Shown one piece after another: positions 1 through 64,000 of a DNA stretch of 64,000 nucleotides. The notes under the pieces were generated by a model that was not told the origin of the DNA, did no database searches, and saw nothing but the letters and a program-made list of their open reading frames with translations. Within the stretch, counting starts at the first letter, position 1, and every line of letters begins with the position of its first letter. The stretch lies in NCBI GenBank assembly GCA_035461305.1, contig DATHVN010000076.1, positions 667-64,666 of the forward strand, read 5' to 3'. This stretch comes from Euzebyales bacterium (GTDB lineage: Bacteria > Actinomycetota > Nitriliruptoria > Euzebyales > JAHELV01). Both the position numbers and the translations under genes were made by a program.

Positions 1-2069
1 ACACCACCAACGGCGAGACGACCGAGCACATGCAGGCCGCGTACGGCGTCCTTGGCTTCACCCCCGAGATGTCGACCTGCCAGACCGTGTCCGCCGCGGA
101 CCCGAACGATGAGTGGGAGCCGGCGGCCTGCGCGAGCGTGTTCAACTTCCCCGACGACGAGGAGCTCGTCCAGGATGAGTTCGAAAAGAACATCCCCTTC
201 GCACTGGCCGTGGCGGAATCGGCCGAGGATCCCGCCGACCCGGTGTCGGTGGTCGGGCGGACCGCCGAGGACTTCCGTGTCGACCCCTTCGGCGTGTCCT
301 ACGGCGACCCGCAGACCGTGGCCGTCGTCGCCAGGCGCGACCTGGAGGACGTCCGGCTGCGCTACCGCATCAGCGGCGGTGCCGCGCGGTCGGTGCGGGT
401 CGAGGAGTGGCAAGGGGGTGAGCGCTACGGCGACGCCAACGACCGCTACTACGCCGAGTTCCGAGCCGACGTCAGTGGCGCTGGTGCCGGGGACCAGGTC
501 GAGGTGTGGTTCACCGGCGTCAAGCCGGGTGCCGGGCCGGTCGAGAGCGAGCGCTTCACCTACACGCTGGAGCAGAACACCGGCGCGGAGGTGTTGGTCG
601 TCGCCAATGAGGACTACACCGGCGTGAACCCCGACTACCCGGACGGCGTGACTGAGCCGAAGTACGACGAGGCGCATGTCGCCGCCGTCGAGGCAGCGGG
701 GTACGACGCCGACGTGTGGGACACCGACGCCCAGGGCGTCCCCCACGACCTCGGCGTGCTGTCCCACTACGATGCCGTGCTCTGGTACCAGGGCGACAAC
801 AGGGTCACGCAGGATCCTGAGGATCTCCTGACCAACACGCCGTTCGGGCAGCTGCCGGACCTGTCGGTGGCCGAGGAGCAGCAGTACCTGACGATGGCGG
901 TCCGCGACTACCTCAACGCAGGCGGCAAGCTGGTCCAAGCGGCGGAGACGGCGCAGTACGAGGGGTTCGTGGGCATCAGCGACGTCGTCGGTGGGCTCTA
1001 CTACGGCCTCGACGGGGCCCCGGAGGAGGAATGCGTCGTCGAGTCGGTCCCCGGCTTCTTTGAAGACTGCCTGATCCTTGCGGACGACTTCCGGCAGTAC
1101 TGGCAGGGCGGCTACACCCGGACCAGCACCGGCGACGCGCAGGGATTCCAGGGGATCGCCGAGCCGATCGACGGGTCGTCCGGCACCTTCGGTGGTCCCG
1201 CGGTGGCGGACAACCCGATCGACGAGGCAGGGGTGTTCGTCCCGACCAGCGACGTGCTGCCGCCGTCGGAGTTCCCGCAGTTCGCCAGCCAGGGTGCGGC
1301 CGAGTACGTGTCGGCCACTGGTGCCAGCCCGTTCGGACCGGTGGAGGGCGAGAACTACGCTGGCGCGCTGCACCAGGACGCGTCCTACATGCGCCTGGCC
1401 AGGACGATCGACGTGCCGAGCGGGGCGTCAGCACAGCTGCAGTTCCAGCTGTCCTACAGCGTGGAAACCGCGTACGACCACGTGATCGTCGAAGCGCACA
1501 CGGTCGGCCAGGACGACTGGACGACGCTGCCCGACCTGAACGCAGGCACGAGCACGGACCCGCCCGCCGAGTGCGTCGCAGGCGGGTTCCTACTGACCCT
1601 GCACCCGTTCCTCGGTAACTACCTCGGTGGCGCCGACTGCACGCAGCCCGGCCCGAACGGGGGGACCTGGAACTCCTTCACCGGTTCCAGCGGCGGCTGG
1701 CAGGAGGTCGCGGTCGACCTCTCGGCGTACGCCGGGAGTCAGGTCGAGGTGTCGATCTCGTACGTGACCGACCCTGCTGCCGCCGGGATCGGCGCGTTCG
1801 TCGACGACACCCAGGTGGTCGTGGATGGCCAGGTCGTGTCCGCGGACGGCTTCGAGGGCGCGACCAGCGAGTGGACCGTCGGCGGCCCGCCCGCCGGGAG
1901 CCCCGCGAACCAGGGCAACTGGCAGATCGGGCCACAGCTGCTGACCCTGTACGCCGGTACGTCCACGGAGGACACGCTGCTGCTCGGCTTCGGCCTCGAG
2001 CAGCTGTCGACCGACGCCGAACGCGCTGCGCTGGTGCAGTCCGCGCTCGACGGTCTGCTCACGCCGTGA
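1..2069 (+). CDS. Secreted zinc metallopeptidase, M14 carboxypeptidase-like; C-terminal ~680 codons, 5' end outside the window
   Basis: The frame of ORF 30..2069 stays open to the window edge (..TTNGETTEHMQAAYGVLGFTPEMS..). The G-x-FT-x-E segment resembles the catalytic-Glu region of M14 peptidases. Long acidic Asp/Gly/Val-rich extracellular-type tail; strong GC3 bias. Confidence 0.5.
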   Translation, partial: TTNGETTEHMQAAYGVLGFTPEMSTCQTVSAADPNDEWEPAACASVFNFPDDEELVQDEFEKNIPFALAVAESAEDPADPVSVVGRTAEDFRVDPFGVSYGDPQTVAVVARRDLEDVRLRYRISGGAARSVRVEEWQGGERYGDANDRYYAEFRADVSGAGAGDQVEVWFTGVKPGAGPVESERFTYTLEQNTGAEVLVVANEDYTGVNPDYPDGVTEPKYDEAHVAAVEAAGYDADVWDTDAQGVPHDLGVLSHYDAVLWYQGDNRVTQDPEDLLTNTPFGQLPDLSVAEEQQYLTMAVRDYLNAGGKLVQAAETAQYEGFVGISDVVGGLYYGLDGAPEEECVVESVPGFFEDCLILADDFRQYWQGGYTRTSTGDAQGFQGIAEPIDGSSGTFGGPAVADNPIDEAGVFVPTSDVLPPSEFPQFASQGAAEYVSATGASPFGPVEGENYAGALHQDASYMRLARTIDVPSGASAQLQFQLSYSVETAYDHVIVEAHTVGQDDWTTLPDLNAGTSTDPPAECVAGGFLLTLHPFLGNYLGGADCTQPGPNGGTWNSFTGSSGGWQEVAVDLSAYAGSQVEVSISYVTDPAAAGIGAFVDDTQVVVDGQVVSADGFEGATSEWTVGGPPAGSPANQGNWQIGPQLLTLYAGTSTEDTLLLGFGLEQLSTDAERAALVQSALDGLLTP

Positions 2070-2233
2070 CCCGGAAGCCGGTGGACCGGGGCGGGAATGC
2101 GTCCGCCCGGTCCGCCGGCCGTGCGCCCGCTGTCCGGGCGGAGCAGGCGCGGTCGATGAGCGTGCGGTCCGGACGCTCGCCAAGTACCGACCCTCGGGGG
2201 TACGGGCACCGTCGCACGACGCTGACACCCCGA

Positions 2234-3970
2234 TCAGGATGACCGCGTCCACTCCAGGAAGCGCTCGACGGGCCACGTGTTCGCGACCTGCTCGCGCGGC
2301 ACCCGGCCACGGCGGGCCAAACGCACGCCCCAGCGGTGGTTGTCGAGGTCACCCAGCCGGTGGGCGTCGCTCGAGATCACGACCAGGACACCGCGGTCCG
2401 CGGCCTCGCGCAGGATGTCGGCGGGCGCGTCGAGGCGGTCGAGATGGCAGTTGACCTCGAGCGCAGTGCCGGTCTCGACGCAGGCGTCGAGCACTGCGTC
2501 GACGTCCAGCGTGATCCCCGGTCGCCGCCCGATGCGCCGCCCGGTCAGGTGCCCGATGGCGTGCACCGCCGGGTTGCGGATGGCCGCGACCACCCTGGCG
2601 GTCTGTGTGGGCACGTCGAGGTCGAAGTGGGAGTGGACGCTGGCGACCGTCCAGTCGTAGCGGGCCACGAACGCCGGGTCGTAGTCGACCGACCCGTCGG
2701 CGCCGATGTTCAGTTCGGCACCGTGCAGCACCGCCAGCCCGTCATAGGCGCCACGCAGCGATCGGATCTCGTCGCGCTGGCGTCGCACCGCGTCGCGGTC
2801 CAGGCCGTTGATGCGCAGGTCCTCGGCGTGGTCGGTCACCGCGACGTACTCCCAGCCCCGCGCGACCGCAGCGTCCAGCAGCTGGCGCAGCGTCATCCTG
2901 CCGTCGCCCGACCAGTCGGTGTGGTCGTGCAGGTCGCCACGCAGCTCACCGACCGCCGCGCACCGCGCCAGGCGGCCCTCGCGGGCGAGCGCGATCTCGT
3001 CGGTGCCGTCGCGCTGCTCGGGCGGCACGGGCTGGAGGGCGAGCGCCCGGTAGACCGCATCCGCGTCCGGGCTGTCGATCACCTCCCCGTCCGGCGCGAT
3101 CAGGCTGTCGGGCGTCAGCCGCTGCGCTCGCGTGGCGGCACGGTCCGTGAGCTGGCGCCAGTGGTCAGCAGCGCAGGTCGCGTGGATCGACGCGGGTCCG
3201 AGCCGGCCGGGTGGCACGACGGTCAGCCGGACGCCCGGCCCCTCGAAGGTGCGCAGGGTGACCGCGGACCGCTCGTCGACCGCCGCGTCGCGCACCGCGG
3301 GCATGGCGGTGGCGGCCCGCAGCACCGTCGCGGGCAACGCAGCCGCAGCGACCAGGTCGATCGTGCCCACGGTGTCGGACAGTCGCCCCAGGTCGCCGGC
3401 CCACGATACCGACACCACGCCCTCCAGCCGGCGGACCATGCGGGTCAGACGCGCGGCATGCCCGACCGCGTCGACGATCGGCAACCTGTCCTCGACTGCG
3501 TCGAGGTCGAGGGCTAGGTCACGCAGTGCCTCCCGCAACCGCCGCTCGGTCGCCGGCCCGAGACCGCGGACCGTCCGCACGCGCTGCGCGTCGAGCGCAG
3601 CCCGCAGTCCGGCGACGTCGTGTACGTCCAACGCGTCGCGCAACCTGGCCACCGTGCGGGGACCGAGCCCGGGCACGCGCAGCAGCTCCTCCGCGCCGTA
3701 CGGGTCCAGCGCCCGGAGCTCGTCGAGCCGCGCGATCGTGCCGGTGCGGCGGAGCTCGTCGATGCGAGCGGCCGTGCCCGCTCCGACGCCGGGCAACGCC
3801 GTCAGCTCCTCGACGGTCATCCCCAGCACGGCCTCGTCGGTGCTGGCGACCGTGTCGGCCGCGCGCCGGTAGGCGTTCGCCCGGAAGCGGCGCGAGCGGT
3901 CGTCGAGCCGCTCGCTCAGGGCGCCCAGCTCGTAGAGCAGCCGTGCCACCCGATGGTTGTCGGTCGCCAT
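2234..3970 (-). CDS. polX: DNA polymerase/3'-5' exonuclease PolX (Pol-beta-like N-terminus plus C-terminal PHP domain)
   Basis: ORF 2234..3994; start placed at ATG 3970 (MATDNHRVARLLYELG..). HhH repeats (ELTALPGVGAGTAARI, LLRVPGLGPRTVARL) are followed by PHP motifs (LHDHTDWSGDG, VAVTDHAEDL, SVHSHF, ISSDAH). Confidence 0.85.
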   Translation of the reverse strand: MATDNHRVARLLYELGALSERLDDRSRRFRANAYRRAADTVASTDEAVLGMTVEELTALPGVGAGTAARIDELRRTGTIARLDELRALDPYGAEELLRVPGLGPRTVARLRDALDVHDVAGLRAALDAQRVRTVRGLGPATERRLREALRDLALDLDAVEDRLPIVDAVGHAARLTRMVRRLEGVVSVSWAGDLGRLSDTVGTIDLVAAAALPATVLRAATAMPAVRDAAVDERSAVTLRTFEGPGVRLTVVPPGRLGPASIHATCAADHWRQLTDRAATRAQRLTPDSLIAPDGEVIDSPDADAVYRALALQPVPPEQRDGTDEIALAREGRLARCAAVGELRGDLHDHTDWSGDGRMTLRQLLDAAVARGWEYVAVTDHAEDLRINGLDRDAVRRQRDEIRSLRGAYDGLAVLHGAELNIGADGSVDYDPAFVARYDWTVASVHSHFDLDVPTQTARVVAAIRNPAVHAIGHLTGRRIGRRPGITLDVDAVLDACVETGTALEVNCHLDRLDAPADILREAADRGVLVVISSDAHRLGDLDNHRWGVRLARRGRVPREQVANTWPVERFLEWTRSS

Positions 3971-4046
3971 GCCGCCAGCATGCCAGCGGCCCACGACACG
4001 AACGCCACCGCGGACCCGGAGTCGCCGCCGGCCGGCGACGCTACGC

Positions 4047-5432
4047 CTAGCCTCGGTCGATTGGGGCCCGCACGTCGGTCACGGCGGGTGCCGCGACGCC
4101 GGTCGGCGTGGCGAGGTCACCGCCCGATGTCGTGCCCAGCAGCGCGTCGCCGGTCGTGTAGGCGGTCTCGCCGTGCTCGGCCAGGTCCAGGCCGGTGTCC
4201 TCGGTGTCGGAGGCCACACGGACGCCCAGCGTGACAGCGAGCACCTTCACGATCGCGAAGGTGACCACGAACGAGTAGACGATCGTGACCGCGTTGGCCA
4301 GCACCTGCTCCACCAGCAGGTCCACGCCGCCGCCGAGCAGCAGCCCGCGGCCGAACTCTCCGCCGAAGAACTCCGGGTCGGCGAAGAGCCCGATCAGCAA
4401 TGAGCCGACGAGCCCGCCGACGAAGTGGACGCCGACGACATCGAGGCTGTCGTCGACCCCCGCCCTGAACTTGACGCCGACCGCGTAGCAGCAGGCGACA
4501 CCGGCGATCAGGCCGATGACGATCGGTGACATGCCGGCCACGAAGCCGGCACCCGGGGTGATCGCGACAAGACCCGCGACGATGCCCGAGGCGGTGCCCA
4601 GGTTCGTGAAGTGCCCGTCACGGACGCGCTCGACGACCGCCCATGCGAGGCCGGCGGCCGCGGCGGCCAGGAAGGTGTTCACGAACGCCTGGATCGCCAC
4701 ACCGTTCCCCGCGAACGCCGAACCCGCGTTGAAGCCGAACCAGCCGAACCACAGGATGCCCGCGCCCAGCATCACCAGCGGCATGCTGTGGGGCGGGTGG
4801 CCCTCGCGCGGCCATCCCCTTCGCCGGCCGAGCACCAGTGCGGCCGCGAGCGCCGCGATGCCCGCGTTGACGTGGATCACCGTGCCTCCGGCGAAGTCCA
4901 GCGATCCCCGGACGCCGAGCCACCCGGTGAGCCCGTCCCCCCAGACGCCGCCGTAGACCCAGAACGACACCGGGCAGTAGACCAGCAGCAGCCATGCCGG
5001 AACGAACGTCGCCCACGCCGAGAACTTCATGCGGTCGGCGACCGCCCCCGAGATCAGGGCGGGTGTGATCACCGCGAACATGCCGAGGAACGCGACTGCC
5101 GCGAGGGTCGTGCCGCCGTCCTGACCCGAGATGCCCATCCCGCGCAGGAACGCCCAGTCGAGGTTACCGATGAACGCGCCACTGCCGCTGTAGGCCAGCG
5201 AGAAGCCCACGATCGCCCACACGAGTGGGACGATCAGCAGGCACCAGAAGTTCATCATCATCATGTTCAGGACGTTGCGGCTGCGGTCCATCCCGCCGTA
5301 GAAGAGCGCGAGCCCCGGCGTCATGAACAGGACCAGCGCTGACGAGGCCAGGACCCATGCGACGTCACCTGCAGCCATGACCACCCTCCGGTCGTAGGCA
5401 CCGACGTTGGCGAACGCGTCGGCGGCGACCAT
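4047..5432 (-). CDS. amt: Ammonium transporter (Amt/MEP/Rh family)
   Basis: C-terminal 461 codons of the 767-aa ORF 4047..6350. Start at ATG 5432 (MVAADAF..) or ATG 5378 (MAAGDVAW..). Amt hallmarks: FMTPGLALFYGG, GAVADRMKF, DFAGGTVIHVNAG, FGFNAGSA, VVGVHFVGG. Confidence 0.9.
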   Translation of the reverse strand: MVAADAFANVGAYDRRVVMAAGDVAWVLASSALVLFMTPGLALFYGGMDRSRNVLNMMMMNFWCLLIVPLVWAIVGFSLAYSGSGAFIGNLDWAFLRGMGISGQDGGTTLAAVAFLGMFAVITPALISGAVADRMKFSAWATFVPAWLLLVYCPVSFWVYGGVWGDGLTGWLGVRGSLDFAGGTVIHVNAGIAALAAALVLGRRRGWPREGHPPHSMPLVMLGAGILWFGWFGFNAGSAFAGNGVAIQAFVNTFLAAAAAGLAWAVVERVRDGHFTNLGTASGIVAGLVAITPGAGFVAGMSPIVIGLIAGVACCYAVGVKFRAGVDDSLDVVGVHFVGGLVGSLLIGLFADPEFFGGEFGRGLLLGGGVDLLVEQVLANAVTIVYSFVVTFAIVKVLAVTLGVRVASDTEDTGLDLAEHGETAYTTGDALLGTTSGGDLATPTGVAAPAVTDVRAPIDRG

Positions 5433-5446
5433 AGGAGTCGGGTGTT

Positions 5447-5959
5447 TCAGCCATGTTTCGGGTCGATGGCGTTTCCGGTCGCCCACCTCGAGCGTCCCAA
5501 CGTGATCGCGTCCCTCCCCGTGTGCGTGGCAGCCGACCCCGGCCACCCGGCAACACCTGCCACACCCACCCCGCGTGGCAGCTGACGCCGGCCACCCGGC
5601 ACCACCTGCCACACCCAAGGGGACCGTCCGGCGCTGGCGGACGGCTCCACCCGCACAGGGCGCGTCAATGCGGCGTGACGGAGTCCGATGTGCTCGGCGA
5701 ACTGTGCGCCGGCGTCCTCCTGCAGGTTGTGCCCGGCCCTCTCGATCGTCACGTACCCCTTGCCCGGAGCGCCGGGGATCCGTGACTGGAACACGGTCTC
5801 TGCGCCGGCGGTGATCGGGTCGGAGTCGGAGAAGGCTGTCAGGAACGGCTTCGTCCACGCCTCGAGCACGCGCCACGGGCGGCGCTGGTCCCCCGATGCC
5901 GGGTCGACGGGACGGATGGGCACCAGCGCCGGGTAGATGCGCGTCGTTGCGTCGAGCAT
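5447..5959 (-). pseudogene. 5'-truncated fragment of a haloalkane-dehalogenase-type alpha/beta hydrolase
   Basis: Only the first ~95 codons (IYPALVP..WTKPFLTAFSDSDPITAG..IPGAPGKGYVTIERAGHNLQEDAGAQFAEHI) resemble the C-terminal third of HLD-I type hydrolases. An in-frame TGA lies a few codons upstream of the ATG. There is no nucleophile-elbow region, and the 3' tail reads through the 49-bp repeat. Confidence 0.5.
5524..5617. repeat. Direct tandem duplication, two 45-nt copies at 49-nt period
   Basis: gcgtggcagccgaccccggccacccggcaacacctgccacaccca (5524-5568) is repeated as gcgtggcagctgacgccggccacccggcaccacctgccacaccca (5573-5617), with 3 mismatches. It lies ~90-190 nt upstream of the amt start. 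Confidence 0.8.
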
Positions 5960-6157
5960 GTGGTGGGAGGCTGCGCCGGGTCAGCACGTGCTGCTCCTCT
6001 CGACGATCCGCCAGCAGGTCCGGATCGACGGGTGCCGTCACCCTGGCGCGACGGCCGCGGTCGCGTCGCCTCCGGTCGGCGTCGACCGCACGCTCGTGCC
6101 GCGACCGGTCGGCGTGCCAGATTGCGACAGTGGACGGACCACCGGTCCGCCGTGGGT

Positions 6158-8009
6158 TCAGGCGCCGAGCAGGTGGTTGAGGGCGGCAGGCACCTGCGTG
6201 TAGTTCGCAATCGGCGCGACCTCCCCGTGGCCGCCCGGCGCGAGCTCGCGGGCAAGCTGCTCGTCGTGCTCGCCGTCTGTCTCGAGCAGCACGTGGAGGC
6301 GCTCGAATCCCGGCGCGACGTCCCGCGGGTCGGGGTCCCGCGTTGTGCACCGCGTCGGACAGCAGATGCCGATGCGTGTGCGGGCGCGGGCGCGGCGCAG
6401 CTCGCGCAGGCCGCTCTCAAGACCGAACGCGACGTTGGTCAGCCCACGGGCTGGGATGCGCAGCAGGTCGCGCAGCACGACCTCTCCACCGCGATGCGTG
6501 TCGATGGGCTTGACCAGGGCCGCGTCCTTCCAGAACGCGACCACCCCGAGCTCGTCGTCGATGAGGTCACGGCCAGCGCCCCGATGGCGGCGGCGGCGAT
6601 GCGCGCCTTCTCCCCACGCATCGACCCGGACACGTCGCCGATCAGGGTGACTGCGCGCCGGGTCTGCATGCGCTCACGCACCAGGACGTCGGTGTCCTCG
6701 GGCACGGGACGCTCGGTCAGCACCTCCAGTGTGCGGTCCAGGTCGATGTCGTCGGAGCTGTACCGGTAAGGGGCCGTCATGATCCGGCCCTGCCCGGGTC
6801 TGGTGACGCGGTCGCGCGGCCGCCGGCGCACCGACAGGCGACCGGCGATCCGCTGGACCATCGCCGACACCACCGGGTCGATCGCGTGCCCTTCGATCAG
6901 GTCCTCGAGCTGCACCGTCTCACCGTGCTCGCCGGTCGGCGCGCCACGCGGGCTACCTACGGCGTCCGTCGGTCTCGCGGGCGTGGACGGACCGCGACCG
7001 TTGCCCATGAGCACCAGCCCGCCATCGGCTGTGGAGCGGTACAGGTCCGGCACCGCGTCGAGCTGCTTCGGCTTGCGCGTCAGGGGTCGGCGGGCCTGCC
7101 GTGTCGGGCGCTCGCCGGGCGGGAGCCGGTGTTGGATCGGGTTGTCGGCGTCGAGGGCGATGTGGCCGGGCGCGGCGCGCGCCGGGTGGAGCACGAAGTG
7201 GTCCTCCCAGATCTCGGTGATGATCTGTTCGGGTGTGGCCTCGGTGATCTCGTCGAGGTGACCCGACCCGACAACGCCAGCAGCGCCGCCTCCAGGATCA
7301 GATCAGCACGGACACGATCGTCCTCCGGTTCGCCACGCAACTCCAGCAACCGCTCCACCACGAGCACCAGATCGATCGCACCACGGACACTCGACCCCAA
7401 CCGCACCGCCGGATGCGACCGCGTCGCACGCGCCAACGCGACCGCATCATCGATCAACCGCCGATCCCCCGACGACGTCCGCAACGCGACGATGTCAGCC
7501 TCCTCCCCCGCATCCTGGTAGCCGATCGCCAGACGACACAACCGGTCATAGATGCTCGCCGAGATCCGCGTCGTCCCCACGTTGTCGAACGGGTTCATCG
7601 ACGCCACCAACCGGAAGCTGTCAGCCGCGGCGATCCGCCCCACCCGCGGCACCACCACCTCACGCTCGGCCATCGCCGTCAACAACGCGTCGAGCGTGTC
7701 CTCCGGCGCCCGGTTGAACTCCTCGATGTACAGGAACCCCCCATCACGCATCGCCGCGACCAACGGCCCCGCTACGAAGTTGTCCGCGCTGTAGTCCTCA
7801 CGCAGCACACGCGCCGGGTTGTGATGACCGATCAGCTTCGCAGGCGTCAGATCGGCGTTGCCCTCCACCATCACGAACGGGATCCCCCACGACGCCGTGA
7901 TCCCACGCAGGATCGTCGACTTCGACGTCCCCGGCGGCCCCTCCAGCAACAGATCACGACCCGCAGCCACCGCCGCCAGGATCAGATCCAACTCACCACC
8001 ACGACCCAC
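6158..8009 (-). pseudogene. MoxR-type AAA+ ATPase fused to a VWA domain through a Pro/Arg-rich linker; interrupted by two 1-nt frameshifts (or assembly errors)
   Basis: ORF pieces 7080..8009, 6439..7194 and 6158..6544 join into one protein if shifts at ~7260 and ~6570 are corrected (..LALSGRV|HLDEITEATPEQIITEIWEDHF.. and ..AAIGALA|GDLIDDELGVVAFWKDAA..). Walker A GPPGTSKS, Walker B FLYIEEFNRA, VASMNPFD; VWA MIDAS DVSGSM. Confidence 0.7.
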
Positions 8010-8124
8010 CAGACCGCGACCCGGCCGCGTCGGGACCGCAACGACCCGTTCTCGTCCATCCAGGCTCCGTTCGCAGGCGCCGTGCGGTGCGGCTGACGGT
8101 GGCCCGGCACCGCGTCGGCGACCC

Positions 8125-8958
8125 TCACCTCTGCGTGGACCCGGCGTCGACCGGCAGCGCGACGCCGGTCACGTACCGTGCCTCGTCGGATGCGAGCCAC
8201 AGCACCGCGTTGGAGATGTCCCGCGCCTCCACCCAGGGAATCGGGAGCATGTTCAGCGTCATGAACGCGTCCTTCGCGTCATCGAGCGTCGGATGCTCCA
8301 GGTCCGGCCGGAACAGCCCGTAGGTTGCCTCGTTGTGGATCATGTCCGTCGCAACCGCGGTCGGGTGCACGCTGTTCACACGGATCATGTGCGGCGCGAG
8401 CTCGTTGGCCAACGTCCGCATGAGACCAACGACGCCGTGCTTTGCAGCCGTGTAGTGGGCCGTGTTGGCGAGACCCATCAGACCGGCCGTGGAGCTCGTG
8501 AGGATGATCGAGCCACCGTTGCCGGCCTCGATCATCGCCGGCATGACCGCCCGGCACGTCTTCCACACGCCGGTGATGTTGACGGCCAGCATCTCCTCCC
8601 ACTGCTGTTCGGTGAGCTCGTGCGCCGGTCCGAACCCCGCGATCCCGGCGTTCGCGCTGACGATGTCCATGCGACCGAACTCGCTCACGCCCTCCTGAAC
8701 AACCGACTCCAGGGCGGCGAGGTCCCGCACGTCGGCCTTGCGGGCCATGATGCGCCGGTCGAGATCCTCGACCAGCTTCGCCGTCTCCGCCAGATCGTCC
8801 TCGGACGCCAGTGGGATCACCGACGTCTCGATGTCCTCGCACACGTCGAGCGCGATGATGTCGGCGCCCTCCTCGGCCAGCCGGACCGCATGGGAGCGGC
8901 CCTGCCCCCGTGCGGCACCGGTGATCAGTGCGACCTTGCCTTCGACTCGTCCTGCCAT
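8125..8958 (-). CDS. Short-chain dehydrogenase/reductase, mycofactocin-coupled SDR subfamily type (carveol-dehydrogenase-like)
   Basis: ATG 8958 is preceded by GAAGGAGG. GKVALITGAARGQGRSHAVRLAEEGADIIALDVC N-terminus; catalytic YTAAKHG; ..DISNAVLWLASDEARYVTGVALPVDAGS. Confidence 0.8.
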   Translation of the reverse strand: MAGRVEGKVALITGAARGQGRSHAVRLAEEGADIIALDVCEDIETSVIPLASEDDLAETAKLVEDLDRRIMARKADVRDLAALESVVQEGVSEFGRMDIVSANAGIAGFGPAHELTEQQWEEMLAVNITGVWKTCRAVMPAMIEAGNGGSIILTSSTAGLMGLANTAHYTAAKHGVVGLMRTLANELAPHMIRVNSVHPTAVATDMIHNEATYGLFRPDLEHPTLDDAKDAFMTLNMLPIPWVEARDISNAVLWLASDEARYVTGVALPVDAGSTQR

Positions 8959-8980
8959 TGCGCAGCCTCCTTCGCCGTGG

Positions 8981-9285
8981 TCATTTCTGGGTGAAGCCGG
9001 CATCGACGGGCAACGCGACACCCGTCACATAGCGGGTCTGGTCGGATGCCAGCCAGACGATCGTGTTCGAGATGTCGATGGCCTCGAGCATCTCGACCGG
9101 CAGCAGGTTCTCGATGTTCATCTCGGCGCCCTCGTGCTCCTCGAGCCACGCCTGCGTTGCCTCGTGACCACCATCGGCGTGTTCACCGCGGTCGGGTGCA
9201 CCGTGTTCACGCGGATGTGGTACGGCGCGAGCTCATGGGCCAGCGTTCACGCCAGACCGACCTTCCCTTCCAACAGCCCTGCCAT
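8981..9285 (-). pseudogene. Collapsed SDR paralog with an internal deletion
   Basis: Keeps the RBS, ATG and first 12 codons (MAGLLEGKVGLA). An in-frame TGA marks the junction to the SDR C-terminal third (TLAHELAPYHIRVNTVHPTAVNTPM..). A further frameshift precedes ..IVWLASDQTRYVTGVALPVDAGFTQK*. Confidence 0.65.
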
Positions 9286-9309
9286 GGCTTCGCTCCTTCG
9301 TCCGTGCGC

Positions 9310-9838
9310 TCAGGCGGCGTTGGTTGCGTTCTGGCCCGCGGCCACGGCGATCGACTCGCCGGTGATGTACCGGGCGCCCTTCCAGCACAGGAAGACCATG
9401 GCCGCGGAGATGTCCTCCGGCTCGACCCACGGGATGGGGATCGCGTTGAGCGACTGGAAGATCGGCGCCGCGTCCTCCTCCGTGGGGTTCTCGAGGTCGG
9501 GCAGAGAAGAGCCGGTAGGCGGCGTCGTTCTTGATCATCGCGGTGTTGACACCCGTCGGGCAGACGGCGTTGACCGTGATGCCGGAGGCGGCGACCCCCT
9601 GCGCGGTCGACTTGACCAGTCCGATGACGCCCCACTTGGAGGCGACGTAGTGGCCGACGTTGGCGAAGCCCATCTTCACGGCCATCGACGACACCGCGTA
9701 CGGCACTGACCCGAGCTGCGCGGCGACGTCACAGAACGCCACGTCGGCGCCCTCCCGCGCGAACGCGAGCGCATGCGATCGACCCTGACCCCTCGCACCC
9801 GCCGTGATGAAGACGGTCCTGCCGTCGAACTGTCCCAT
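9310..9838 (-). pseudogene. Collapsed SDR paralog with an internal deletion and a frameshift
   Basis: AGGAGG RBS and ATG 9838 (MGQFDGRTVFITAGARGQGRSHALAFAREGADVAFCDV..). About 100 central codons are missing before ..GHYVASKWGVIGL... A 1-nt shift near 9500 precedes ..IPIPWVEPEDISAAMVFLCWKGARYITGESIAVAAGQ..*. Confidence 0.65.
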
Positions 9839-9923
9839 TGCTGCCTCCTGCTGGTGTTCGCTGTCCTTCGTGGGCGTCGGCTGTGGTCGGGGATCGGTCA
9901 CCCTCCTCGGTCGTGGATGGTCA

Positions 9924-10748
9924 TCAGTGGGCCAGCGACCCGCCGTCGACCGCCAGGCAGTGGCCCGTGACACCGCAGGCCGTATCGCCGAGCAGCCACA
10001 GCAGCGCGCCGGTCACCTCCGATGGCTGGATCACGGTCTCGAACAGCTGGTGGTGCAGGAACCGGCGATGGACGTCCGCGGCGGTCAGCCCGAGCTCGTC
10101 GGCGAGGCCGTCGAGCATCGGCGACTGGACCGTGCCGGGCAGCAGCGCGTTGACGGTGACGCCGTCGGGCGCCAGCTCGATCGCCATGGCCCGTGTCAGA
10201 CCGATCACGCCGTGCTTGGCGGCGACGTAGTGCGCGAAGTCACCCACCGCCCGCTGGCCCGCGGTCGACGCGATGTTGACGATGCGCCCTCGATCGAACA
10301 TCCGCACATGGGGTGCCGCGGCCTTCGCGACCCGCCAGACCCCGCCGAGATCGATGTCGATCACCGCCTGCCACTGCGCCTCCGTCAGCTCCCAGAACGG
10401 CGCGCTGGTGACGACGGCGGCATTGTTCACCACGATGTCGATGCGCCCGAGCGCGTCGACGGTGGCCGCGACGGCCGCGGCCACCTGGTCGGCGGCGCGG
10501 ACGTCGGCCACCAGCGGGACGGCCCGCCGGTCCAGCTGCTCGACGCCGGCGACGGTCTCGTCGAGCTCTGCGCGGGTGCCCAGGTGGTAGCTCGGCACGT
10601 CCAGGTCAGCGCAGATGTCCAGCGCCGCCACGTCGGCTCCCGCCGCCGCCATCGCCAGGCAGTGCGAGCGGCCCTGCCCGCGTGCGGCGCCGGTCACCAG
10701 CGCGACCCGCCCCGTCCGGTCGGGTGCCACGCCGTCGGCTCCCGGCAT
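9924..10748 (-). CDS. Short-chain dehydrogenase/reductase, mycofactocin-coupled SDR subfamily type
   Basis: ATG 10748 follows GGGAGGGAGG. GRVALVTGAARGQGRSHCLAMAAAGADVAALDIC, NNAAV, catalytic YVAAKHG, ..GVTGHCLAVDGG. Confidence 0.8.
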   Translation of the reverse strand: MPGADGVAPDRTGRVALVTGAARGQGRSHCLAMAAAGADVAALDICADLDVPSYHLGTRAELDETVAGVEQLDRRAVPLVADVRAADQVAAAVAATVDALGRIDIVVNNAAVVTSAPFWELTEAQWQAVIDIDLGGVWRVAKAAAPHVRMFDRGRIVNIASTAGQRAVGDFAHYVAAKHGVIGLTRAMAIELAPDGVTVNALLPGTVQSPMLDGLADELGLTAADVHRRFLHHQLFETVIQPSEVTGALLWLLGDTACGVTGHCLAVDGGSLAH

Positions 10749-10985
10749 CGTTCACCTCCCTCCCAACCGATCGAGTTCTGGGGTGGCAGAACCACCTGGA
10801 ATCGATCAGCTCCTCAGGAGTATGGTGCATCGAATCCCACCAATTCCGTGGCCGCAACTCAGTTCAAGACGAATCCCGATGAAGTTCTCGTGTCACCAGA
10901 CTGTCCGGTGAATCACGTGCACAGACACCGGGCCGAATCCGGCGACGGCGTCACGCAGCCGGCCGCCGGTCGCGCGTGACGCCGC

Positions 10986-11669
10986 ATGTCCCGGAGAGAC
11001 CACCTGCGCATCTCGGACGCGTGCCACGTTCTCGGCATCAGCCGGTCCACACTGCTGGCCGCGGAGGAGGCGGGCCTCATCACGGCCGGGCGAACCCCGG
11101 GCGGCCACCGCCGGTTCGCCCGTGAGGAGCTCGAGCGCTACCTCGCCACGCACGGCGGGTCGGCGTCGTCCGACGACCCCGTAGCGCACCGGCCCGGCGC
11201 CGGTCCCGGCCGCGAACGCGTGGCCACCGACCTGCGCATCGCACTGCGCGAGCTCGTCCAGCTGGTCGACGCCACCTGTGCCGGCGTGTACCTGCTGGAC
11301 CACGACCGGCTCGCCTACTGCGCGGGCTTCGGCATCCCCCGCTGGCAGGCGGACAGGCTGCTGTCCACCGCACCCCCAGACGCGGTGGTCAGCGCACTGG
11401 GTACCAGCCGGCTGCGCATGGTCGACGCCACCGGCGTCGTTTCGCGACCCCGGGGCGGTCAGGCCGTCACCCTGCCGATGCTGTCGGACCGCACACCGCT
11501 CGGCGTGCTGTTCGTCGTGGGGCGCGCCGGCCACGAGCTGCTGCCGGGTGAGCTGCGGATCATCGCCGCGGCGCAGCGGATGCTCGCGCTGCTCGTCGAC
11601 CGCCTGCAGCGACTCGCGGATCTGGAGCGACGGCTCAGCGGCGTGCGGGATCTGGCTGCGTCGTCGTGA
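10986..11669 (+). CDS. MerR/excisionase-type HTH regulator with a C-terminal GAF-like domain
   Basis: N-terminal HTH (LRISDACHVLGISRSTLLAAEEAGLI..GHRRF). The C-terminal ~140 aa follow a GAF-like pattern (..GVYLLDHDRLAYCAGFGIP..LGVLFVVGRAGHELLPGELRII..). Confidence 0.6.
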   Translation: MSRRDHLRISDACHVLGISRSTLLAAEEAGLITAGRTPGGHRRFAREELERYLATHGGSASSDDPVAHRPGAGPGRERVATDLRIALRELVQLVDATCAGVYLLDHDRLAYCAGFGIPRWQADRLLSTAPPDAVVSALGTSRLRMVDATGVVSRPRGGQAVTLPMLSDRTPLGVLFVVGRAGHELLPGELRIIAAAQRMLALLVDRLQRLADLERRLSGVRDLAASS

Positions 11670-11692
11670 GGACGAGCGTCAGCGCGCCGTGA

Positions 11693-12922
11693 TCAGGTGG
11701 ACCGTTCGTGCAACGCAGAGGTCCCCCGCAGGTGCCCACGTGGACCGCCGAGGCTGCGGACGAAGTCCGGCGGGATGACGAGGTCCTCCCTGGACAGCTC
11801 GTGGATCGACGACCGCCGCAGACCCATCAGGGCGGAATCGAGGCCGTTGCGCAGGATGTCCAGCACGTTCTCGACCCCGGCCTGGCCGTTGGCCGCAATG
11901 CCCCACAGGTACGCCCGGCCGATGAGCACCGCCTTCGCTCCCATCGCGAGGGCCTTCAGGACGTCGCTGCCTCGCCGGATGCCACCGTCCATGAGCACCT
12001 CCACGTCGTGGCCGACCGCGTCGACGATCGCGGGCAGGGCCCGCAGCGACGCGGGAGTGCCGTCGAGGTTGTTGCCACCGTGGTTGGAAACCGAGATGGC
12101 CGTCGCACCTGCGTCGACCGCGGCCTTGGCGTCGTCGAACCGCATGATGCCCTTGACCATGAACGGTCCGCCCCACTGCTCGCCGAGCCATCGGATGTCG
12201 TCCCACGTCGGCTGCGGCGTCTGCATCCACTCCCCGTACGCGCCGAAGAACGTCGGCTCGGGCTGACCAGGCACCTGCATGTTCGGCACGGTGAGCGCCG
12301 GCGGGTGCAGCGTCCTCGCGTAGTCCATCAGGTAGCGGAACTTACCGCCCAGGATCACCTCCGGCGCGTACCGCAGCATGGTCCGCACGTTCATCTCCGA
12401 CGGGATGGCAGGACTGCCCCAGTCGCGGGCGTGCGAGAACGACCAGTCCAGGGTGACGATCAGGCCCACGGCGCCGGCCCGGCGCGCACGCTCGACCCGG
12501 TAGGCGATGTCGTCCCTCGATCCCGACCAGTAGGTCTGGAAGAAGGTCTGCGGATTGGCCTCGACGACCTCCTCGACCGGCCTGCTGCCGAAGGCGCCGA
12601 GTCCAATCGGGACGCCGCGGTTCGCGGCCGCGCGCGCGACGGCCACCTCGCCTTCGGGATGCACGGCCTGCACGCCTGTGGGCGAGATCATCACCGGCAT
12701 CGACCACGGCTGCCCCATGACGGTGGTGGACTGATCGCGCGCCGCGGGCAGATCCACGATGTGGGGGGCGAGTTCGATCTCGCTGAACGCCCGCAGGTTG
12801 TCGCGTAACGTCGTGCCCTGCTCCGACCCCGCGACCAGAGCCATGTACACCGACCGCGGAAGCCTCCGCCTGGCTCGCCGTCGCGCCTCGAGCACGGTCT
12901 CGAACCAGTCGCTGGCCATCAT
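11693..12922 (-). CDS. mftD: FMN-dependent alpha-hydroxy-acid dehydrogenase family, pre-mycofactocin synthase MftD-like
   Basis: Start at ATGATG 12922/12919 after AGGAGAGGG. MASDWFETVLEARRRARRRLPRSVY.. N-terminus and ..ISVSNHGGNNLDGTPASLRALP..DGGIRRGSDVLKALAMGA..GRAYLWGIAANGQAGVENVLDIL.. track my recollection of mycobacterial MftD (LldD-like). Confidence 0.8.
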   Translation of the reverse strand: MMASDWFETVLEARRRARRRLPRSVYMALVAGSEQGTTLRDNLRAFSEIELAPHIVDLPAARDQSTTVMGQPWSMPVMISPTGVQAVHPEGEVAVARAAANRGVPIGLGAFGSRPVEEVVEANPQTFFQTYWSGSRDDIAYRVERARRAGAVGLIVTLDWSFSHARDWGSPAIPSEMNVRTMLRYAPEVILGGKFRYLMDYARTLHPPALTVPNMQVPGQPEPTFFGAYGEWMQTPQPTWDDIRWLGEQWGGPFMVKGIMRFDDAKAAVDAGATAISVSNHGGNNLDGTPASLRALPAIVDAVGHDVEVLMDGGIRRGSDVLKALAMGAKAVLIGRAYLWGIAANGQAGVENVLDILRNGLDSALMGLRRSSIHELSREDLVIPPDFVRSLGGPRGHLRGTSALHERST

Positions 12923-12932
12923 CCCTCTCCTG

Positions 12933-13118
12933 TCAGGGTCGAGGCGTGGGGCGCTCGCGGAGTCGTCCTGGCGCGAATGTAACGGCACAAGGGCCGTCCG
13001 ACAGGCCATCGACATCGCGGTACCCGGGGGCGGCTGGACGCTTCACCGAGCCCTGACAGGCGGAGGACAGCAGACGTCCTACGCGGTCCTTCTCGCCATC
13101 TGATATCGGTCCCAGCAT
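12933..13118 (-). pseudogene. Speculative 3' stub of an upstream operon gene (possibly an mftC remnant)
   Basis: 61-codon ORF ending 10 nt before the mftD-like start. Its Cys-containing tail (..SSACQGS..DGPCAV..) is only weakly reminiscent of a SPASM C-terminus, and low-GC non-coding-looking DNA begins immediately upstream. Confidence 0.2.
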
Positions 13119-13441
13119 TCGTCACAATAGAAGCTGGGGGTTGCGTTCTTGCACTTGGGGGTTATGCAACGACGTAATGAGATGATTACGTCCTGCTTCT
13201 TCGTTGCGCGCCGCCGGAAGCGTTTCATCTACTTACTCTCTCAAGCTGATGGCCCCTCATCGGTATGTACCTTCCCATGCTCCTTGATTACCGGATCAAG
13301 AGCAGTCGTCGAACGCCGCAACATGACGCCGATTTCGCGATCGGCCGCCGCTGCGACGTATCAACAGTGACACGTTCATAATTGATCAGTGTGACCATCG
13401 CGACACTTCTGCGCAAATCGCCGCTGATCCGACAGATGGAC

Positions 13442-13634
13442 TTATCCACAATGCCGCTGACCTGCAGAATCCACAGCAAACGCCGGCTTGTGCACATGCC
13501 CGTCCACAGGTGCGCTCGCTGATTTCCACAGAAGCCGCCCGCAATCCACAGATTCTCTGAGCAATTCACAGGTGGATCGCCCTGCGCCGGTGACGATCCA
13601 CGCCTGCTGGCGGCCGTGCCGGCCCGTGGATCCG
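13442..13634. other. Array of DnaA-box-like 9-mers (candidate origin or DnaA-binding locus) at the edge of a low-GC island
   Basis: Same-orientation boxes: TTATCCACA 13442-13450 (perfect E. coli-type consensus), GAATCCACA 13467-13475, TTGTGCACA 13488-13496, CCGTCCACA 13500-13508, ATTTCCACA 13522-13530, CAATCCACA 13542-13550, CAATTCACA 13562-13570, CGATCCACG 13594-13602. Inverted copies: GCGATCCACC (13571-13580) and CGGATCCAC (13626-13634). Spacing is mostly 20-25 nt. Confidence 0.55.
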
Positions 13635-14080
13635 TGCGTACCATCGTGGCGATGGCACTCCTGGGCAACCTCCTGTGGCTGGTGCTCGCCGGCTGGTGGG
13701 TGGCGCTGGCCTACGTCGTCGCGGGCATCGTGAACTTCGTGACGATCATCGGCATCCCGTTCGGCATCCAGGCGTTCAAGCTCGCCGGGTACGCGTTGTG
13801 GCCGTTCGGGCGCGTCGTCGTGACCACCGATACGGGCTACGGACCACTGGCCATCATCGGCAACGTGCTCTGGCTGATCCTGACCGGCTGGGAGCTGGCC
13901 CTGGCCCACGTCGTGGCGGGCCTGCTGCTGTGCCTGACGATCGTCGGGATCCCGCTCGCGATCGCGAGCTTCAAGATGGTCTGGCTCGCCCTCGTGCCGT
14001 TCGGCAAGGAGGTCGTCCCCGCGTCGGCCGTGCAGCCCGACGCGAGCGTGTTCCACGGCGGCGTGCAACCACGGACGTGA
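13634..14080 (+). CDS. yccF: YccF-domain inner membrane protein (DUF307)
   Basis: GTG 13634 (VRTIVAMALLGNLLWLVLAGWW..) parallels the E. coli YccF N-terminus. Two repeats of the IIGIPFGIQAFKLA / IVGIPLAIASFKM motif. Confidence 0.75.
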   Translation: MRTIVAMALLGNLLWLVLAGWWVALAYVVAGIVNFVTIIGIPFGIQAFKLAGYALWPFGRVVVTTDTGYGPLAIIGNVLWLILTGWELALAHVVAGLLLCLTIVGIPLAIASFKMVWLALVPFGKEVVPASAVQPDASVFHGGVQPRT

Positions 14081-14185
14081 CCCGCCGCGACCCGACGTCA
14101 GTCGCCAGCTCGGCGAACACGACGACGTTGTCCTCCCCCTGTTCATCGCCGTGCGTCGGGGCTACGCTGAGCGTGGGAGTGAAGC

Positions 14186-14599
14186 ATGAAGGACTACCTC
14201 GTCGTCGCCAACCAGACGCTCGGAGGCACGAAGCTGCTGGAGGAGCTGCGGCGTCGCGTCGCACAGGGTCCCTGTCGCCTCCACCTGGTCGTACCGGCCA
14301 ACGTGCGGGGCGAAGGGTGGACCCACACCGAGAGCGAGGCGTATGAGATCGCCAGGAAGCGACTCGACGAGGCCATCGAGCGCTTCCGTGAGCTCGGCGT
14401 CGAGGTCGAGGGCCAGGTGGGCGACGAACGTCCGCTCGACGCCATGCGAGATGCGATGCGCAGGGTCCCGTGCGACGAGATCATCCTGTCGACCCTGCCC
14501 AGAGGGGCGTCGCGGTGGCTGCGGATGGACCTGGTAGCCCGCACCGACCGCACCTTCCCTGTCCCGGTGACGCACGTCGAGGCCACCGAGGACGTGTGA
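14186..14599 (+). CDS. Conserved actinobacterial hypothetical protein (USP/adenine-nucleotide-alpha-hydrolase-like pattern)
   Basis: ATG follows GGGAGTGAAGC. MKDYLVVANQTLGG..LHLVVPA..IILSTLPRGASRWLRMDL..PVTHV matches a recurrent actinobacterial family I recognise only as hypothetical. Confidence 0.6.
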   Translation: MKDYLVVANQTLGGTKLLEELRRRVAQGPCRLHLVVPANVRGEGWTHTESEAYEIARKRLDEAIERFRELGVEVEGQVGDERPLDAMRDAMRRVPCDEIILSTLPRGASRWLRMDLVARTDRTFPVPVTHVEATEDV

Positions 14600-14641
14600 C
14601 CGCCTGCGTCGTCGGCTGACGACGTCCACATGTCGTTGCGA

Positions 14642-15037
14642 TCAGCGCACACCACGACCACCCACCTGGGGGCCATACAGCCTGCGCTCGAGAAACCGCC
14701 CGAGGTAGCTGTGACGGTGCGAATCCGATGGGTGCACGACGAGCAGTGGCGTTGGGTTTCTGTCACGAGCCGCTGGACGAGGCCGGTGAACTCCACGTCC
14801 GGGTGCTGGCGCTGCTCGGTGGCGCCGACGACGACCATGTCGGCGGCGCCGGCCGCCTCGCGAAGTCGAACCGCCGGATCGTCAGCTCGTTCCACAACGC
14901 TCGCCCGCGGCCTCGGCGGCCAGACCCGGCAGCACGAAGATGCCGCTGCCGATCATCGCGCCGAGGCTGATCGTCACGGCCTCCGGGAACCCCAGGCCAC
15001 GTTCGAGGGATGCGCCCTCCCCGGGGCCTCCAGCCAT
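14642..15037 (-). pseudogene. Collapsed APC-family amino acid permease with a C-terminal USP domain
   Basis: From ATG 15037: MAGGPGEGASLERGLGFPEAVTISLGAMIGSGIFVLPGLAAEAAGE, a permease N-terminus with TM1. It then stops and jumps to a USP C-terminus (..REAAGAADMVVVGATEQRQ..GLVQRLVTETQR, frameshift, PLLVVHPSD..*). All remaining TM segments are absent. Confidence 0.55.
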
Positions 15038-15046
15038 GGCCCGAGT

Positions 15047-16498
15047 CTACAGGTACGTACGTAGGAGCTGGCCGTCATCGCCCAACCGGATCGGCGGCAC
15101 CGGCTCACCAACGCGACGGCGGACCCACCAGGCGCCGGTCTCCCGTCGCTGCGCCGGGGTCGTGAAGTGGTAGCGGTAGCGCAGGACGCGCACCGCTGCC
15201 GGCGGACGGTCGGGGAACGGGCTGCGGCGCAGCAGCCCCAGCACGTGCGGATCCGCCTCGAGCAGCCGAAGCAGCAGGGTGAACACCCAGTGGTGTGACA
15301 CGACCGGCGACATCGCTGCGAACCACATCAGCCAGTCCAGGCGCAGGTGGTAGGGCGCGATCTGGGGCGGTCGGCGCTGGGGGTCGCCCGGCTTGGCGCG
15401 GAAGGCGTAGGGGCGCCACTCGCTGTCGGGTCCCGGCTCCTCGTCGATCGTGCCCTCCACGACGAGTTCGTAGCGCTGTCGCGTGATGCCGCCGAACGCG
15501 CCGTAGGTGCCGACGAGGTGCAGCGGGTTGTAGCGGGTGTTCATCACCTGGGACCGCGACAGCATGTTGCGCACCGGCCAGAAGCTCATGACGAGGGTGA
15601 CGGCCGCGACGGCGATCACGAGGCCGGTGAACCACGACGAGGGCGGGTCCGCCACCACCGTCGGGTCGACAGGGAGCCACGCGAGCCAGCCGTCGGCCAA
15701 CGTGACCGTCGCGAGCACCATCGTCAGGACGTTGAGCCACGCGAAGTTGCCTGTCAGCACGAGCCATCCCTGCGTGACGATCACCACGGCCGCCGCCACC
15801 GACGCCGTCGGCTGCGGCAGGAACAGCGCGAACGGCGCAAGCAGCTGCGCGACGTAGTTGCCGAGAGCCTCCACGCGGTGCCACCAGCGCGGCAGGTGGT
15901 GGGCGTGCCAGCTGAACGGCCCCGGCAGCGGCTGCGTCTCGTGGTGGTACTCCAGGCACGTGAGGTCGCGCCAGCACCGGTCACCGCGCAGCTTGATCAG
16001 CCCCGCACCGACCTCGACGCGGAACAGCAGCCACAACACCAGCACGATGCCCAGGCGCGGTGGAGCCACCCGGTCCGAGCCGAGGAACGCGGCGACGAAG
16101 CCCGCCTCGAGCAGGATGGACTCCCAGCCGAAGCCGTACCAGATCTGGCCGACGTTGACGAACGACAGGTACAGGGCCCACACCACCAGCCACCAGACCA
16201 GGTGCAGCCACACCGGACCGGCCTGGGGTAGCCCGACGGTCAACGCCGCCGACAACGCAACGCCGACCCAGGCGACCGCCAGCGCGAACCGGTCCGAGTG
16301 ATGCATGTGGAACAGGCTCGGCTGCCGGCGGAACCCGACATGCTCGAGGTAGCGCGACACGGGCGTCAGTCCACGGGCGCCCAGCAACGGACGGAACTGC
16401 AGGACCACGTTGACGAACGCGATGGTGTGGATGGCTCCGAGAGACCGGGTGAACAGCCAGCGCGCCGGCCACAGGTCGGGCGCCGTGAGCCAGTCCAT
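15047..16498 (-). CDS. Lipase-maturation-factor (LMF1/DUF1222)-like polytopic membrane protein
   Basis: 483-aa ORF with many hydrophobic segments. WYGFGWESILLEAGF, LIKLRGDRCWRDLTCLEYHHETQPLP and YHLRLDWLMWFAAM match the LMF family pattern. Confidence 0.6.
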   Translation of the reverse strand: MDWLTAPDLWPARWLFTRSLGAIHTIAFVNVVLQFRPLLGARGLTPVSRYLEHVGFRRQPSLFHMHHSDRFALAVAWVGVALSAALTVGLPQAGPVWLHLVWWLVVWALYLSFVNVGQIWYGFGWESILLEAGFVAAFLGSDRVAPPRLGIVLVLWLLFRVEVGAGLIKLRGDRCWRDLTCLEYHHETQPLPGPFSWHAHHLPRWWHRVEALGNYVAQLLAPFALFLPQPTASVAAAVVIVTQGWLVLTGNFAWLNVLTMVLATVTLADGWLAWLPVDPTVVADPPSSWFTGLVIAVAAVTLVMSFWPVRNMLSRSQVMNTRYNPLHLVGTYGAFGGITRQRYELVVEGTIDEEPGPDSEWRPYAFRAKPGDPQRRPPQIAPYHLRLDWLMWFAAMSPVVSHHWVFTLLLRLLEADPHVLGLLRRSPFPDRPPAAVRVLRYRYHFTTPAQRRETGAWWVRRRVGEPVPPIRLGDDGQLLRTYL

Positions 16499-16501
16499 CG
16501 C

Positions 16502-16789
16502 CTACCCGAAGCGACGGTGGAACTCCATCTCGAACGCGGGGTACAGCTGGACGGCCTCCCGCACGTCGAAGCGGTCCATCAGGTCCCGCTGGGACACCCG
16601 GTCGAGGAGGATCTCGACACACCGCCGGGCGACTGCCGCCGCACTCACGCCCTCGGAGCCCCACCGCTCGTAGTCTGCCCGGCTCAAGCTCACGACGTGG
16701 GTCGACCGGCGTCCGGCCTCCTCGACGGTGACGTCGAAGTGGAAGCCGTCGTCGGTCTCCTGCTGGTTGCTGACGTTGACGTCAGCCAT
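16502..16789 (-). CDS. Small conserved hypothetical protein (95 aa)
   Basis: ATG 16789 follows GGAAGGAG. The stop lies 3 nt before the LMF-like start, suggesting an operon. Acidic N-terminus MADVNVSNQQETDDGFHFDV.. Confidence 0.5.
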   Translation of the reverse strand: MADVNVSNQQETDDGFHFDVTVEEAGRRSTHVVSLSRADYERWGSEGVSAAAVARRCVEILLDRVSQRDLMDRFDVREAVQLYPAFEMEFHRRFG

Positions 16790-16940
16790 GGGCACTCCTT
16801 CCGGTCCGGCTCGCGGACAGCGCGCGGCCTCGTCGGCTGCCGACGCACCTCTCGCACATCGACCATTGCCTCCCGCGCGCAAGCGCATGCGTCAGCGGAA
16901 CCTTGCATCCTGTCAGGCAGATGCCACCGTCGGGCGGACG

Positions 16941-17732
16941 TCAGGCGTCACGGATGCCGGCGAGCAGGTCGGGCACGTCGACGATCGATTCGACGACGTG
17001 GTCGGGATCACCGCCAGCGGCCGCGAGCAGCTCGGGACGGAACTTGCCTGTCCGCACGAGCACACCGGTCAGGCCGGCCGCCTGCGCGCCAAGGACGTCG
17101 CTGGTGACGTCGTCGCCCACCATCGCGGCGGCCTGCGGCGTACACCCGAGGTCGGCCAGCGCGTCGGTGAACATGACCGGGGCGGGCTTGCCGACCACGG
17201 TCGGCGCGATGCCGGTCGCTGCCTCGATCGCCGCGGCAAAGGCGCCCGTGTCCAGGCGCAGACCCTCGGAGGTCTGCCACACCGCGCTGCCGTGCATGGC
17301 CACGAACGGCACGCCCTCGGCGACCAGTGCAGCCAGCCTGCTGACAGCTTCCCAGGTGAAGAGCGGCCCTGCGCCACCGAGCACGACGACCTCGGGATCC
17401 CCGTCGACGTCGACCAGGTCGATGTCGCCCAGGTCGTCGGTCGGCCCGTCGTCGAGCAGCAGCACCCGTCGGCCGGGATGCCGGTGTCGTAGGTGTGCCG
17501 CGGTGGCGCTGGTCGCCGTGGCGATCTCGTGGTCGTCGACGTCGATCTCCGCGGCGCGCAGCGCACGTGCGATCGATCCACGCGTCCGGGAGGTCGTGTT
17601 GGTCAGGAACCGCACGCGGTACCCGGCACGCCGGAGCTCGGTGACCGCCTCGGCCGCACCGTCGATCGGCTCCCACGACAGGACCAGCACACCGTCGATG
17701 TCGAGGAGCACGGCGTCGATCGACTCGGCCAT
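16941..17732 (-). CDS. HAD-superfamily hydrolase, subfamily IIA (NagD-like)
   Basis: Motif I LLDIDGVL, ..RFLTNTTSRTR.., GKPAPVMF, MVGDDVTSDVLGAQAAGLTGVLVRTGK. Confidence 0.75.
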   Translation of the reverse strand: MAESIDAVLLDIDGVLVLSWEPIDGAAEAVTELRRAGYRVRFLTNTTSRTRGSIARALRAAEIDVDDHEIATATSATAAHLRHRHPGRRVLLLDDGPTDDLGDIDLVDVDGDPEVVVLGGAGPLFTWEAVSRLAALVAEGVPFVAMHGSAVWQTSEGLRLDTGAFAAAIEAATGIAPTVVGKPAPVMFTDALADLGCTPQAAAMVGDDVTSDVLGAQAAGLTGVLVRTGKFRPELLAAAGGDPDHVVESIVDVPDLLAGIRDA

Positions 17733-17819
17733 GCACGTCCTCCGCGGCGGTCGGCAACCAGTCCGGTCATCGTGCCCCGCGTCGCCGACCCTGTCGACCG
17801 CGTCCGTCGCGCAGACGCC

Positions 17820-18395
17820 TGCGTGATCACGAGGTCGCTGTGCAGGATCGCCGGCATCCGCGACAGCCGCAGGTCAGATCCTGTGCCGGCACCTCGTAGT
17901 CGATCGTTCCGGTCAGGAAGCGCACGGCGTGGCACATCAGGGCGATGGTCATCCACTCACCGGCGCAGCGGTGGTTGACGGGCAGAGCGTTGAGCAGCTC
18001 GACCGCCGCAGTCGAGCGATCAAGGACCGCACCGTCCGAGTCCCGGTCCGTCGCGACCCGCCACAGCGCGGTGTTGTCGTCGACCAGCAGCCGCCCGGCG
18101 CGCACATCGCGGACGGGGCCCCGCGCCCACCGGTTGCCGCGCTCCGCGGCCGATCCGACCACGGACGTAGCGGTAGCCGCGCTGCCCGCCGCAGTCGATC
18201 ATCGCCGCGAGTCCGCGGTGCGCGTCGCCACATGTGGTTCCGGCAGCGGGACACCGGCCCAGGCGCACACATGCGGGTGCGGGTCTGGAAGACGTCACTG
18301 CGGAAGCGCTCACAGCGCTTGGTGATGAACTCATAGCCGTCGGTCAGCAGCGCGAGGGTGCTGCCGACGCCCGGGGTGGCCCGTGCTGGGCTCAC
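17820..18395 (-). pseudogene. Heavily collapsed CYP152-type (fatty-acid peroxygenase) cytochrome P450
   Basis: GTG 18395 after AGGAGC gives ..STLALLTDGYEFITKRCERFRSDVFQTR (P450 N-terminus). Frame-shifted islands follow: ..AGVPLPEPHVATRTADLAAMID.., ..VRDVRAGRL..DSDGAVLDRSTAAVELLN.., and the heme-Cys region NHRCAGEWMTIALM...YEVPAQDL..SRMPAILHSDLVI. At least two internal deletions and several frameshifts. Confidence 0.5.
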
Positions 18396-18460
18396 GGATG
18401 CTCCTGACGTGTCGGAAGCGCTGATCCTGTCGAGCCGTCGACTGGCGGGGGGTGCGTCAG

Positions 18461-18868
18461 TCAGAGGGCTGGCTTGATGTCGATGATGGGCGTCTGGTCG
18501 AGGCAGTCGAGCCCGCGCACGACGATTGCGTCCGGCTCGACGCGGATCAGCTCCACGGTAGACACGCCGATCGGCGTCGGGCGGTGTGGACTGCGCAGCC
18601 CGAACACGCCCATCGGTCCCCACTCCGGGTGCGTGCGCGACGTCTGGACCAGCTCGTAGTCCCCCGCGCGGTCGAACCACATGAGCACATCGACGGCCTC
18701 GTGACGGCCGAGTCCGCGCAGACCGTCACGGAACTCCGGTTCTACGGATATGCGGACTTCTGGCCCGTCACGCTGGGGACCCGGTGGGCACTCCTGGAGC
18801 TCGTGGTACGGCGAGGAGGCCACACCGATGACCACCACCGACCGGGCCGCGCTGTCATCGATCGTCAC
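18461..18868 (-). CDS. TrmO/TsaA-like SAM-dependent tRNA methyltransferase domain protein
   Basis: GTG 18868 follows AGGAGG. ..VIGVASSPY..RISVEPEFRDGLRGLGRHEAVDVLMWFDRA..GVFGLRSPHRPTPIGVSTVELIRVE..VVRGLDCLDQTPIIDIKP. Confidence 0.6.
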   Translation of the reverse strand: MTIDDSAARSVVVIGVASSPYHELQECPPGPQRDGPEVRISVEPEFRDGLRGLGRHEAVDVLMWFDRAGDYELVQTSRTHPEWGPMGVFGLRSPHRPTPIGVSTVELIRVEPDAIVVRGLDCLDQTPIIDIKPAL

Positions 18869-18968
18869 GGTGTCCTCCTGCCAGGTGGCACCCACTCGCC
18901 GGGTCAGTGGGTCGACACGGTACTGGCCAGCTCGATCGCGACCTGTCCTCGGCACCGCGATGGCCGCG

Positions 18969-19955
18969 TCAGAACAGCCGGGCGTTCTCAGCGAGCACCG
19001 CCAGCCAGTGGTTGGTCCGCTCCGCGTTCGTGAGGTCGCTCCAGTGGGCGAACAGGTCCACGGCGTCGCCGAGTGGACGCCGGCCCTCGGCCTGGTGGAT
19101 CTCCAGCATGAACGACGGCCGCCCGGACGGTGCTGCGGCGGCAACGGCCGTGTCCACGATGGCCCGCAGGCCGTCCGGCCCGTACATGGTGTCCAGTGCA
19201 CGACGCCCCTGGTAGGCGAACGTCAGCGGCACCCGCGTGAGGAAGCTGATGTGGTCCGACACGCCGGCGACCAGCGGGTGGCCGTCGTGCACGTGGAAGT
19301 GCAGCGGCTTGCCGGCCCGTGACAGGGTCCGGGTCATCGTCAGGACGGTCGGCAACGCCGTTGCCACCGCCCGCTGCAGGTCATCGACGTGACGCACCAG
19401 CAGCTCGTCGTCGGTCTGCAGGCGCGCGATTTGAACGCCCGGGCACGATGCGGCGAACGCGCGGTGGGCCTGGTAGATGCCGACATGACCGACGTCGACG
19501 CACAGGCTGACGGACGTGATGTCGGCCAGCCTGGCCCCGAGATCGCCGAACCACGCCGGATCGTGGCCGGCCGCGTACTCGAGGAAGAGCATCGGCCGGC
19601 AACCCGCGACCTCGGCGTCGAACCGACGCAGGACCGCGACCAGCTCGTCGGTGCGCTCGGCCATGTGCTTCGTGTCGTGAACCACGAAGCCAGCCACCCG
19701 GCCGTCGAAGTTCTGCACGAACGCGGCGACCTTCGCCCGGTCCTCGCGTGACAGCAGGTCCAGCCCGCGGTCCAGGTGCACGGTCGGCGGCGCGATCCAA
19801 TCCGGCGCGTACCTCAGCGCGTGCTCGAGCGAGTCGATGTCATCGGCGTGCAACTCCGCGCCGAGACCGGCCTGTTCGAACCGCAGCCGAGCGAGCCGCA
19901 GCAGCGCGTCGTCGCCGGCGACGCGCTGCTGGAACAACGCTCGAAGCTTCTGCAC
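18969..19955 (-). CDS. Hypothetical protein, xylose-isomerase-like TIM-barrel (sugar phosphate isomerase/epimerase) pattern
   Basis: ORF 18969..20006 begins at TTG; I prefer GTG 19955 after GGAGGGG. ..FVVHDTKH..LFLEYAAG..LCVDVGHV..HFHVHDG.. suggests metal-binding TIM-barrel motifs. Confidence 0.45.
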   Translation of the reverse strand: MQKLRALFQQRVAGDDALLRLARLRFEQAGLGAELHADDIDSLEHALRYAPDWIAPPTVHLDRGLDLLSREDRAKVAAFVQNFDGRVAGFVVHDTKHMAERTDELVAVLRRFDAEVAGCRPMLFLEYAAGHDPAWFGDLGARLADITSVSLCVDVGHVGIYQAHRAFAASCPGVQIARLQTDDELLVRHVDDLQRAVATALPTVLTMTRTLSRAGKPLHFHVHDGHPLVAGVSDHISFLTRVPLTFAYQGRRALDTMYGPDGLRAIVDTAVAAAAPSGRPSFMLEIHQAEGRRPLGDAVDLFAHWSDLTNAERTNHWLAVLAENARLF

Positions 19956-20046
19956 CCGCCCCTCCGTGTCGGAACGCCGATGATGCCCCGCGTCGGAGCG
20001 CTTCAACCTCTCCGCTCAAGCGGCCGGTAGAGGCTCGGGCAGGCCT

Positions 20047-20604
20047 GTGAACACGGCGCTGATCGACGCGGCGTGCGAGCTCATCCCCGAGGTGGGCTGG
20101 GGATCGGTCACCACCAGGGGCGTGGCGGCACGGGCCGGTGTCCGGCCCGGGCTGGTCCACTACCACTTCGACTCAGTCGAGGCGCTGCTCGTGGTCGCCG
20201 CGACGCGGGCCGCCGACGGTCTGGTCGACGAGGTCCGCGACGTGCTGGCCGACGCGCCAGACATCGCCTCCGGGATCGACGTGCTCGTCGCGACGACCGC
20301 CGCAGTCGGCGATCGGGGCCCGGCGAGGCTGCTGCTGACCGAGGCGTCCCTGGCCGCCGCGCGGATCCCGGACCTGCGGGTCGCCCTGACCGCGTCGCTG
20401 GCCGACCTGCGCACCGTGCTCGCGACGTGGCTGCGGCACCGCGGGCACGACGGCGACGCCGACGCGACAGCGGCGGTCATCACCGCCGCACTCGATGGCT
20501 GGGCCCTGCACCGCGCCGCCGACCGGTCCCTGGATGTCACGCCGTTCCGCAACGGCCTGCGGACGCTTGCCACCGTTGGACCCGAAGGGAGCGGACCGGA
20601 GTGA
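20047..20604 (+). CDS. TetR family transcriptional regulator
   Basis: N-terminal HTH (LIDAACELIPEVGWGSVTTRGVAARAGVRPGLVHYHFDS) and a helical C-terminal domain. Confidence 0.75.
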   Translation: MNTALIDAACELIPEVGWGSVTTRGVAARAGVRPGLVHYHFDSVEALLVVAATRAADGLVDEVRDVLADAPDIASGIDVLVATTAAVGDRGPARLLLTEASLAAARIPDLRVALTASLADLRTVLATWLRHRGHDGDADATAAVITAALDGWALHRAADRSLDVTPFRNGLRTLATVGPEGSGPE

Positions 20605-21010
20605 GAGCACTGATCTGCGGCACCGGGATCGCCGACTGGCGACGGCGTGGTGGCTCGACCGCACCGGCTGGGACGTCGTCGTCGAGCAGGCCGTGCGCCT
20701 GCGCGACGAGGGTACATGATCGACTTCTGGGACGCCGGCTACGACGTGGCCGAGCGGATGGGGCTGCTCCCCCGCCTGCGCGACGTCGCCTACCATGTCG
20801 ACCGCGTCAGCTGCGTCGACGCGGCCGGGCGCGAGGTCAGCCACATCGACTACGACCTGTTCGCGCGAATGCAAGCCGGCCGGCTGCTCACCCTCATGCG
20901 CGGCGACCTCGAGCACGCGCTCTACGACGCGCTGGCCGACGGCGTCGACCTGCGGTGCGATCGCAGCATCGCGCGGATCGACGGCGACGGCGCCTACCCG
21001 TCCGGCGCAG
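20601..21010 (+). pseudogene. FAD-dependent monooxygenase fragment, frameshifted and 3'-truncated
   Basis: GTG 20601 overlaps the TetR stop (GTGA). VRALICGTGIA, shift, GLATAWWLDRTGWDVVVEQAVRLRDEG, shift, YMIDFWDAGYDVAERMGLLPRL..TLMRGDLEHALYDAL... Homology is lost after ~130 codons. Confidence 0.55.
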
Positions 21011-21168
21011 GTCGCCGCATCAGGACATGGCGCACCACGACGGCCGTCACCTCCGCCTCTCGGAGGACCGTGTATCGCGACCCCGGCGACACACCGACCA
21101 ACGACGACGGTCGCTTCGTTGGACGCCGCCGGGCGGCGCCGCGAGCCTCGCGGCTCTGCGGGGCTGGC

Positions 21169-21579
21169 TCAGCCGCTCGCGTCGAGCTCGCGGACGAGCG
21201 TCTTCGGCGCGACGCAGCGGTACGACGAGACCACGATCGCGGCGATCTCCTCCCAGTCGACGTCGACGTCGAGCCGCACGCCGATCCAGCCGCGGTGCCC
21301 GACGTAGGGCGGGCGGAAGAACCGCTCCGGCTCCTCGCGGATCAGGTCCTCCTGCGCGCCGTCCGGCGCAGCGCACACCAGCGCCAGCCGGCCGTCGCCG
21401 TGGTGGTCGTCGGTAAGGTAGCCCACGGTCCGCCTGCCCCGGACGAAGAAGGTGATGGCGCCGTGGCTGCGACGCTCGGTGACCTCCGGCAGGTCGGCGC
21501 AGATCCCGCGGAGCCGATCCGCGGCCACCGCGACGTCGTCGTCGGTGTAGGGCAGGTCCTCCCGCGGCGTCGACTCCAT
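21169..21579 (-). CDS. MmcQ/YjbR family DNA-binding protein
   Basis: ..ICADLPEVTERRSHGAITFFVRGRRTVGYL..PPYVGHRGWIGVRLDVDVDWEEIAAIVVSSY; start at ATG 21579. Confidence 0.6.
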   Translation of the reverse strand: MESTPREDLPYTDDDVAVAADRLRGICADLPEVTERRSHGAITFFVRGRRTVGYLTDDHHGDGRLALVCAAPDGAQEDLIREEPERFFRPPYVGHRGWIGVRLDVDVDWEEIAAIVVSSYRCVAPKTLVRELDASG

Positions 21580-21742
21580 CACGGGCAGTGTCGCATGCCC
21601 GTGCACGACCGCGGAAGGGGTCGCGGACCGTCAGTGGCGCCGGAACGTCGATCATGACCTCAGATCCCGTCTGGGGCTGGCGACGACGTCGATTGCGGCG
21701 CACACTGGGACCACGTGTCACGCGACGAGCGTTGGAGCCACG

Positions 21743-22438
21743 ATGTCGGTCGCCCACCCGTACCCACCCGAGCACGTCCCGGTCCTGTCACGCGGCAAGC
21801 ACCGGAACGCACGCAAGGGCGCCTGCTTCATGGAGTTCGCGTCCTACCTCGCCGGCGAACGCTGGAGCGACCACCCGAGCTGCACCCACCCGTTGCTCGC
21901 AGCGCTCGCCCGCGGCGTCAACGATCACACGTCCGACGAGGGCCGCCAGCGCCTCGCTCCGCTGATCCCCTCGGTGATCGGCCTGACCGGCGACGATCTC
22001 CGGGTGGATGCTCGGATCGCGTTGCTGTGCGCGCGGACGGCGCTGCCGGTCGTGGCCGTCGAGCAGCAGCGCGTCATGGCCGTCGGCGTGCTGTCGTGCG
22101 AGCGCGTGCTGGAGCACCTCGGCGAGCCCCACACGTCGAGTCCCCACGAGGCCAGCCGCAGGGCGGTCGAGCAGGCGCCGCACGCCATGCAATGGGCCCG
22201 ACGCTTCACCGATGAGCTCGCTCCGTCGGTCAAGCGCTTCCGTCGCGTCGCCGCGCCGAGCATCGTGGCGAACGCGGTGAAGGGGATCTCCGACGCGTGC
22301 GTGCCCGATGCTGACGAGCTGCTGCTACGGCTGCTGGTCGACGCGATCGGTGAGTGCCGCCTGGTGCTGTCACTGGACGCCGAGACGACCGGGCGTGTCG
22401 GCGCCGACCCGTCACTCGGCCGGGCCGCCTCCCGCTGA
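21743..22438 (+). CDS. Conserved hypothetical protein
   Basis: 231-aa ORF with non-repetitive composition and good GC3 bias (..SRGKHRNARKGACFMEFASYLAGERWSDHPSCTHPLLA..). No domain recognised. Confidence 0.55.
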   Translation: MSVAHPYPPEHVPVLSRGKHRNARKGACFMEFASYLAGERWSDHPSCTHPLLAALARGVNDHTSDEGRQRLAPLIPSVIGLTGDDLRVDARIALLCARTALPVVAVEQQRVMAVGVLSCERVLEHLGEPHTSSPHEASRRAVEQAPHAMQWARRFTDELAPSVKRFRRVAAPSIVANAVKGISDACVPDADELLLRLLVDAIGECRLVLSLDAETTGRVGADPSLGRAASR

Positions 22439-22531
22439 CGGCACGCGCCCACGAGGCCCGCGGGCATCCAGTACCGCGGCGGCGTGGCACGGCTGCCGCG
22501 CGCGACCGACGCCCCTCCGAGAGCGGCAGGC

Positions 22532-25111
22532 TCATGTCGTGGGGGCCAGCCGGTCGCTGAGCGCGATGCGCAGGGCCTCGTCCAACGGCATGACGCGTCC
22601 GCGGGCCTGCCAGCGCTGCAGGTCGCCGCCCGCACGCTCGGCGATCAGCGCCCTGATCCGCTCGTTCTCCGGCACGTCGCCGGCGACCTCGCGCAGGTCG
22701 AGCCGTTGAGCGGTCGCTTCGGCGGACGCCACCAGCACCGCCGCATCCTCGACCCGCCCCTGCCGTACGAGCGCACCCGCCAGGGCGATGGCGACCCAGG
22801 GCAGCTGGCTGCGGTGTCCGTACCGCCGGTGGAGGTCGACCGCGTGACGTGCGAGCTCGACGGCCTCGTCCAACGCGCCGCGGTGCGTCGCGATGTACAC
22901 CCGGTTGCCGTGGCACACCGCGTCGCGCTGGTGGTCTCCGGTCGCGCGTCCCAGCTCGATGCCTGCGCGGTACGCGGCGTCCGCGGTGTCGTCATCGCCA
23001 TGGATGCGTGACAGCTCACCCTCGACGTTGCACCCGATCCCGACGAGCACCGGGGCGGCGGCGGCCCGAGCGAGGCCCGTGCCGTGGCGTACCAGCGCGA
23101 GCGCTCGCTCGTAGTCCTCGGCGGACCCGAGGTAGGTGTGGGCCACGTCGATCGTCGCGTACGCCTCGTACAGCTCGTCCCCGGTCGTCCGCGCCACGTC
23201 GAGCGCGTGCTGCACCTCCCGGCGTGCCTGGACCAGGTCGAGCTGGCCGAAGTGCACGAAGCCGCACGTGATCGCCCGCCTGATGTCCAGCGCGGGCGGC
23301 ACGGCGACGTCACGCACGGCGAGCATCCAGCGACGTGCCAGGTGCACCATGCCGGTCCGGTGGAAGTACAGGCCGAGCGCACCGAACAGGCGGGCGGCGT
23401 CGACCGGCCGGTCGGCGACGTTCCACGCGAACGCCCGGGTCAGGTCGGGGAGCTCCGCGTCGATCCTCTGGACCCACAGGTCGGGCTGCGACCGCAGCAT
23501 GCGCTCCGCCGCATCGTCGGCCCAGGCGGTGAAGTACGCGGCGTGACGCGCGCTCACAGCGTCACGGTCGTCGACGTCGGCCAGCAGCTCGGCGGCGAAC
23601 TCCCTCACGAGCTCGAGCATGCGGACCCGCGTCTCACCGTCGACGCCGCGGCGGTGCTGGAGCAGGCTCTTGTCGACAAGCCCGCCGAGCGCGTCGTCGA
23701 GGCCGTCGCCGACCGCCTCGGCGAGGACGTCGGCGGCCCCGTCCGGACGGAACGGTGCCGAGAACACCGCCAGACGCACCAGGAGTGCCTGCTCGTCGGG
23801 TGTCAGCAGCTCGTAGCTCCATGCGATGGTGTTGCGGATGGTCTGCTGGCGCTCGTGGACGTCGCGCGACCCGCCGGACAGCTGGAGCGGCCGCCGGCGG
23901 AGGCGATGGAGGATCTCGGTCGGCTGCAGCAGGCGGCACTGCGCGGCCGCGAGCTCGATGGCCAGCGGGAGGCCGTCGAGGCGGGTGCAGATCTCCACGA
24001 TGGCGTCACGCTGTGCTGGTCCGAGATCGACGTCGGACCGGACCGAACGCGCCCGGTCGACGAACAGCTCGACCGCCGGGCCGTCCGGCTCCAGGCCCAG
24101 TGGCTCCACGTCGTACACCTGCTCCCCGTTCAGGCGGAGGCGTTCGCGGCTGGTCGCCAGCACGCGTAAATGCGGGGTCTCGTCGATCAGGTCGGACACG
24201 ACCGTCGCGCCGTCGATCACGTGCTCGACGTTGTCGAGGATGAGCAGCGCCCGCTTGTCGGCGACGGCCTCAGCGACCGCCGCCACAGCCCGTGTGTGAC
24301 CTGTCACCGTCACGTCGACGGCGTCGGCCACGACGTCCGCGACCGCGCGGGGGTCGCTGATCCTGGTGAGGTCGGCGAACCACACCGCGTCCGGGCACGC
24401 CGCACCGCTGCGCCACCCGACGTTGATCGCCAGCCGCGTCTTGCCGATCCCGCCGGGACCGAGCAGCGTGACGATGCGGTTGTGCCACAGCAGGTCGAGC
24501 ACGGCGTCGGTCTCGGCCTGCCGCCCGACCAGGGTGCTGGCGGGCAGCGGCAGTGCCGCGGCCCGCGTGAGCATCCGCAGCGGTGGGAACCTCGAGGCCA
24601 GTCCCCGGCCCTCGAGCTGATGCAGCCTGACGGGGTCGTCGATGCCGCGGAGCCGATACGAGCCGAGGTCCGTGCACGTCCAGCCGTCCGGCACGCCAGC
24701 GTTCCTCGTGGCGTCGGACAGCAGGATCTGACCGCCATGCGCCGCGTCCACCACACGCGCGACCAAGTGCACGGCAAGGCCGTAGTAGTCCTGGCTCTCC
24801 AGCTCGGCCGCACCGGTGTGCAGACCCATCCGGACGCGCACGGTCCTCCCGCCCGGCCAGGCGTGGCGAGCCAGCGACCGCTGGGCCGCTGCGGCGGCCC
24901 CGACCGCTGCGGCCGCGTCGGCGAAGACCACGAAGCACGCGTCACCCTCGTGGCCGAACACGACGCCGCCACGCTCGTGTGCTTCGGCCGCGATCACCGC
25001 ACGCTGCGCGGCGATGACCGCAGGATAGGCGTCCGGGTCGCTGGTGACCAGCCGCGTGCTCGCCTCGATGTCCGTGAACAGAAACGTCACGGTGCCCGTG
25101 GGGAGTGTCAT
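22532..25111 (-). CDS. Class III adenylate/guanylate cyclase fused to a STAND P-loop NTPase and TPR-like repeats
   Basis: ATG 25111 (MTLPTGTVTFLFTDIEASTRL..GDACFVVF..RMGLHTGAAE). P-loop LLGPGGIGKTRLA, followed by a long helical-repeat C-terminus. Confidence 0.8.
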   Translation of the reverse strand: MTLPTGTVTFLFTDIEASTRLVTSDPDAYPAVIAAQRAVIAAEAHERGGVVFGHEGDACFVVFADAAAAVGAAAAAQRSLARHAWPGGRTVRVRMGLHTGAAELESQDYYGLAVHLVARVVDAAHGGQILLSDATRNAGVPDGWTCTDLGSYRLRGIDDPVRLHQLEGRGLASRFPPLRMLTRAAALPLPASTLVGRQAETDAVLDLLWHNRIVTLLGPGGIGKTRLAINVGWRSGAACPDAVWFADLTRISDPRAVADVVADAVDVTVTGHTRAVAAVAEAVADKRALLILDNVEHVIDGATVVSDLIDETPHLRVLATSRERLRLNGEQVYDVEPLGLEPDGPAVELFVDRARSVRSDVDLGPAQRDAIVEICTRLDGLPLAIELAAAQCRLLQPTEILHRLRRRPLQLSGGSRDVHERQQTIRNTIAWSYELLTPDEQALLVRLAVFSAPFRPDGAADVLAEAVGDGLDDALGGLVDKSLLQHRRGVDGETRVRMLELVREFAAELLADVDDRDAVSARHAAYFTAWADDAAERMLRSQPDLWVQRIDAELPDLTRAFAWNVADRPVDAARLFGALGLYFHRTGMVHLARRWMLAVRDVAVPPALDIRRAITCGFVHFGQLDLVQARREVQHALDVARTTGDELYEAYATIDVAHTYLGSAEDYERALALVRHGTGLARAAAAPVLVGIGCNVEGELSRIHGDDDTADAAYRAGIELGRATGDHQRDAVCHGNRVYIATHRGALDEAVELARHAVDLHRRYGHRSQLPWVAIALAGALVRQGRVEDAAVLVASAEATAQRLDLREVAGDVPENERIRALIAERAGGDLQRWQARGRVMPLDEALRIALSDRLAPTT

Positions 25112-25289
25112 CTCCGCGATTGTCGCCGCGGGTGGGACCGTCAGCCAGGCCGCACCCATCGGATGGGCGTGATGCACCAGATGTACACCTTCGTTCACGT
25201 GTTCGTACAAGTGGAACTGGCTAACGTCCAGACCATGGGCGCGGGGCCGTGCGGGCGGCTCCCTCACAAGCGGAACGCGGGAGCGTGCG

Positions 25290-26813
25290 ATGCGACACAG
25301 GTTCGTCATGGTCATGGTGCTCACGACAGCGCTGATCACGGGGAGCGTCACGACAGCGGGTGCACAGGTGGACGTCGAGGCTGACCTCGATGTCGTTGTT
25401 GGTGACCCCTTGCCGGCGCTGCCCATCGGCCCCGGACCGCTGTACCCACTCGACCGGTACGGCCCACGTGCCGACGACAACGTGGTGCTGCGCTGGGACG
25501 AGCAGACGCTTGCCGCCATCCGGGCGCTGCACACCGGGCCGACGATCAACGCCCGCGCGGTTGCGATCGTCCACACCGCCATGTACGACGCGTGGGCGGC
25601 GTACGACGAGACCGCCGTCGGAACACGGCTGGGCGATGACCTGCGCCGGCCGGCCTCCGAGCACACGACATCCCACAAGAGCATGGCGATGAGCTACGCC
25701 GCCTACCGTGCGCTGGTCGATCTCTTCCCGGCCAAGGCCGACGACTTCACGGCCTTCATGCGTGCTCTGGGCTACGACCCGAACAACCGCTCGAACAATC
25801 CCGCGACACCTGTCGGCGTCGGCAACCGTGCGACGAAGGCGGTGCTCGACTTTCGCGCCATGGACGGCTCGCACCAATCCGGCGGTTACGCCGACACCAG
25901 CGGATACGAACCGGTCAACACACCCGACACGGTCAACGACCCGTTCCGGTGGCAACCGCTGCGACACCCCGACGGCACCGGCGGAACCGTGGTCCAGAGG
26001 TTCCTGACACCGCACTGGGGGCAGGTCACGCCCTTCGCGTTGACCTCACCCGAGCAGTTCCTGCCCCCGGGCCCAACGATGCGGACCCTGTTGCAGCTCG
26101 ACGAGGAGATCACCGACACCCTGCTGCACAGCGCGTCCCTCACCGACGTCCAGAAGGTGCGGGCCGAGTACTGGGCGGACGGTCCCGCCAGTGAGACGCC
26201 GCCGGGGCACTGGTGCCTCTTCGCGCAGGCGGTCTCCCGCGCGCGCGACCACAGCCTGGACCAGGATGCCAAGCTGTTCTTCGCGCTCGCCAACGCCGAG
26301 CTCGACGCCAGCATCGCCGCGTGGCACGCGAAGCGGAAGTGGGACTACGTCCGGCCGATCACGGCCGTCCGCACACGCATGGAGGGCAGGTGGGTGCTCG
26401 CATGGGCGGGTCCCTACAAGGGCACGCGCCTGATCAGGGGCGAGACGTGGCACCCGTACCAGGCGGCGACGAACCCGAGCCCGCCGTTCGCCGAGTACGT
26501 GTCGGGTCACTCCACGTTCAGCGCGGCGGGTGCGCAGGTCCTGCGGCGCTTCACCGGCAGTGACCTGTTCGGCGCCCGCACCAGCGTTGCACCGGGAGCG
26601 TCCTTCGTGGAGCCGGGGCTCGTGCCGCTGGTCCGGCAGGTGCTCATCTGGCCGACGTTCAGCGACGCGGTTGCCGAGGCCGGCATGTCCCGCCGGTACG
26701 GCGGCATCCACTTCCCGGACGCCGACCTGCACGGGCGGACGATGGGCGAATCGATCGGGCAGCAGGCGTGGTCGAAGGCCCGCACGTTCTTCGACGGGAC
26801 CGCCGGCGGCTGA
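25290..26813 (+). CDS. Secreted vanadium-dependent haloperoxidase / PAP2-superfamily protein
   Basis: Signal peptide MRHRFVMVMVLTTALITGSVTTAGAQ. C-terminal motifs KRKWDYVRP, EYVSGHSTFS, SRRYGGIHF. Confidence 0.7.
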   Translation: MRHRFVMVMVLTTALITGSVTTAGAQVDVEADLDVVVGDPLPALPIGPGPLYPLDRYGPRADDNVVLRWDEQTLAAIRALHTGPTINARAVAIVHTAMYDAWAAYDETAVGTRLGDDLRRPASEHTTSHKSMAMSYAAYRALVDLFPAKADDFTAFMRALGYDPNNRSNNPATPVGVGNRATKAVLDFRAMDGSHQSGGYADTSGYEPVNTPDTVNDPFRWQPLRHPDGTGGTVVQRFLTPHWGQVTPFALTSPEQFLPPGPTMRTLLQLDEEITDTLLHSASLTDVQKVRAEYWADGPASETPPGHWCLFAQAVSRARDHSLDQDAKLFFALANAELDASIAAWHAKRKWDYVRPITAVRTRMEGRWVLAWAGPYKGTRLIRGETWHPYQAATNPSPPFAEYVSGHSTFSAAGAQVLRRFTGSDLFGARTSVAPGASFVEPGLVPLVRQVLIWPTFSDAVAEAGMSRRYGGIHFPDADLHGRTMGESIGQQAWSKARTFFDGTAGG

Positions 26814-26922
26814 CCCACGTCCCGTGCACCGCGATGAGTTCCTGGCCGCAGCGTCGTCTGTCAGGGGTGAGGGCGTCGACGCCGCCGCGTCGCGCCGCCC
26901 ATCGACCCCAGTGGAGCAGGTC

Positions 26923-27574
26923 ATGCCGAAGCTACGGGTGCACAACCTCTCGATCTCGCTCGATGGCTACGCCGCCGGACCGCACCAGTGCCGCGACCAT
27001 CCCCTCGGCATCGGCGGCGAGCGCCTGCACGACTGGGCGTTCGCAACGCGCACGTTCCGGCGGATGCACGGCATGGAGGGCGGCGGGACCGGTCTCGACG
27101 ACGACCTCGCCGCGCAGGGCAGCCAGGGCATCGGCGCCGGGATCATGGGGCGCAACATGTTCGGGCCGGTCCGTGGGCCGTTGGGGTGACGAGCAGTGGG
27201 ACGGCTGGTGGGGCGACGACCCGCCCTTCCACCACCCGATCTTCGTGCTGACCCACCACCCGCGACCGGCGGTCGAGATGCAGGGCGGCACGACGTTCCA
27301 CTTCGTCACCGACGGCATCGAGGCGGCATTGGAGCGCGCCTTCGCGGCTGCGGACGGCCTGGACGTCAGTGTCAACGGTGGCCCGGCGACGATCCGGCAG
27401 TACCTGCGGGCCGGGCTGATCGACGAGCTGCACGTCGCCATCGCGCCGCTGCTGCTGGGCGCCGGTGAGCACCTGTTCGGCGACCTGGGCGACGCCGTCG
27501 ACGGCTACGAGTGCGTCGAGCTGACCAGCTCCCCGGCGGCGGCGCACATGCGCCTGGTGCGGACCACGCCGTGA
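26923..27574 (+). pseudogene. Dihydrofolate-reductase-family (RibD C-terminal domain) protein with one frameshift (or assembly error)
   Basis: ATG 26923 (MPKLRVHNLSISLDGYAAGP..IMGRNMFGPVRGP) continues in another frame as WGDEQWDGWWGDDPPFHHPIFVLTHH..VNGGPATIRQYLRAGLIDELHVAIAPLLLG... A 1-nt insertion lies near 27181. Confidence 0.65.
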
Positions 27575-29845
27575 TCAGGCCGACTGCAAGCGGGCGAGCC
27601 ACTCGTCGAGCATCTGCTTCGTGAACCCCGTGTCCGGGAAGACCGCGAGCGTCTCCATCGGCATCGCGCCGATCATCGCGAGCAGGTCGTCGTCGTGCAG
27701 CGGACTGTCGCCGTCGCCAACCGTCGCGAGCACCTCGCGTCCCTGCGGATCTGCCAGCCACTCGTGCAGCGTCGACCTCGGCGTCAGTGGACCGGCGATC
27801 GACGGCGCGTCGAGGGTGATCGTCTCGGCGGCCCCCAGGTCGCGTGACGACGAGCCGACCTCGATCACGAAGTCGCCGGCCTCGACCGCCCAGCGCCCGA
27901 GCTGGACCGACCAGAAGGCGAAGGCGCGCTGGTCGAGCGAGATCGTGACCCGGCGCCGCTCCCCCGGCTCGAGCCACACCTTGGCGGCGCCCTTCAGCTC
28001 GCGGACTGGGCGGGCGACCGACGCCTCGACGTCGCCGACGTAGACCTGCACGACCTCGCCGCCGGCGACCCCGCCCGTGTTGGTGACGGTGGCGCTGACC
28101 TCCACGTCGAGGTCGCCGTCGGCCACCGAGCCCGACACCGCCACGTCGATGTCGTCAATCTCGAACGTCGTGTAGGACAGCCCGAACCCGAACGGGTAGC
28201 TGACCCGCTGGTCCAGCGCGTCGTGCCCGCGGTAGCCGACGAACACGCCCTCGCCGTAGCGGACGACCCCCCGGTCACCGGGGAAGTTCAGGTACGCCGA
28301 GTTGTCCTCCAGCCGCAGCGGGATCGTCTCCGCCAGCTTGCCCGAAGGGTTCGCGAGGCCCAGCAGCAGGTCGGCAGCTGCGCCACCGGCGGCCTGCCCC
28401 GACAGCCAGCACTCCAGGATCGCCGCCACGTCGCCGTCCCAGTCCGACACCTTCACCGCGGACCCGTTGGCCAGCACGACGACCGCGCGATCGTGCACGG
28501 CCGCCACGGACCGCAGCAGGGCGACCTGGGTCGCCGGCAGGTCCATGTCGGACCGGTCGTAGCCCTCTGACTCGTCGACCGCCGGGAGCCCGAGGAACAC
28601 CACGACGTGATCGGCGTCGCGGGCCAGTGCGACGGCCTCATCGCGCAGCGCGGCGTCATCGGTGTCGTCAACGCGGAACCCCGCGGCGAAGCGAACGTCG
28701 ACGCCCGGGCCGACGCCGACGGTCAGCTCGTCGAGCGCGACGTCGATGCGCGTCGGGTTGACGTGCGAGCTGCCCGCCCCCTGGTAGCGGGGGGTGCGGG
28801 CGAACTCGCCGATGACCGCCAGCGTCTCGCCGGCGACTGGTCGCAGCGGCAGCACGCCACGGTCGTTGCGCAGCAGCACCGCGGACTCGTGGGCCGCCCG
28901 GCGCGCCAGGGCGTGGTGCGCGTCGACGTCGACCTCGACGTGCTCGCGCAGTGCTGACTGGGACCGGTAGACCAGGTCCAGCACCCTGCGCACAGACGCG
29001 TCGAGCACCGCCTCGTTCAGCGCCCCCGATCGTACGGCTTCGACGACCGCGGCGTCGCTGACGCCCAGGTGCGGGGGCATCTCCAGGTCGAGCCCGGCGC
29101 GCAGCGCCGCGACCCGATCGTGGACGGCGCCCCAGTCCGACACGACCAGCCCCTCGAACCCCCATTGCTCACGCAGGACCTCGGTCAGCAGCCAGCGGTG
29201 CTCCGATGCGTGGGTGCCGTTGATGCGGTTGTAGGAGCACATGACCGTCCACGGCCGCGCCCCGGTCACGACGCGCTCGAACGCCGGGAGGTAGACCTCT
29301 CGCAGGGTGCGCTCGTCGACCTCGGCGCTGACCCGCATGCGGTCGTGCTCCTGGTTGTTCGCCGCGAAGTGCTTCAGCGACGTGCCGACGCCCCCGCGCT
29401 GGACGCCCTGGACCATCGCGGTCGCCAGCTCACCGGCCAGCCACGGGTCCTCCGCCACGTACTCGAAGTTCCGCCCGCACAGCGGCGACCGCTTGATGTT
29501 GATCCCGGGCCCGAGCAGGACGGAGACGCCCACACCGCGGGCCTCAACGGCCAGCGCCGCGCCGACCTCGGCGAACAGCGCCGGGTTCCACGAGCTCGCC
29601 AGGCCCGCCGCCGTAGGAAAGCACGTCGCCGGCGCGCTCGCCGACAGGCTGATGTCGCCAGCGTCGTTGACCTGGGCGCGCAGCCCGTGCGGGCCGTCGG
29701 ACACCATGATCCGCGGGACGCCAAGGCGCTCGACCGCGGCGGTGTGCCACATGTCCGAGCCACTGCACAGCAACGCCTTCTCATCCAGCGTCAGCTCGGC
29801 GACGAGCGCCTCGACGTCCCGCGCGGACGATGCCTGCTCGGTCAT
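27575..29845 (-). CDS. Glycoside hydrolase family 3 beta-glucosidase
   Basis: ATG 29845 follows AAGGAG. SDGPHGLR, KHFAANNQE, GLVVSDWGA nucleophile region, and a C-terminal FnIII-like domain. Confidence 0.85.
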   Translation of the reverse strand: MTEQASSARDVEALVAELTLDEKALLCSGSDMWHTAAVERLGVPRIMVSDGPHGLRAQVNDAGDISLSASAPATCFPTAAGLASSWNPALFAEVGAALAVEARGVGVSVLLGPGINIKRSPLCGRNFEYVAEDPWLAGELATAMVQGVQRGGVGTSLKHFAANNQEHDRMRVSAEVDERTLREVYLPAFERVVTGARPWTVMCSYNRINGTHASEHRWLLTEVLREQWGFEGLVVSDWGAVHDRVAALRAGLDLEMPPHLGVSDAAVVEAVRSGALNEAVLDASVRRVLDLVYRSQSALREHVEVDVDAHHALARRAAHESAVLLRNDRGVLPLRPVAGETLAVIGEFARTPRYQGAGSSHVNPTRIDVALDELTVGVGPGVDVRFAAGFRVDDTDDAALRDEAVALARDADHVVVFLGLPAVDESEGYDRSDMDLPATQVALLRSVAAVHDRAVVVLANGSAVKVSDWDGDVAAILECWLSGQAAGGAAADLLLGLANPSGKLAETIPLRLEDNSAYLNFPGDRGVVRYGEGVFVGYRGHDALDQRVSYPFGFGLSYTTFEIDDIDVAVSGSVADGDLDVEVSATVTNTGGVAGGEVVQVYVGDVEASVARPVRELKGAAKVWLEPGERRRVTISLDQRAFAFWSVQLGRWAVEAGDFVIEVGSSSRDLGAAETITLDAPSIAGPLTPRSTLHEWLADPQGREVLATVGDGDSPLHDDDLLAMIGAMPMETLAVFPDTGFTKQMLDEWLARLQSA

Positions 29846-30027
29846 GCGGTGCTCCTTGGCTGGCGGCCGGGTCAGTGGGCGGATCGAGCTGACGGCGGAT
29901 CCAGCTCGCACGTCTCGCGCCGTTGATGCCCCGTCGGCGGCCGGACGTATCGGACCCCGCGAGGACCGATGAGTCCATCCGACCTGAGCGTCGTGATCTC
30001 GACCGATGTGACACGGAAGGGCGATCG

Positions 30028-30992
30028 ATGAAGACGGAGCTCGACGAACGGTACGGCGAGCCTGGCGCTGAGCCGACGCCGTGGGCGACGGCCGAGGACG
30101 AGATGGCCGCGGCGGACGTCTGGTGGGTCACGACCCTGCGCCCCCCAGGGCGGACCGCACGCCACGCCACTGCTCGCGGTGTGGGCCACCGGCGCGCTGC
30201 ATGTCTGCACCGGCCGCGGCGAACAGAAGTGGCGGAACCGGGCGGGCAACCCGCGGTGCTCCGCCATCACGGGACACAGCGACAGGACGAGCGGCACCGA
30301 CTACGTCGTCGAGGGCGTCGCCGAGCGCGTGGTGGACGACGGGCGGCTGCGGGAGCTGGCGGACGCGTGGGAGGCAAAGTACGGACCGGAGTGGCACTTC
30401 GACGTCGCCGACGGCGCGTTCGTCGCCGGCGGCCACGTCGCCGAGGTCTTCAGAGTGCGACCGACCGTCGCCTACGCCTTCGGCAAGGACCCCTACAGCC
30501 ACACCCGCTACCGCTGGCCGGCGCGCACAGGCGCCGTTGCGGCGGCGTCGCTGCGGGACGCCACCGTGGCGGTCCGGCTCCCCGCCCAGGACCTGGACCG
30601 TGCCCGGCGCTTCTACGCCGACGCGCTCGGCCTCGAACCGAACGAGACCCGCGACGGCGGGCTGCGCTATCTGTGCGGCGACATCGAGTTCGTGGTGTTC
30701 AAGTCGTCGGGCCGTCGGTCCGGCGAGCACACGCAGGCGGGCTTCTACGTCGACGACATCGACGCGACCGTCGCCGAGCTGTCGGGCCGCGGCGTGGTGT
30801 TCGAGCAGGCGGCGATGGATGATCTGCCCGTGGACGGCGTCGTGGTCGACATCCCCCGGTACCTATCCATCCACCGGGGCGGTCGGCGAACGGGCGGCCT
30901 GGTTCCGCGACAGCGAAGGCAACCTGCTCGGCGTCAGCCAGCTCGTGATGCCCGGGTCGCCTGCTGCCGCACGCGACGTCTTCAGGCGGTGA
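30028..30992 (+). pseudogene. Pyridoxamine-5'-phosphate-oxidase-like protein running into a VOC/glyoxalase-fold domain; two frameshifts in C-runs
   Basis: MKTELDERYGEP..DVWWVTTLRP, shift at the C6 run 30141-30146, ..HATPLLAVWATGALHVCTGRGEQKWRN..AEVFRVRPTVAYAF... No stop precedes the VOC part (..VRLPAQDLDRARRFYADALGLEP..GFYVDDIDATVAELSGRGVVF..). Shift at the C5 run 30853-30857, then ..ERAAWFRDSEGNLLGVSQLV*. Confidence 0.6.
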
Positions 30993-31157
30993 CCGTCGCG
31001 CGCAGCCGTCCTGCGGCTCACCTGGGGTAGCATGCGCCTTCGTGCGCAGACCAACGACCTCGGCCGACCTGGACGATCGTCCGCTGGGGCGGCGCGCCGG
31101 CTTCATCGCGGACGACCGCGGCTGGGCGGAGCCGATCGAACCGTGCCGCGGCGCCGC

Positions 31158-32015
31158 GTGACGGCGGCCACCGACGCGCGGATCTCCGTGCGGCAGGACC
31201 TGCAGCTGGCCGTGCGCCGCTGGGTGGGTGCCACGAGCCCATCGTTCGTGCTGGTCCACGGGCTGGCGTCGAACGCGCGCATGTGGGACGGGGTCGCTGC
31301 TCGGCTGTGCGACGCGGGTCACGCCGTCGTCGCTCTCGATCAGCGCGGCCACGGTCGCTCGTACGCGCCCAACGCCGGCTACGACTTCGCGACGGTCACC
31401 GACGATCTGCGCCTGCTGGTCGACGCGCTGGGCCTCGTGCGTCCCGTGCTGGTCGGCCAGTCGTGGGGTGGCAACGTGGTGTTGGAGGCCGCCGCGAGGT
31501 GGGGTGACTGGCTGGCGGGGATCGCGGCCGTCGACGGCGGGACGATCGATCTGCAGCAGCGCTTCCCGACGTGGGAGGCGTGCGCCGCGCAGCTCGCGCC
31601 ACCCGTCTTCGACGGCATCACCCGCCCAGAGCTCGAGCGCCGCGTGCGTCGGATGCACCCTGACTGGCCCGACGACGGCATCGCCGGCATCCTCGCGAAC
31701 CTCGCCGAACTGCCCGACGGATCGCTGCGACCGCACCTGCGCCGGGACCTGCACATGCAGATCCTCCGCGCGCTGTGGGAACACGAGCCGACAAAGCGCT
31801 ACCGCGCGATCGACGCACCGGTGCTGCTGATCCCGGCCGACGCGGGAGACGCCGCCCGGACGTCGACCACCCGCCACGACGTCGGCGTCGCGGCCGATCT
31901 GCTCCCCCGTTCGCGGGTCCGCTGGCTCGTCGGCGACCACGACCTGCACGCTCAGCAGCCCGACGCGGTCGCACGGCTGCTGCTCGACGCCGTCGGCGAC
32001 GGCTTCTTCCGTTGA
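31158..32015 (+). CDS. Alpha/beta hydrolase
   Basis: FVLVHGLASNARMWD, nucleophile elbow VGQSWGG, C-terminal ..DHDLHAQQP. The GTG 31158 start is uncertain (the ORF opens at 31032). Confidence 0.7.
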   Translation: MTAATDARISVRQDLQLAVRRWVGATSPSFVLVHGLASNARMWDGVAARLCDAGHAVVALDQRGHGRSYAPNAGYDFATVTDDLRLLVDALGLVRPVLVGQSWGGNVVLEAAARWGDWLAGIAAVDGGTIDLQQRFPTWEACAAQLAPPVFDGITRPELERRVRRMHPDWPDDGIAGILANLAELPDGSLRPHLRRDLHMQILRALWEHEPTKRYRAIDAPVLLIPADAGDAARTSTTRHDVGVAADLLPRSRVRWLVGDHDLHAQQPDAVARLLLDAVGDGFFR

Positions 32016-32245
32016 CGCGCACCACCGTGGCCGGTGGGGCACCAGCCGTCGTGCCATCCGGACCGACGCCCGCGCTGCGCGCGTCGGTCCGGATGGCACG
32101 ACGGATCGCGGACGATGGTCCCTGACCGGCCGTCACACCCGGTCGAAGCTGGAGGGTCCGGCGGCGGCGCCTGCGACACGGCGGCACGCCGGGCCAGGCC
32201 CGCGACCCGGCTGGGCCCACGGTCGAGCGGCACGGGAGGCAGCCG

Positions 32246-32620
32246 ATGACCACCACCACCGACCACCACGGCCACGGTCCCGCCGCTGCGCGCCTGCGGG
32301 AGCTGCGCGAACCGACCATCCGCCTGCGCCGACGCATCCCAGAGGCGTTCCAGGCCTTCCTCGACCTGTCGAACGCGGCCATGACCGACGGTGCGCTGTC
32401 GGCGAAGCACAAGGAGCTGATCGCACTGGCTCTCGCGGTCTCCCAGCACTGCGAGGGATGCATCGCCTACCACGCGCGCGGTGCGGCCCGACGCGGGGCG
32501 ACCGAGCCGGAGGTGGCCGAGGCCCTCGCCGTCACGATCGTGCTCGGTGGCGGTCCGGCGGCCAGTGACTACGCGCCCCGCGCCCTGCAGGCGTTCCGCG
32601 AGTTCGCCGACGCGGACTGA
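32246..32620 (+). CDS. Carboxymuconolactone decarboxylase / AhpD-like family protein
   Basis: ..LSAKHKELIALALAVSQHCEGCIAYHARGA.. with a CxxC motif typical of the AhpD-like fold. Confidence 0.75.
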   Translation: MTTTTDHHGHGPAAARLRELREPTIRLRRRIPEAFQAFLDLSNAAMTDGALSAKHKELIALALAVSQHCEGCIAYHARGAARRGATEPEVAEALAVTIVLGGGPAASDYAPRALQAFREFADAD

Positions 32621-32934
32621 GGCAGCGGGCCGGCGGCGCCGGCTCCTGCGTGACGACCCCGTGAGGTCGCTCCGCGGCCGCCGCACCTCAGCAGCCCAAC
32701 TGGTCACCGCTTCCCGTCTTGGCCGGACCACTCCCGGAGGGGCGATCCGGCCCACGGGTCGTGTCGACACATGCCGATGACGGCAGCAGCACACCTCGCA
32801 CATGGTTCCCTTGTGCGGACTCGGGCGTCGTCAGTGTCCGCCGAGGCGGGGATGGAATCAACGGGCGCGTCGGCGTGGTTCGGCGCCCGCGACCGCCGCG
32901 GACAGCAGTCGAGGGGTCGCCGTGCATGATCAGG

Positions 32935-34269
32935 TCACGACGACTCGGCGGGCCCGGGGCCGACCGCGTCGCGGACGGCCCGCTGGCGTGCACGTCCGGC
33001 CGCCTCGCGGACCGTGGCGAGCTCGGCGGGGAGCCAGCCGACACGTTCGGCCTCGTCGAGGATCAGGTCGATCTCGCGGTCGATGGCCGCACCCCGCACG
33101 GGGTCGTCGGTCTCGCCGTGCACGTTCTCGAGCATCAGCAGCAGCGCGAGTGCGACGTTGGGCCGATGCGCCATGGACCAGCGCACGTGCCCGCAGACGA
33201 TCTGCAGATGGATCACGAGGTCGAGTCCGGTGGCGAACACCCGAAGGTCACCGGCGTCGTCGCAGATCCGCACCGGCGCGACGTGTCGACGGGCCATCTC
33301 TGTCAGCACGACCGTCGCGTGGTGGATCGCCTGCACAGCCGAGTACGGGTCGTTGAGCGACGGCGACAGAGCACGGCCGGCGATGTCGACCAGCTGGCGC
33401 AGGCCGAACCCGACGTCCTGCTCGATCTTGCGCTCCCGATGGATGATCAGGGTCCGGCCGACCACCCGTTGGTAGCGCTCGATGTCCGCTGCGCCGTCGA
33501 TCCAGCCGATCGGCCGGCCCCGGACCACGTGGAAGCCGGTCATCGCCGTGATGACCACTGTCGCACCGTCGCCCAGGGCCAGCTCGGCGACCGGCCTGGG
33601 ATCGATCGCCTGGACGTACCCGGACCGCGGCGCCACCAGCGCGGCCGCCGAGTGCGGTCGATCCGGAGGCGTCGCCGCGGCGTGGTCGGGCTGGCCGAGT
33701 GGCATCGTCTCGCGCACCAGGTGCAGCGTCATGGTCGCGACGTCGCTCATGATCGTGTCGATGCGGATGCTGTTGGTGATGTGCTGGATGTAGTAGACGA
33801 GCATCCCGACACTGATCAGCGCCAGTGCCAGGGCTCCCGAGACTGCGAGCCGGGGAACGAACGCGCTCCCGCCCGCATCGGGGCTGCCGACCGTGTGGAG
33901 GCCGGCGAGGCTGTAGGCGACGGTCCCGACGAACGTCGACAGGACGAGCTGGGTCCCACTGTCACGCAGGAACGAGCGCAGCAGGCGCGGCGAGAACTGC
34001 GTCGAGGCGATCTGCAGCGCCACGACGGTCAGCACGAAGACCAGGCTGGTCACCGTGATCATCGTGCTCGTCACGGTCGCCAGCAGCTGCCGGGCGTCGG
34101 TCGCGTCACCCTTGAACGCCACGCGCCCGAGCAGGCTGTCCGCGGCGACCTCGATCATCGACAAGACGAGGCCGAGCAGGAGCGCCGAGACGATCGCGAG
34201 CGTCGGCTTGGCCCACAGCGGCCAGCGCGTCATGCTGCGAAGCTCGGCGCGGCGTGCCGTCAGACGCAC
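32935..34269 (-). CDS. DUF2254 membrane protein
   Basis: N-terminal TM segments (..VFVLTVVALQIASTQFSPRLLRSFLRD..) and a soluble C-terminal domain (..DVGFGLRQLVDIAGRALSPSLNDPYSAVQAI..). Start at GTG 34269 or ATG 34233. Confidence 0.7.
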   Translation of the reverse strand: MRLTARRAELRSMTRWPLWAKPTLAIVSALLLGLVLSMIEVAADSLLGRVAFKGDATDARQLLATVTSTMITVTSLVFVLTVVALQIASTQFSPRLLRSFLRDSGTQLVLSTFVGTVAYSLAGLHTVGSPDAGGSAFVPRLAVSGALALALISVGMLVYYIQHITNSIRIDTIMSDVATMTLHLVRETMPLGQPDHAAATPPDRPHSAAALVAPRSGYVQAIDPRPVAELALGDGATVVITAMTGFHVVRGRPIGWIDGAADIERYQRVVGRTLIIHRERKIEQDVGFGLRQLVDIAGRALSPSLNDPYSAVQAIHHATVVLTEMARRHVAPVRICDDAGDLRVFATGLDLVIHLQIVCGHVRWSMAHRPNVALALLLMLENVHGETDDPVRGAAIDREIDLILDEAERVGWLPAELATVREAAGRARQRAVRDAVGPGPAESS

Positions 34270-34616
34270 GATGCGCGCTCCTCCGTTGATGCCGACCCGG
34301 CCGGCCGTGCCGACCTGCGCCCCTTCCCGATTATTCGCCCTGACGCGACCCGGGACCAGAGCTCGTCCGGCGGGACCCACCGGGATGCGCGGTCCTTCGC
34401 GCGGGTGAGGCATGCGGCGACGGTCCCCGGACGGCCCGACGCATGCATCGCCAGCCGCCGGGCCCGCGCAGGTTCCCCGGGATTGCCGACGATCGTCGGT
34501 AGCCTCGTCGCGACTACGTACTCGTCATGCGTACGCAGTGGCGGCGCAGGCTCGGCGCACACGCCTGCAGCCCGTGCCGTGCCGTTGGAACAGCCGGCGC
34601 ACACCGAGGAGCGCGC

Positions 34617-35342
34617 GTGCGGTCACGGCCCGACATCCGTCTCGCGGTCCACTGGGCTGCGACGGCGGCCGTCGCCGCGCTCGCGGTCGGCACCATCATG
34701 ACCCGGGTGGAGGCCCCGGACGACCGGCCCGCTCCGGAGCCGGCGTGCTCCGGCCCACCCGTCGCGCTGACGTTCGACGACGGCCCGAGCCGTGACCACG
34801 CCGTGCGACTGGCCGACATCCTGGCGCGCAACGACGTGCGCGCGACGTTCTTCATGACGGGCCAGTCGGTGGCGGCACGGCCCGGCCGTGCCAGCCGCTT
34901 CGCACGGGACGGCCACCGGATCTACAACCACACGTACGACCACCTCGACCTGACCGCCGTCAGCGACGCCGAGATCCACCGTCAGGTCGCGATGACCCGA
35001 CGGGCGCTGCGCGCGGCCGGCATCCGTGATGGCCGCGTCGTCCGGCCGCCGTACGGCAGGATCAACCGACGCGTGCGAGGGGTCCTGCGCGACATGGGCT
35101 ACCGGTCGGCCCGTTGGACGGTCGACACCAACGACTGGGACCGGTCGCGCACGGCGGACGACATCCACCGCGCCGTCGTCGCCGGCCTCGAGCCCCGGGC
35201 GAACATCCTCCTGCACGACAAGGAGGACTCCGACGCGACCGTGGCCGCGGTCCCGCGGATCATCCGCACGGTCCGACGCCGCGGCTACTGCTTCGGCGTC
35301 GTCGACCGGCGTGGCCGCGTCGTGCGCGACCGCAGGAGCTGA
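34617..35342 (+). CDS. Polysaccharide deacetylase (NodB homology domain), membrane-anchored or secreted
   Basis: GTG 34617 follows GAGGAG. Hydrophobic N-terminus; VALTFDDGP, ..FFMTG.., HTYDH, ..RPPYG... Confidence 0.75.
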   Translation: MRSRPDIRLAVHWAATAAVAALAVGTIMTRVEAPDDRPAPEPACSGPPVALTFDDGPSRDHAVRLADILARNDVRATFFMTGQSVAARPGRASRFARDGHRIYNHTYDHLDLTAVSDAEIHRQVAMTRRALRAAGIRDGRVVRPPYGRINRRVRGVLRDMGYRSARWTVDTNDWDRSRTADDIHRAVVAGLEPRANILLHDKEDSDATVAAVPRIIRTVRRRGYCFGVVDRRGRVVRDRRS

Positions 35343-35447
35343 TCGCCGACACGGCGAGCGGCCACGGATGCCGCCGCCCGCCGCATCTCCGGCGCGACGA
35401 GGCCGTCACCTGTTTCGATGCCGAGGTGTCCGCAACGAGGTGGGGTC

Positions 35448-35847
35448 ATGAAGATCATGCTGCTGTGCTCGGCCTTCAATGGCCTGAGTGAACGGGCGTG
35501 GATCGATCTGCGCGGCAGGCCATGAGGTCGTCGTGCGCGTCGTCGGCGACGCCGAGGCGCTCACCGCCGGCCGCCCGGCGTTCGAGGACGCCGTCGTGTC
35601 CTGTGCGCACCGGCTCGCGGCGAGCGACCGCTACGACGAGCTGCTGGTCGCCAAGCACACACCGCCCTCGAGGCGGACACGTGCGACCTGCGGCTCGACG
35701 CCTATCGCGTGCAGGAGCTGGCCGAGATGCGGGCGGACATCTTCGACGACCGGCTTCTCGTCCGCGCGTCTGGCGTTCGTGTCGAAGCAGCCACCCGGCG
35801 CCGGTCCGCGACCGACCGAGGCCGAGGCACGCCCCGCCGCGCACTGA
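35448..35847 (+). pseudogene. Collapsed HoxX/HypX-like (formyltransferase / enoyl-CoA hydratase fusion) gene
   Basis: ATG 35448 gives MKIMLLCSAFNGLSERAWIDLR, a stop and shift, then AGHEVVVRVVGDAEAL... It then jumps to a C-terminal-type segment (..YDELLVAKH..LDAYRVQELAEMRADIFDD..). About 130 codons remain of a family that is normally >500 aa. Confidence 0.45.
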
Positions 35848-35939
35848 TCGGCAGACGGGCGGGCTGAGCAGGGCGCCGGCCGATCGTCCTCGGCTACGCT
35901 GCAGGTCCGCCCACACACGCTCGACCGCGGAGGATGGCG

Positions 35940-36404
35940 ATGAGGATCGCGTTCGGTGCCGACGACACATCTGCGACGGTCGACGCGGTGCTCGACCACC
36001 TGCGCGACGCCGGTCACGACGTGACGGTCGTCGACGCGGGCACGCCGTGGCCGACCATCGCCCACCGGGTGGGCACGGCGGTCGTCGACGGCACGACGGA
36101 CACGGGCATCGTCATGTGCTGGACGGGCACCGGCACGAGCATCGCGGCCAACAAGGTCCCCGGGGTGCGTGCCGCGCTGGCGTGGGAGCCGTGGATCGCG
36201 CGAAACGCGCGCCGATGGAACGACGCCAACGTCCTCGCGCTGAGCCTGAAGCGCACGGCGCCGGACGTCGCGGTCGAGATCGTCGACGCGTTCCTCGACG
36301 TCGAGACGCCCGACGCCGACGAGGTCGACAACATCGCAGCCATGGAGCGCTGGCAGGGGCCCACGGGCATCGACTCGACGAGTGGATTCAAGTCTAACGT
36401 TTAA
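35940..36404 (+). CDS. rpiB: Ribose-5-phosphate isomerase B (RpiB/LacA/LacB family)
   Basis: MRIAFGADD.., ..GIVMCWTGTGTSIAANKVPGVRAAL..ARRWNDANVLALS... ATG 35940 lies 6 nt after GGAGG. Confidence 0.8.
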   Translation: MRIAFGADDTSATVDAVLDHLRDAGHDVTVVDAGTPWPTIAHRVGTAVVDGTTDTGIVMCWTGTGTSIAANKVPGVRAALAWEPWIARNARRWNDANVLALSLKRTAPDVAVEIVDAFLDVETPDADEVDNIAAMERWQGPTGIDSTSGFKSNV

Positions 36405-36986
36405 CTAGAACGTGAGAGTTCTGCGCTGCGCAAAGTCGGAATAGCCCTCGGTATCGCGATCACAGGGAGCTCCGCGCCCTGGCAGCACGCGGCGATACCT
36501 GACCTCGGGCGCCTCGATGCCCAGCACGGTCTGGCGACGCCGTGTGCCGTCGGCGGCCCAGCCCCGCGCCGTGTAGAAGACCCGCGCGCGTTCGTTGCCC
36601 TCGTGGACCCACAGCACGGCGTCGCCGAACCCCACCGCACGCAAGCGGTCACAGCCGGCGGCCAGCAGGGCGCTGCCGACGCCGCGACGCCAGTGGTCAG
36701 GGTCGACGTAGAGCGCATAGACCTCACCTCGCGCCGCATCTGCCTTGAGCTCCTCGCCGCCGACCAGGACGAACCCGACCGCGCGCCCGAGGTCCTCCAG
36801 CAGCAGCTGTGCGGACCGCCGGGGCGGATCGTCGAGCACCTCGTGCCACAGATCGATCCGGTCCGTCACCGACAGCCCGTCGAGGAACGCGGCGGGCATC
36901 AACCCCCGGTACGCGCGCTGCCAGGCCCGCACGTGCAAGTCGGCGAGCGCGTCCGCGTCGTGCGGGTGTGCCGTGCGCAAGTGCAT
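36405..36986 (-). CDS. GNAT family N-acetyltransferase
   Basis: ..LYVDPDHWRRGVGSALLAAGCDRLRAVGFGDAVLWVHEGNERARVFYTARGW... Its stop abuts the rpiB stop with no gap. Confidence 0.75.
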   Translation of the reverse strand: MHLRTAHPHDADALADLHVRAWQRAYRGLMPAAFLDGLSVTDRIDLWHEVLDDPPRRSAQLLLEDLGRAVGFVLVGGEELKADAARGEVYALYVDPDHWRRGVGSALLAAGCDRLRAVGFGDAVLWVHEGNERARVFYTARGWAADGTRRRQTVLGIEAPEVRYRRVLPGRGAPCDRDTEGYSDFAQRRTLTF

Positions 36987-37079
36987 CGGCGTCTCCGGTG
37001 TCGCGGCGTTCCTGCACCGACGCTAGCCGCTGGTGCCGGGTCCGTTCACCCAGCCCCGGCTGCTGGTGGTCCCTGAACG

Positions 37080-37900
37080 GTGCCGGAACGTGTGTTAGTG
37101 GACAACCGTCGGCACACCCGGACGAGCAACGTCCGCAACACCACGGTCCCGGCGCCGGAGCTGACGATCGAGGTGCCCGACGAGGGCAGCAAACTCCGCG
37201 GCACCGTCGAGGTGCGGGCGGTGGCCGACCCGGAGCGGGGCACGCACGAGGTCACGTTCGAGCGCCGCGTCGGTGACGGCGGGTGGACCGAGATCGGGAC
37301 CGACGACTCGTCGCCCGCCTACTCGGTGTTCGACGACCTCTCGGCGCTGAGCCTGGCGGCGGGCACCGCGATCGCCTACCGAGCGACGCCGCACGACGGC
37401 GACACGACGGTGGTCAGCGACGTGCGGACGGTCCAGTTCGCCGGGCCACCGGCCGAGCAGGCGATCGTGCACTAACACCGGCCCGCGGGCGACTACGCCG
37501 ACTGGGCGCTGCACCTCTTGGGCGACGCGGTCGCTCCCGACGTGCTGGCGAGAGGCGCGTCCGCCGGGCGGGGGGTGGGCCTGCGAGGCTGCCCGGTGGT
37601 CGAAGGTGGGCGATGCGAGTACAGCACCCGAGCGCAAAGGCGACCACCCACACGGCGAACGCGCGCACACGTGCGTCGGCGCCACCGATCGTGTCCGCGT
37701 CCGCCGGAACCGTGCTCACCGACGGTCCTCCGGCACCTCGGCCTCCCTGGTTCGACACGGCGTGCGTGGAACGGGCTTCGCTGCCGCACGGGCGATTCGG
37801 ACCCGGACATGATGCACCGTCGTGGTAGCAGGACCGTCGCCTCGACAGCCGTGGACTTGTACCGCGAACGACTGTCCAACGACGAACGCGGCTGTGCGCG
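37080..37900 (+). pseudogene. Internal fragment of a pullulanase/alpha-glucan-debranching-type glycosidase with an in-frame stop
   Basis: Ig-like segment (..LTIEVPDEGSKLRGTVEVRAV..), then ..QAIVH-TAA(37473-37475)-HRPAGDYADWALHLLGDAVAPDVLA, resembling the HYHRPDGDY-W-LH-WGD N-terminal motif. No signal peptide or catalytic domain follows. Confidence 0.4.
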
Positions 37901-39517
37901 TCAGGCCAGACGCAGAACGCGGTACATGGGAACCGGCTGTTCGCGCCCCTTGACGGCGACCGGGCCGAGCGCTTCCGCGACCACCCGGTCCGCGACGCGG
38001 TCGTGGGTCGCGCCCGACAGCACCACTTCCCCGGGCGTGGCTGCGGCCTGGACCCGCGCCGCGACGTTGACCGCGTCTCCGATCACCGTGAACGAGTGCT
38101 GCCGGTCGGTGCCGACGTTGCCGATCACGGCGCGGCCGGTGTTGACGCCGATCCGGAAACGGGGCCATCCGGGGTGGGCGTCGGCGACGTCGCGCACCGC
38201 GTCGCGCATGCCGACCGCCGCCTGCACCGCGCGCAGGGCGTGGTCGGGCTGGTCACCCAGCGCATTGAAGACCACGAGCACGGCATCGCCCGCGAAGCGC
38301 TCGATCATGCCCTCCGGCGCACCCGTGACGGCGGGCACGGCGCGCTCCCAGTACCCGTTGAGCATCGTGACGACCTCGGCGGGGTCACGTGCCTCGGAGA
38401 ACGCGGTGAAGCCGGCGAGGTCCGCGAACAGCACGGTGATCTCCGCCTCGTGCCCGCCGAGACCGGCACGGTCCGGGTCGTCGACCAGCCGCGACGCAAG
38501 TTGCGGTCCCACATAGTGTCGGAACAGCTCGTCGACGCGGACGAGCTCGCGTGCGGATCGCTCGAGCGCGCGGACCTCGTCGGCCCCCAGCCCGCCGTCC
38601 TTGAGGTCCTCGACGACCGTGGCGGTCGATCCACCCTCCTCCAACGTGCGCACGAACGCCGCCAGCCCGGACGAGGTGCGCTCGTCGAGGCGGTCGATGG
38701 TCCGGTCGAGATATAGCCCGCGCAGCGTCCCGGTCACCGACCGCTCCCGGCGGTAGGCGGAACGCGCGGCGAGGAACACCACGCCGAACGCCGCGGTGAT
38801 CAGGACGTGCCACTCCCACCATGTCACATGCCAGGCGCGTCCGAACATGATCGCGATCATCGCCTCGGCCAGCAGCACGAAGGCCACCGCCACGGCCAGC
38901 GGCAGCTGGTCACCGCGTGTGCGGTGGAGCCCGAGGTAGCGCACGGCGGCCACCAGGTACAGCACGATCGCCAGCGGCGCCAGGAGCCGGATCACGGGCG
39001 GGGCGATCTCGGCGGGAGGTGCGTCGAGCCCCGACGTCCGTGTCAGCGAGGCGACGGCCCACGCGACGATCACGGCGCCGATGCCGGCGCGCAGTGCACG
39101 CAGCCGTCCACGGCTGCGTCCCCACCTGACGAGCTCGACCGTCGAGGCGACCGCCAGGACAGAGGCGAGCAGCAGCCCAACGGGCGTCGCGATCGTGAAC
39201 CCCAGGTTCTGGTCGGCGAGCACGACGCCCGGCGTCGCCAACGCGTGCAGCCCGAGGAACCCGGCACACGTCAGCAGGACGAGCGACACCAGGAAGGTGC
39301 GGCTGTCGGCGTGCTGCTCGGCGGCACCGCCGATGACCAGCCCCAGCACCAGATCGACCACCGCGACCAGCAGCACGAGCCAGAAGTGGGCGGGATGATG
39401 CTGCCACTCGACGTCGAGCGGCGGCACCGCGAGCAGCACGACCAGCCCGACCATCGGGAGCGCCAGCACCGCGAGCACGGCCGGCAGCCGCGTCCACCGG
39501 GTGGCTGCGGCGCTCAT
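37901..39517 (-). CDS. Membrane-anchored class III adenylate/guanylate cyclase
   Basis: ATG 39517. About 7 hydrophobic segments, then ITVLFADLAGFTAFSE..FAGDAVLVVFNA..RIGVNTGRAVIGNVG..TVIGDAVNVAARV. Confidence 0.8.
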   Translation of the reverse strand: MSAAATRWTRLPAVLAVLALPMVGLVVLLAVPPLDVEWQHHPAHFWLVLLVAVVDLVLGLVIGGAAEQHADSRTFLVSLVLLTCAGFLGLHALATPGVVLADQNLGFTIATPVGLLLASVLAVASTVELVRWGRSRGRLRALRAGIGAVIVAWAVASLTRTSGLDAPPAEIAPPVIRLLAPLAIVLYLVAAVRYLGLHRTRGDQLPLAVAVAFVLLAEAMIAIMFGRAWHVTWWEWHVLITAAFGVVFLAARSAYRRERSVTGTLRGLYLDRTIDRLDERTSSGLAAFVRTLEEGGSTATVVEDLKDGGLGADEVRALERSARELVRVDELFRHYVGPQLASRLVDDPDRAGLGGHEAEITVLFADLAGFTAFSEARDPAEVVTMLNGYWERAVPAVTGAPEGMIERFAGDAVLVVFNALGDQPDHALRAVQAAVGMRDAVRDVADAHPGWPRFRIGVNTGRAVIGNVGTDRQHSFTVIGDAVNVAARVQAAATPGEVVLSGATHDRVADRVVAEALGPVAVKGREQPVPMYRVLRLA

Positions 39518-39669
39518 GTGCGCCGCCCCGGCTCCGGTGACGCCTGCAGTGTCGCATCGAGGTGGCCGGCGTCGAGGTGGATGACCCGGATCCCGAGCAG
39601 CGTGCCGAGGCCGCGGCTGACATGGGTCCTGCCGCCGCCACAGTTGCCGATGACTGCCACACGCTGCAC
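39514..39669 (-). pseudogene. N-terminal stub of a P-loop kinase (topology-modulation/adenylate-kinase-like)
   Basis: GTG 39669: VQRVAVIGNCGGGRTHVSRGLGTLLGIRVIHLDAGH.. then stop after 51 codons. The P-loop is degenerate (GNCGGGRT). Confidence 0.35.
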
Positions 39670-39749
39670 GCCTGCAGCGTAGCGACACCGACCCGCCGGG
39701 CACGTCCTAGAGTGCAGCTCCGAGCCGCCCCGACGCGAAGGGACGTGCG

Positions 39750-40065
39750 ATGTTCGCCATGTTCGGCAAGCTGACGGCCACGTCAGGGCAGCGCGACGAG
39801 CGCTCGAGATCCTCCTCGAGGCCGCGGACGTCGTGGGCGACGTCGACGGTGCACGCTGTACCTCGTGAACATGGCCACCCACGATCCGGACGGCGTGTTC
39901 GTCTACGAGGTGTGGGACAGCGCGGACGCGCACCGGGCCTCGCTGGAGGTCGAGGCGGTGCGCAGCGCCATCTCGCGCGCAATGCCGCTGCTCGTGGGCC
40001 CGCCGATCGGCCAGTTGACGCTGACGCCCGTCGGCGGCCTGGGGATGCCAGAAGCCGGAGGTTGA
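39750..40065 (+). pseudogene. Antibiotic-biosynthesis-monooxygenase (ABM) fold protein with two 1-nt frameshifts (or assembly errors)
   Basis: MFAMFGKLTATSGQRDE, shift, ALEILLEAADVVGDVDG, shift, CTLYLVNMATHDPDGVFVYEVWDSADAHRASLEVEAV..PVGGLG. Read across three frames. Confidence 0.55.
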
Positions 40066-40069
40066 CGTA

Positions 40070-40112
40070 GGTTCAATCATCTGTTTGAATGGATCAAACA
40101 GATGATTGAACC
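40070..40112. promoter_or_regulatory. 43-bp perfect palindrome (19-bp arms, 5-nt spacer): candidate TetR operator overlapping a promoter
   Basis: ggttcaatcatctgtttga-atgga-tcaaacagatgattgaacc ends 5 nt before the TetR ATG 40118. TTGACG (40062-40067), a 17-nt spacer and TTGAAT (40085-40090) overlap the left arm. Confidence 0.7.
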
Positions 40113-40117
40113 TGCCG

Positions 40118-40768
40118 ATGGCAACGACACAGACCACCAGCGCGATCCTCGACGCCGCCGAGCAGCTGTTCGCCCTGCACGGCGTCGATGCCACCTCCAT
40201 CCGCGAGATCACACGCGTCGCGGACGTCAACGTCGCCGCCGTCCACTACCACTTCGGCACGAAGGAGGCGGTGCTGCGGGCCGTCACCGACCGGGTGGTC
40301 GGCCCCATGAACACACGCCGGTTCCGCCTGCTCGAGCGGGCGCAGGACGCCGCGGCGCCGCGACCTCCCGACATCGACGCGGTGATCGAGGCGTTCGTCA
40401 GACCCGACATCGAGACGCTCATGGACCTGCAGCGACGGGGTCCGACCGTGGCCCACTTCCTCGGCCGGGTGTACAGCGACCAGAAGCCGTGGATCCGACG
40501 GATGGCCGGCGAGCAGTTCGCCGAGGTCGGCGAGCGGTTCTTCCCCGCCATCGCGGTCGCGCTCCCCCACCTGCGACCCGACGAGATCGCCTGGAGGATG
40601 GCCCAGGTCACCGCGCTGGTCGTGCACACCTTCGCGACGTGGCCCGAGGCCGGAATGGACGCGGCCGGCGCCGAGCGCAGGATCGCCCGCCTGTGCGCAT
40701 TCATCACGCCGGCCCTACGGGCACCGGCGGTCCCGGAGCGAACGGAGGTGACAACCGGCACACCGTGA
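40118..40768 (+). CDS. TetR family transcriptional regulator
   Basis: ILDAAEQLFALHGVDATSIREITRVADVNVAAVHYHFGTKEAVL HTH. ATG 40118 is preferred over TTG 40106. Confidence 0.8.
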   Translation: MATTQTTSAILDAAEQLFALHGVDATSIREITRVADVNVAAVHYHFGTKEAVLRAVTDRVVGPMNTRRFRLLERAQDAAAPRPPDIDAVIEAFVRPDIETLMDLQRRGPTVAHFLGRVYSDQKPWIRRMAGEQFAEVGERFFPAIAVALPHLRPDEIAWRMAQVTALVVHTFATWPEAGMDAAGAERRIARLCAFITPALRAPAVPERTEVTTGTP

Positions 40769-41679
40769 TCGCCCACCCGCGCCGGGTTGTGGAAGGCGCG
40801 ACGGGGACGGGCGTGATCGCCAGACCCGACTGGCTGCCCCCCGAGCAGTACCCGTTCACCCTCAGACGCCGCGGTGCCGTTGCCTTTATCGACGAGGGTG
40901 CCGGTCCGACGCTGCTGTTCGTCCACGCCGGGATGTGGTCGTTCGTGTTCCGCGACGTCATCACCCGCCTGCGTACGGACTTCCGCTGCGTCGCCCTCGA
41001 CTTCCCCGGCTTCGGGCTGGCCCCTCAGGCGGACGACGACGCGTCGATCGCCGACCTCGCCGGTGTGCTCACGACGTTCGTGACGGAGCTCGATCTGCGG
41101 GACGTGACCGTCGTCGCCAACGACCTCGGCGGCCCCGTCGCCCTGGCGACGGCTGCGGCGCTGCCCGAGCGGGTGCACGGCCTCGTGCTGGCGAACACCT
41201 TCGCCTGGACACCGGACCACCGCGCGCTGCGGGCGATGCTCCGCGTGATCGGCGGACGCCCGGCGGAGGCCGTCGGCGTGACGACGAACGTCGTCGCGCT
41301 CCTGACATCGACCCGGTTCGGGGTAGGCCGCCACCTCGACCGGGCCGGGCGTGTCGCCTTCCGCGGTCCCTCCCGGGAGCGTCACGTCCGGCGCAGGTTC
41401 CACCAGCTCATGGCCTCCACGCTGGACACTCCGGCGTTCACCGACGGCATCGACGACGCTGTGACCACCGTGCTCGCTGACACACCGGTCCTGACCATCT
41501 TCGGCGAGCGCAACGACCCGCTCGGCTTTCAAGCCCGCCTCGCCGAACGCTTCGCCGACCACGAGGGCGTGGTCGTGGCGGGTGGCAACCACTTCCCGAT
41601 GACCGACGACCCGGACCTGTTCGCGGCGTCGGTGCGCGACTGGCACCGACGACGGGTCGCGTCACACGTGACCCGCTGA
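40765..41679 (+). CDS. Alpha/beta hydrolase (haloalkane-dehalogenase-like)
   Basis: GTG 40765 overlaps the TetR stop (GTGA); GTG 40813 is an alternative. ..LLFVHAGMWSFVFRDVI..VALDFPGFG..VANDLGGPVAL..GGNHFPMTDDP. Confidence 0.7.
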   Translation: MIAHPRRVVEGATGTGVIARPDWLPPEQYPFTLRRRGAVAFIDEGAGPTLLFVHAGMWSFVFRDVITRLRTDFRCVALDFPGFGLAPQADDDASIADLAGVLTTFVTELDLRDVTVVANDLGGPVALATAAALPERVHGLVLANTFAWTPDHRALRAMLRVIGGRPAEAVGVTTNVVALLTSTRFGVGRHLDRAGRVAFRGPSRERHVRRRFHQLMASTLDTPAFTDGIDDAVTTVLADTPVLTIFGERNDPLGFQARLAERFADHEGVVVAGGNHFPMTDDPDLFAASVRDWHRRRVASHVTR

Positions 41680-41876
41680 CGCCGGGACCGCTCGCAGGCG
41701 GGTGCCGGCCACGTCGGCAGCCGGCCGGTCGCTGATCCGGGCGGGCCCGTCGACGCGGACGGCCGCGGCGATGACGTCGGCACCCGCGACTCGTCGCTGC
41801 CCCTACCCGCGCCAACTGTTCGTCGATGTCTCGAGATCTGACAGTCGTTCGTGACCGGCGTCGGGACCGTCCGGAT

Positions 41877-42872
41877 CTAGCGTTGCGGCCGGCCTCGCTC
41901 GATGCTGTCGGCGCCGGCGAGCCCGGTCCCGTGCGCACTGACGTCGTCGAGCAGCGTCGCCCGCGCACCGTCCAGACGAACCACGAGCGCACCTGTGTCG
42001 TCGATCAGCCCGATCCGCGCACATGCCAGGTCGCGCGCTGCGAACGCGGCGATGATCTCGTCGACCCGATCGGCGGAGGCACACAGCAGGAACCCGTACG
42101 ACGGGAACACGTCGAGCCATGTCGGGAGGGGCACGTCCTGTGGCCGCGGTATAGCGGCGAGGTCTACCAGGGCGCCGCAACCCGTTGGTTGCAGCAGCAT
42201 CGCCAACGTGCCGAGCGTGCCCGCCATGCTGATGTCCTTCGCAGCGACGGCGGCGCCTGTGTCGGCCACGTGCCGGAGCACTCCGAGGTCGCCTCGGACG
42301 CGGGTGCCGCGCTGATCGTAGGACGGGTAGAAACCGAAGTCCGAGCGCAATCGACCGTCGAGGCAGGCAGCCATCAGCAACACCTGCCCGGCGCGCGCGT
42401 TGCGGGCCAGCAACGGCGCGCCGACGTCACCCACGACGAACGCGGACAGCGAGGGCGCGTCGGACGTGATGGTCAGATGCCCACCGACGATTGGCAGTCC
42501 ATACAGATCGGCGGCGTGACGCAGACCGGCGAGGACCGCTCGCGCCACGTCGGCCGACGCGACGACGGTGTCGACGATCGCCAGCGGGCGACCACCCATG
42601 GCCGCGACATCGTTGACGTTCGCGACCACCGCACCGACACCGGCACCGAACGGATCCCTCGCGACGAACGGGGGGAAGATCGCCTCGCCTGCAGCCAGCA
42701 CGTCACCGGCGCCGCTGTGGATCAGCGCGGTGTCGTCACCCGGGCCGGTAACCCAGTCGGTCGGGCCGAGCGCGTCGGCGACGTGGTGCAGAGCCTGCTT
42801 GGCGATCCGCCCTCGGTTGGCCATGAACCGCCCGGCGATGACGGCGATCGGAGCATCGGGACGCTGGTTCAC
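41877..42872 (-). CDS. AIR-synthase-related (PurM/ThiL/HypE fold) protein, sll0787-family type
   Basis: ..GPGDDTALI..GAGVGAVVANVNDVAAMGGRPLAIVDTVV.., ..GGHLTI.., ..AAKDISMAGTLGTLAML... Divergent from the ComA-like operon across a 49-nt spacer. Confidence 0.7.
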   Translation of the reverse strand: MNQRPDAPIAVIAGRFMANRGRIAKQALHHVADALGPTDWVTGPGDDTALIHSGAGDVLAAGEAIFPPFVARDPFGAGVGAVVANVNDVAAMGGRPLAIVDTVVASADVARAVLAGLRHAADLYGLPIVGGHLTITSDAPSLSAFVVGDVGAPLLARNARAGQVLLMAACLDGRLRSDFGFYPSYDQRGTRVRGDLGVLRHVADTGAAVAAKDISMAGTLGTLAMLLQPTGCGALVDLAAIPRPQDVPLPTWLDVFPSYGFLLCASADRVDEIIAAFAARDLACARIGLIDDTGALVVRLDGARATLLDDVSAHGTGLAGADSIERGRPQR

Positions 42873-42921
42873 GGGGCTTCCTCGTCGGGAGGGCTGCGAT
42901 TATAGTGGAGAGCCATCCATC

Positions 42922-43740
42922 ATGAGAGAGAACCGCAGGTTCGAGTCACGCCCCGGGAGTGCTCCATCAGCGTTCCTGGACCTGCCGCGGCGCTCGACGA
43001 AGCCACGCAGGACCGGGCGCACCCACGTGCTGGATGTGGGGCATCCGCTCTCGACCGTCGAGGCTGTCCTCGGGTCACGCGCCGACCTGATCGACCTGTG
43101 GAAGTTCGGATACGGTACCGCCTACATCGACGCCGAGGTCGCGGCGAAGGTGGCGCTGCTGCACAGACACGACGTCGCGCCATGCGTCGGCGGTACGTTC
43201 CTGGAGATCTCGTGGCTGCAGAACCGGACCCACGAGTGCCTCGCATGGGCCGCCGACGTCGGCTTCAGATGCGTCGAGGTCTCCAACGGAACGGTGCCGA
43301 TGTCCAAGGACGACAAGCGCGGCCTCATCAAGCGCGCCGCCGAGGAGTTCGCCGTCGTATCCGAGGTGGGATCGAAGAACCCCGCCGACCCGGTCGAGCC
43401 GGCCACCTGGCGCGATGACATGCTCGGAGACCTTGAAGCCGGGGCGGTCCTGATGCTCGCGGAGGGACGTGCGAGCGGCACCGTCGGGCTGTACCGGAGC
43501 GATGGATCGGTACGGGAGGAGCTCGTCGAGGTCCTCCTCGCCGACGTCGGGGACCAGGTCGTGTTCGAGGCGCCCAGAACGGCGCAGCAGGCGTGGTTCG
43601 TGCGCCGGCTCGGTGCCGAGGTGAACCTCGCGAACATCGACGTCACGGCGGCATTGTCCGTCGAGGCGCTGCGTCTGGGACTCCGCGCGGACACGATGCG
43701 GATGGACGGCGGTGGCGGACGGGTCGAACCGTGGTCGTGA
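42922..43740 (+). CDS. (2R)-phospho-3-sulfolactate synthase (ComA) family protein
   Basis: FLDLPRRSTKPRRTGRTHVLD.., ..DLWKFGYGT.., ..VEVSNGT.., ..EGRASG.., ..VFEAPRTAQQAWFVRRLGAEVNLANIDVTAALSVEALRLGLRADT tracks my recollection of archaeal ComA end to end. Confidence 0.8.
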   Translation: MRENRRFESRPGSAPSAFLDLPRRSTKPRRTGRTHVLDVGHPLSTVEAVLGSRADLIDLWKFGYGTAYIDAEVAAKVALLHRHDVAPCVGGTFLEISWLQNRTHECLAWAADVGFRCVEVSNGTVPMSKDDKRGLIKRAAEEFAVVSEVGSKNPADPVEPATWRDDMLGDLEAGAVLMLAEGRASGTVGLYRSDGSVREELVEVLLADVGDQVVFEAPRTAQQAWFVRRLGAEVNLANIDVTAALSVEALRLGLRADTMRMDGGGGRVEPWS

Positions 43741-44591
43741 ACCTGTCGCCCGATCGTGAGCGGGAGGTCTCGGTCCTCGATGTCGACGTGCCGCTGGAGC
43801 TCGAGGCGCTGCGCGACGTGCTGCATGGGCGCCAGGCGTACCGCCGCACGCGGTACATCGTCGCGCGCCGGGATGATGACGTCGCAGTGCTCGAGATTGA
43901 GAAGCGCCGCGAGGAGCCGCTGTTCTCCGAGATCACCGCGGTGCGGATGCTGGCGGGCCCTGACGACAGCGTGCTGGTGACCGATCCCACCGTCGACATC
44001 GCGGTGCCGTCGCAGCTCGCCGCACTCGCCGAGGCGTCGACGGCGCGGTGCGTAGTCGTCGAGGGCCGGTACTCCTACATTGGGTTCGTCATCGACGCGG
44101 CGCCGACCCGGATCCGGATCGTCGATGCCGTGCCGCCGGACCCGCCGAAGCTGGTCGATCAGGCGCGCAGGGTGCTGGCCACCGCCGATGACCTGCCGTC
44201 GATCGCTCTCGACGTCGAGCTGCTCGATCTACGGACCCTGGCCTCCGACGTGACCGCCTCGACCGTGCTCTTCCCGTGCCGCGCGTCGGGGCTCGTCGCA
44301 AGCAGGGACAGCGCCTACCTCGACCAGCGGCCGCAGCGCACCGACTGGGTGCTGGTCGGCTGTGCGAGGTCCCGTGAGATCCACCGTTGGTTCTACGGCG
44401 ACGAGCCGCCGGTGATCGACAGTTGTCCACGCCACGTCGTCGACGGCGGCGTGCCCACGGTCGTCCGCTGCTGCCTGCTCGAGACCGGGATCGAACACGA
44501 CGGACGGGTCGTGGTCGTGCCCTGGGGCGCGAGCCTGGCCGAGGTCCGCGCCGGACTGGCGGCCGCGGCAGGGCTGGCGGCGTCACCGTGA
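43731..44591 (+). CDS. Hypothetical protein with no recognisable domain (286 aa)
   Basis: GTG 43731/43737 overlaps the ComA-like stop, and its own stop overlaps the next start (GTGA). Non-repetitive composition with a Cys-containing C-terminus (..LVGCARSREIHRWFYGDEPPVIDSCPRHVV..VVRCCLLETG..). Confidence 0.6.
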   Translation: MVVNLSPDREREVSVLDVDVPLELEALRDVLHGRQAYRRTRYIVARRDDDVAVLEIEKRREEPLFSEITAVRMLAGPDDSVLVTDPTVDIAVPSQLAALAEASTARCVVVEGRYSYIGFVIDAAPTRIRIVDAVPPDPPKLVDQARRVLATADDLPSIALDVELLDLRTLASDVTASTVLFPCRASGLVASRDSAYLDQRPQRTDWVLVGCARSREIHRWFYGDEPPVIDSCPRHVVDGGVPTVVRCCLLETGIEHDGRVVVVPWGASLAEVRAGLAAAAGLAASP

Positions 44592-45967
44592 CCGCACGGC
44601 TGACCGATTCGCGGCTCTACGGACACCTGTGGGCCACGTCGGAGGTGCGCGCGATCTTCGCCGAGGACGCGCGGCTGCAGTCCTGGCTCGACATCCTCGC
44701 CGCACTCGCTCAGGCACAGGCCGACCTGGGACTCGTCCCGCCCGAGGCCGCCGGCGCGATCGTTGCACACGCCGACGTCACCCTGCTCGACCTCGACCTG
44801 GTGGCACAGGAGACGCGACGGACGGGCCATTCGACGCTCGGACTCATCCGCGGGCTGCAGGCGGTGCTGCCGTCGGTCGCCCGCGAGCACGTCTACGTCG
44901 GTGCCACGGTCCAGGACATCACCGACACGTGGACGGCCCTCGTGATGCGCAGTGTCGGCGGCATCGTGTGGCGGGACCTGCGGTCGCTGGAGGACGAGCT
45001 GATCGCGCTGGCCGAGCGTCACCGCGACACCGCCATGGCGGGACGTACCCACGGACAGGCCGGCGCGGTGATCACGTTCGGATGGAAGGTGGCGACCTGG
45101 GCCGACGAGATCCGTCGCCATCTGGAGCGGCTGCGTTGTGGGGCGGACCGGTGGCTGGCCGGTCAGCTGGGTGGCGCCGTCGGCACCGCGGCGTTCTTCG
45201 GTCCGGACGCCGTCGAGCTCCGGGCGCGGTTCTGCGCACTGCTGGATCTGCCGGCACCACGCGTCTCGTGGCTGACGACACGCGACCGCGTCGCAGACTT
45301 CGGGCTGGCGCTCGCGCTGGTCACGCAGACGCTGGGTCGCATCGGCAACGAGATCTACGCACTGGCCCGCAGTGATGTCGGAGAGCTGCGCGAGCAGGTC
45401 ACTGTCGGCAGCGTCAGCAGCATCACGATGCCCCACAAGCGCAACCCGGAGCGCAGCGAGCACCTGGTGACGCTCGCGCGTCTGGTGCTGCCGCAGGCGC
45501 ACGTGCTGGTCGAGGGCATGATCGGCGAGCACGAGCGGGACGGCCGCTCCTGGAAGGCCGAGTGGGTGGCACTGCCCGAGATCTGTCTACTCACAGCCAC
45601 CGCGCTTGCGATCGCCGGCGAGGTTCTGCGCGGCCTCGAGGTCGACGCCGACCGCATGGCCGCAACCGTCGAGGCGCACCGCGGCGATCTGGCCTCCGAG
45701 CGGCTGCTCGCGGCCCTGACGCCGAGCGTGGGCAAGCACGAGGCACAGGCATTGCTGCAGGACGTGCTCGCCGAGAGCCGCGACCACCGCGTACCGGTCG
45801 AGCGGGCGTTGGCGGCCGCGGTCGACGCGCGGTCCCACCTCGACGACACGGCATTGCGCGCCGCTCTCGACGCCGCGCCGGACACCGGCGCGGCGGGAGC
45901 GATGGTCGACGCCGTGGTGGCCCACGCCCGCGCTGCGCGCGCGAGGGAGTCCGAGCGATGGCCATGA
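44588..45967 (+). CDS. Fumarate-lyase superfamily enzyme, adenylosuccinate lyase / 3-carboxymuconate cycloisomerase-like
   Basis: GTG 44588. ..LQSWLDILAALAQAQADLGLVP.., ..GATVQDITDT.., ..GRTHGQAG.., signature SSITMPHKRNP. Confidence 0.75.
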   Translation: MTARLTDSRLYGHLWATSEVRAIFAEDARLQSWLDILAALAQAQADLGLVPPEAAGAIVAHADVTLLDLDLVAQETRRTGHSTLGLIRGLQAVLPSVAREHVYVGATVQDITDTWTALVMRSVGGIVWRDLRSLEDELIALAERHRDTAMAGRTHGQAGAVITFGWKVATWADEIRRHLERLRCGADRWLAGQLGGAVGTAAFFGPDAVELRARFCALLDLPAPRVSWLTTRDRVADFGLALALVTQTLGRIGNEIYALARSDVGELREQVTVGSVSSITMPHKRNPERSEHLVTLARLVLPQAHVLVEGMIGEHERDGRSWKAEWVALPEICLLTATALAIAGEVLRGLEVDADRMAATVEAHRGDLASERLLAALTPSVGKHEAQALLQDVLAESRDHRVPVERALAAAVDARSHLDDTALRAALDAAPDTGAAGAMVDAVVAHARAARARESERWP

Positions 45968-46971
45968 TCGGGCGCGAGCGCACCGCCGCCGTCGACGTCC
46001 TGACCACATCACCGCGTGTCAGCCTGGCGCATCTGCCGACGCCGCTGCACCGCGCGGCGGCGCTGGAGCGGGCGCTGGGCTGTCCGCCGCTGTACGTGAA
46101 GCGCGACGATCTCACTGGCTTTGCGTTCGGTGGCAACAAGGCGCGGACACTCGAGTACCTGATCGGCGCCGCGCGCGCCGAGGGGTGTGACGTGCTGATC
46201 ACCGGCGGAGGACCGTCCTCGGCACACTGCATGACCGCCGCCATGGCAGCACGCGTCGTGGGCATGGCGTGCGTGCTCGTGTGCTTCGGCGAACCTCCGG
46301 CAAGCCGGCCTGCGGCGCTCGCGCTGGCGCTCGCCGCTGGCGCGCGGGTGCGGTTCACCGGCGACGACGATCGCGCGTCGATTGACCACCAGCTCGACGT
46401 GGTGGCGGCCGAGGAGCGCGCATCCGGTCGCCATCCCGCGGTCGTCCCACGTGGCGGCGCGACGGTTTCCGGCAGCCTGGCGTACGCAGCAGCGGTCCCC
46501 GAGGTCTCGACGCAGCTGTCCCGGCTCGGTGTGGAGCCGGATCTGCACCTGCTCGCCACCGGCTCGTGTGGGACGCAGGCGGGCCTCGTGGCCGGCACCA
46601 TCGCCATGGGTGCGGGCTGGCGCGTGATCGGCGCGTCGGTCAGCCGTCCGGTCGACGAATGTGTCGAGCGCGTCACGGCGCTCGCCACCGCATGCACGCA
46701 GCGCCTGGGTGTGCGCCCGCCGATGGTGCACGAGGTGATCGTGGTCGATGCCCGCGGCCCCGGCTTTGGTCGGACCTCTGCGGCCGGTCGGCGGTGCGCG
46801 CGGCTTGCCGCAGCGACCGAGGGACTGGTGCTCGACGACGTCTACACCGCCAAGGCGCTCGCTCAGCTGCCGACCGTCGCGCGGTCGGACGCGGCCGTGT
46901 TCTGGCACACCGGTGGCACCGTGGCGGCCGTGGCCAACGCGCTCAGTGCCGGAGAGGAGCAGGAACCGTGA
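45958..46971 (+). CDS. PLP-dependent ACC deaminase / D-cysteine desulfhydrase family protein
   Basis: ATG 45958 overlaps the upstream stop by 10 nt. ..PTPLHRA..LYVKRDDLTGFAFGGNKARTLEYLIG..VLITGGGPSS.., ..FWHTGG... Confidence 0.7.
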   Translation: MAMIGRERTAAVDVLTTSPRVSLAHLPTPLHRAAALERALGCPPLYVKRDDLTGFAFGGNKARTLEYLIGAARAEGCDVLITGGGPSSAHCMTAAMAARVVGMACVLVCFGEPPASRPAALALALAAGARVRFTGDDDRASIDHQLDVVAAEERASGRHPAVVPRGGATVSGSLAYAAAVPEVSTQLSRLGVEPDLHLLATGSCGTQAGLVAGTIAMGAGWRVIGASVSRPVDECVERVTALATACTQRLGVRPPMVHEVIVVDARGPGFGRTSAAGRRCARLAAATEGLVLDDVYTAKALAQLPTVARSDAAVFWHTGGTVAAVANALSAGEEQEP

Positions 46972-48446
46972 CCACGCCCACCACGGGACCGGCCGAGGAG
47001 CTGGTCGCGGCCGGGTTCGCCTATGAGGTCGGCGATGCGCCGGAGCTGCACCACGGCCTGAACCTGGCCGACATCGCACACGTGCTCGTGCTACGGGAAC
47101 GGGGACTGCTGCCCGACGCCACGATGGTGCCGCTGCTGCGGCTGCTGCTCGAGACGCATCGACGCCCCGTCGACGACTTCCCGTACGACCCGGCGTACGG
47201 CGAGGTCTACAACTGTCGGGAACGCCACTTCGTGGCGCGGCTCGGCGACGACGCCGGTTGGCTGCACGCCGGACGTCCACGGCGCGAGGCCGTGCGTGTA
47301 GCACTGCGACTGCGGCTACGCGAGATCACGGCCGACCTGGTGTGCGCCACGGCCGGCCTTGTGATCGCACTCGCCGATCGGGCCGCCGAGCATGCCGAGA
47401 CCTGCATGGCTGACCAGACCTATCTCCAACAGGCCCAGCCCTCGACGTTGGGTCACTACCTGCTCTCGTTCGCGTACCCGACGCTGCGCGACGGGCGGCG
47501 TGCGCTGGCGGCACTCGACGACATCAACCGCAGTCCCGGTGGGGCCGGGTGCGCGAACGGCAGCGGACTGCAGCTCGACCGCGGCCGCGTGGCGGACCTG
47601 CTCGGCTTCGACGGCATCATCGAGCACACGCGCGACGCCATGTGGCAGACCGACGGCCTGATCGATGTCACGGCGACCGCAGCAAGCCTGGTCGCCGGCG
47701 CCGACAAGTTGGCGGAGGATCTGGAGATCTGGTCGAGCCAGGAGTTCGACTACGTGTCCCTGGCGGCGCCCTACACGCGGGCCAGCGTGCTGATGCCCCA
47801 GAAGCGCAACCCGTACGCGCTGAGCGTGGTGCGTGGCAGCACGGGCCTCCTCATCGGCCGGCTCACGGGCCTGCTCGCGGTGACCAAGAGCCCGTCGGCG
47901 CGCAGCGACAACCTCATCTTCTCGTACGGCGACATCCCCCGGGCACTGACACAGGCGCGGCGGGTGGTCGAGCTGATGCGCGGGGTCGTGGCGACCCTGG
48001 AGGTGCACGCTGACCGTATGTGGTCGGCGCTGATCTCCGGGTTCACCCAGGCCACCGACCTCGCGGAGTTCGTCATGCAGCGCTGCGAGGTGGACTACCG
48101 CACGGCCTACCTCATCGTCGGACGCGCCGTCCAGACCGCGGCGGTCACAGGTCTGCGTGGCGTCGATCTCACGGGTGAGATGCTCGATGCCGCCTCCGTC
48201 GAACACCATGGCGACGCGCTTGGGCTGGCCGGCAGCGACCTGAGTGCCGTCCTGGACCCGCGTCGACTCGTGGCTGACCGCCTGGTCCCGGGCGGCGCCG
48301 CCCCTCGGCTGGTGCGCCAGATGGCCGACACGGTCCGCTCGCAGGCCAAGCAACTGGATCGGGGGGTGTCGGAGCGCCGTGCACGTATGCAGGCCGCCGA
48401 GCAGGCGCTTCTGCGCCGTGCCGAGCTGGTGATCGCCGATGGGTAG
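46968..48446 (+). CDS. Fumarate-lyase superfamily enzyme, argininosuccinate-lyase-like
   Basis: GTG 46968 overlaps the upstream stop (GTGA). ..TYLQQAQPSTLGHYLL.., signature ASVLMPQKRNPYAL, ..GFTQATDLAEFV... Confidence 0.75.
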   Translation: MTTPTTGPAEELVAAGFAYEVGDAPELHHGLNLADIAHVLVLRERGLLPDATMVPLLRLLLETHRRPVDDFPYDPAYGEVYNCRERHFVARLGDDAGWLHAGRPRREAVRVALRLRLREITADLVCATAGLVIALADRAAEHAETCMADQTYLQQAQPSTLGHYLLSFAYPTLRDGRRALAALDDINRSPGGAGCANGSGLQLDRGRVADLLGFDGIIEHTRDAMWQTDGLIDVTATAASLVAGADKLAEDLEIWSSQEFDYVSLAAPYTRASVLMPQKRNPYALSVVRGSTGLLIGRLTGLLAVTKSPSARSDNLIFSYGDIPRALTQARRVVELMRGVVATLEVHADRMWSALISGFTQATDLAEFVMQRCEVDYRTAYLIVGRAVQTAAVTGLRGVDLTGEMLDAASVEHHGDALGLAGSDLSAVLDPRRLVADRLVPGGAAPRLVRQMADTVRSQAKQLDRGVSERRARMQAAEQALLRRAELVIADG

Positions 48447-48459
48447 ATCGCGCCGCGGC

Positions 48460-48855
48460 TCACGCGCCGCCTACGGCGTACTCGATCCGGGGGGGTTCGA
48501 TCAGCGTGTTCGAGACGAAGCAGTAGGCCTTCGCGCGCTCGATCAACTGCTCGGCGTCCGCGTCGGCGAGATCGGTCGTGACCTGCACGCGGATCCATGC
48601 GAAGCGGTTGCCCTCGTAGTCGGCCTCGACGCGGACCGCCAGCTGCTCGAGCGTGATGTCGCACTTGCGCGACGCGTGCGCCACCGCCATGGTGAAGCAC
48701 GTGGCCAGCGAGGCGAGGAACAGCTCGGTCGGAGTGGGACCATCATCCGTGCCACCGACCGACTCGGGCTCATCGGCCAGGATATCGAAGTCACGCACCG
48801 TGACCTGCGACCGGTACCCGCCCGACCACACGGCCAGGAGCGTCTTGTCAGCCAT
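48460..48855 (-). CDS. osmC: OsmC family protein (thiol peroxidase fold)
   Basis: Last 131 codons of ORF 48460..50175, from ATG 48855. ..GGTDDGPTPTELFLASLATCFT.., ..AKAYCFVSNTL.. carry the two conserved Cys. Confidence 0.75.
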   Translation of the reverse strand: MADKTLLAVWSGGYRSQVTVRDFDILADEPESVGGTDDGPTPTELFLASLATCFTMAVAHASRKCDITLEQLAVRVEADYEGNRFAWIRVQVTTDLADADAEQLIERAKAYCFVSNTLIEPPRIEYAVGGA

Positions 48856-48880
48856 GAGCAGCGATCGTAACAGTGGGGCC

Positions 48881-50296
48881 ATGACCGCCGATCTGCCGGA
48901 CGAGCTGCAGGTCGTCAACATCGGGCTGCCGGTCTTTGGCGAGGCGGTCGAACGCCAGGGTGCGCGCGCCATCCAGGTGGACTGGCGCATCCCGGCGGGT
49001 GGCGATCGCGAGCAGATCGCGGCGTTGACGCGGCTGCACGGGCGGCACGCCGCGCGCGTCGACGAGGCCAACGCGACGGTCTTCGACCGCCTCGACCAGA
49101 TCGCGCCACGGATCACCGGCATCCGGCCGGTTGCCGAGGTCGCGGTCGACCTGCCCGAGCGCACGGTGTTGCACTCCGGCCCGCCGCTGCCGTGGTCCCA
49201 GCTGTGCGATCCGCTCCGGCGGTCGGTGCGCGCGGCCGTGGTCGCCGAGGGCTGGGCACCGACACCCGCTGACGCCGACACGCTGCTGGACGGCGGCGAC
49301 GTCGGGCTCACCCCCGCGAACCACCACGGAGGCGCCGTGCCGATGGCCAGCGCCATCGGGCCGTCGACGCCTGCGCTCATGGCCGAGGACCCCAAGGGTG
49401 GCACCCGTGCCTTCTCCGCCGTCAACCAGGGCCCCGGTCGCAGGGCCTGGATGGGCACCGACGCGCCCGAGGCCGTGGAACAGCTGATCTGGCTGCGCGA
49501 GGTCGGCGGTCCTGTGCTGGCCGCCGCGCTCGACGCGCATGGTCCGGTGAACGTGTTCGCCCTGGCAGCGCAGGGCCTGCAGATGGGCGACGACCTGCAC
49601 ATGCGCACGCAGGCCGCAACCAACCTGCTGGTACGTGACCTGCTGCCGTCACTGGTCGCCCTCGACGACCCGCGCACGGCCGAGGTCGCACGGTTCCTGT
49701 CCTCGAACCACCTGTTCTTCCTCAACCTCGCGATGGCAGGGGCCAAGGTCGTCGCGGACGCAGCCAGCGGGGTGCACGGATCCAGCGTCGTCGTGTCGAT
49801 GGCGCGCAACGGCACCACCTTCGGCATCCGGCTGTCGGGCACCGGAGACCGCTGGTTCATCGCCGACGCGCCGCCGGTCGGCGACGCGCTGTACCACGAG
49901 CAGTACGGCGACGACGACGCGGCACCCGATATCGGCGACAGTGCGGTCCTCGAGCTGGTGGGACTCGGGGGGGCCGCCGCGGCGGCGTCACCCGCCGTCG
50001 CCGGCTTCCTCGGCGGGACACTCGCCCAGGCCGTGGAGACCAGCGAGACCTTCGAGCAGCTGTGCATCGGGCGCAGCCGGCGGTTCAAGCTGCCGTACCT
50101 GGACTTCCGGGGATCGCCCGTCGGCGTCGATGCCCGCCGGGTGGTCGAGCTCGAGCGGACGCCGGCCATCAACACCGGGATCCTCGACGCCGAGCAGGGG
50201 CGCGGGCAGATCGGCGCCGGTGTCGCGCGCGCGCCGTTGGCGTGCTTCCGCGATGCCGTCCTTGCGCTTGATCAGGCGCTGTCGAATCCCGACTGA
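48881..50296 (+). CDS. DUF1116 protein (YlbE/AllG-like, FdrA partner)
   Basis: ATG 48881. ..LQVVNIGLPVFGEAV..VDWRIPAGGD.., ..FFLNLAMAGAK.., ..ARNGTTFGIRLSG.., ..AINTGILDAEQGRGQIGAGVARAPLACF.. parallels my recollection of E. coli YlbE. Confidence 0.75.
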   Translation: MTADLPDELQVVNIGLPVFGEAVERQGARAIQVDWRIPAGGDREQIAALTRLHGRHAARVDEANATVFDRLDQIAPRITGIRPVAEVAVDLPERTVLHSGPPLPWSQLCDPLRRSVRAAVVAEGWAPTPADADTLLDGGDVGLTPANHHGGAVPMASAIGPSTPALMAEDPKGGTRAFSAVNQGPGRRAWMGTDAPEAVEQLIWLREVGGPVLAAALDAHGPVNVFALAAQGLQMGDDLHMRTQAATNLLVRDLLPSLVALDDPRTAEVARFLSSNHLFFLNLAMAGAKVVADAASGVHGSSVVVSMARNGTTFGIRLSGTGDRWFIADAPPVGDALYHEQYGDDDAAPDIGDSAVLELVGLGGAAAAASPAVAGFLGGTLAQAVETSETFEQLCIGRSRRFKLPYLDFRGSPVGVDARRVVELERTPAINTGILDAEQGRGQIGAGVARAPLACFRDAVLALDQALSNPD

Positions 50297-51453
50297 CGCC
50301 GGAGCGCGCCGGCGGCAGCGGCGTCATGGACCTCGGCGTGCTGCCGCGCGCACGCGGCCCACGTGAACATGGACGCAACACCGGGGCCCGTGGCGCCCAG
50401 CGACGACCGCAGTGCGGGATCGGTGATCACCCGCCGGATCCCGCCGGCGAGGCCGGCGGCGTCGCCGACAGGGGTCAGCACGGCTCCGACGCCATCGTCG
50501 AGGAACTCGCGGAAGACGGGGATGTCGCTCGCGATCACCGGCAGTCCCGCCGCCATCGCCTCGAGCACGACCAGCCCGAAGCCCTCCTTGACCGACGGGA
50601 ACACCAACACATCGGCCGCGTGGTACCACGACGTAAGCTCGGCATCCGACACCGTCCCCACCATCCGGATGTGCTCGGTCAATGCAAGCTGCTCGGCACG
50701 GTCGAGGACCTGCTTCCGGTACCGGCGGTGATCCTGGAAGGAATGGCCGCCGACGACGACGAGCAGGGGCGGCGGATCCAGTTCGTCCCGGATCATCGCC
50801 AGCGCCTCGATCAGCTCCATGCTGCCCTTGCGAGGCTCGATGCCCCCGACGGTCAGCAGGAGGGAACGGCCAGCGGCGCCGATACGCGCTCGCAGGGTCG
50901 ACACCGGGATGGCCGGATCGACTGCGAACCGACGTGTGTCGACACCGTTGGTCACGACGGTCGCCGCGACGCCGAACTCGGTGGACAGGCCGTCGCGCCA
51001 GTGGCGGCTGACAACGAGCACGTGGTCGGGATCGAGGATCGAGCGCCGCTGGCACTCGATCAGTGCCTCTGTGGTGAAGTCGTCGACGTGGTGCACGGTG
51101 CGGATCACACGGATGGGCAGGCCGTCGTCACGGAGGTGCACCGCGGCCCGCGCGGCGATGCAGTCCTGGGTGTGCACGACCGGGTAACCGTCGAGGCCCG
51201 CGGCCAACCCGCTGGTGAGCGCCTCGATCGACGCGAACACCCGCTTCTCGAGCGTCGGCAGGTGGGGCGGCGCCGGGATGATCGTCACCGGAGCATCCAC
51301 CGGCCGGAAGAACCCCACATCCGGGTCGCCGAGCCCGAAGATCCGGACGGGCCGCCCGATCGCGGTCAGCGCCTCGGCCAGGTGGAGCGTGTGCACCACG
51401 CCGCCGCGCGGACGTGTCGAGTAGGTGACCAGCGCGACAGGCGCGGGGTTCAT
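50272..51453 (-). CDS. GT4-type glycosyltransferase, MSMEG_0565-family type
   Basis: ATG 51453 (MNPAPVALVTYSTRPRGGVVHTLHLAEAL..). An alternative GTG 51549 overlaps the FdrA stop (GTGA). C-terminal ..FPSVKEGFGLVVLEAMAAGLPV... The 3' end overlaps the DUF1116 gene by 25 nt (convergent). Confidence 0.7.
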   Translation of the reverse strand: MNPAPVALVTYSTRPRGGVVHTLHLAEALTAIGRPVRIFGLGDPDVGFFRPVDAPVTIIPAPPHLPTLEKRVFASIEALTSGLAAGLDGYPVVHTQDCIAARAAVHLRDDGLPIRVIRTVHHVDDFTTEALIECQRRSILDPDHVLVVSRHWRDGLSTEFGVAATVVTNGVDTRRFAVDPAIPVSTLRARIGAAGRSLLLTVGGIEPRKGSMELIEALAMIRDELDPPPLLVVVGGHSFQDHRRYRKQVLDRAEQLALTEHIRMVGTVSDAELTSWYHAADVLVFPSVKEGFGLVVLEAMAAGLPVIASDIPVFREFLDDGVGAVLTPVGDAAGLAGGIRRVITDPALRSSLGATGPGVASMFTWAACARQHAEVHDAAAAGALRRQSGFDSA

Positions 51454-51545
51454 GTGGTGTGTGATCTCCAGGCCAACGGACGGGCCCGAGTGGTGCGGCG
51501 TCCGAGCGGCGCGCAGGCGGCCGTGCGACAAGGGCGCCGGGCGGT

Positions 51546-53111
51546 TCACGCCACGTCCTCGGCGATCGTCGGATCACGTGCGGCAATCGCCGCGGCCAGC
51601 AGGGCGGCACGGGCGTTGGTGGGCGCGAGCAGGCAACCGGCGTCGGTCAGCTGCGCTCGCTGGCCCGCGAGGTCCTGGGGGTCGTCGTCGGTACCGAGCA
51701 CGTACGCGACGACAGCCGGTGCGTCGGCTGCGGAGGTGATCTCCTCGCAGACGGGTGCGAGCACGCCCGCGGGGTCGTCGTGGGCACCGTGGCCCAGCAC
51801 CACGTCGAGCAGCACCACGGCGGTCGCGGGATCCGCGCCGTGTGTGCGCAGCTGCTCGGCTCGCGGCTCCGGATCGATCATCGGGTGCGGACGACCCCTG
51901 GTGTACTCCTCGGCCCCGAGGTCCAGGCACTGGTGCGCGTCGTCGTCCGCAGGCAGCCCCCAGCCGTCCCGCAGCGGCGTGTTGGAGTGCACGGCCCCGA
52001 GGTGACGGGACGCCAGGACCATCGCCTCGTAGCACAACGTCCCGCCGGAGAACAGCCCGCGCAGCGACCGACGGCCGCCGCCCAGACCTCCGACGGCGTC
52101 CCGGGCACAGCGTGCCATGCCGCGGGCGGGATCGGGCCGCGCACGACCCAGCGCGTCCAGCACCGACAGCGCCGCTTGTTCCAGCGACCCTGCCAGCGCC
52201 ACGTCATGGGGCGCGGTGACCGCGCTGTGGTCGAGGCCGATGAACGCAGCGACGCTCGGCACGCCGTCCAGCTCCTCCAGCAGTGCGTACGCGACCTGCG
52301 GCGCCGGTGGCTTGGAGACCACCAGCAGGACCGATGTCGCAGGATCCGCGCACAGCGCCGCCAAGCCCATGCGCAACGCGACGCCGCCGACGTCCGCCGA
52401 GGTGTCGCGACCGCCGACGCCGATGACGTGGGAGGGACCCGCGCCCCAGCGGTGCAGCAGGGTCATGACCTCCTGTGCTCCCGTTCCGGCGGCCGCCACC
52501 ACACCGACGGGACCTGGCTCGACGACGTTGGCGAACCCAAGGCCGACGCCTCCGAGCATCGCCGTGCCGGCGTCCGGGCCCATCACGAGCAGGCCGACGT
52601 CGCGGGCGCGGCGCTTCAGCTCGATCTCATCAGCGACGGCGATCCCGCTGCTGAACAGCAGCACGTGCAGTCCGGCCGACAGTGCCTTGTGCGCCTCGAG
52701 CACCGCGTACTCGGCGGCGACGGAGATCAGTGCGACGTTGGCGTCGGACAGTTCCTGGACCGCCTGCTCCAGGGTCTGCGGCCCGGGTCGGCCGCCGCCG
52801 GACGGGTCGGGTCGGTCGGATCCGTCGTCGCCCTCCAGCGCGGCCTCGCCCGCGGCCAGCGCGGCCCGGGCGGTGTCGTCGTCAGTGGCGGCGACCGCCA
52901 GCACCACATCGTTGGCCCCGACACCGTCGAGGTCGCCTGCGGCGAAGCCGGTCTCGATCAGATCGTCCCGGTTGGCCGGGGTGCCCATCAGCGCGGCGAC
53001 GGTGCCGGTGCCCCCGACGTCGCCCATCGCGCGCCGCGCGGCCATCAGGCGTACCGAGTCCGCGTACTGCTCGGTCTGCACGCGAACGCGGTGCACCGTG
53101 TCGGTCGTCAT
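51546..53111 (-). CDS. fdrA: FdrA family protein (succinyl-CoA-synthetase-alpha-like)
   Basis: ..YADSVRLM.., ..ALISVAAEYA..EAHKALSAGLHVLLFS.., ..GPVGVVAAAGTGAQEV.., ..VIGVGGRD... ATG 53111 overlaps the upstream stop (ATGA). Confidence 0.75.
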   Translation of the reverse strand: MTTDTVHRVRVQTEQYADSVRLMAARRAMGDVGGTGTVAALMGTPANRDDLIETGFAAGDLDGVGANDVVLAVAATDDDTARAALAAGEAALEGDDGSDRPDPSGGGRPGPQTLEQAVQELSDANVALISVAAEYAVLEAHKALSAGLHVLLFSSGIAVADEIELKRRARDVGLLVMGPDAGTAMLGGVGLGFANVVEPGPVGVVAAAGTGAQEVMTLLHRWGAGPSHVIGVGGRDTSADVGGVALRMGLAALCADPATSVLLVVSKPPAPQVAYALLEELDGVPSVAAFIGLDHSAVTAPHDVALAGSLEQAALSVLDALGRARPDPARGMARCARDAVGGLGGGRRSLRGLFSGGTLCYEAMVLASRHLGAVHSNTPLRDGWGLPADDDAHQCLDLGAEEYTRGRPHPMIDPEPRAEQLRTHGADPATAVVLLDVVLGHGAHDDPAGVLAPVCEEITSAADAPAVVAYVLGTDDDPQDLAGQRAQLTDAGCLLAPTNARAALLAAAIAARDPTIAEDVA

Positions 53112-53644
53112 GCGGCGATCTCGTCCTGGCCACGCTCGACGTCGTCGACGACTCGCGTGCCATGGCGTCCGTCGAGCGCGTCGCCGACGTGGGGGTCCGA
53201 CGTGATCAGGGCGAGGCGCGCTCCGCGGCCGACGAACTCGGTCGTCGACTCGACCTTCGGCCCCATCGAGCCCACGGGGAACTGGCCGTCAGCGAGGTGC
53301 GCCCGTGCCTGCGCGACGGTCATCTCGTCGATGGAACGCTGCGCGGGTGTGTCGTAGTCGATCGCGACGGCCGGCACACCGGTCACCAGCACCAGCAGCT
53401 CGGCGCCGAGACCGGTCGCCAGGTGCGCGGCCACGCGGTCCTTGTCGATGACGGCGTCGACGCCGTGCAGACCGTCGTCGCTGCGCAGCAGGGTGACGCC
53501 GCCGCCGCCGGCGATCACGACCACCGCGTCGACCAGTGCGCGCACGCTGTCCATCTCGAGCACCTCGACCGGCACGTCGTAGGCGCCCGAGGCACCCTCC
53601 GGGACGAACGCGTTGCCGCCGAACGCGATCACCGCCGTCGGCAT
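53108..53644 (-). CDS. Carbamate-kinase-like protein, abnormally short (178 aa) with the central region missing in frame
   Basis: N-terminus AVIAFGGNAF joins almost directly to the C-terminal lobe (..VVVIAGGGGV..GVDAVIDKDRVAAHLA..LLVLVTGVPAV..FPVGSMGPKVEST..). My recollection of carbamate kinases is ~310 aa. Confidence 0.55.
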   Translation of the reverse strand: MPTAVIAFGGNAFVPEGASGAYDVPVEVLEMDSVRALVDAVVVIAGGGGVTLLRSDDGLHGVDAVIDKDRVAAHLATGLGAELLVLVTGVPAVAIDYDTPAQRSIDEMTVAQARAHLADGQFPVGSMGPKVESTTEFVGRGARLALITSDPHVGDALDGRHGTRVVDDVERGQDEIAA

Positions 53645-53647
53645 CGA

Positions 53648-54223
53648 TCACCTCGTCCTGAAGGCCATCCACATCGCCCTGGTCACGCCGGAGGAGATGT
53701 TCCGCCATTGGTGCGGCCGGTCGGTCCGGAAGTGCAGGGAGTCGCCGGCCGTCAGCGTGTAGCACTCCTCGTCGACCCGGATCTCCATGCCGCCGTCGAG
53801 GACGTGGACCAGTTCCTCGCCGGGGTGCTCCATCGGCTGCGCCCCGCTGTCGGCTCCGGCATCGAGCACCGCGACCGCGCCGGCCAGCAGGAACTGACCG
53901 TAGGGTCCGCTGATCCCTTGCAGCTCGAGTCCCTGTTTGGAGGTGAGCACCGGACGGCGGTCCGCGGCGGGCGTGAACACGGCGGGACGGCCCAGGTCCT
54001 CCTCGTCGACGAAGAAGGCGACCGACCGGTTGAGCGCGGCCGCCAGCTTCATCAACGTCGTGATCGTCGGGGTCATGTGCGAGTGCTCGATCTTGTGGAT
54101 CGCGGCTGTCGACACCCCGGAGCGGTCGGCGAGCTGCTGCATCGACAGCCCCTTCTGCTGGCGGACCTGGCGGAGCTTGCCGCCGATCGCTCCGACGACA
54201 GCATCAAGGGCAGCTTGCGGCAC
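53648..54223 (-). CDS. XRE-family HTH regulator with a C-terminal cupin domain
   Basis: ..IGGKLRQVRQQKGLSMQQLADRSGVSTAAIHKIE.. HTH and a cupin (..HPGEELVHVLDGGMEIRVDEECYTLTAGDSLHF..). Start at GTG 54223 or TTG 54241. The stop lies 3 nt before the CK-like start. Confidence 0.75.
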   Translation of the reverse strand: MPQAALDAVVGAIGGKLRQVRQQKGLSMQQLADRSGVSTAAIHKIEHSHMTPTITTLMKLAAALNRSVAFFVDEEDLGRPAVFTPAADRRPVLTSKQGLELQGISGPYGQFLLAGAVAVLDAGADSGAQPMEHPGEELVHVLDGGMEIRVDEECYTLTAGDSLHFRTDRPHQWRNISSGVTRAMWMAFRTR

Positions 54224-54265
54224 GTGGCACCCACTTGGCAACGTACGGTTCGTTCCGTAGGATCA

Positions 54266-54301
54266 TATCCGATAGGAAAGAAGTTCTGCCACTATCCGAT
54301 A
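54266..54301. promoter_or_regulatory. Two copies of the palindromic 9-mer TATCCGATA in a divergent intergenic region (candidate operator pair)
   Basis: TATCCGATA occurs at 54266-54274 and 54293-54301 (27 nt centre to centre). Both sit in the AT-richer 95-nt spacer between the XRE-cupin gene and the flavoprotein gene. Confidence 0.55.
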
Positions 54302-54336
54302 TGGTCGCGCGTGCTGGCACGGCGTGACAGGAGGCA

Positions 54337-55683
54337 ATGGTGCGGATCCTCGTGGTCGGCGGGGGCGCCTCGGGTATGGGCGCGGTCGGTGCAGCGGAGA
54401 CCGTGAACTCCGACGCGGACGTCGGGATGTTCACGGCATACGAGGACATCGCCTACAGCCCGTGCGGGATCCCCTACGTGCACGGCGGCGAGATCGACGA
54501 CTTCGACGCGTTGTTCCTGCAGGGCAAGGAGTTCTACGCCGATCGCGGCATCGACGTGCACTACGAGACGGTCGTCACCGACATCGACCTGGACCGCCAG
54601 CAGTTGACCGTGCACGACGGATCCACCCACGGATTCGACCGCCTGGTCCTGTGCACAGGCTTCGAGTGGGTGCGGCCGGACCAGCCGGGCAACCAGCTGT
54701 CCGGTCTGCACTCGCCCAAGAACATCCGTGAGTCGATGGCGTTCGACAAGGTCCTCGACGACGCCCGGCGCGCGGTCGTCATCGGTGGCACGCCGCTGGG
54801 TGTCGAGATGGCAGGCGGCCTGGCCAAGCGTGGTCTGGACACCCACCTCGTCGACACCCATTCCTGGGTGCTGTCGGGCATCGCCGACCCCGACATGGTC
54901 GAGCCCGTCGAGGAGTCCCTCGTCGAGCTCGGCGTCACCCTTCACCCGACCACCGAGGTCTCGGCGTTCGTCGGCGTCAACAAGGTCAAGGCGGTCGCCA
55001 CATCCGCGGGCGACCTCGAGGCAGACGTCGTGGTCATCTGCGACAAGCGCCGGCCCAAGACGGAGCTGGCCGAGGCAGCAGGGCTCGACATCGGCTCGAC
55101 CGGCGGGTTGATCGTCGATGACCACCTGCGCACGTCGTCCCCGATCGTCTACGCCGCCGGCGACATCATCGAGATCCCCCATGAGCTGCACGGCATCCCG
55201 ACGCGTGGGTTGACCGGCAGCCACTCGTACGCTGAGGGCAAGGTCGCCGGCACCAACGCCGCGGGCGGAGACCGCAGATACCGACCGGTCGCCGTCCCCT
55301 GGGGACTGGTCGCGGGTAAGTGGGCGATCGGCGGCGCGGGCTTCGGCGAGAACCTTGCGGACGCCCTGGGCATGCCGTACGTGGTGGGCAAGGGCCAGGG
55401 CATCTCGCGCGCTCGGTACTACCCAGGGTTCAAGCCCGTCTGGGTCAAGCTGCTCGCCGATCCCGAGACGCACGCGCTGGTCGGCGCCCAGATGACCGGC
55501 GGCGAGGGCATCAAGGAGCGAGCCGACTTCCTGGCGATGGCCATCCGCAAGCGGATCACGATCGAGGACCTCGCCTCGATGGAGAACGTCTACGCACCTC
55601 CGATCGGCGCGGTCATGGAGCCGATCGCGATCTGCGCGCAGGGCCTGCAGGCCGACCTCGAGTCGGGTGCCCGCGACCGATGA
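54337..55683 (+). CDS. FAD/NAD(P)-dependent pyridine-nucleotide-disulfide oxidoreductase, Nox/CoA-disulfide-reductase-like
   Basis: ATG follows AGGAGG. ILVVGGGASG; single redox Cys context YSPCGIPYVHGG; second Rossmann VVIGGTPLGVEMAG; ..YAAGD..; C-terminal dimerisation domain. Confidence 0.75.
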   Translation: MVRILVVGGGASGMGAVGAAETVNSDADVGMFTAYEDIAYSPCGIPYVHGGEIDDFDALFLQGKEFYADRGIDVHYETVVTDIDLDRQQLTVHDGSTHGFDRLVLCTGFEWVRPDQPGNQLSGLHSPKNIRESMAFDKVLDDARRAVVIGGTPLGVEMAGGLAKRGLDTHLVDTHSWVLSGIADPDMVEPVEESLVELGVTLHPTTEVSAFVGVNKVKAVATSAGDLEADVVVICDKRRPKTELAEAAGLDIGSTGGLIVDDHLRTSSPIVYAAGDIIEIPHELHGIPTRGLTGSHSYAEGKVAGTNAAGGDRRYRPVAVPWGLVAGKWAIGGAGFGENLADALGMPYVVGKGQGISRARYYPGFKPVWVKLLADPETHALVGAQMTGGEGIKERADFLAMAIRKRITIEDLASMENVYAPPIGAVMEPIAICAQGLQADLESGARDR

Positions 55684-55925
55684 GTTGGATCCGACGGCTG
55701 TCGCAGTGGCTGCGCTCGAACTCCGAGCGCTACCTGCAGGAGGCCGCCGAACGCGACACGGCGGCACGCTACGGGCGTCCGCCGCCCCTCGTCGGCAGCG
55801 GACCTGTCGACCTGTTCTGGCGCTACGTGTTCGTCCCGATCTACCGGGCCCTGCCCTGGCGGATGCGGCTGACCGTGATGCGCGCGATGCCAGGCAGCCA
55901 CCGCAAGCAGTGGAGAGGAGGCTGA
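55680..55925 (+). CDS. Small hypothetical protein (81 aa), translationally coupled to the flavoprotein gene
   Basis: ATG 55680 overlaps the upstream TGA (ATGA). MSWIRRLSQWLRSNSERYLQEAAERD..VDLFWRYVFVPIYRALPW.. has one amphipathic/hydrophobic stretch. Coding status is uncertain. Confidence 0.4.
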   Translation: MSWIRRLSQWLRSNSERYLQEAAERDTAARYGRPPPLVGSGPVDLFWRYVFVPIYRALPWRMRLTVMRAMPGSHRKQWRGG

Positions 55926-56039
55926 CACCCCTGGGTTCGACGTGGGTGGCCACACCACCGGTGCGGTGGCCGCCGACGCCATCGCGGCGACACCGACCGC
56001 GAGCACCGGCACACGCAGCAACACGTCAAGGAGGCAGTG

Positions 56040-56525
56040 ATGGCGGACATCGTTGGCGAGCGAGTACAGCAAGGCGACGCGATCGTCGACTACGACCACA
56101 AGTACTTCGAGGACATCCAGGCGGAAGAGGGTGAATCGGCGTACGTCTTCATGCACACGGTGCCGTTCGAGGGGTCAGTCGGACTCGTCAACATGCTCAC
56201 GACGACGCGGATCAACCGGAAGGGGTTCGACACGCACCTGATCCTCTACGGCCCCGGCTCGCTGATGGCGGCCGCTAGTCGCGGCTACCCCAAGGTCGGC
56301 GACGAGGCCTTCCCCGGTGCACTGGCCTACAACAAGCAGCTGCAGACGTTCATGGACGAGGGCGGCCATGTGTACGCCTGCCGCTTCTCGGCCGCGGCGC
56401 TCTACGGCATGCGGGAGATCGACATGATGGAAGGCGTGCAGCCGCTGAACCCCCTCGACATCCTCGACGCGGTCCTCACGGCGCGCCGGCAGGGGGCATT
56501 GGTGCTGCAGACCTGGACGCTGTAG
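56040..56525 (+). CDS. MSMEG_0572/Sll0783-family type nitrogen-starvation-response protein (DsrE-like pattern)
   Basis: ATG 56040 lies 5 nt after AAGGAGG. ..VDYDHKYFEDIQAEEGE..FMHTVPFEGSVGLVNMLTTTR..LILYGPGSLMAA..FPGALAYNKQLQTFMDEGGHVYACRFSAAALYGMRE..LVLQTWTL matches my memory of this family. Confidence 0.6.
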   Translation: MADIVGERVQQGDAIVDYDHKYFEDIQAEEGESAYVFMHTVPFEGSVGLVNMLTTTRINRKGFDTHLILYGPGSLMAAASRGYPKVGDEAFPGALAYNKQLQTFMDEGGHVYACRFSAAALYGMREIDMMEGVQPLNPLDILDAVLTARRQGALVLQTWTL

Positions 56526-56545
56526 CGGCGCGACGCCCCGAGGTG

Positions 56546-57193
56546 ATGCGGGTGGATCTGCAGGTCGCCGAGGTCGTCGCATGTTGGCGCCGGGCCGAGG
56601 AGCGCCTGTACCCGGTCGTGATGGTCGACCCGGAGCGCTACACCCGCATCGTGTCCGTGATCCGGGCGACCGCCGACCGGCTCAGCGCGCACGACACGCC
56701 CGACGAGCTGGTCCGAGCCCGTGCGCGCGGCAGCGAGCTGGTCGCTGCATCGTGTGCGGCCGTCGGCGTGCCCGTCGCGCACCTTCCAGACCTCGAGGTG
56801 GTCGCGGACGCGGCGTTCGGACTGCGCCATCGTGAGGTCGAAGCCGAGCAGCGCCGCCAGCGGATGGCGGCCGGGATCGTCGCGGCGCGTGCGCGGGGGG
56901 ACACCTGGGTCACGCTCGACGAGTCCGGACAGCCCGACCCCCTTGGCGCGGCGCCGTACCAGCGCATCGACATGCGGCTCGACGACGGCAGTGGGATCCG
57001 GATGTCGATCGACGTCGATCCCGACTCCTATCGGCCGGTCTACACCCTCGAGCGCCTCCGTCTCGACCCAGTCAGCGGGGCCGTGACCGGATCGGCGGAC
57101 GCCGACCGTGCGACGTTCGCCGATCCCGCAGCGTGGCGGGCGGCCTTCGTGCGCTGGCGGGACGCCGACGCCGAGCGGCCCAGGTGCCCTTGA
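56546..57193 (+). CDS. Hypothetical protein with no recognisable domain (215 aa)
   Basis: GTG 56543 / ATG 56546 lie 18 nt after the upstream stop. Non-repetitive sequence (..AEVVACWRRAEERLYPVVMVDPERYTRIV..RMSIDVDPDSYRPVYTLERLRLDP..). Confidence 0.5.
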   Translation: MRVDLQVAEVVACWRRAEERLYPVVMVDPERYTRIVSVIRATADRLSAHDTPDELVRARARGSELVAASCAAVGVPVAHLPDLEVVADAAFGLRHREVEAEQRRQRMAAGIVAARARGDTWVTLDESGQPDPLGAAPYQRIDMRLDDGSGIRMSIDVDPDSYRPVYTLERLRLDPVSGAVTGSADADRATFADPAAWRAAFVRWRDADAERPRCP

Positions 57194-57208
57194 CATCCCG
57201 CCCACGCA

Positions 57209-57230
57209 GTCGTTTCTTATAGGAAACGAC
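57209..57230. promoter_or_regulatory. AT-rich perfect inverted repeat GTCGTTTC-ttatag-GAAACGAC (hairpin or operator)
   Basis: 8-bp arms and a 6-nt loop in the 96-nt gap between the 215-aa ORF and the amidohydrolase gene. TTGACA (57190-57195) lies 13 nt upstream. Confidence 0.5.
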
Positions 57231-57289
57231 GACTTGCCCATATGAAGCGCGGCACTCAGCGCACTGCGAACGCACAAAGGAACGTGAAC

Positions 57290-58147
57290 ATGGCGTCACA
57301 GGACCGTGTCGAACGGGACGTCTTCGACGGTCACAGCCACATCGGTGAGCTACCGCCGTACGCCTTCTACGACCTAACCGAGCCCGTCAAGCCGACGGTC
57401 TACGACTTCCCCGACACCAAGTCCTACCTCGATCACCTCGACACCCTCGGGGTCGAACGTGCGCTGGTGCTCCCCAACTACGGCGTTCCCGACCAGCAGG
57501 CCGCGTTCTCGCTGAACCCGGTCATGCTGGACGCGGTCACGTCGACGGACCGGCTGATCGGCGGCCTGTGGGTGTCGTTCCTGCCGCAGAACCGCGAGTC
57601 GACGAAGGAGGCCCTGCGCCACGCAGGCGAGGACGGGATCGTGGCGCTCAAGACCACGTTCCTGCTGGGCGGCACACCGAACCCCGACGATTGGGACGAG
57701 GAGACCGAGGAGATCGCCAACGCGTGTTTCGACGCCGCCGAGGAGCACGACCTGGTCTTCCACTTCCACACCAGCCCCGGCGGAGCGTCCGACATCAACA
57801 ACTACATCCCCCTGGTCCAGCGTTACGCCATGCGCGTCAAGACCCACCTCGTGCACTTCGGCGGCGGCGTCAGCGGTCACATCCGCCTCGTTCCCAGGTT
57901 CCTCGACTGGGTTGAGGAGGGTTACCGGGTCTACACGGACACGACCTGGTCGATCGGTTTCGGAGCGCGCTGGTTGATGACCGAGATCGAGAAGCGCGGC
58001 GTGGGTCACGATCGCGTGCTGTTCGCCTCGGACGAGCCGTGGAGCGACTTCTGGAGCGAGTACTACAAGATCAGGAACGCACCGGTCGGCGACGAGTTGA
58101 AGGACCGTGTCCTGCATCGCAACGCCGTGGAGCTCTACGAGAGGTGA
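57290..58147 (+). CDS. Amidohydrolase_2-type metal-dependent TIM-barrel hydrolase
   Basis: ATG 57290. N-terminal FDGHSHIG (HxH), ..LVFHFHT.., ..LVHFGGG.., ..LFASDEPW.. (Asp) fit the amidohydrolase pattern. Confidence 0.7.
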   Translation: MASQDRVERDVFDGHSHIGELPPYAFYDLTEPVKPTVYDFPDTKSYLDHLDTLGVERALVLPNYGVPDQQAAFSLNPVMLDAVTSTDRLIGGLWVSFLPQNRESTKEALRHAGEDGIVALKTTFLLGGTPNPDDWDEETEEIANACFDAAEEHDLVFHFHTSPGGASDINNYIPLVQRYAMRVKTHLVHFGGGVSGHIRLVPRFLDWVEEGYRVYTDTTWSIGFGARWLMTEIEKRGVGHDRVLFASDEPWSDFWSEYYKIRNAPVGDELKDRVLHRNAVELYER

Positions 58148-58152
58148 CGGCC

Positions 58153-59286
58153 ATGCCCAACGCCGACGACCGTGGGTTCGGCACCATGCTCGCCGACCTG
58201 CAGAGCTACGGCGCGCGCATCGAGCGTGAGATCGAAGGTCGTCGCGGCGGCGCCGGCCCCTCGGACGCCGGCATGATCTGGGTCGAGGGCGTGCGCGTGA
58301 CGTTCCCCTTCACCTCCGAGTACGTCGGGAACTCACCCTTCGTGCTGCGCGAGGACGTCGACGGCTGGCACCTGTGGCGCGACGGTGAACCGGTCGCGCG
58401 CGCCGAGGTGCCCGACCGCCCCCGCTTCTACGATCTGGAGACCGACGACGGCGTCCCGTACTGGAAGATCGCGCTGCTGCACATCGACTCGCTGGCCAGC
58501 ACGGTCATCCAGACCTGCAAGCACTGGGGCACCGACGACCAGTGCCACTTCTGCGGGATCGAGCTGTCTCTCGAGGCGGGTGCGACCATCCCGGTCAAGC
58601 GGCCGCACCAGCTCGCCGAGGTGGCGGCCGCCGCAAAGGAGCTCGACGGCGCGGTCGACGTGACCCTGACGACAGGGACCACCCATGGCCCTGACCGCGG
58701 TGCGCTCTACCTCGGGCGATGTGCGGCGGCGATCAAGGCCGCGACCGACCTGCCGATTCAGGTGCAGTTCGAGCCGCCGGAGGACCTGTCAGTGCTCGAC
58801 CGGATCAAGGCGCAGGGCGTTGATTCGGTGGGCATCCACGTCGAGTCGTTCGACCCCGACGTGCTGGCACGCATTGCGCCGCCGAAGGCACGCACAGGCA
58901 TCGACGGCTACTTCCACGCCTGGGAGCGCGCCGTCGCGGTCTTCGGTCGAGGCCAGGTGTCGACCTATGTGATCCTCGGGATGGGCGAGGACCTCGAGCT
59001 CACCGTCGACGGCTGTCGCCGCGCGGTCGACGCGGGGGTGTATCCGTTCGTGGTGCCGCTGCGGCCGGTCCCCGGGAGCATCCTCGAGGACCGGCTACCG
59101 CCATCACCCGACTACGTCGAGGCGATCTACCGGCGCGTCGGGCCCTACGTCACCAGCCGCGGCCTGGGATCCTGGAACGTCACCGCAGGGTGTGCACGGT
59201 GCCAGGCGTGTTCGGCCATCGCCGCCTTCGAGGAAACCGACGATGCTTCGACCCGCACTCGTCTCCCCGTTCTCGGCGTCAGCTGA
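58153..59286 (+). CDS. Radical SAM protein, MSMEG_0568-family type
   Basis: ATG 58153 lies 5 nt after the upstream stop. ..GGAGPSD.., ..PRFYDLETDDGVPYWKIALLH.., Cys cluster CKHWGTDDQCHFC, ..LTTGTT..DRGA.., ..GQVSTYVILGMGE.., ..GVYPFVVPLRPVPGS.., C-terminal ..AGCARCQACS. Confidence 0.75.
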   Translation: MPNADDRGFGTMLADLQSYGARIEREIEGRRGGAGPSDAGMIWVEGVRVTFPFTSEYVGNSPFVLREDVDGWHLWRDGEPVARAEVPDRPRFYDLETDDGVPYWKIALLHIDSLASTVIQTCKHWGTDDQCHFCGIELSLEAGATIPVKRPHQLAEVAAAAKELDGAVDVTLTTGTTHGPDRGALYLGRCAAAIKAATDLPIQVQFEPPEDLSVLDRIKAQGVDSVGIHVESFDPDVLARIAPPKARTGIDGYFHAWERAVAVFGRGQVSTYVILGMGEDLELTVDGCRRAVDAGVYPFVVPLRPVPGSILEDRLPPSPDYVEAIYRRVGPYVTSRGLGSWNVTAGCARCQACSAIAAFEETDDASTRTRLPVLGVS

Positions 59287-59785
59287 CGAGATCCGCCGGG
59301 CCCGCAAGGGCCCGACCCTGTCGTGCCGTGCCGCGGCGGACGATGAGCTGGCGCTGCACTGGCGTATCCGTCACGAGGTGTTCGTCGACGAGCAGGGCGT
59401 CTTCGACGTCGACGACCGCGACGAGTTCGACGACCGCGCCGGCACGGTGCATGCGCTCGGCTTGTGCGGCCCAGTCGCTGCGGGCACGGTGCGGTTCTAC
59501 CCCCTCAGCGACCCCCGGCTGTGGAAGGGTGACCGCCTCGCAGTGCTCCCGCCCTTCCGCAGCCTCGGACTCGGTGGGCCACTCGTGCGCTTCGCCGTGC
59601 ACACGGCAGGCACGCTGGGAGGCGAGCAGATGATCGCCTACATCCAGCCGCAGAACGTCGCGGTGTTCGAGCACCTCGGCTGGCGGACCGTCGGCCCGCT
59701 GATCGACTACGTCGGCCAGCCGCATCAGAAGATGCTGATTGACCTGTTGCGGTCCGACCCTCCCCACGTGACGCTCGTCCCGTAA
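59243..59785 (+). CDS. GNAT N-acetyltransferase, MSMEG_0567/Sll0786-family type
   Basis: ATG 59243 overlaps the rSAM 3' end by 44 nt. ..HWRIRHEVFVDEQGVFDVDDRDEFD..GTVRFYPL..WKGDRLAVLPPFR..IQPQNVAVFEHLGW..GQPHQKM... Confidence 0.7.
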   Translation: MLRPALVSPFSASADEIRRARKGPTLSCRAAADDELALHWRIRHEVFVDEQGVFDVDDRDEFDDRAGTVHALGLCGPVAAGTVRFYPLSDPRLWKGDRLAVLPPFRSLGLGGPLVRFAVHTAGTLGGEQMIAYIQPQNVAVFEHLGWRTVGPLIDYVGQPHQKMLIDLLRSDPPHVTLVP

Positions 59786-59835
59786 CGCCGTAGCGCACCA
59801 CCATCTGGGGCGGCTGGTCCGAGGATGGAGTGGGG

Positions 59836-59970
59836 TCATGCGGCGGGTTCGAGGGTGACGCGGTAGCCGAGGGCTTGGAGCTGGCGGACGTGGTTGTGGG
59901 TGAGTGTTCGCGGGTGATGCGGGTGTCGTGGTAGTCGGCGCCGAGATCGTGGTGGCGGGCGTCGTCCACA
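59836..59970 (-). mobile_element. Short frameshifted remnant resembling the C-terminus of an actinobacterial IS transposase
   Basis: The minus strand reads ..DDARHHDLGADYHDTRI, shift, ..HNHVRQLQALGYRVTLEPAA*. This is the ..LG-DY..R..V-QL-ALGY-VTL-PAA ending I associate with transposase annotations. No inverted repeats identified. Confidence 0.3.
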
Positions 59971-60022
59971 GATGACGACCCAGCATCGCGCCCGGTGCCC
60001 CACACCGGTCTACCCTCCGACC

Positions 60023-62098
<2,076 letters not shown>

Positions 62099-62101
62099 GC
62101 G

Positions 62102-62345
62102 TCACCCCGCAGGGAAGCGTGCACGCACGGCCGCGTGCACGGCGTCCGGCGTCGGCTCCACGTCAACAGCGCCTGCTCGACCGTGTGCAGCACCGCCCTC
62201 GTGCCGGTGCCCAGCGCGCGGTCGGCGTCCGCGACGCGCAACCGATCACGCGCCATCAGGACCTCGATGGCCAGCACGTCCTCGAGCAGCCCCAGCGCGC
62301 GGTCGGCCTGTCGCACCGACAGCGGGGCTCCCGTGCCGTGATCCT
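62102..62345 (-). pseudogene. C-terminal ~80-codon remnant of a histidine/aromatic-amino-acid ammonia-lyase family gene
   Basis: The minus strand reads ..KDHGTGAPLSVRQADRALGLLEDVLAIEVLMARDRLRVADADRALGTGTRAVLHTVEQALL, shift, VEPTPDAVHAAVRARFPAG*. This resembles the C-terminal helix region of HAL/PAL enzymes. No MIO-forming region is present. Confidence 0.45.
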
Positions 62346-62366
62346 TGACACGCGGCCGTGCGGGCC

Positions 62367-62432
62367 GGCTACCGCTCGGGCTCGTGCCGGCTACCCCTCC
62401 GGCTCGTGCCGGCTACCCCTCGGGCTCGTGCC
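62367..62432. repeat. Three tandem copies of a 22-bp unit GGCTACC(G/C)CTC(G/C)GGCTCGTGCC
   Basis: Copies at 62367-62388, 62389-62410 and 62411-62432. Each contains the small hairpin CCGGC-tcgt-GCCGG. The third copy encodes the last codons and TAG stop of the MFS gene. Confidence 0.85.
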
Positions 62433-63714
62433 GGCCGCGGCCATGCCCCACGTCCGTCCGGTGGTCGGGCACGCGGCGCCGGACCGCCAGCAGGATCCCG
62501 AGCGTCGCCGTCACGTGCACGACGAGCATCGTCGGCGTCAGACCGACCCGCGCGCCGACCCAGCCGAACGCCGCTGCGAGCGGCAGCACCCCGTACAGTG
62601 ACGTGATCGCCAGCACCATGCCGCCGCGGTTGGGCACCGCCTTGAGCGCGCGCGCCCGCACCAGTGGCCACACGGGTGCGACCGTCAGTGCCAGCGGCAC
62701 CGCCAGCACGACCTTGGCCGTCACGCCCGGCACCAGCAGCCAGACCGGGTAGATCAGCACGTTGGCGGCACACGCCACGGTCAGGATCCTGCGCGCGTCG
62801 TGACGCTGCACCCAGCGGTCCAGCAGCGCCAACCCGACGACCGACGCCGCGAGCTCGACCGCCGCGTGCACAGCGACCATGGACTGCGACGCACCGACCT
62901 CACCACCCAGCCACACGGGCTCGAACAGCGTCGGAACCTCGGCGACGGCGTCGCCGAGCAGCGCGAGCAGCCAGATGCGCGCCTCGTGGTCACGTAGCAC
63001 GACGCCGAGGTTCTCGCGCACCTGCCGCAGCGACCGCTGCACCGGCTCGATGGACACCGCACCACCGCCGGCGCCGACGCCAGCGGGACCCGGTACCGGC
63101 GTGGTGGCCAGCAGCACCGCGTACAGCAGGATCGCCAGCCCAGCGCCGACCAGCGCGATCCGGGCGTCGCCCCCCACCCAGGCGACCACCGCGATCGCGG
63201 CGGGCGCGAGCAGCGCTCCGATCGTGTCGAGCAGCGTCTGGCGTGCTCCGATCCGTTCCTCGGCGTCCGGGTGCATCTCGACCAGCAACACGTCGGTCGT
63301 CTGCGCCAGCGGCCCGGACGCCGCGCCGGCCACGACGAACGCCAGCACCAGCCAGCCGTAGCTCGGCGCGCCCGCCACCAGCAGCAGCGCGACGGCCCAG
63401 CCGAGCGCTCCCCAGACCAGCAGCGCCCGGCGCCGTAGGACGTCGATCCCCGCCGCCGCGACCGGCTCCACGACCGCGGCCACGGCGTACAGCGCCTGCA
63501 GACACCAGCCCACCTGCGCAACCGTCAGCCCGAGCCGCGTCCGCAGGGTCGGCATCAGGACCAGCGGGATCCCGCTGGCCAACTCGTCGACGAACCGGCC
63601 GAACAGCGCGAGCACCACTGCCCGGTCGGTCACGTCCTCACGGCGATGGATGCCGCGCACGCCGAGTCGGCGCGCCACCCACGCGTAGATCACATCAGAG
63701 CGCTCGTCAGCCAC
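62413..63714 (-). CDS. MFS transporter
   Basis: About 12 hydrophobic segments. GTG 63714 after GGAGGA is preferred over GTG 63744. Confidence 0.7.
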   Translation of the reverse strand: MADERSDVIYAWVARRLGVRGIHRREDVTDRAVVLALFGRFVDELASGIPLVLMPTLRTRLGLTVAQVGWCLQALYAVAAVVEPVAAAGIDVLRRRALLVWGALGWAVALLLVAGAPSYGWLVLAFVVAGAASGPLAQTTDVLLVEMHPDAEERIGARQTLLDTIGALLAPAAIAVVAWVGGDARIALVGAGLAILLYAVLLATTPVPGPAGVGAGGGAVSIEPVQRSLRQVRENLGVVLRDHEARIWLLALLGDAVAEVPTLFEPVWLGGEVGASQSMVAVHAAVELAASVVGLALLDRWVQRHDARRILTVACAANVLIYPVWLLVPGVTAKVVLAVPLALTVAPVWPLVRARALKAVPNRGGMVLAITSLYGVLPLAAAFGWVGARVGLTPTMLVVHVTATLGILLAVRRRVPDHRTDVGHGRGRHEPEG

Positions 63715-63871
63715 CTCGTCCTCCCCACCTCGTCGACAATGCACGTCGGTGGGAGGACGCGGCGGCGAACGCGCCGGTGCCGGGATGCAGCAGTCCGGCG
63801 CGCGCTGCCCGGGGTCAGATCACCTGGGGATGTGGTCGGGCGTCATCAGAGACAAGTCTATGCCGGCGTCG

Positions 63872-64000
63872 TCAGAACGGGTACGGACTGATGTCACCCT
63901 GCAGCGTCAGCCACTGCGTGTTGGTGAACGCCTCGATGTTGGCCGCGGGTCCACCGAGGCGCGCGCCGGTACCCGACGCACCGACGCCGCCGAACGGTGC
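63872..64000 (-). CDS. Aldehyde dehydrogenase, C-terminal 42 codons (rest outside the window)
   Basis: The minus strand reads ..APFGGVGASGTGARLGGPAANIEAFTNTQWLTLQGDISPYPF*, containing the PFGG-x-x-SG motif typical of the ALDH C-terminus. Confidence 0.55.
   Translation of the reverse strand, partial: APFGGVGASGTGARLGGPAANIEAFTNTQWLTLQGDISPYPF

Follow-up and report, generated by a model that had tools for sequence, protein, structure and literature searches.

The gene that directly precedes the radical SAM gene in the Nit1C-type cluster analysed here encodes an amidohydrolase-like protein (AMH), which we tentatively interpret as a substitute, specific to its lineage and unrelated by descent, for the enzyme that converts the nitrile in such clusters. 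This reading may well be right, and AMH would then be the third alternative enzyme at this step; the other two are the Nit6803-type nitrilase, found in Proteobacteria, Cyanobacteria and Mycobacteriales, and a Co-type nitrile hydratase, found in other Actinomycetota. The Nit1C cluster, known since 2005, is needed by Pseudomonas to grow on cyanide; nitrogen starvation strongly induces it in Synechocystis and M. smegmatis, and it affects redox balance. The physiological substrate of its nitrilase is described as explicitly unresolved (PMC7815647). Membership in the Nit1C cluster was defined here by ORF1-ORF7 of Podar et al. (2005).

The window, by which we mean the entire 64-kb stretch of Euzebyales DNA that was analysed, contains the core of the cluster on one strand between 54337 and 59785. 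We use short names for a CoADR-like flavoprotein (FLV), an 81-aa orphan (sm), a 216-aa orphan (UNK) and the 285-aa Amidohydro_2 protein (AMH). In order, the features are:

54337..55683, plus strand: FLV, a CoA-disulfide-reductase/NADH-oxidase-type flavoprotein (Pyr_redox_2 and dimerisation domain)
55680..55925, plus strand: sm, an 81-aa orphan translationally coupled to FLV, without family match
56037..56525, plus strand: MSMEG_0572/Sll0783 (NitB) family protein (TIGR04044, 218 bits against a cutoff of 110)
56543/56546..57193, plus strand: UNK, an orphan protein of 216/215 aa, without family match, coding as judged by a GC3 of 0.87
57209..57230, no strand: perfect 22-bp palindrome GTCGTTTCTTATAGGAAACGAC between UNK and AMH, identified from the sequence
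57290..58147, plus strand: AMH, an Amidohydro_2 (PF04909) TIM-barrel protein of 285 aa (71.1 bits against a gathering score of 26.4)
58153..59286, plus strand: MSMEG_0568-family radical SAM protein, rSAM (NitD; TIGR04043, 408 bits against a cutoff of 304)
59192..59785, plus strand: MSMEG_0567/Sll0786 GNAT protein (NitE; TIGR04045, 102 bits against a cutoff of 68)

Open reading frames and profile matches thus confirm the gene order given in the initial annotation, namely Sll0783-like protein, unknown ORF, amidohydrolase, rSAM and GNAT. AMH is translationally coupled to the rSAM gene, with 5 bp between the AMH stop and the rSAM start. The 5' end of the GNAT gene overlaps the 3' end of the rSAM gene, and the GNAT start is uncertain. 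The rSAM protein is 42-46% identical to those of canonical clusters. The MSMEG_0572 protein retains the conserved cysteine of the YACRF motif; its family has been assigned a YchN/DsrE-like fold (PMC1199592, PMC6039565), and a PDB sequence search with the protein of the window as query gave no match. FLV has its redox cysteine in a YSPCG motif, and Nox, CoADR and CoA-persulfide reductase are closest to it in the PDB; it replaces the MSMEG_0569 flavin-dependent oxidoreductase, for which tblastn found no match in the window, the flavoprotein there being of the CoADR/Nox type. The sm gene is kept directly after FLV in 30 loci. MSMEG_0570 (NitG, ~95 aa) likewise had no tblastn or NCBIfam match in the window, and sm and UNK were rejected as diverged forms of NitG, as hhalign found no relationship to MSMEG_0570 (probability 1% for sm). 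A tblastn search of the whole 64-kb window with two Nit6803-type nitrilase queries returned no match at E<=1e-3.

The AMH gene most likely starts at 57290 and not at 57242, since its homologues (at least 120 clusters, with 72-96% identity) are almost all 284-288 aa long and begin with MASQ or MA.., and the ATG at 57290 has an AAAGGAA ribosome-binding site ahead of it. AMH comes from a compact family that is conserved very strongly and in which the HxH/His/His/Asp site of the amidohydrolase superfamily is intact. The family is small and sharply delimited, with 318 matches at E<=1e-3 among 1.84 billion representatives, and its 47-96% identity across carrier lineages indicates strong purifying selection. 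Among 45 distinct orthologues (47-100% identity), 61 residues are invariant, including K121 as well as D13, H15 and H17 of the HxH motif, H158, H160, H189 and D248. The AF2 model (pLDDT 81.5) is a (beta/alpha)8 barrel with eight strand/helix repeats, and model and alignment together place the HxH motif on beta1, one His each on beta5 and beta6, and the Asp on beta8. Metal binding and catalysis by AMH are putative; members of the LigI type retain the metal-site residues and yet bind no metal.

When the model was compared with the PDB by Foldseek, LigI, ACMSD, IDCase and LigJ matched with a TM of about 0.6; the characterised enzymes among the matches listed were these four, gamma-resorcylate decarboxylase and LigW, and the 50 matches listed included no characterised C-N hydrolase. 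LigJ, one of these structural matches, is a metal-dependent hydratase within PF04909. A PDB sequence search with AMH alone and with a 31-sequence profile gave one marginal C-terminal match only (8sm9, E 0.04-0.5). With its PF04909 / COG2159-COG3618 relatives, namely the LigI lactonase (4i6k, 4d8l), ACMSD (2hbv), IDCase (4hk5), gamma-resorcylate decarboxylase (2dvt) and the LigJ hydratase (6dxq), AMH shares the (beta/alpha)8 barrel, the N-terminal HxH, the beta5 and beta6 histidines and the beta8 Asp in an 'SD.P' motif, but it differs from them in sequence (13-17% identity), in structure (TM 0.5-0.66) and in genomic context, and none of the characterised members sits in a Nit1C-type cluster. 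Because its closest matches in structure (lactonases, decarboxylases and a C=C hydratase) show such low identity and a TM of about 0.6, homology cannot reveal the chemistry of AMH.

The arrangement seen in the window is recurrent. We surveyed the 80 species-level genomes with the rSAM closest to that of the window, scoring enzymes within +-10 kb, and AMH lies directly upstream of rSAM in 36 of them, as it does in 51 of 69 metagenome loci. Eight loci (L001-L008) have the same synteny as the window; the AMH-rSAM adjacency is kept across Acidimicrobiia, Thermoleophilia, Euzebyales, Egibacterales and Streptosporangiales, and the two genes overlap or are 5 bp apart. This is far beyond chance. No Nit6803-type nitrilase adjoins the rSAM gene in any of the 80 genome loci. 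The amidohydrolase is therefore neither a neighbour of rSAM in one genome only nor always accompanied by a nearby nitrilase, and the proposal that it recurs at the nitrilase position with the nitrilase absent there was borne out. As a point against the replacement, L029 has a distal AMH together with a frameshifted nitrilase-like gene. The description of this position as the slot normally held by the nitrilase is apt for proteobacterial and cyanobacterial clusters, where the nitrilase lies between the Sll0783-like and rSAM genes (L009, L010, L172; PMC1199592), but not for the Rhodococcus/M. smegmatis type, where rSAM comes straight after 0572 and two C-N hydrolases are encoded further downstream. 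In 22 of the 80 loci neither AMH nor nitrile hydratase was present within +-10 kb, and in L137 an AMH orthologue lies away from any cluster gene, so unlinked copies of either enzyme are possible. A tblastn search for AMH in 72,556 plasmids gave no match, and the plasmid-borne rSAM homologues are all of the canonical nitrilase type, with at most 46.5% identity. Cultured carriers include Conexibacter sp. CPCC 206217 (L072), of the AMH type, and Leekyejoonella antrihumi (L038), with a distal AMH.

Another 12 of the 80 loci (L016, L028, L039, L041-43, L045, L048, L051, L054, L059, L060) carry Co-type nitrile hydratase beta, alpha and accessory genes, among them those of the cultured Nonomuraea sediminis (L054) and Actinomycetospora species (L059, L060). 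These genes exceed the NCBIfam equivalog cutoffs (TIGR01323 with 302 bits, TIGR03888 with 179, TIGR03889 with 79) and the VCTLCSC motif is present. The variant shares rSAM, GNAT, the glycosyltransferase, AllF, carbamate kinase, UNK and FLV-sm-0572 with the AMH type, and differs in that the three nitrile hydratase genes, from an unrelated enzyme family, replace AMH. Nitrile hydratase follows directly after 0572 in L039, L041, L045, L059 and others, and stands just before rSAM in L051 (accessory gene end 9909, rSAM start 10001); AMH lies directly before rSAM in the window and directly after 0572 in L046, L029, L133 and L151. The two enzymes thus share the same two positions, and they are nearly mutually exclusive: of the 49 loci that have 0572 in range, AMH alone is present in 36 and nitrile hydratase alone in 11, with one locus carrying both and one neither (Fisher p=5e-9 over the 49 loci, with shared ancestry ignored). 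Nitrile hydratase was found in 0 of 80 AMH-centred metagenome loci (711 kb). One locus, L082, has AMH adjoining rSAM and a nitrile-hydratase alpha gene at the locus edge. On a neighbour-joining tree of rSAM the types are interleaved, with L016 (nitrile hydratase) inside the AMH clade, L054/L039 sister to L038/L079/L056, and L047 sister to a nitrile-hydratase group, showing several independent switches between the two enzymes. The alternation of nitrilase, nitrile hydratase and AMH at this position supports a replacement of the nitrile-converting step, and it strengthens the original suggestion of a non-homologous replacement. In the literature we found no published description of an AMH- or nitrile-hydratase-type cluster and no link of Nit1C to nitrile hydratase, amidohydrolase or carbamate kinase.

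The initial annotation had counted the 215-aa protein as part of the replacement, and this did not hold. UNK accompanies rSAM regardless of AMH. It lies directly upstream of rSAM whether a locus has AMH, nitrile hydratase or neither enzyme (present in 35/44, 8/12 and 19/23 of these loci, respectively) and so stands outside the swap; within the actinobacterial clade it is a distinct, rapidly evolving companion of the rSAM and GNAT core genes. Homologues in the same position are 32-100% identical. Pfam and NCBIfam profiles gave no match to UNK; its AF2 model (pLDDT 92) combines a four-helix bundle at the N terminus with a five-stranded sheet and a helix at the C terminus, and Foldseek against the PDB found no significant fold match for it (best E 0.16).

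Between UNK and AMH, the palindrome GTCGTTTCTTATAGGAAACGAC sits 14 bp after a TTGACA hexamer and has no second exact copy in the window; similar GTTTCCTA..GGAAAC elements precede AMH in L001, L011, L012, L013, L018 and L088. The hexamer and palindrome (57190-57230) probably form an internal promoter or operator, a role that we offer as a conjecture. A consensus promoter/terminator scan did not call this element and returned a single promoter-like site, upstream of FLV, and Rfam and tRNA scans of the window gave no match and no riboswitch clue.

Upstream of FLV the window contains a second group of genes:

41877..42872, minus strand: sll0787-type AIR-synthase-like protein, NitF homologue (TIGR04049, 266 bits, below the cutoff of 321)
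42922..48446, plus strand: xcbB(ComA)-xcbA-xcbD-xcbE-xcbC-like set for bacterial coenzyme-M biosynthesis (PF02679, NCBIfam profiles)
48460..48855, minus strand: OsmC-like protein (PF02566 on the orthologue)
48881..50296, plus strand: AllG (DUF1116) homologue (PF06545 AllG on orthologues; tblastn map)
50272..51549, minus strand: MSMEG_0565-family glycosyltransferase (TIGR04047, 372 bits)
51546..53111, minus strand: AllF/FdrA homologue, oxamic transcarbamylase subunit family (NF004760, 419 bits, below the cutoff of 433)
53108..53644, minus strand: 178-aa remnant of a carbamate kinase (by BLASTP with the 320-aa enzyme of L006)
53648..54241, minus strand: HTH-cupin (PuuR-like) regulator, divergent from FLV and conserved in position (HTH_3 and Cupin_2)

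The glycosyltransferase gene overlaps that of AllF by 4 bp, which places the two in the same operon. PF27530 HMA_AllF_N is annotated on the AllF orthologues of L001 and L006. The carbamate kinase of the window has suffered an in-frame loss of about 137 residues, and the gene is missing in L001, L016 and L018. AllF, AllG and carbamate kinase occur in nearly all AMH and nitrile-hydratase loci and are absent from the canonical L009, L010, L171 and L172. The association with AllF and carbamate kinase is confounded with clade. The NitF homologue, 38-40% identical to canonical NitF, lies about 15 kb upstream of rSAM in the window and adjoins it in most related loci. Within the xcb-like set (xcbB/ComA, 42922-43740; xcbA, 43737-44591; xcbD, 44588-45967; xcbE, 45958-46971; xcbC, 46968-48446), XcbA scores 312 bits with NF052538, above the cutoff of 150, and XcbD (584 against 600), XcbE (267 against 450), XcbC (422 against 575) and ComA are best family matches that fall below 'exception'-level cutoffs. 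The bacterial coenzyme-M pathway (XcbA-E) has been described (PMC9457059). A role of AMH as the decarboxylase of coenzyme-M synthesis was considered and rejected: nitrile-hydratase-type loci keep xcb without AMH, and the Xcb enzymes cover that step (PMC9457059).

Compared with canonical Nit1C (nitBCDEFGH; sll0783-sll0787; MSMEG_0565-0572 'gpr'), the window shares 0572, the 0568 rSAM, the 0567 GNAT and the 0565 glycosyltransferase above NCBIfam cutoffs; it also has an sll0787-like AIR-synthase-like protein, which scores below its cutoff and lies apart from rSAM. Where canonical Nit1C has the Nit6803 nitrilase, MSMEG_0570 and MSMEG_0569, however, the window has AMH, UNK, the 81-aa orphan and the CoADR-type flavoprotein, and its cluster is fused to the AllF/AllG/carbamate-kinase and xcbA-E-like genes. 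The cluster contains homologues of AllF, AllG, (AllH) and carbamate kinase from the E. coli AllFGH oxamic transcarbamylase and AllK carbamate kinase system (PMC11326118, PMC9843812), and its AllF gene is transcribed together with that of the Nit1C glycosyltransferase. It differs from the E. coli system in that its setting is not allantoin catabolism and that the carbamate kinase of the window is truncated.

If AMH is the stand-in that we propose, metal-activated water would hydrate or hydrolyse the cyano carbon of a cluster intermediate, and the product would be of the same class as that of nitrile hydratase, an amide or carbamoyl group, from which the AllF/AllG(/AllH) carbamoyltransferase homologues and carbamate kinase could then recover the nitrogen. 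Against this, no member of the amidohydrolase superfamily is known to act on nitriles. It is possible, if somewhat doubtful, that AMH instead works at another step, through a reaction of the kind usual in its Pfam family (decarboxylation, hydrolysis of a lactone or hydration of C=C), with the anti-correlation reflecting lineage history and the nitrile step lost or encoded elsewhere. The known-function Foldseek matches listed (LigI, ACMSD, IDCase, gamma-resorcylate decarboxylase, LigW and LigJ) agree with this, as do the presence of both enzymes in L082 and the AMH outside the cluster in L137; moreover, the basal clades on the rSAM tree consist of AMH-adjacent clusters, which makes the pattern partly phylogenetic. 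However, AMH and nitrile hydratase share two insertion points and replace one another repeatedly within clades, neither the AMH loci nor the 64-kb window contain a further candidate for nitrile conversion, and the similarity to characterised enzymes is very low in both sequence and structure.

Chance or selfish association of AMH and UNK, without any role in the cluster, has the single unlinked AMH copy of L137 and nothing else in its favour; with adjacency kept across five lineages, genes that overlap or lie 5 bp apart and 47-96% AMH identity, the surveys effectively refute it, and we consider it extremely improbable. The initial annotation had favoured a C-N hydrolase with an amide, amidine or lactam, and not a nitrile, as its substrate; AMH would then free ammonia from an amide in a pathway that makes no nitrile or uses an unlinked hydratase. 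AMH does belong to the amidohydrolase superfamily with its metal site intact, and the second C-N hydrolase of the mycobacterial-type canonical cluster is annotated as amidase-like (PMC6039565), so some forms of the cluster may include the hydrolysis of an amide. An amidase should nevertheless co-occur with a hydratase, whose product is an amide, and AMH is absent from 11 of the 12 nitrile-hydratase loci; this exclusion counts against the amidase role. In addition, no characterised PF04909 member is a C-N hydrolase, those of known function and the best Foldseek matches being lactonases, decarboxylases and the LigJ hydratase, and its alternation with nitrile hydratase would, if anything, favour a nitrile (cyano) compound as the substrate. 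We therefore regard an amidase as unlikely.

A more speculative extension, which we think has only a slim chance of being correct, views the whole supercluster as a system for thiol-cofactor-dependent capture and assimilation of a cyano group. The carrier would be coenzyme M, or a compound much like it, produced by the xcbA-E-like genes and bearing the cyano group in a thiocyanate ester or a cyanamide, with the cysteine of the DsrE-like MSMEG_0572 protein as an alternative. AMH or nitrile hydratase would convert this to an S- or N-carbamoyl compound, which the AllF/G/H homologues would phosphorolyse to carbamoyl phosphate; carbamate kinase would then yield ATP, NH3 and CO2, and the CoADR-like flavoprotein would recycle the disulfide. 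A nitrilase would instead take the same X-CN straight to X-H, CO2 and NH3, and clusters of that type would hence do without AllFGH and carbamate kinase. If this scheme is true, AMH would be the first nitrile- or cyano-hydrating member of the amidohydrolase superfamily.

The three unrelated enzymes alternating at one position provide independent comparative evidence for a cyano compound in the pathway, and the alternation yields a concrete, testable prediction for an uncharacterised amidohydrolase family, for which the cultured carriers of the AMH and nitrile-hydratase types make experiments feasible. The carbamoyl-phosphate-generating genes and the coenzyme-M-type pathway, joined to both variants, further restrict the plausible intermediates. 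In many actinobacteria, the presence of AMH or nitrile hydratase in the place of the nitrilase thus narrows the possible chemistry of this nitrogen-starvation and cyanide cluster.

ORF and family searches of the window, which has a G+C content of approximately 70%, confirmed the ORFs, motifs and gene order described in the initial annotation. Seven overlapping or closely spaced genes run along the + strand from 54337 to 59785, and are given here with two further genes of the cluster.

Genes of the cluster (coordinates, strand, identity)
54337-55683, +, FLV, a CoADR/NADH-oxidase-type flavoprotein with a YSPCG redox cysteine; best PDB relatives Nox, CoADR and CoA-persulfide reductase
55680-55925, +, sm, an 81-aa orphan
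56037-56525, +, 0572, the MSMEG_0572/Sll0783 protein (TIGR04044, 218 bits)
56543-57193, +, UNK, a 216-aa orphan
57290-58147, +, AMH, a 285-aa Amidohydro_2 protein
58153-59286, +, rSAM, the MSMEG_0568 radical-SAM enzyme (408 bits), starting 5 bp past the AMH stop
ending at 59785, +, the MSMEG_0567 GNAT
41877-42872, AIRS, a NitF-like AIR-synthase-like gene
53108-53644, -, carbamate-kinase remnant of 178 aa, in which about 137 residues have been deleted in frame (those at 23-159 in the 320-aa orthologue from the homologous locus L006)

When two annotated Nit6803-type nitrilases were used as tblastn queries, no match was found in the 64-kb window, nor did reference proteins for MSMEG_0569 and MSMEG_0570 detect a homologue there by tblastn. 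The cluster is related to the nitrilase gene cluster Nit1C, yet lacks three of its seven defining features, namely the nitrilase, MSMEG_0570 and the MSMEG_0569 flavoprotein, and is properly classed as a Nit1C-like variant rather than as a member. At 54337-55925, the FMO-like MSMEG_0569 and MSMEG_0570 are replaced by FLV, with its single redox cysteine, and the unrelated sm (neither sm nor UNK has a detectable relationship to MSMEG_0570). Together with the DsrE/YchN-like 0572 and its conserved YACRF cysteine, FLV and sm suggest thiol, disulfide or persulfide chemistry.

The AMH gene is best placed at 57290-58147, because the ATG at 57290 has an AAAGGAA ribosome-binding site ahead of it and because of the length of its homologues (almost all 284-288 aa in the best 120 of 1,624 clusters). 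These 1,624 relatives were found at E<=1e-5 in a clustered protein collection, the best 120 being 72-96% identical to AMH. The protein has a clear Pfam match to PF04909; no NCBIfam model names it, and PDB sequence and profile searches returned nothing useful. AF2 models it as a (beta/alpha)8 barrel (pLDDT 81.5), with a LigI-type lactonase, ACMSD, IDCase, gamma-resorcylate decarboxylase, LigW and the LigJ hydratase as best PDB neighbours (TM 0.5-0.66, 13-17% identity). The initial annotation had taken AMH for a C-N hydrolase, an enzyme type that is missing from these best structural neighbours. In 45 distinct orthologues, with identities as low as 47%, 61 positions never vary, including D13, H15, H17, K121, H158, H160, H189, H197, D217 and D248; judged by this conservation, the site is intact and strongly constrained. 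When 1.84 billion representatives were searched exhaustively by HMM, only 318 matched at E<=1e-3, and many of these are fragments; by sequence the AMH family is thus a small subfamily, sharply set off from the bulk of PF04909.

Two contigs with AMH relatives have the order FLV-sm-0572-UNK-AMH-rSAM-GNAT, with AIRS, the MSMEG_0565 glycosyltransferase, AllF, AllG, AllH and carbamate kinase near AMH, and without a CN_hydrolase within ±10 kb of it. For a wider survey, we took the 80 best loci from an rSAM alignment with one genome per species (rSAM 52-76% identical), and mapped them by tblastn with the proteins of the window and of two annotated canonical clusters as references. Nearly all are from Actinomycetota (Acidimicrobiia, Thermoleophilia, Euzebyales-like, Streptosporangiales, Pseudonocardiales, Propionibacteriales and other lineages). 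AMH is present in 45 of the 80 and directly upstream of rSAM in 36, while a Nit6803-type nitrilase was found beside rSAM in none by this mapping; the sole nitrilase-like match (36% identity) lies at the edge of locus L029, in a gene with a frameshift. An AMH-centred scan of metagenome contigs yielded 80 further loci (711 kb), and rSAM starts at most 200 bp downstream of AMH in 51 of the 69 with enough sequence. The initial annotation had allowed that the pairing might be confined to one genome, or that AMH clusters might always have a nitrilase nearby; these counts dispel both.

In L029, an Aeromicrobium MAG, the nitrilase-like CN_hydrolase (453-1387) is split over two frames by a frameshift or sequencing error. 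It adjoins the cluster glycosyltransferase and an ORF resembling phosphopantetheinyl transferases. Since L029 also contains a distal copy of AMH (47% identity), the locus may represent a decaying nitrilase inside an AMH-type cluster. On an 82-kb metagenome contig, L137:9992-10846 is an AMH orthologue (75% identity) with all catalytic residues, next to a large LuxR-type regulator and a short-chain dehydrogenase; the other cluster genes are absent within ±10 kb. Typical actinobacterial-type clusters occur in MAGs labelled Bacillota and Acidiferrobacterales (L015, L077), which may reflect mis-binning or horizontal transfer.

AMH and a genuine nitrile hydratase occupy equivalent positions, are nearly exclusive and have switched repeatedly, and other versions of the cluster carry a genuine nitrilase. 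Several loci had an unexplained gap of approximately 1.7 kb after FLV-sm-0572, and the ORFs in it encode nitrile hydratase beta, alpha (Co-type VCTLCSC motif) and accessory protein, all three exceeding NCBIfam equivalog cutoffs. Upon re-mapping, the trio was found in 12 of the 80 loci, directly after 0572 in L039, L041, L042, L045, L048, L054, L059 and L060, and directly before rSAM in L043 and L051 (in L051 the accessory gene, whose end is at 9909, is followed by rSAM from 10001). AMH takes the same two positions, before rSAM in the window and 36 genomes, and directly after 0572 in L029, L046, L133 and L151. Where 0572 is in range (49 loci), AMH occurs without nitrile hydratase in 36 and nitrile hydratase without AMH in 11; L082 has both, its alpha gene being truncated where the locus stops, and L014, on a contig of 10 kb, has neither. 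These counts correspond to a Fisher p of 5e-9 in a statistic that ignores shared phylogeny. In the single co-occurrence (L082:20721-21071, Solirubrobacteraceae), AMH adjoins rSAM, and the locus also includes the start of the alpha gene, divergent from a ComA-like gene; the sister loci L069 and L073 stop short of that point. Nitrile-hydratase loci fall among AMH loci at several points of a neighbour-joining tree built from the rSAM proteins, and the swap therefore occurred more than once. Four canonical clusters (Acetobacter, Klebsiella, Methylorubrum, Rhodococcus) carry nitrilase or CN-hydrolases, and AMH, UNK, AllF, carbamate kinase and xcb genes are absent from these four. With nitrile hydratase or AMH in other clusters, the position thus alternates among three enzymes, as fits the proposal in the initial annotation of a non-homologous occupant. 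The mycobacterial-type canonical cluster on the Rhodococcus qingshengii plasmid pLP1 (L171) has rSAM directly after 0572, a fused GNAT/AIRS protein, two separate carbon-nitrogen hydrolase genes and flanking IS elements; from this gene order, the nitrilase position is not fixed even among canonical clusters.

UNK had been assigned to the nitrilase slot together with the amidohydrolase, but it lies just upstream of rSAM (or AMH-rSAM) in 35 of the 44 loci with AMH, in 8 of the 12 with nitrile hydratase and in 19 of the 23 that have neither in range. As UNK is present whatever the variable enzyme, it is an actinobacterial core partner outside the swapped position, and its partner within the core is probably rSAM. 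Its homologues are 32-100% identical, evolving much faster than AMH, and its model (pLDDT 92: four-helix bundle, five-stranded sheet, terminal helix) has no significant structure match in the PDB.

Divergent from FLV, an operon with 4-bp overlaps, one of them between the AllF and glycosyltransferase genes, encodes an HTH-cupin regulator, the carbamate-kinase remnant, an AllF/FdrA homologue and the MSMEG_0565 glycosyltransferase; AllG, OsmC and a block of five genes are located upstream of it. AllF/AllG(/AllH) and carbamate kinase, homologous to the oxamic transcarbamylase and the catabolic carbamate kinase of E. coli (PMC11326118, PMC9843812), are integrated in the cluster in the window (48881-53644) and in loci L001-L090. 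The carbamate kinase of the window probably has no activity, unless its deletion is an artefact of MAG assembly, and the gene is absent altogether from L001, L016 and L018. The xcb pathway of coenzyme M biosynthesis is that of Xanthobacter. Best NCBIfam matches of the five-gene block (42922-48446) are to the bacterial coenzyme-M enzymes XcbA-E (pathway in PMC9457059), in the order XcbB (ComA), XcbA, XcbD, XcbE, XcbC, with XcbA above its cutoff and the other four below theirs. A complete xcbB(ComA)/xcbA/xcbD/xcbE/xcbC-like set adjoins the Nit1C-like core in the window and in most of the 80 loci reaching far enough; coenzyme M in Actinomycetota beyond alkene/vinyl-chloride degraders would be notable in itself. 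The whole 18-kb neighbourhood (41.9-59.8 kb) recurs in related genomes, with its order shuffled.

Between UNK and AMH (57190-57230), a TTGACA hexamer precedes an AT-rich palindrome, perfect over 22 bp (GTCGTTTCTTATAGGAAACGAC), and several loci have related elements upstream of AMH. A CTATCCGAYA motif is found in the regulator-FLV intergenic region (54235-54310) and upstream of distal AMH copies in L038, L052 and L056. These elements are possibly the operator of the HTH-cupin regulator and an internal promoter.

The reading we tentatively favour is that the step catalysed by AMH would be the addition of water to the cyano group of the cluster's intermediate. AllF/AllG(/AllH), usually with carbamate kinase, occur in the nitrile-hydratase and AMH versions and are absent from the four nitrilase-type canonical clusters examined. 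Read most simply, this would mean that an amide or carbamoyl group is formed, its nitrogen being recovered through carbamoyl phosphate; a nitrilase, by contrast, would free ammonia directly. Action of AMH on an amide or lactam, as proposed in the initial annotation, seems improbable and fits poorly, because an amidase should accompany nitrile hydratase, whereas AMH excludes it.

Counting against water addition, no nitrile hydratase is known in the amidohydrolase superfamily. Assignment of AMH to the nitrile step is further weakened by the locus with both enzymes (L082), by the unlinked AMH of L137, and by the 22 of the 80 loci with neither enzyme within 10 kb; the chief rival, in which AMH catalyses a reaction typical of its family elsewhere in the pathway, strikes us as rather unlikely. 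Recovery through carbamoyl phosphate is weakened by the confounding of the AllF/carbamate-kinase association with clade, and by the residues missing from the window's carbamate kinase.

Only the nitrilase form of Nit1C is described in the literature we searched, where the function of the cluster and the natural substrate of the nitrilase are regarded as unknown (PMC1199592, PMC7815647, PMC11049912, PMC6039565); no link of Nit1C with nitrile hydratase, amidohydrolase, AllFGH or coenzyme M was found there. The alternation of AMH and nitrile hydratase does not reveal what the cluster does, but it turns a long-standing unknown into specific, testable predictions, and several cultured carriers of the variant cluster are available.
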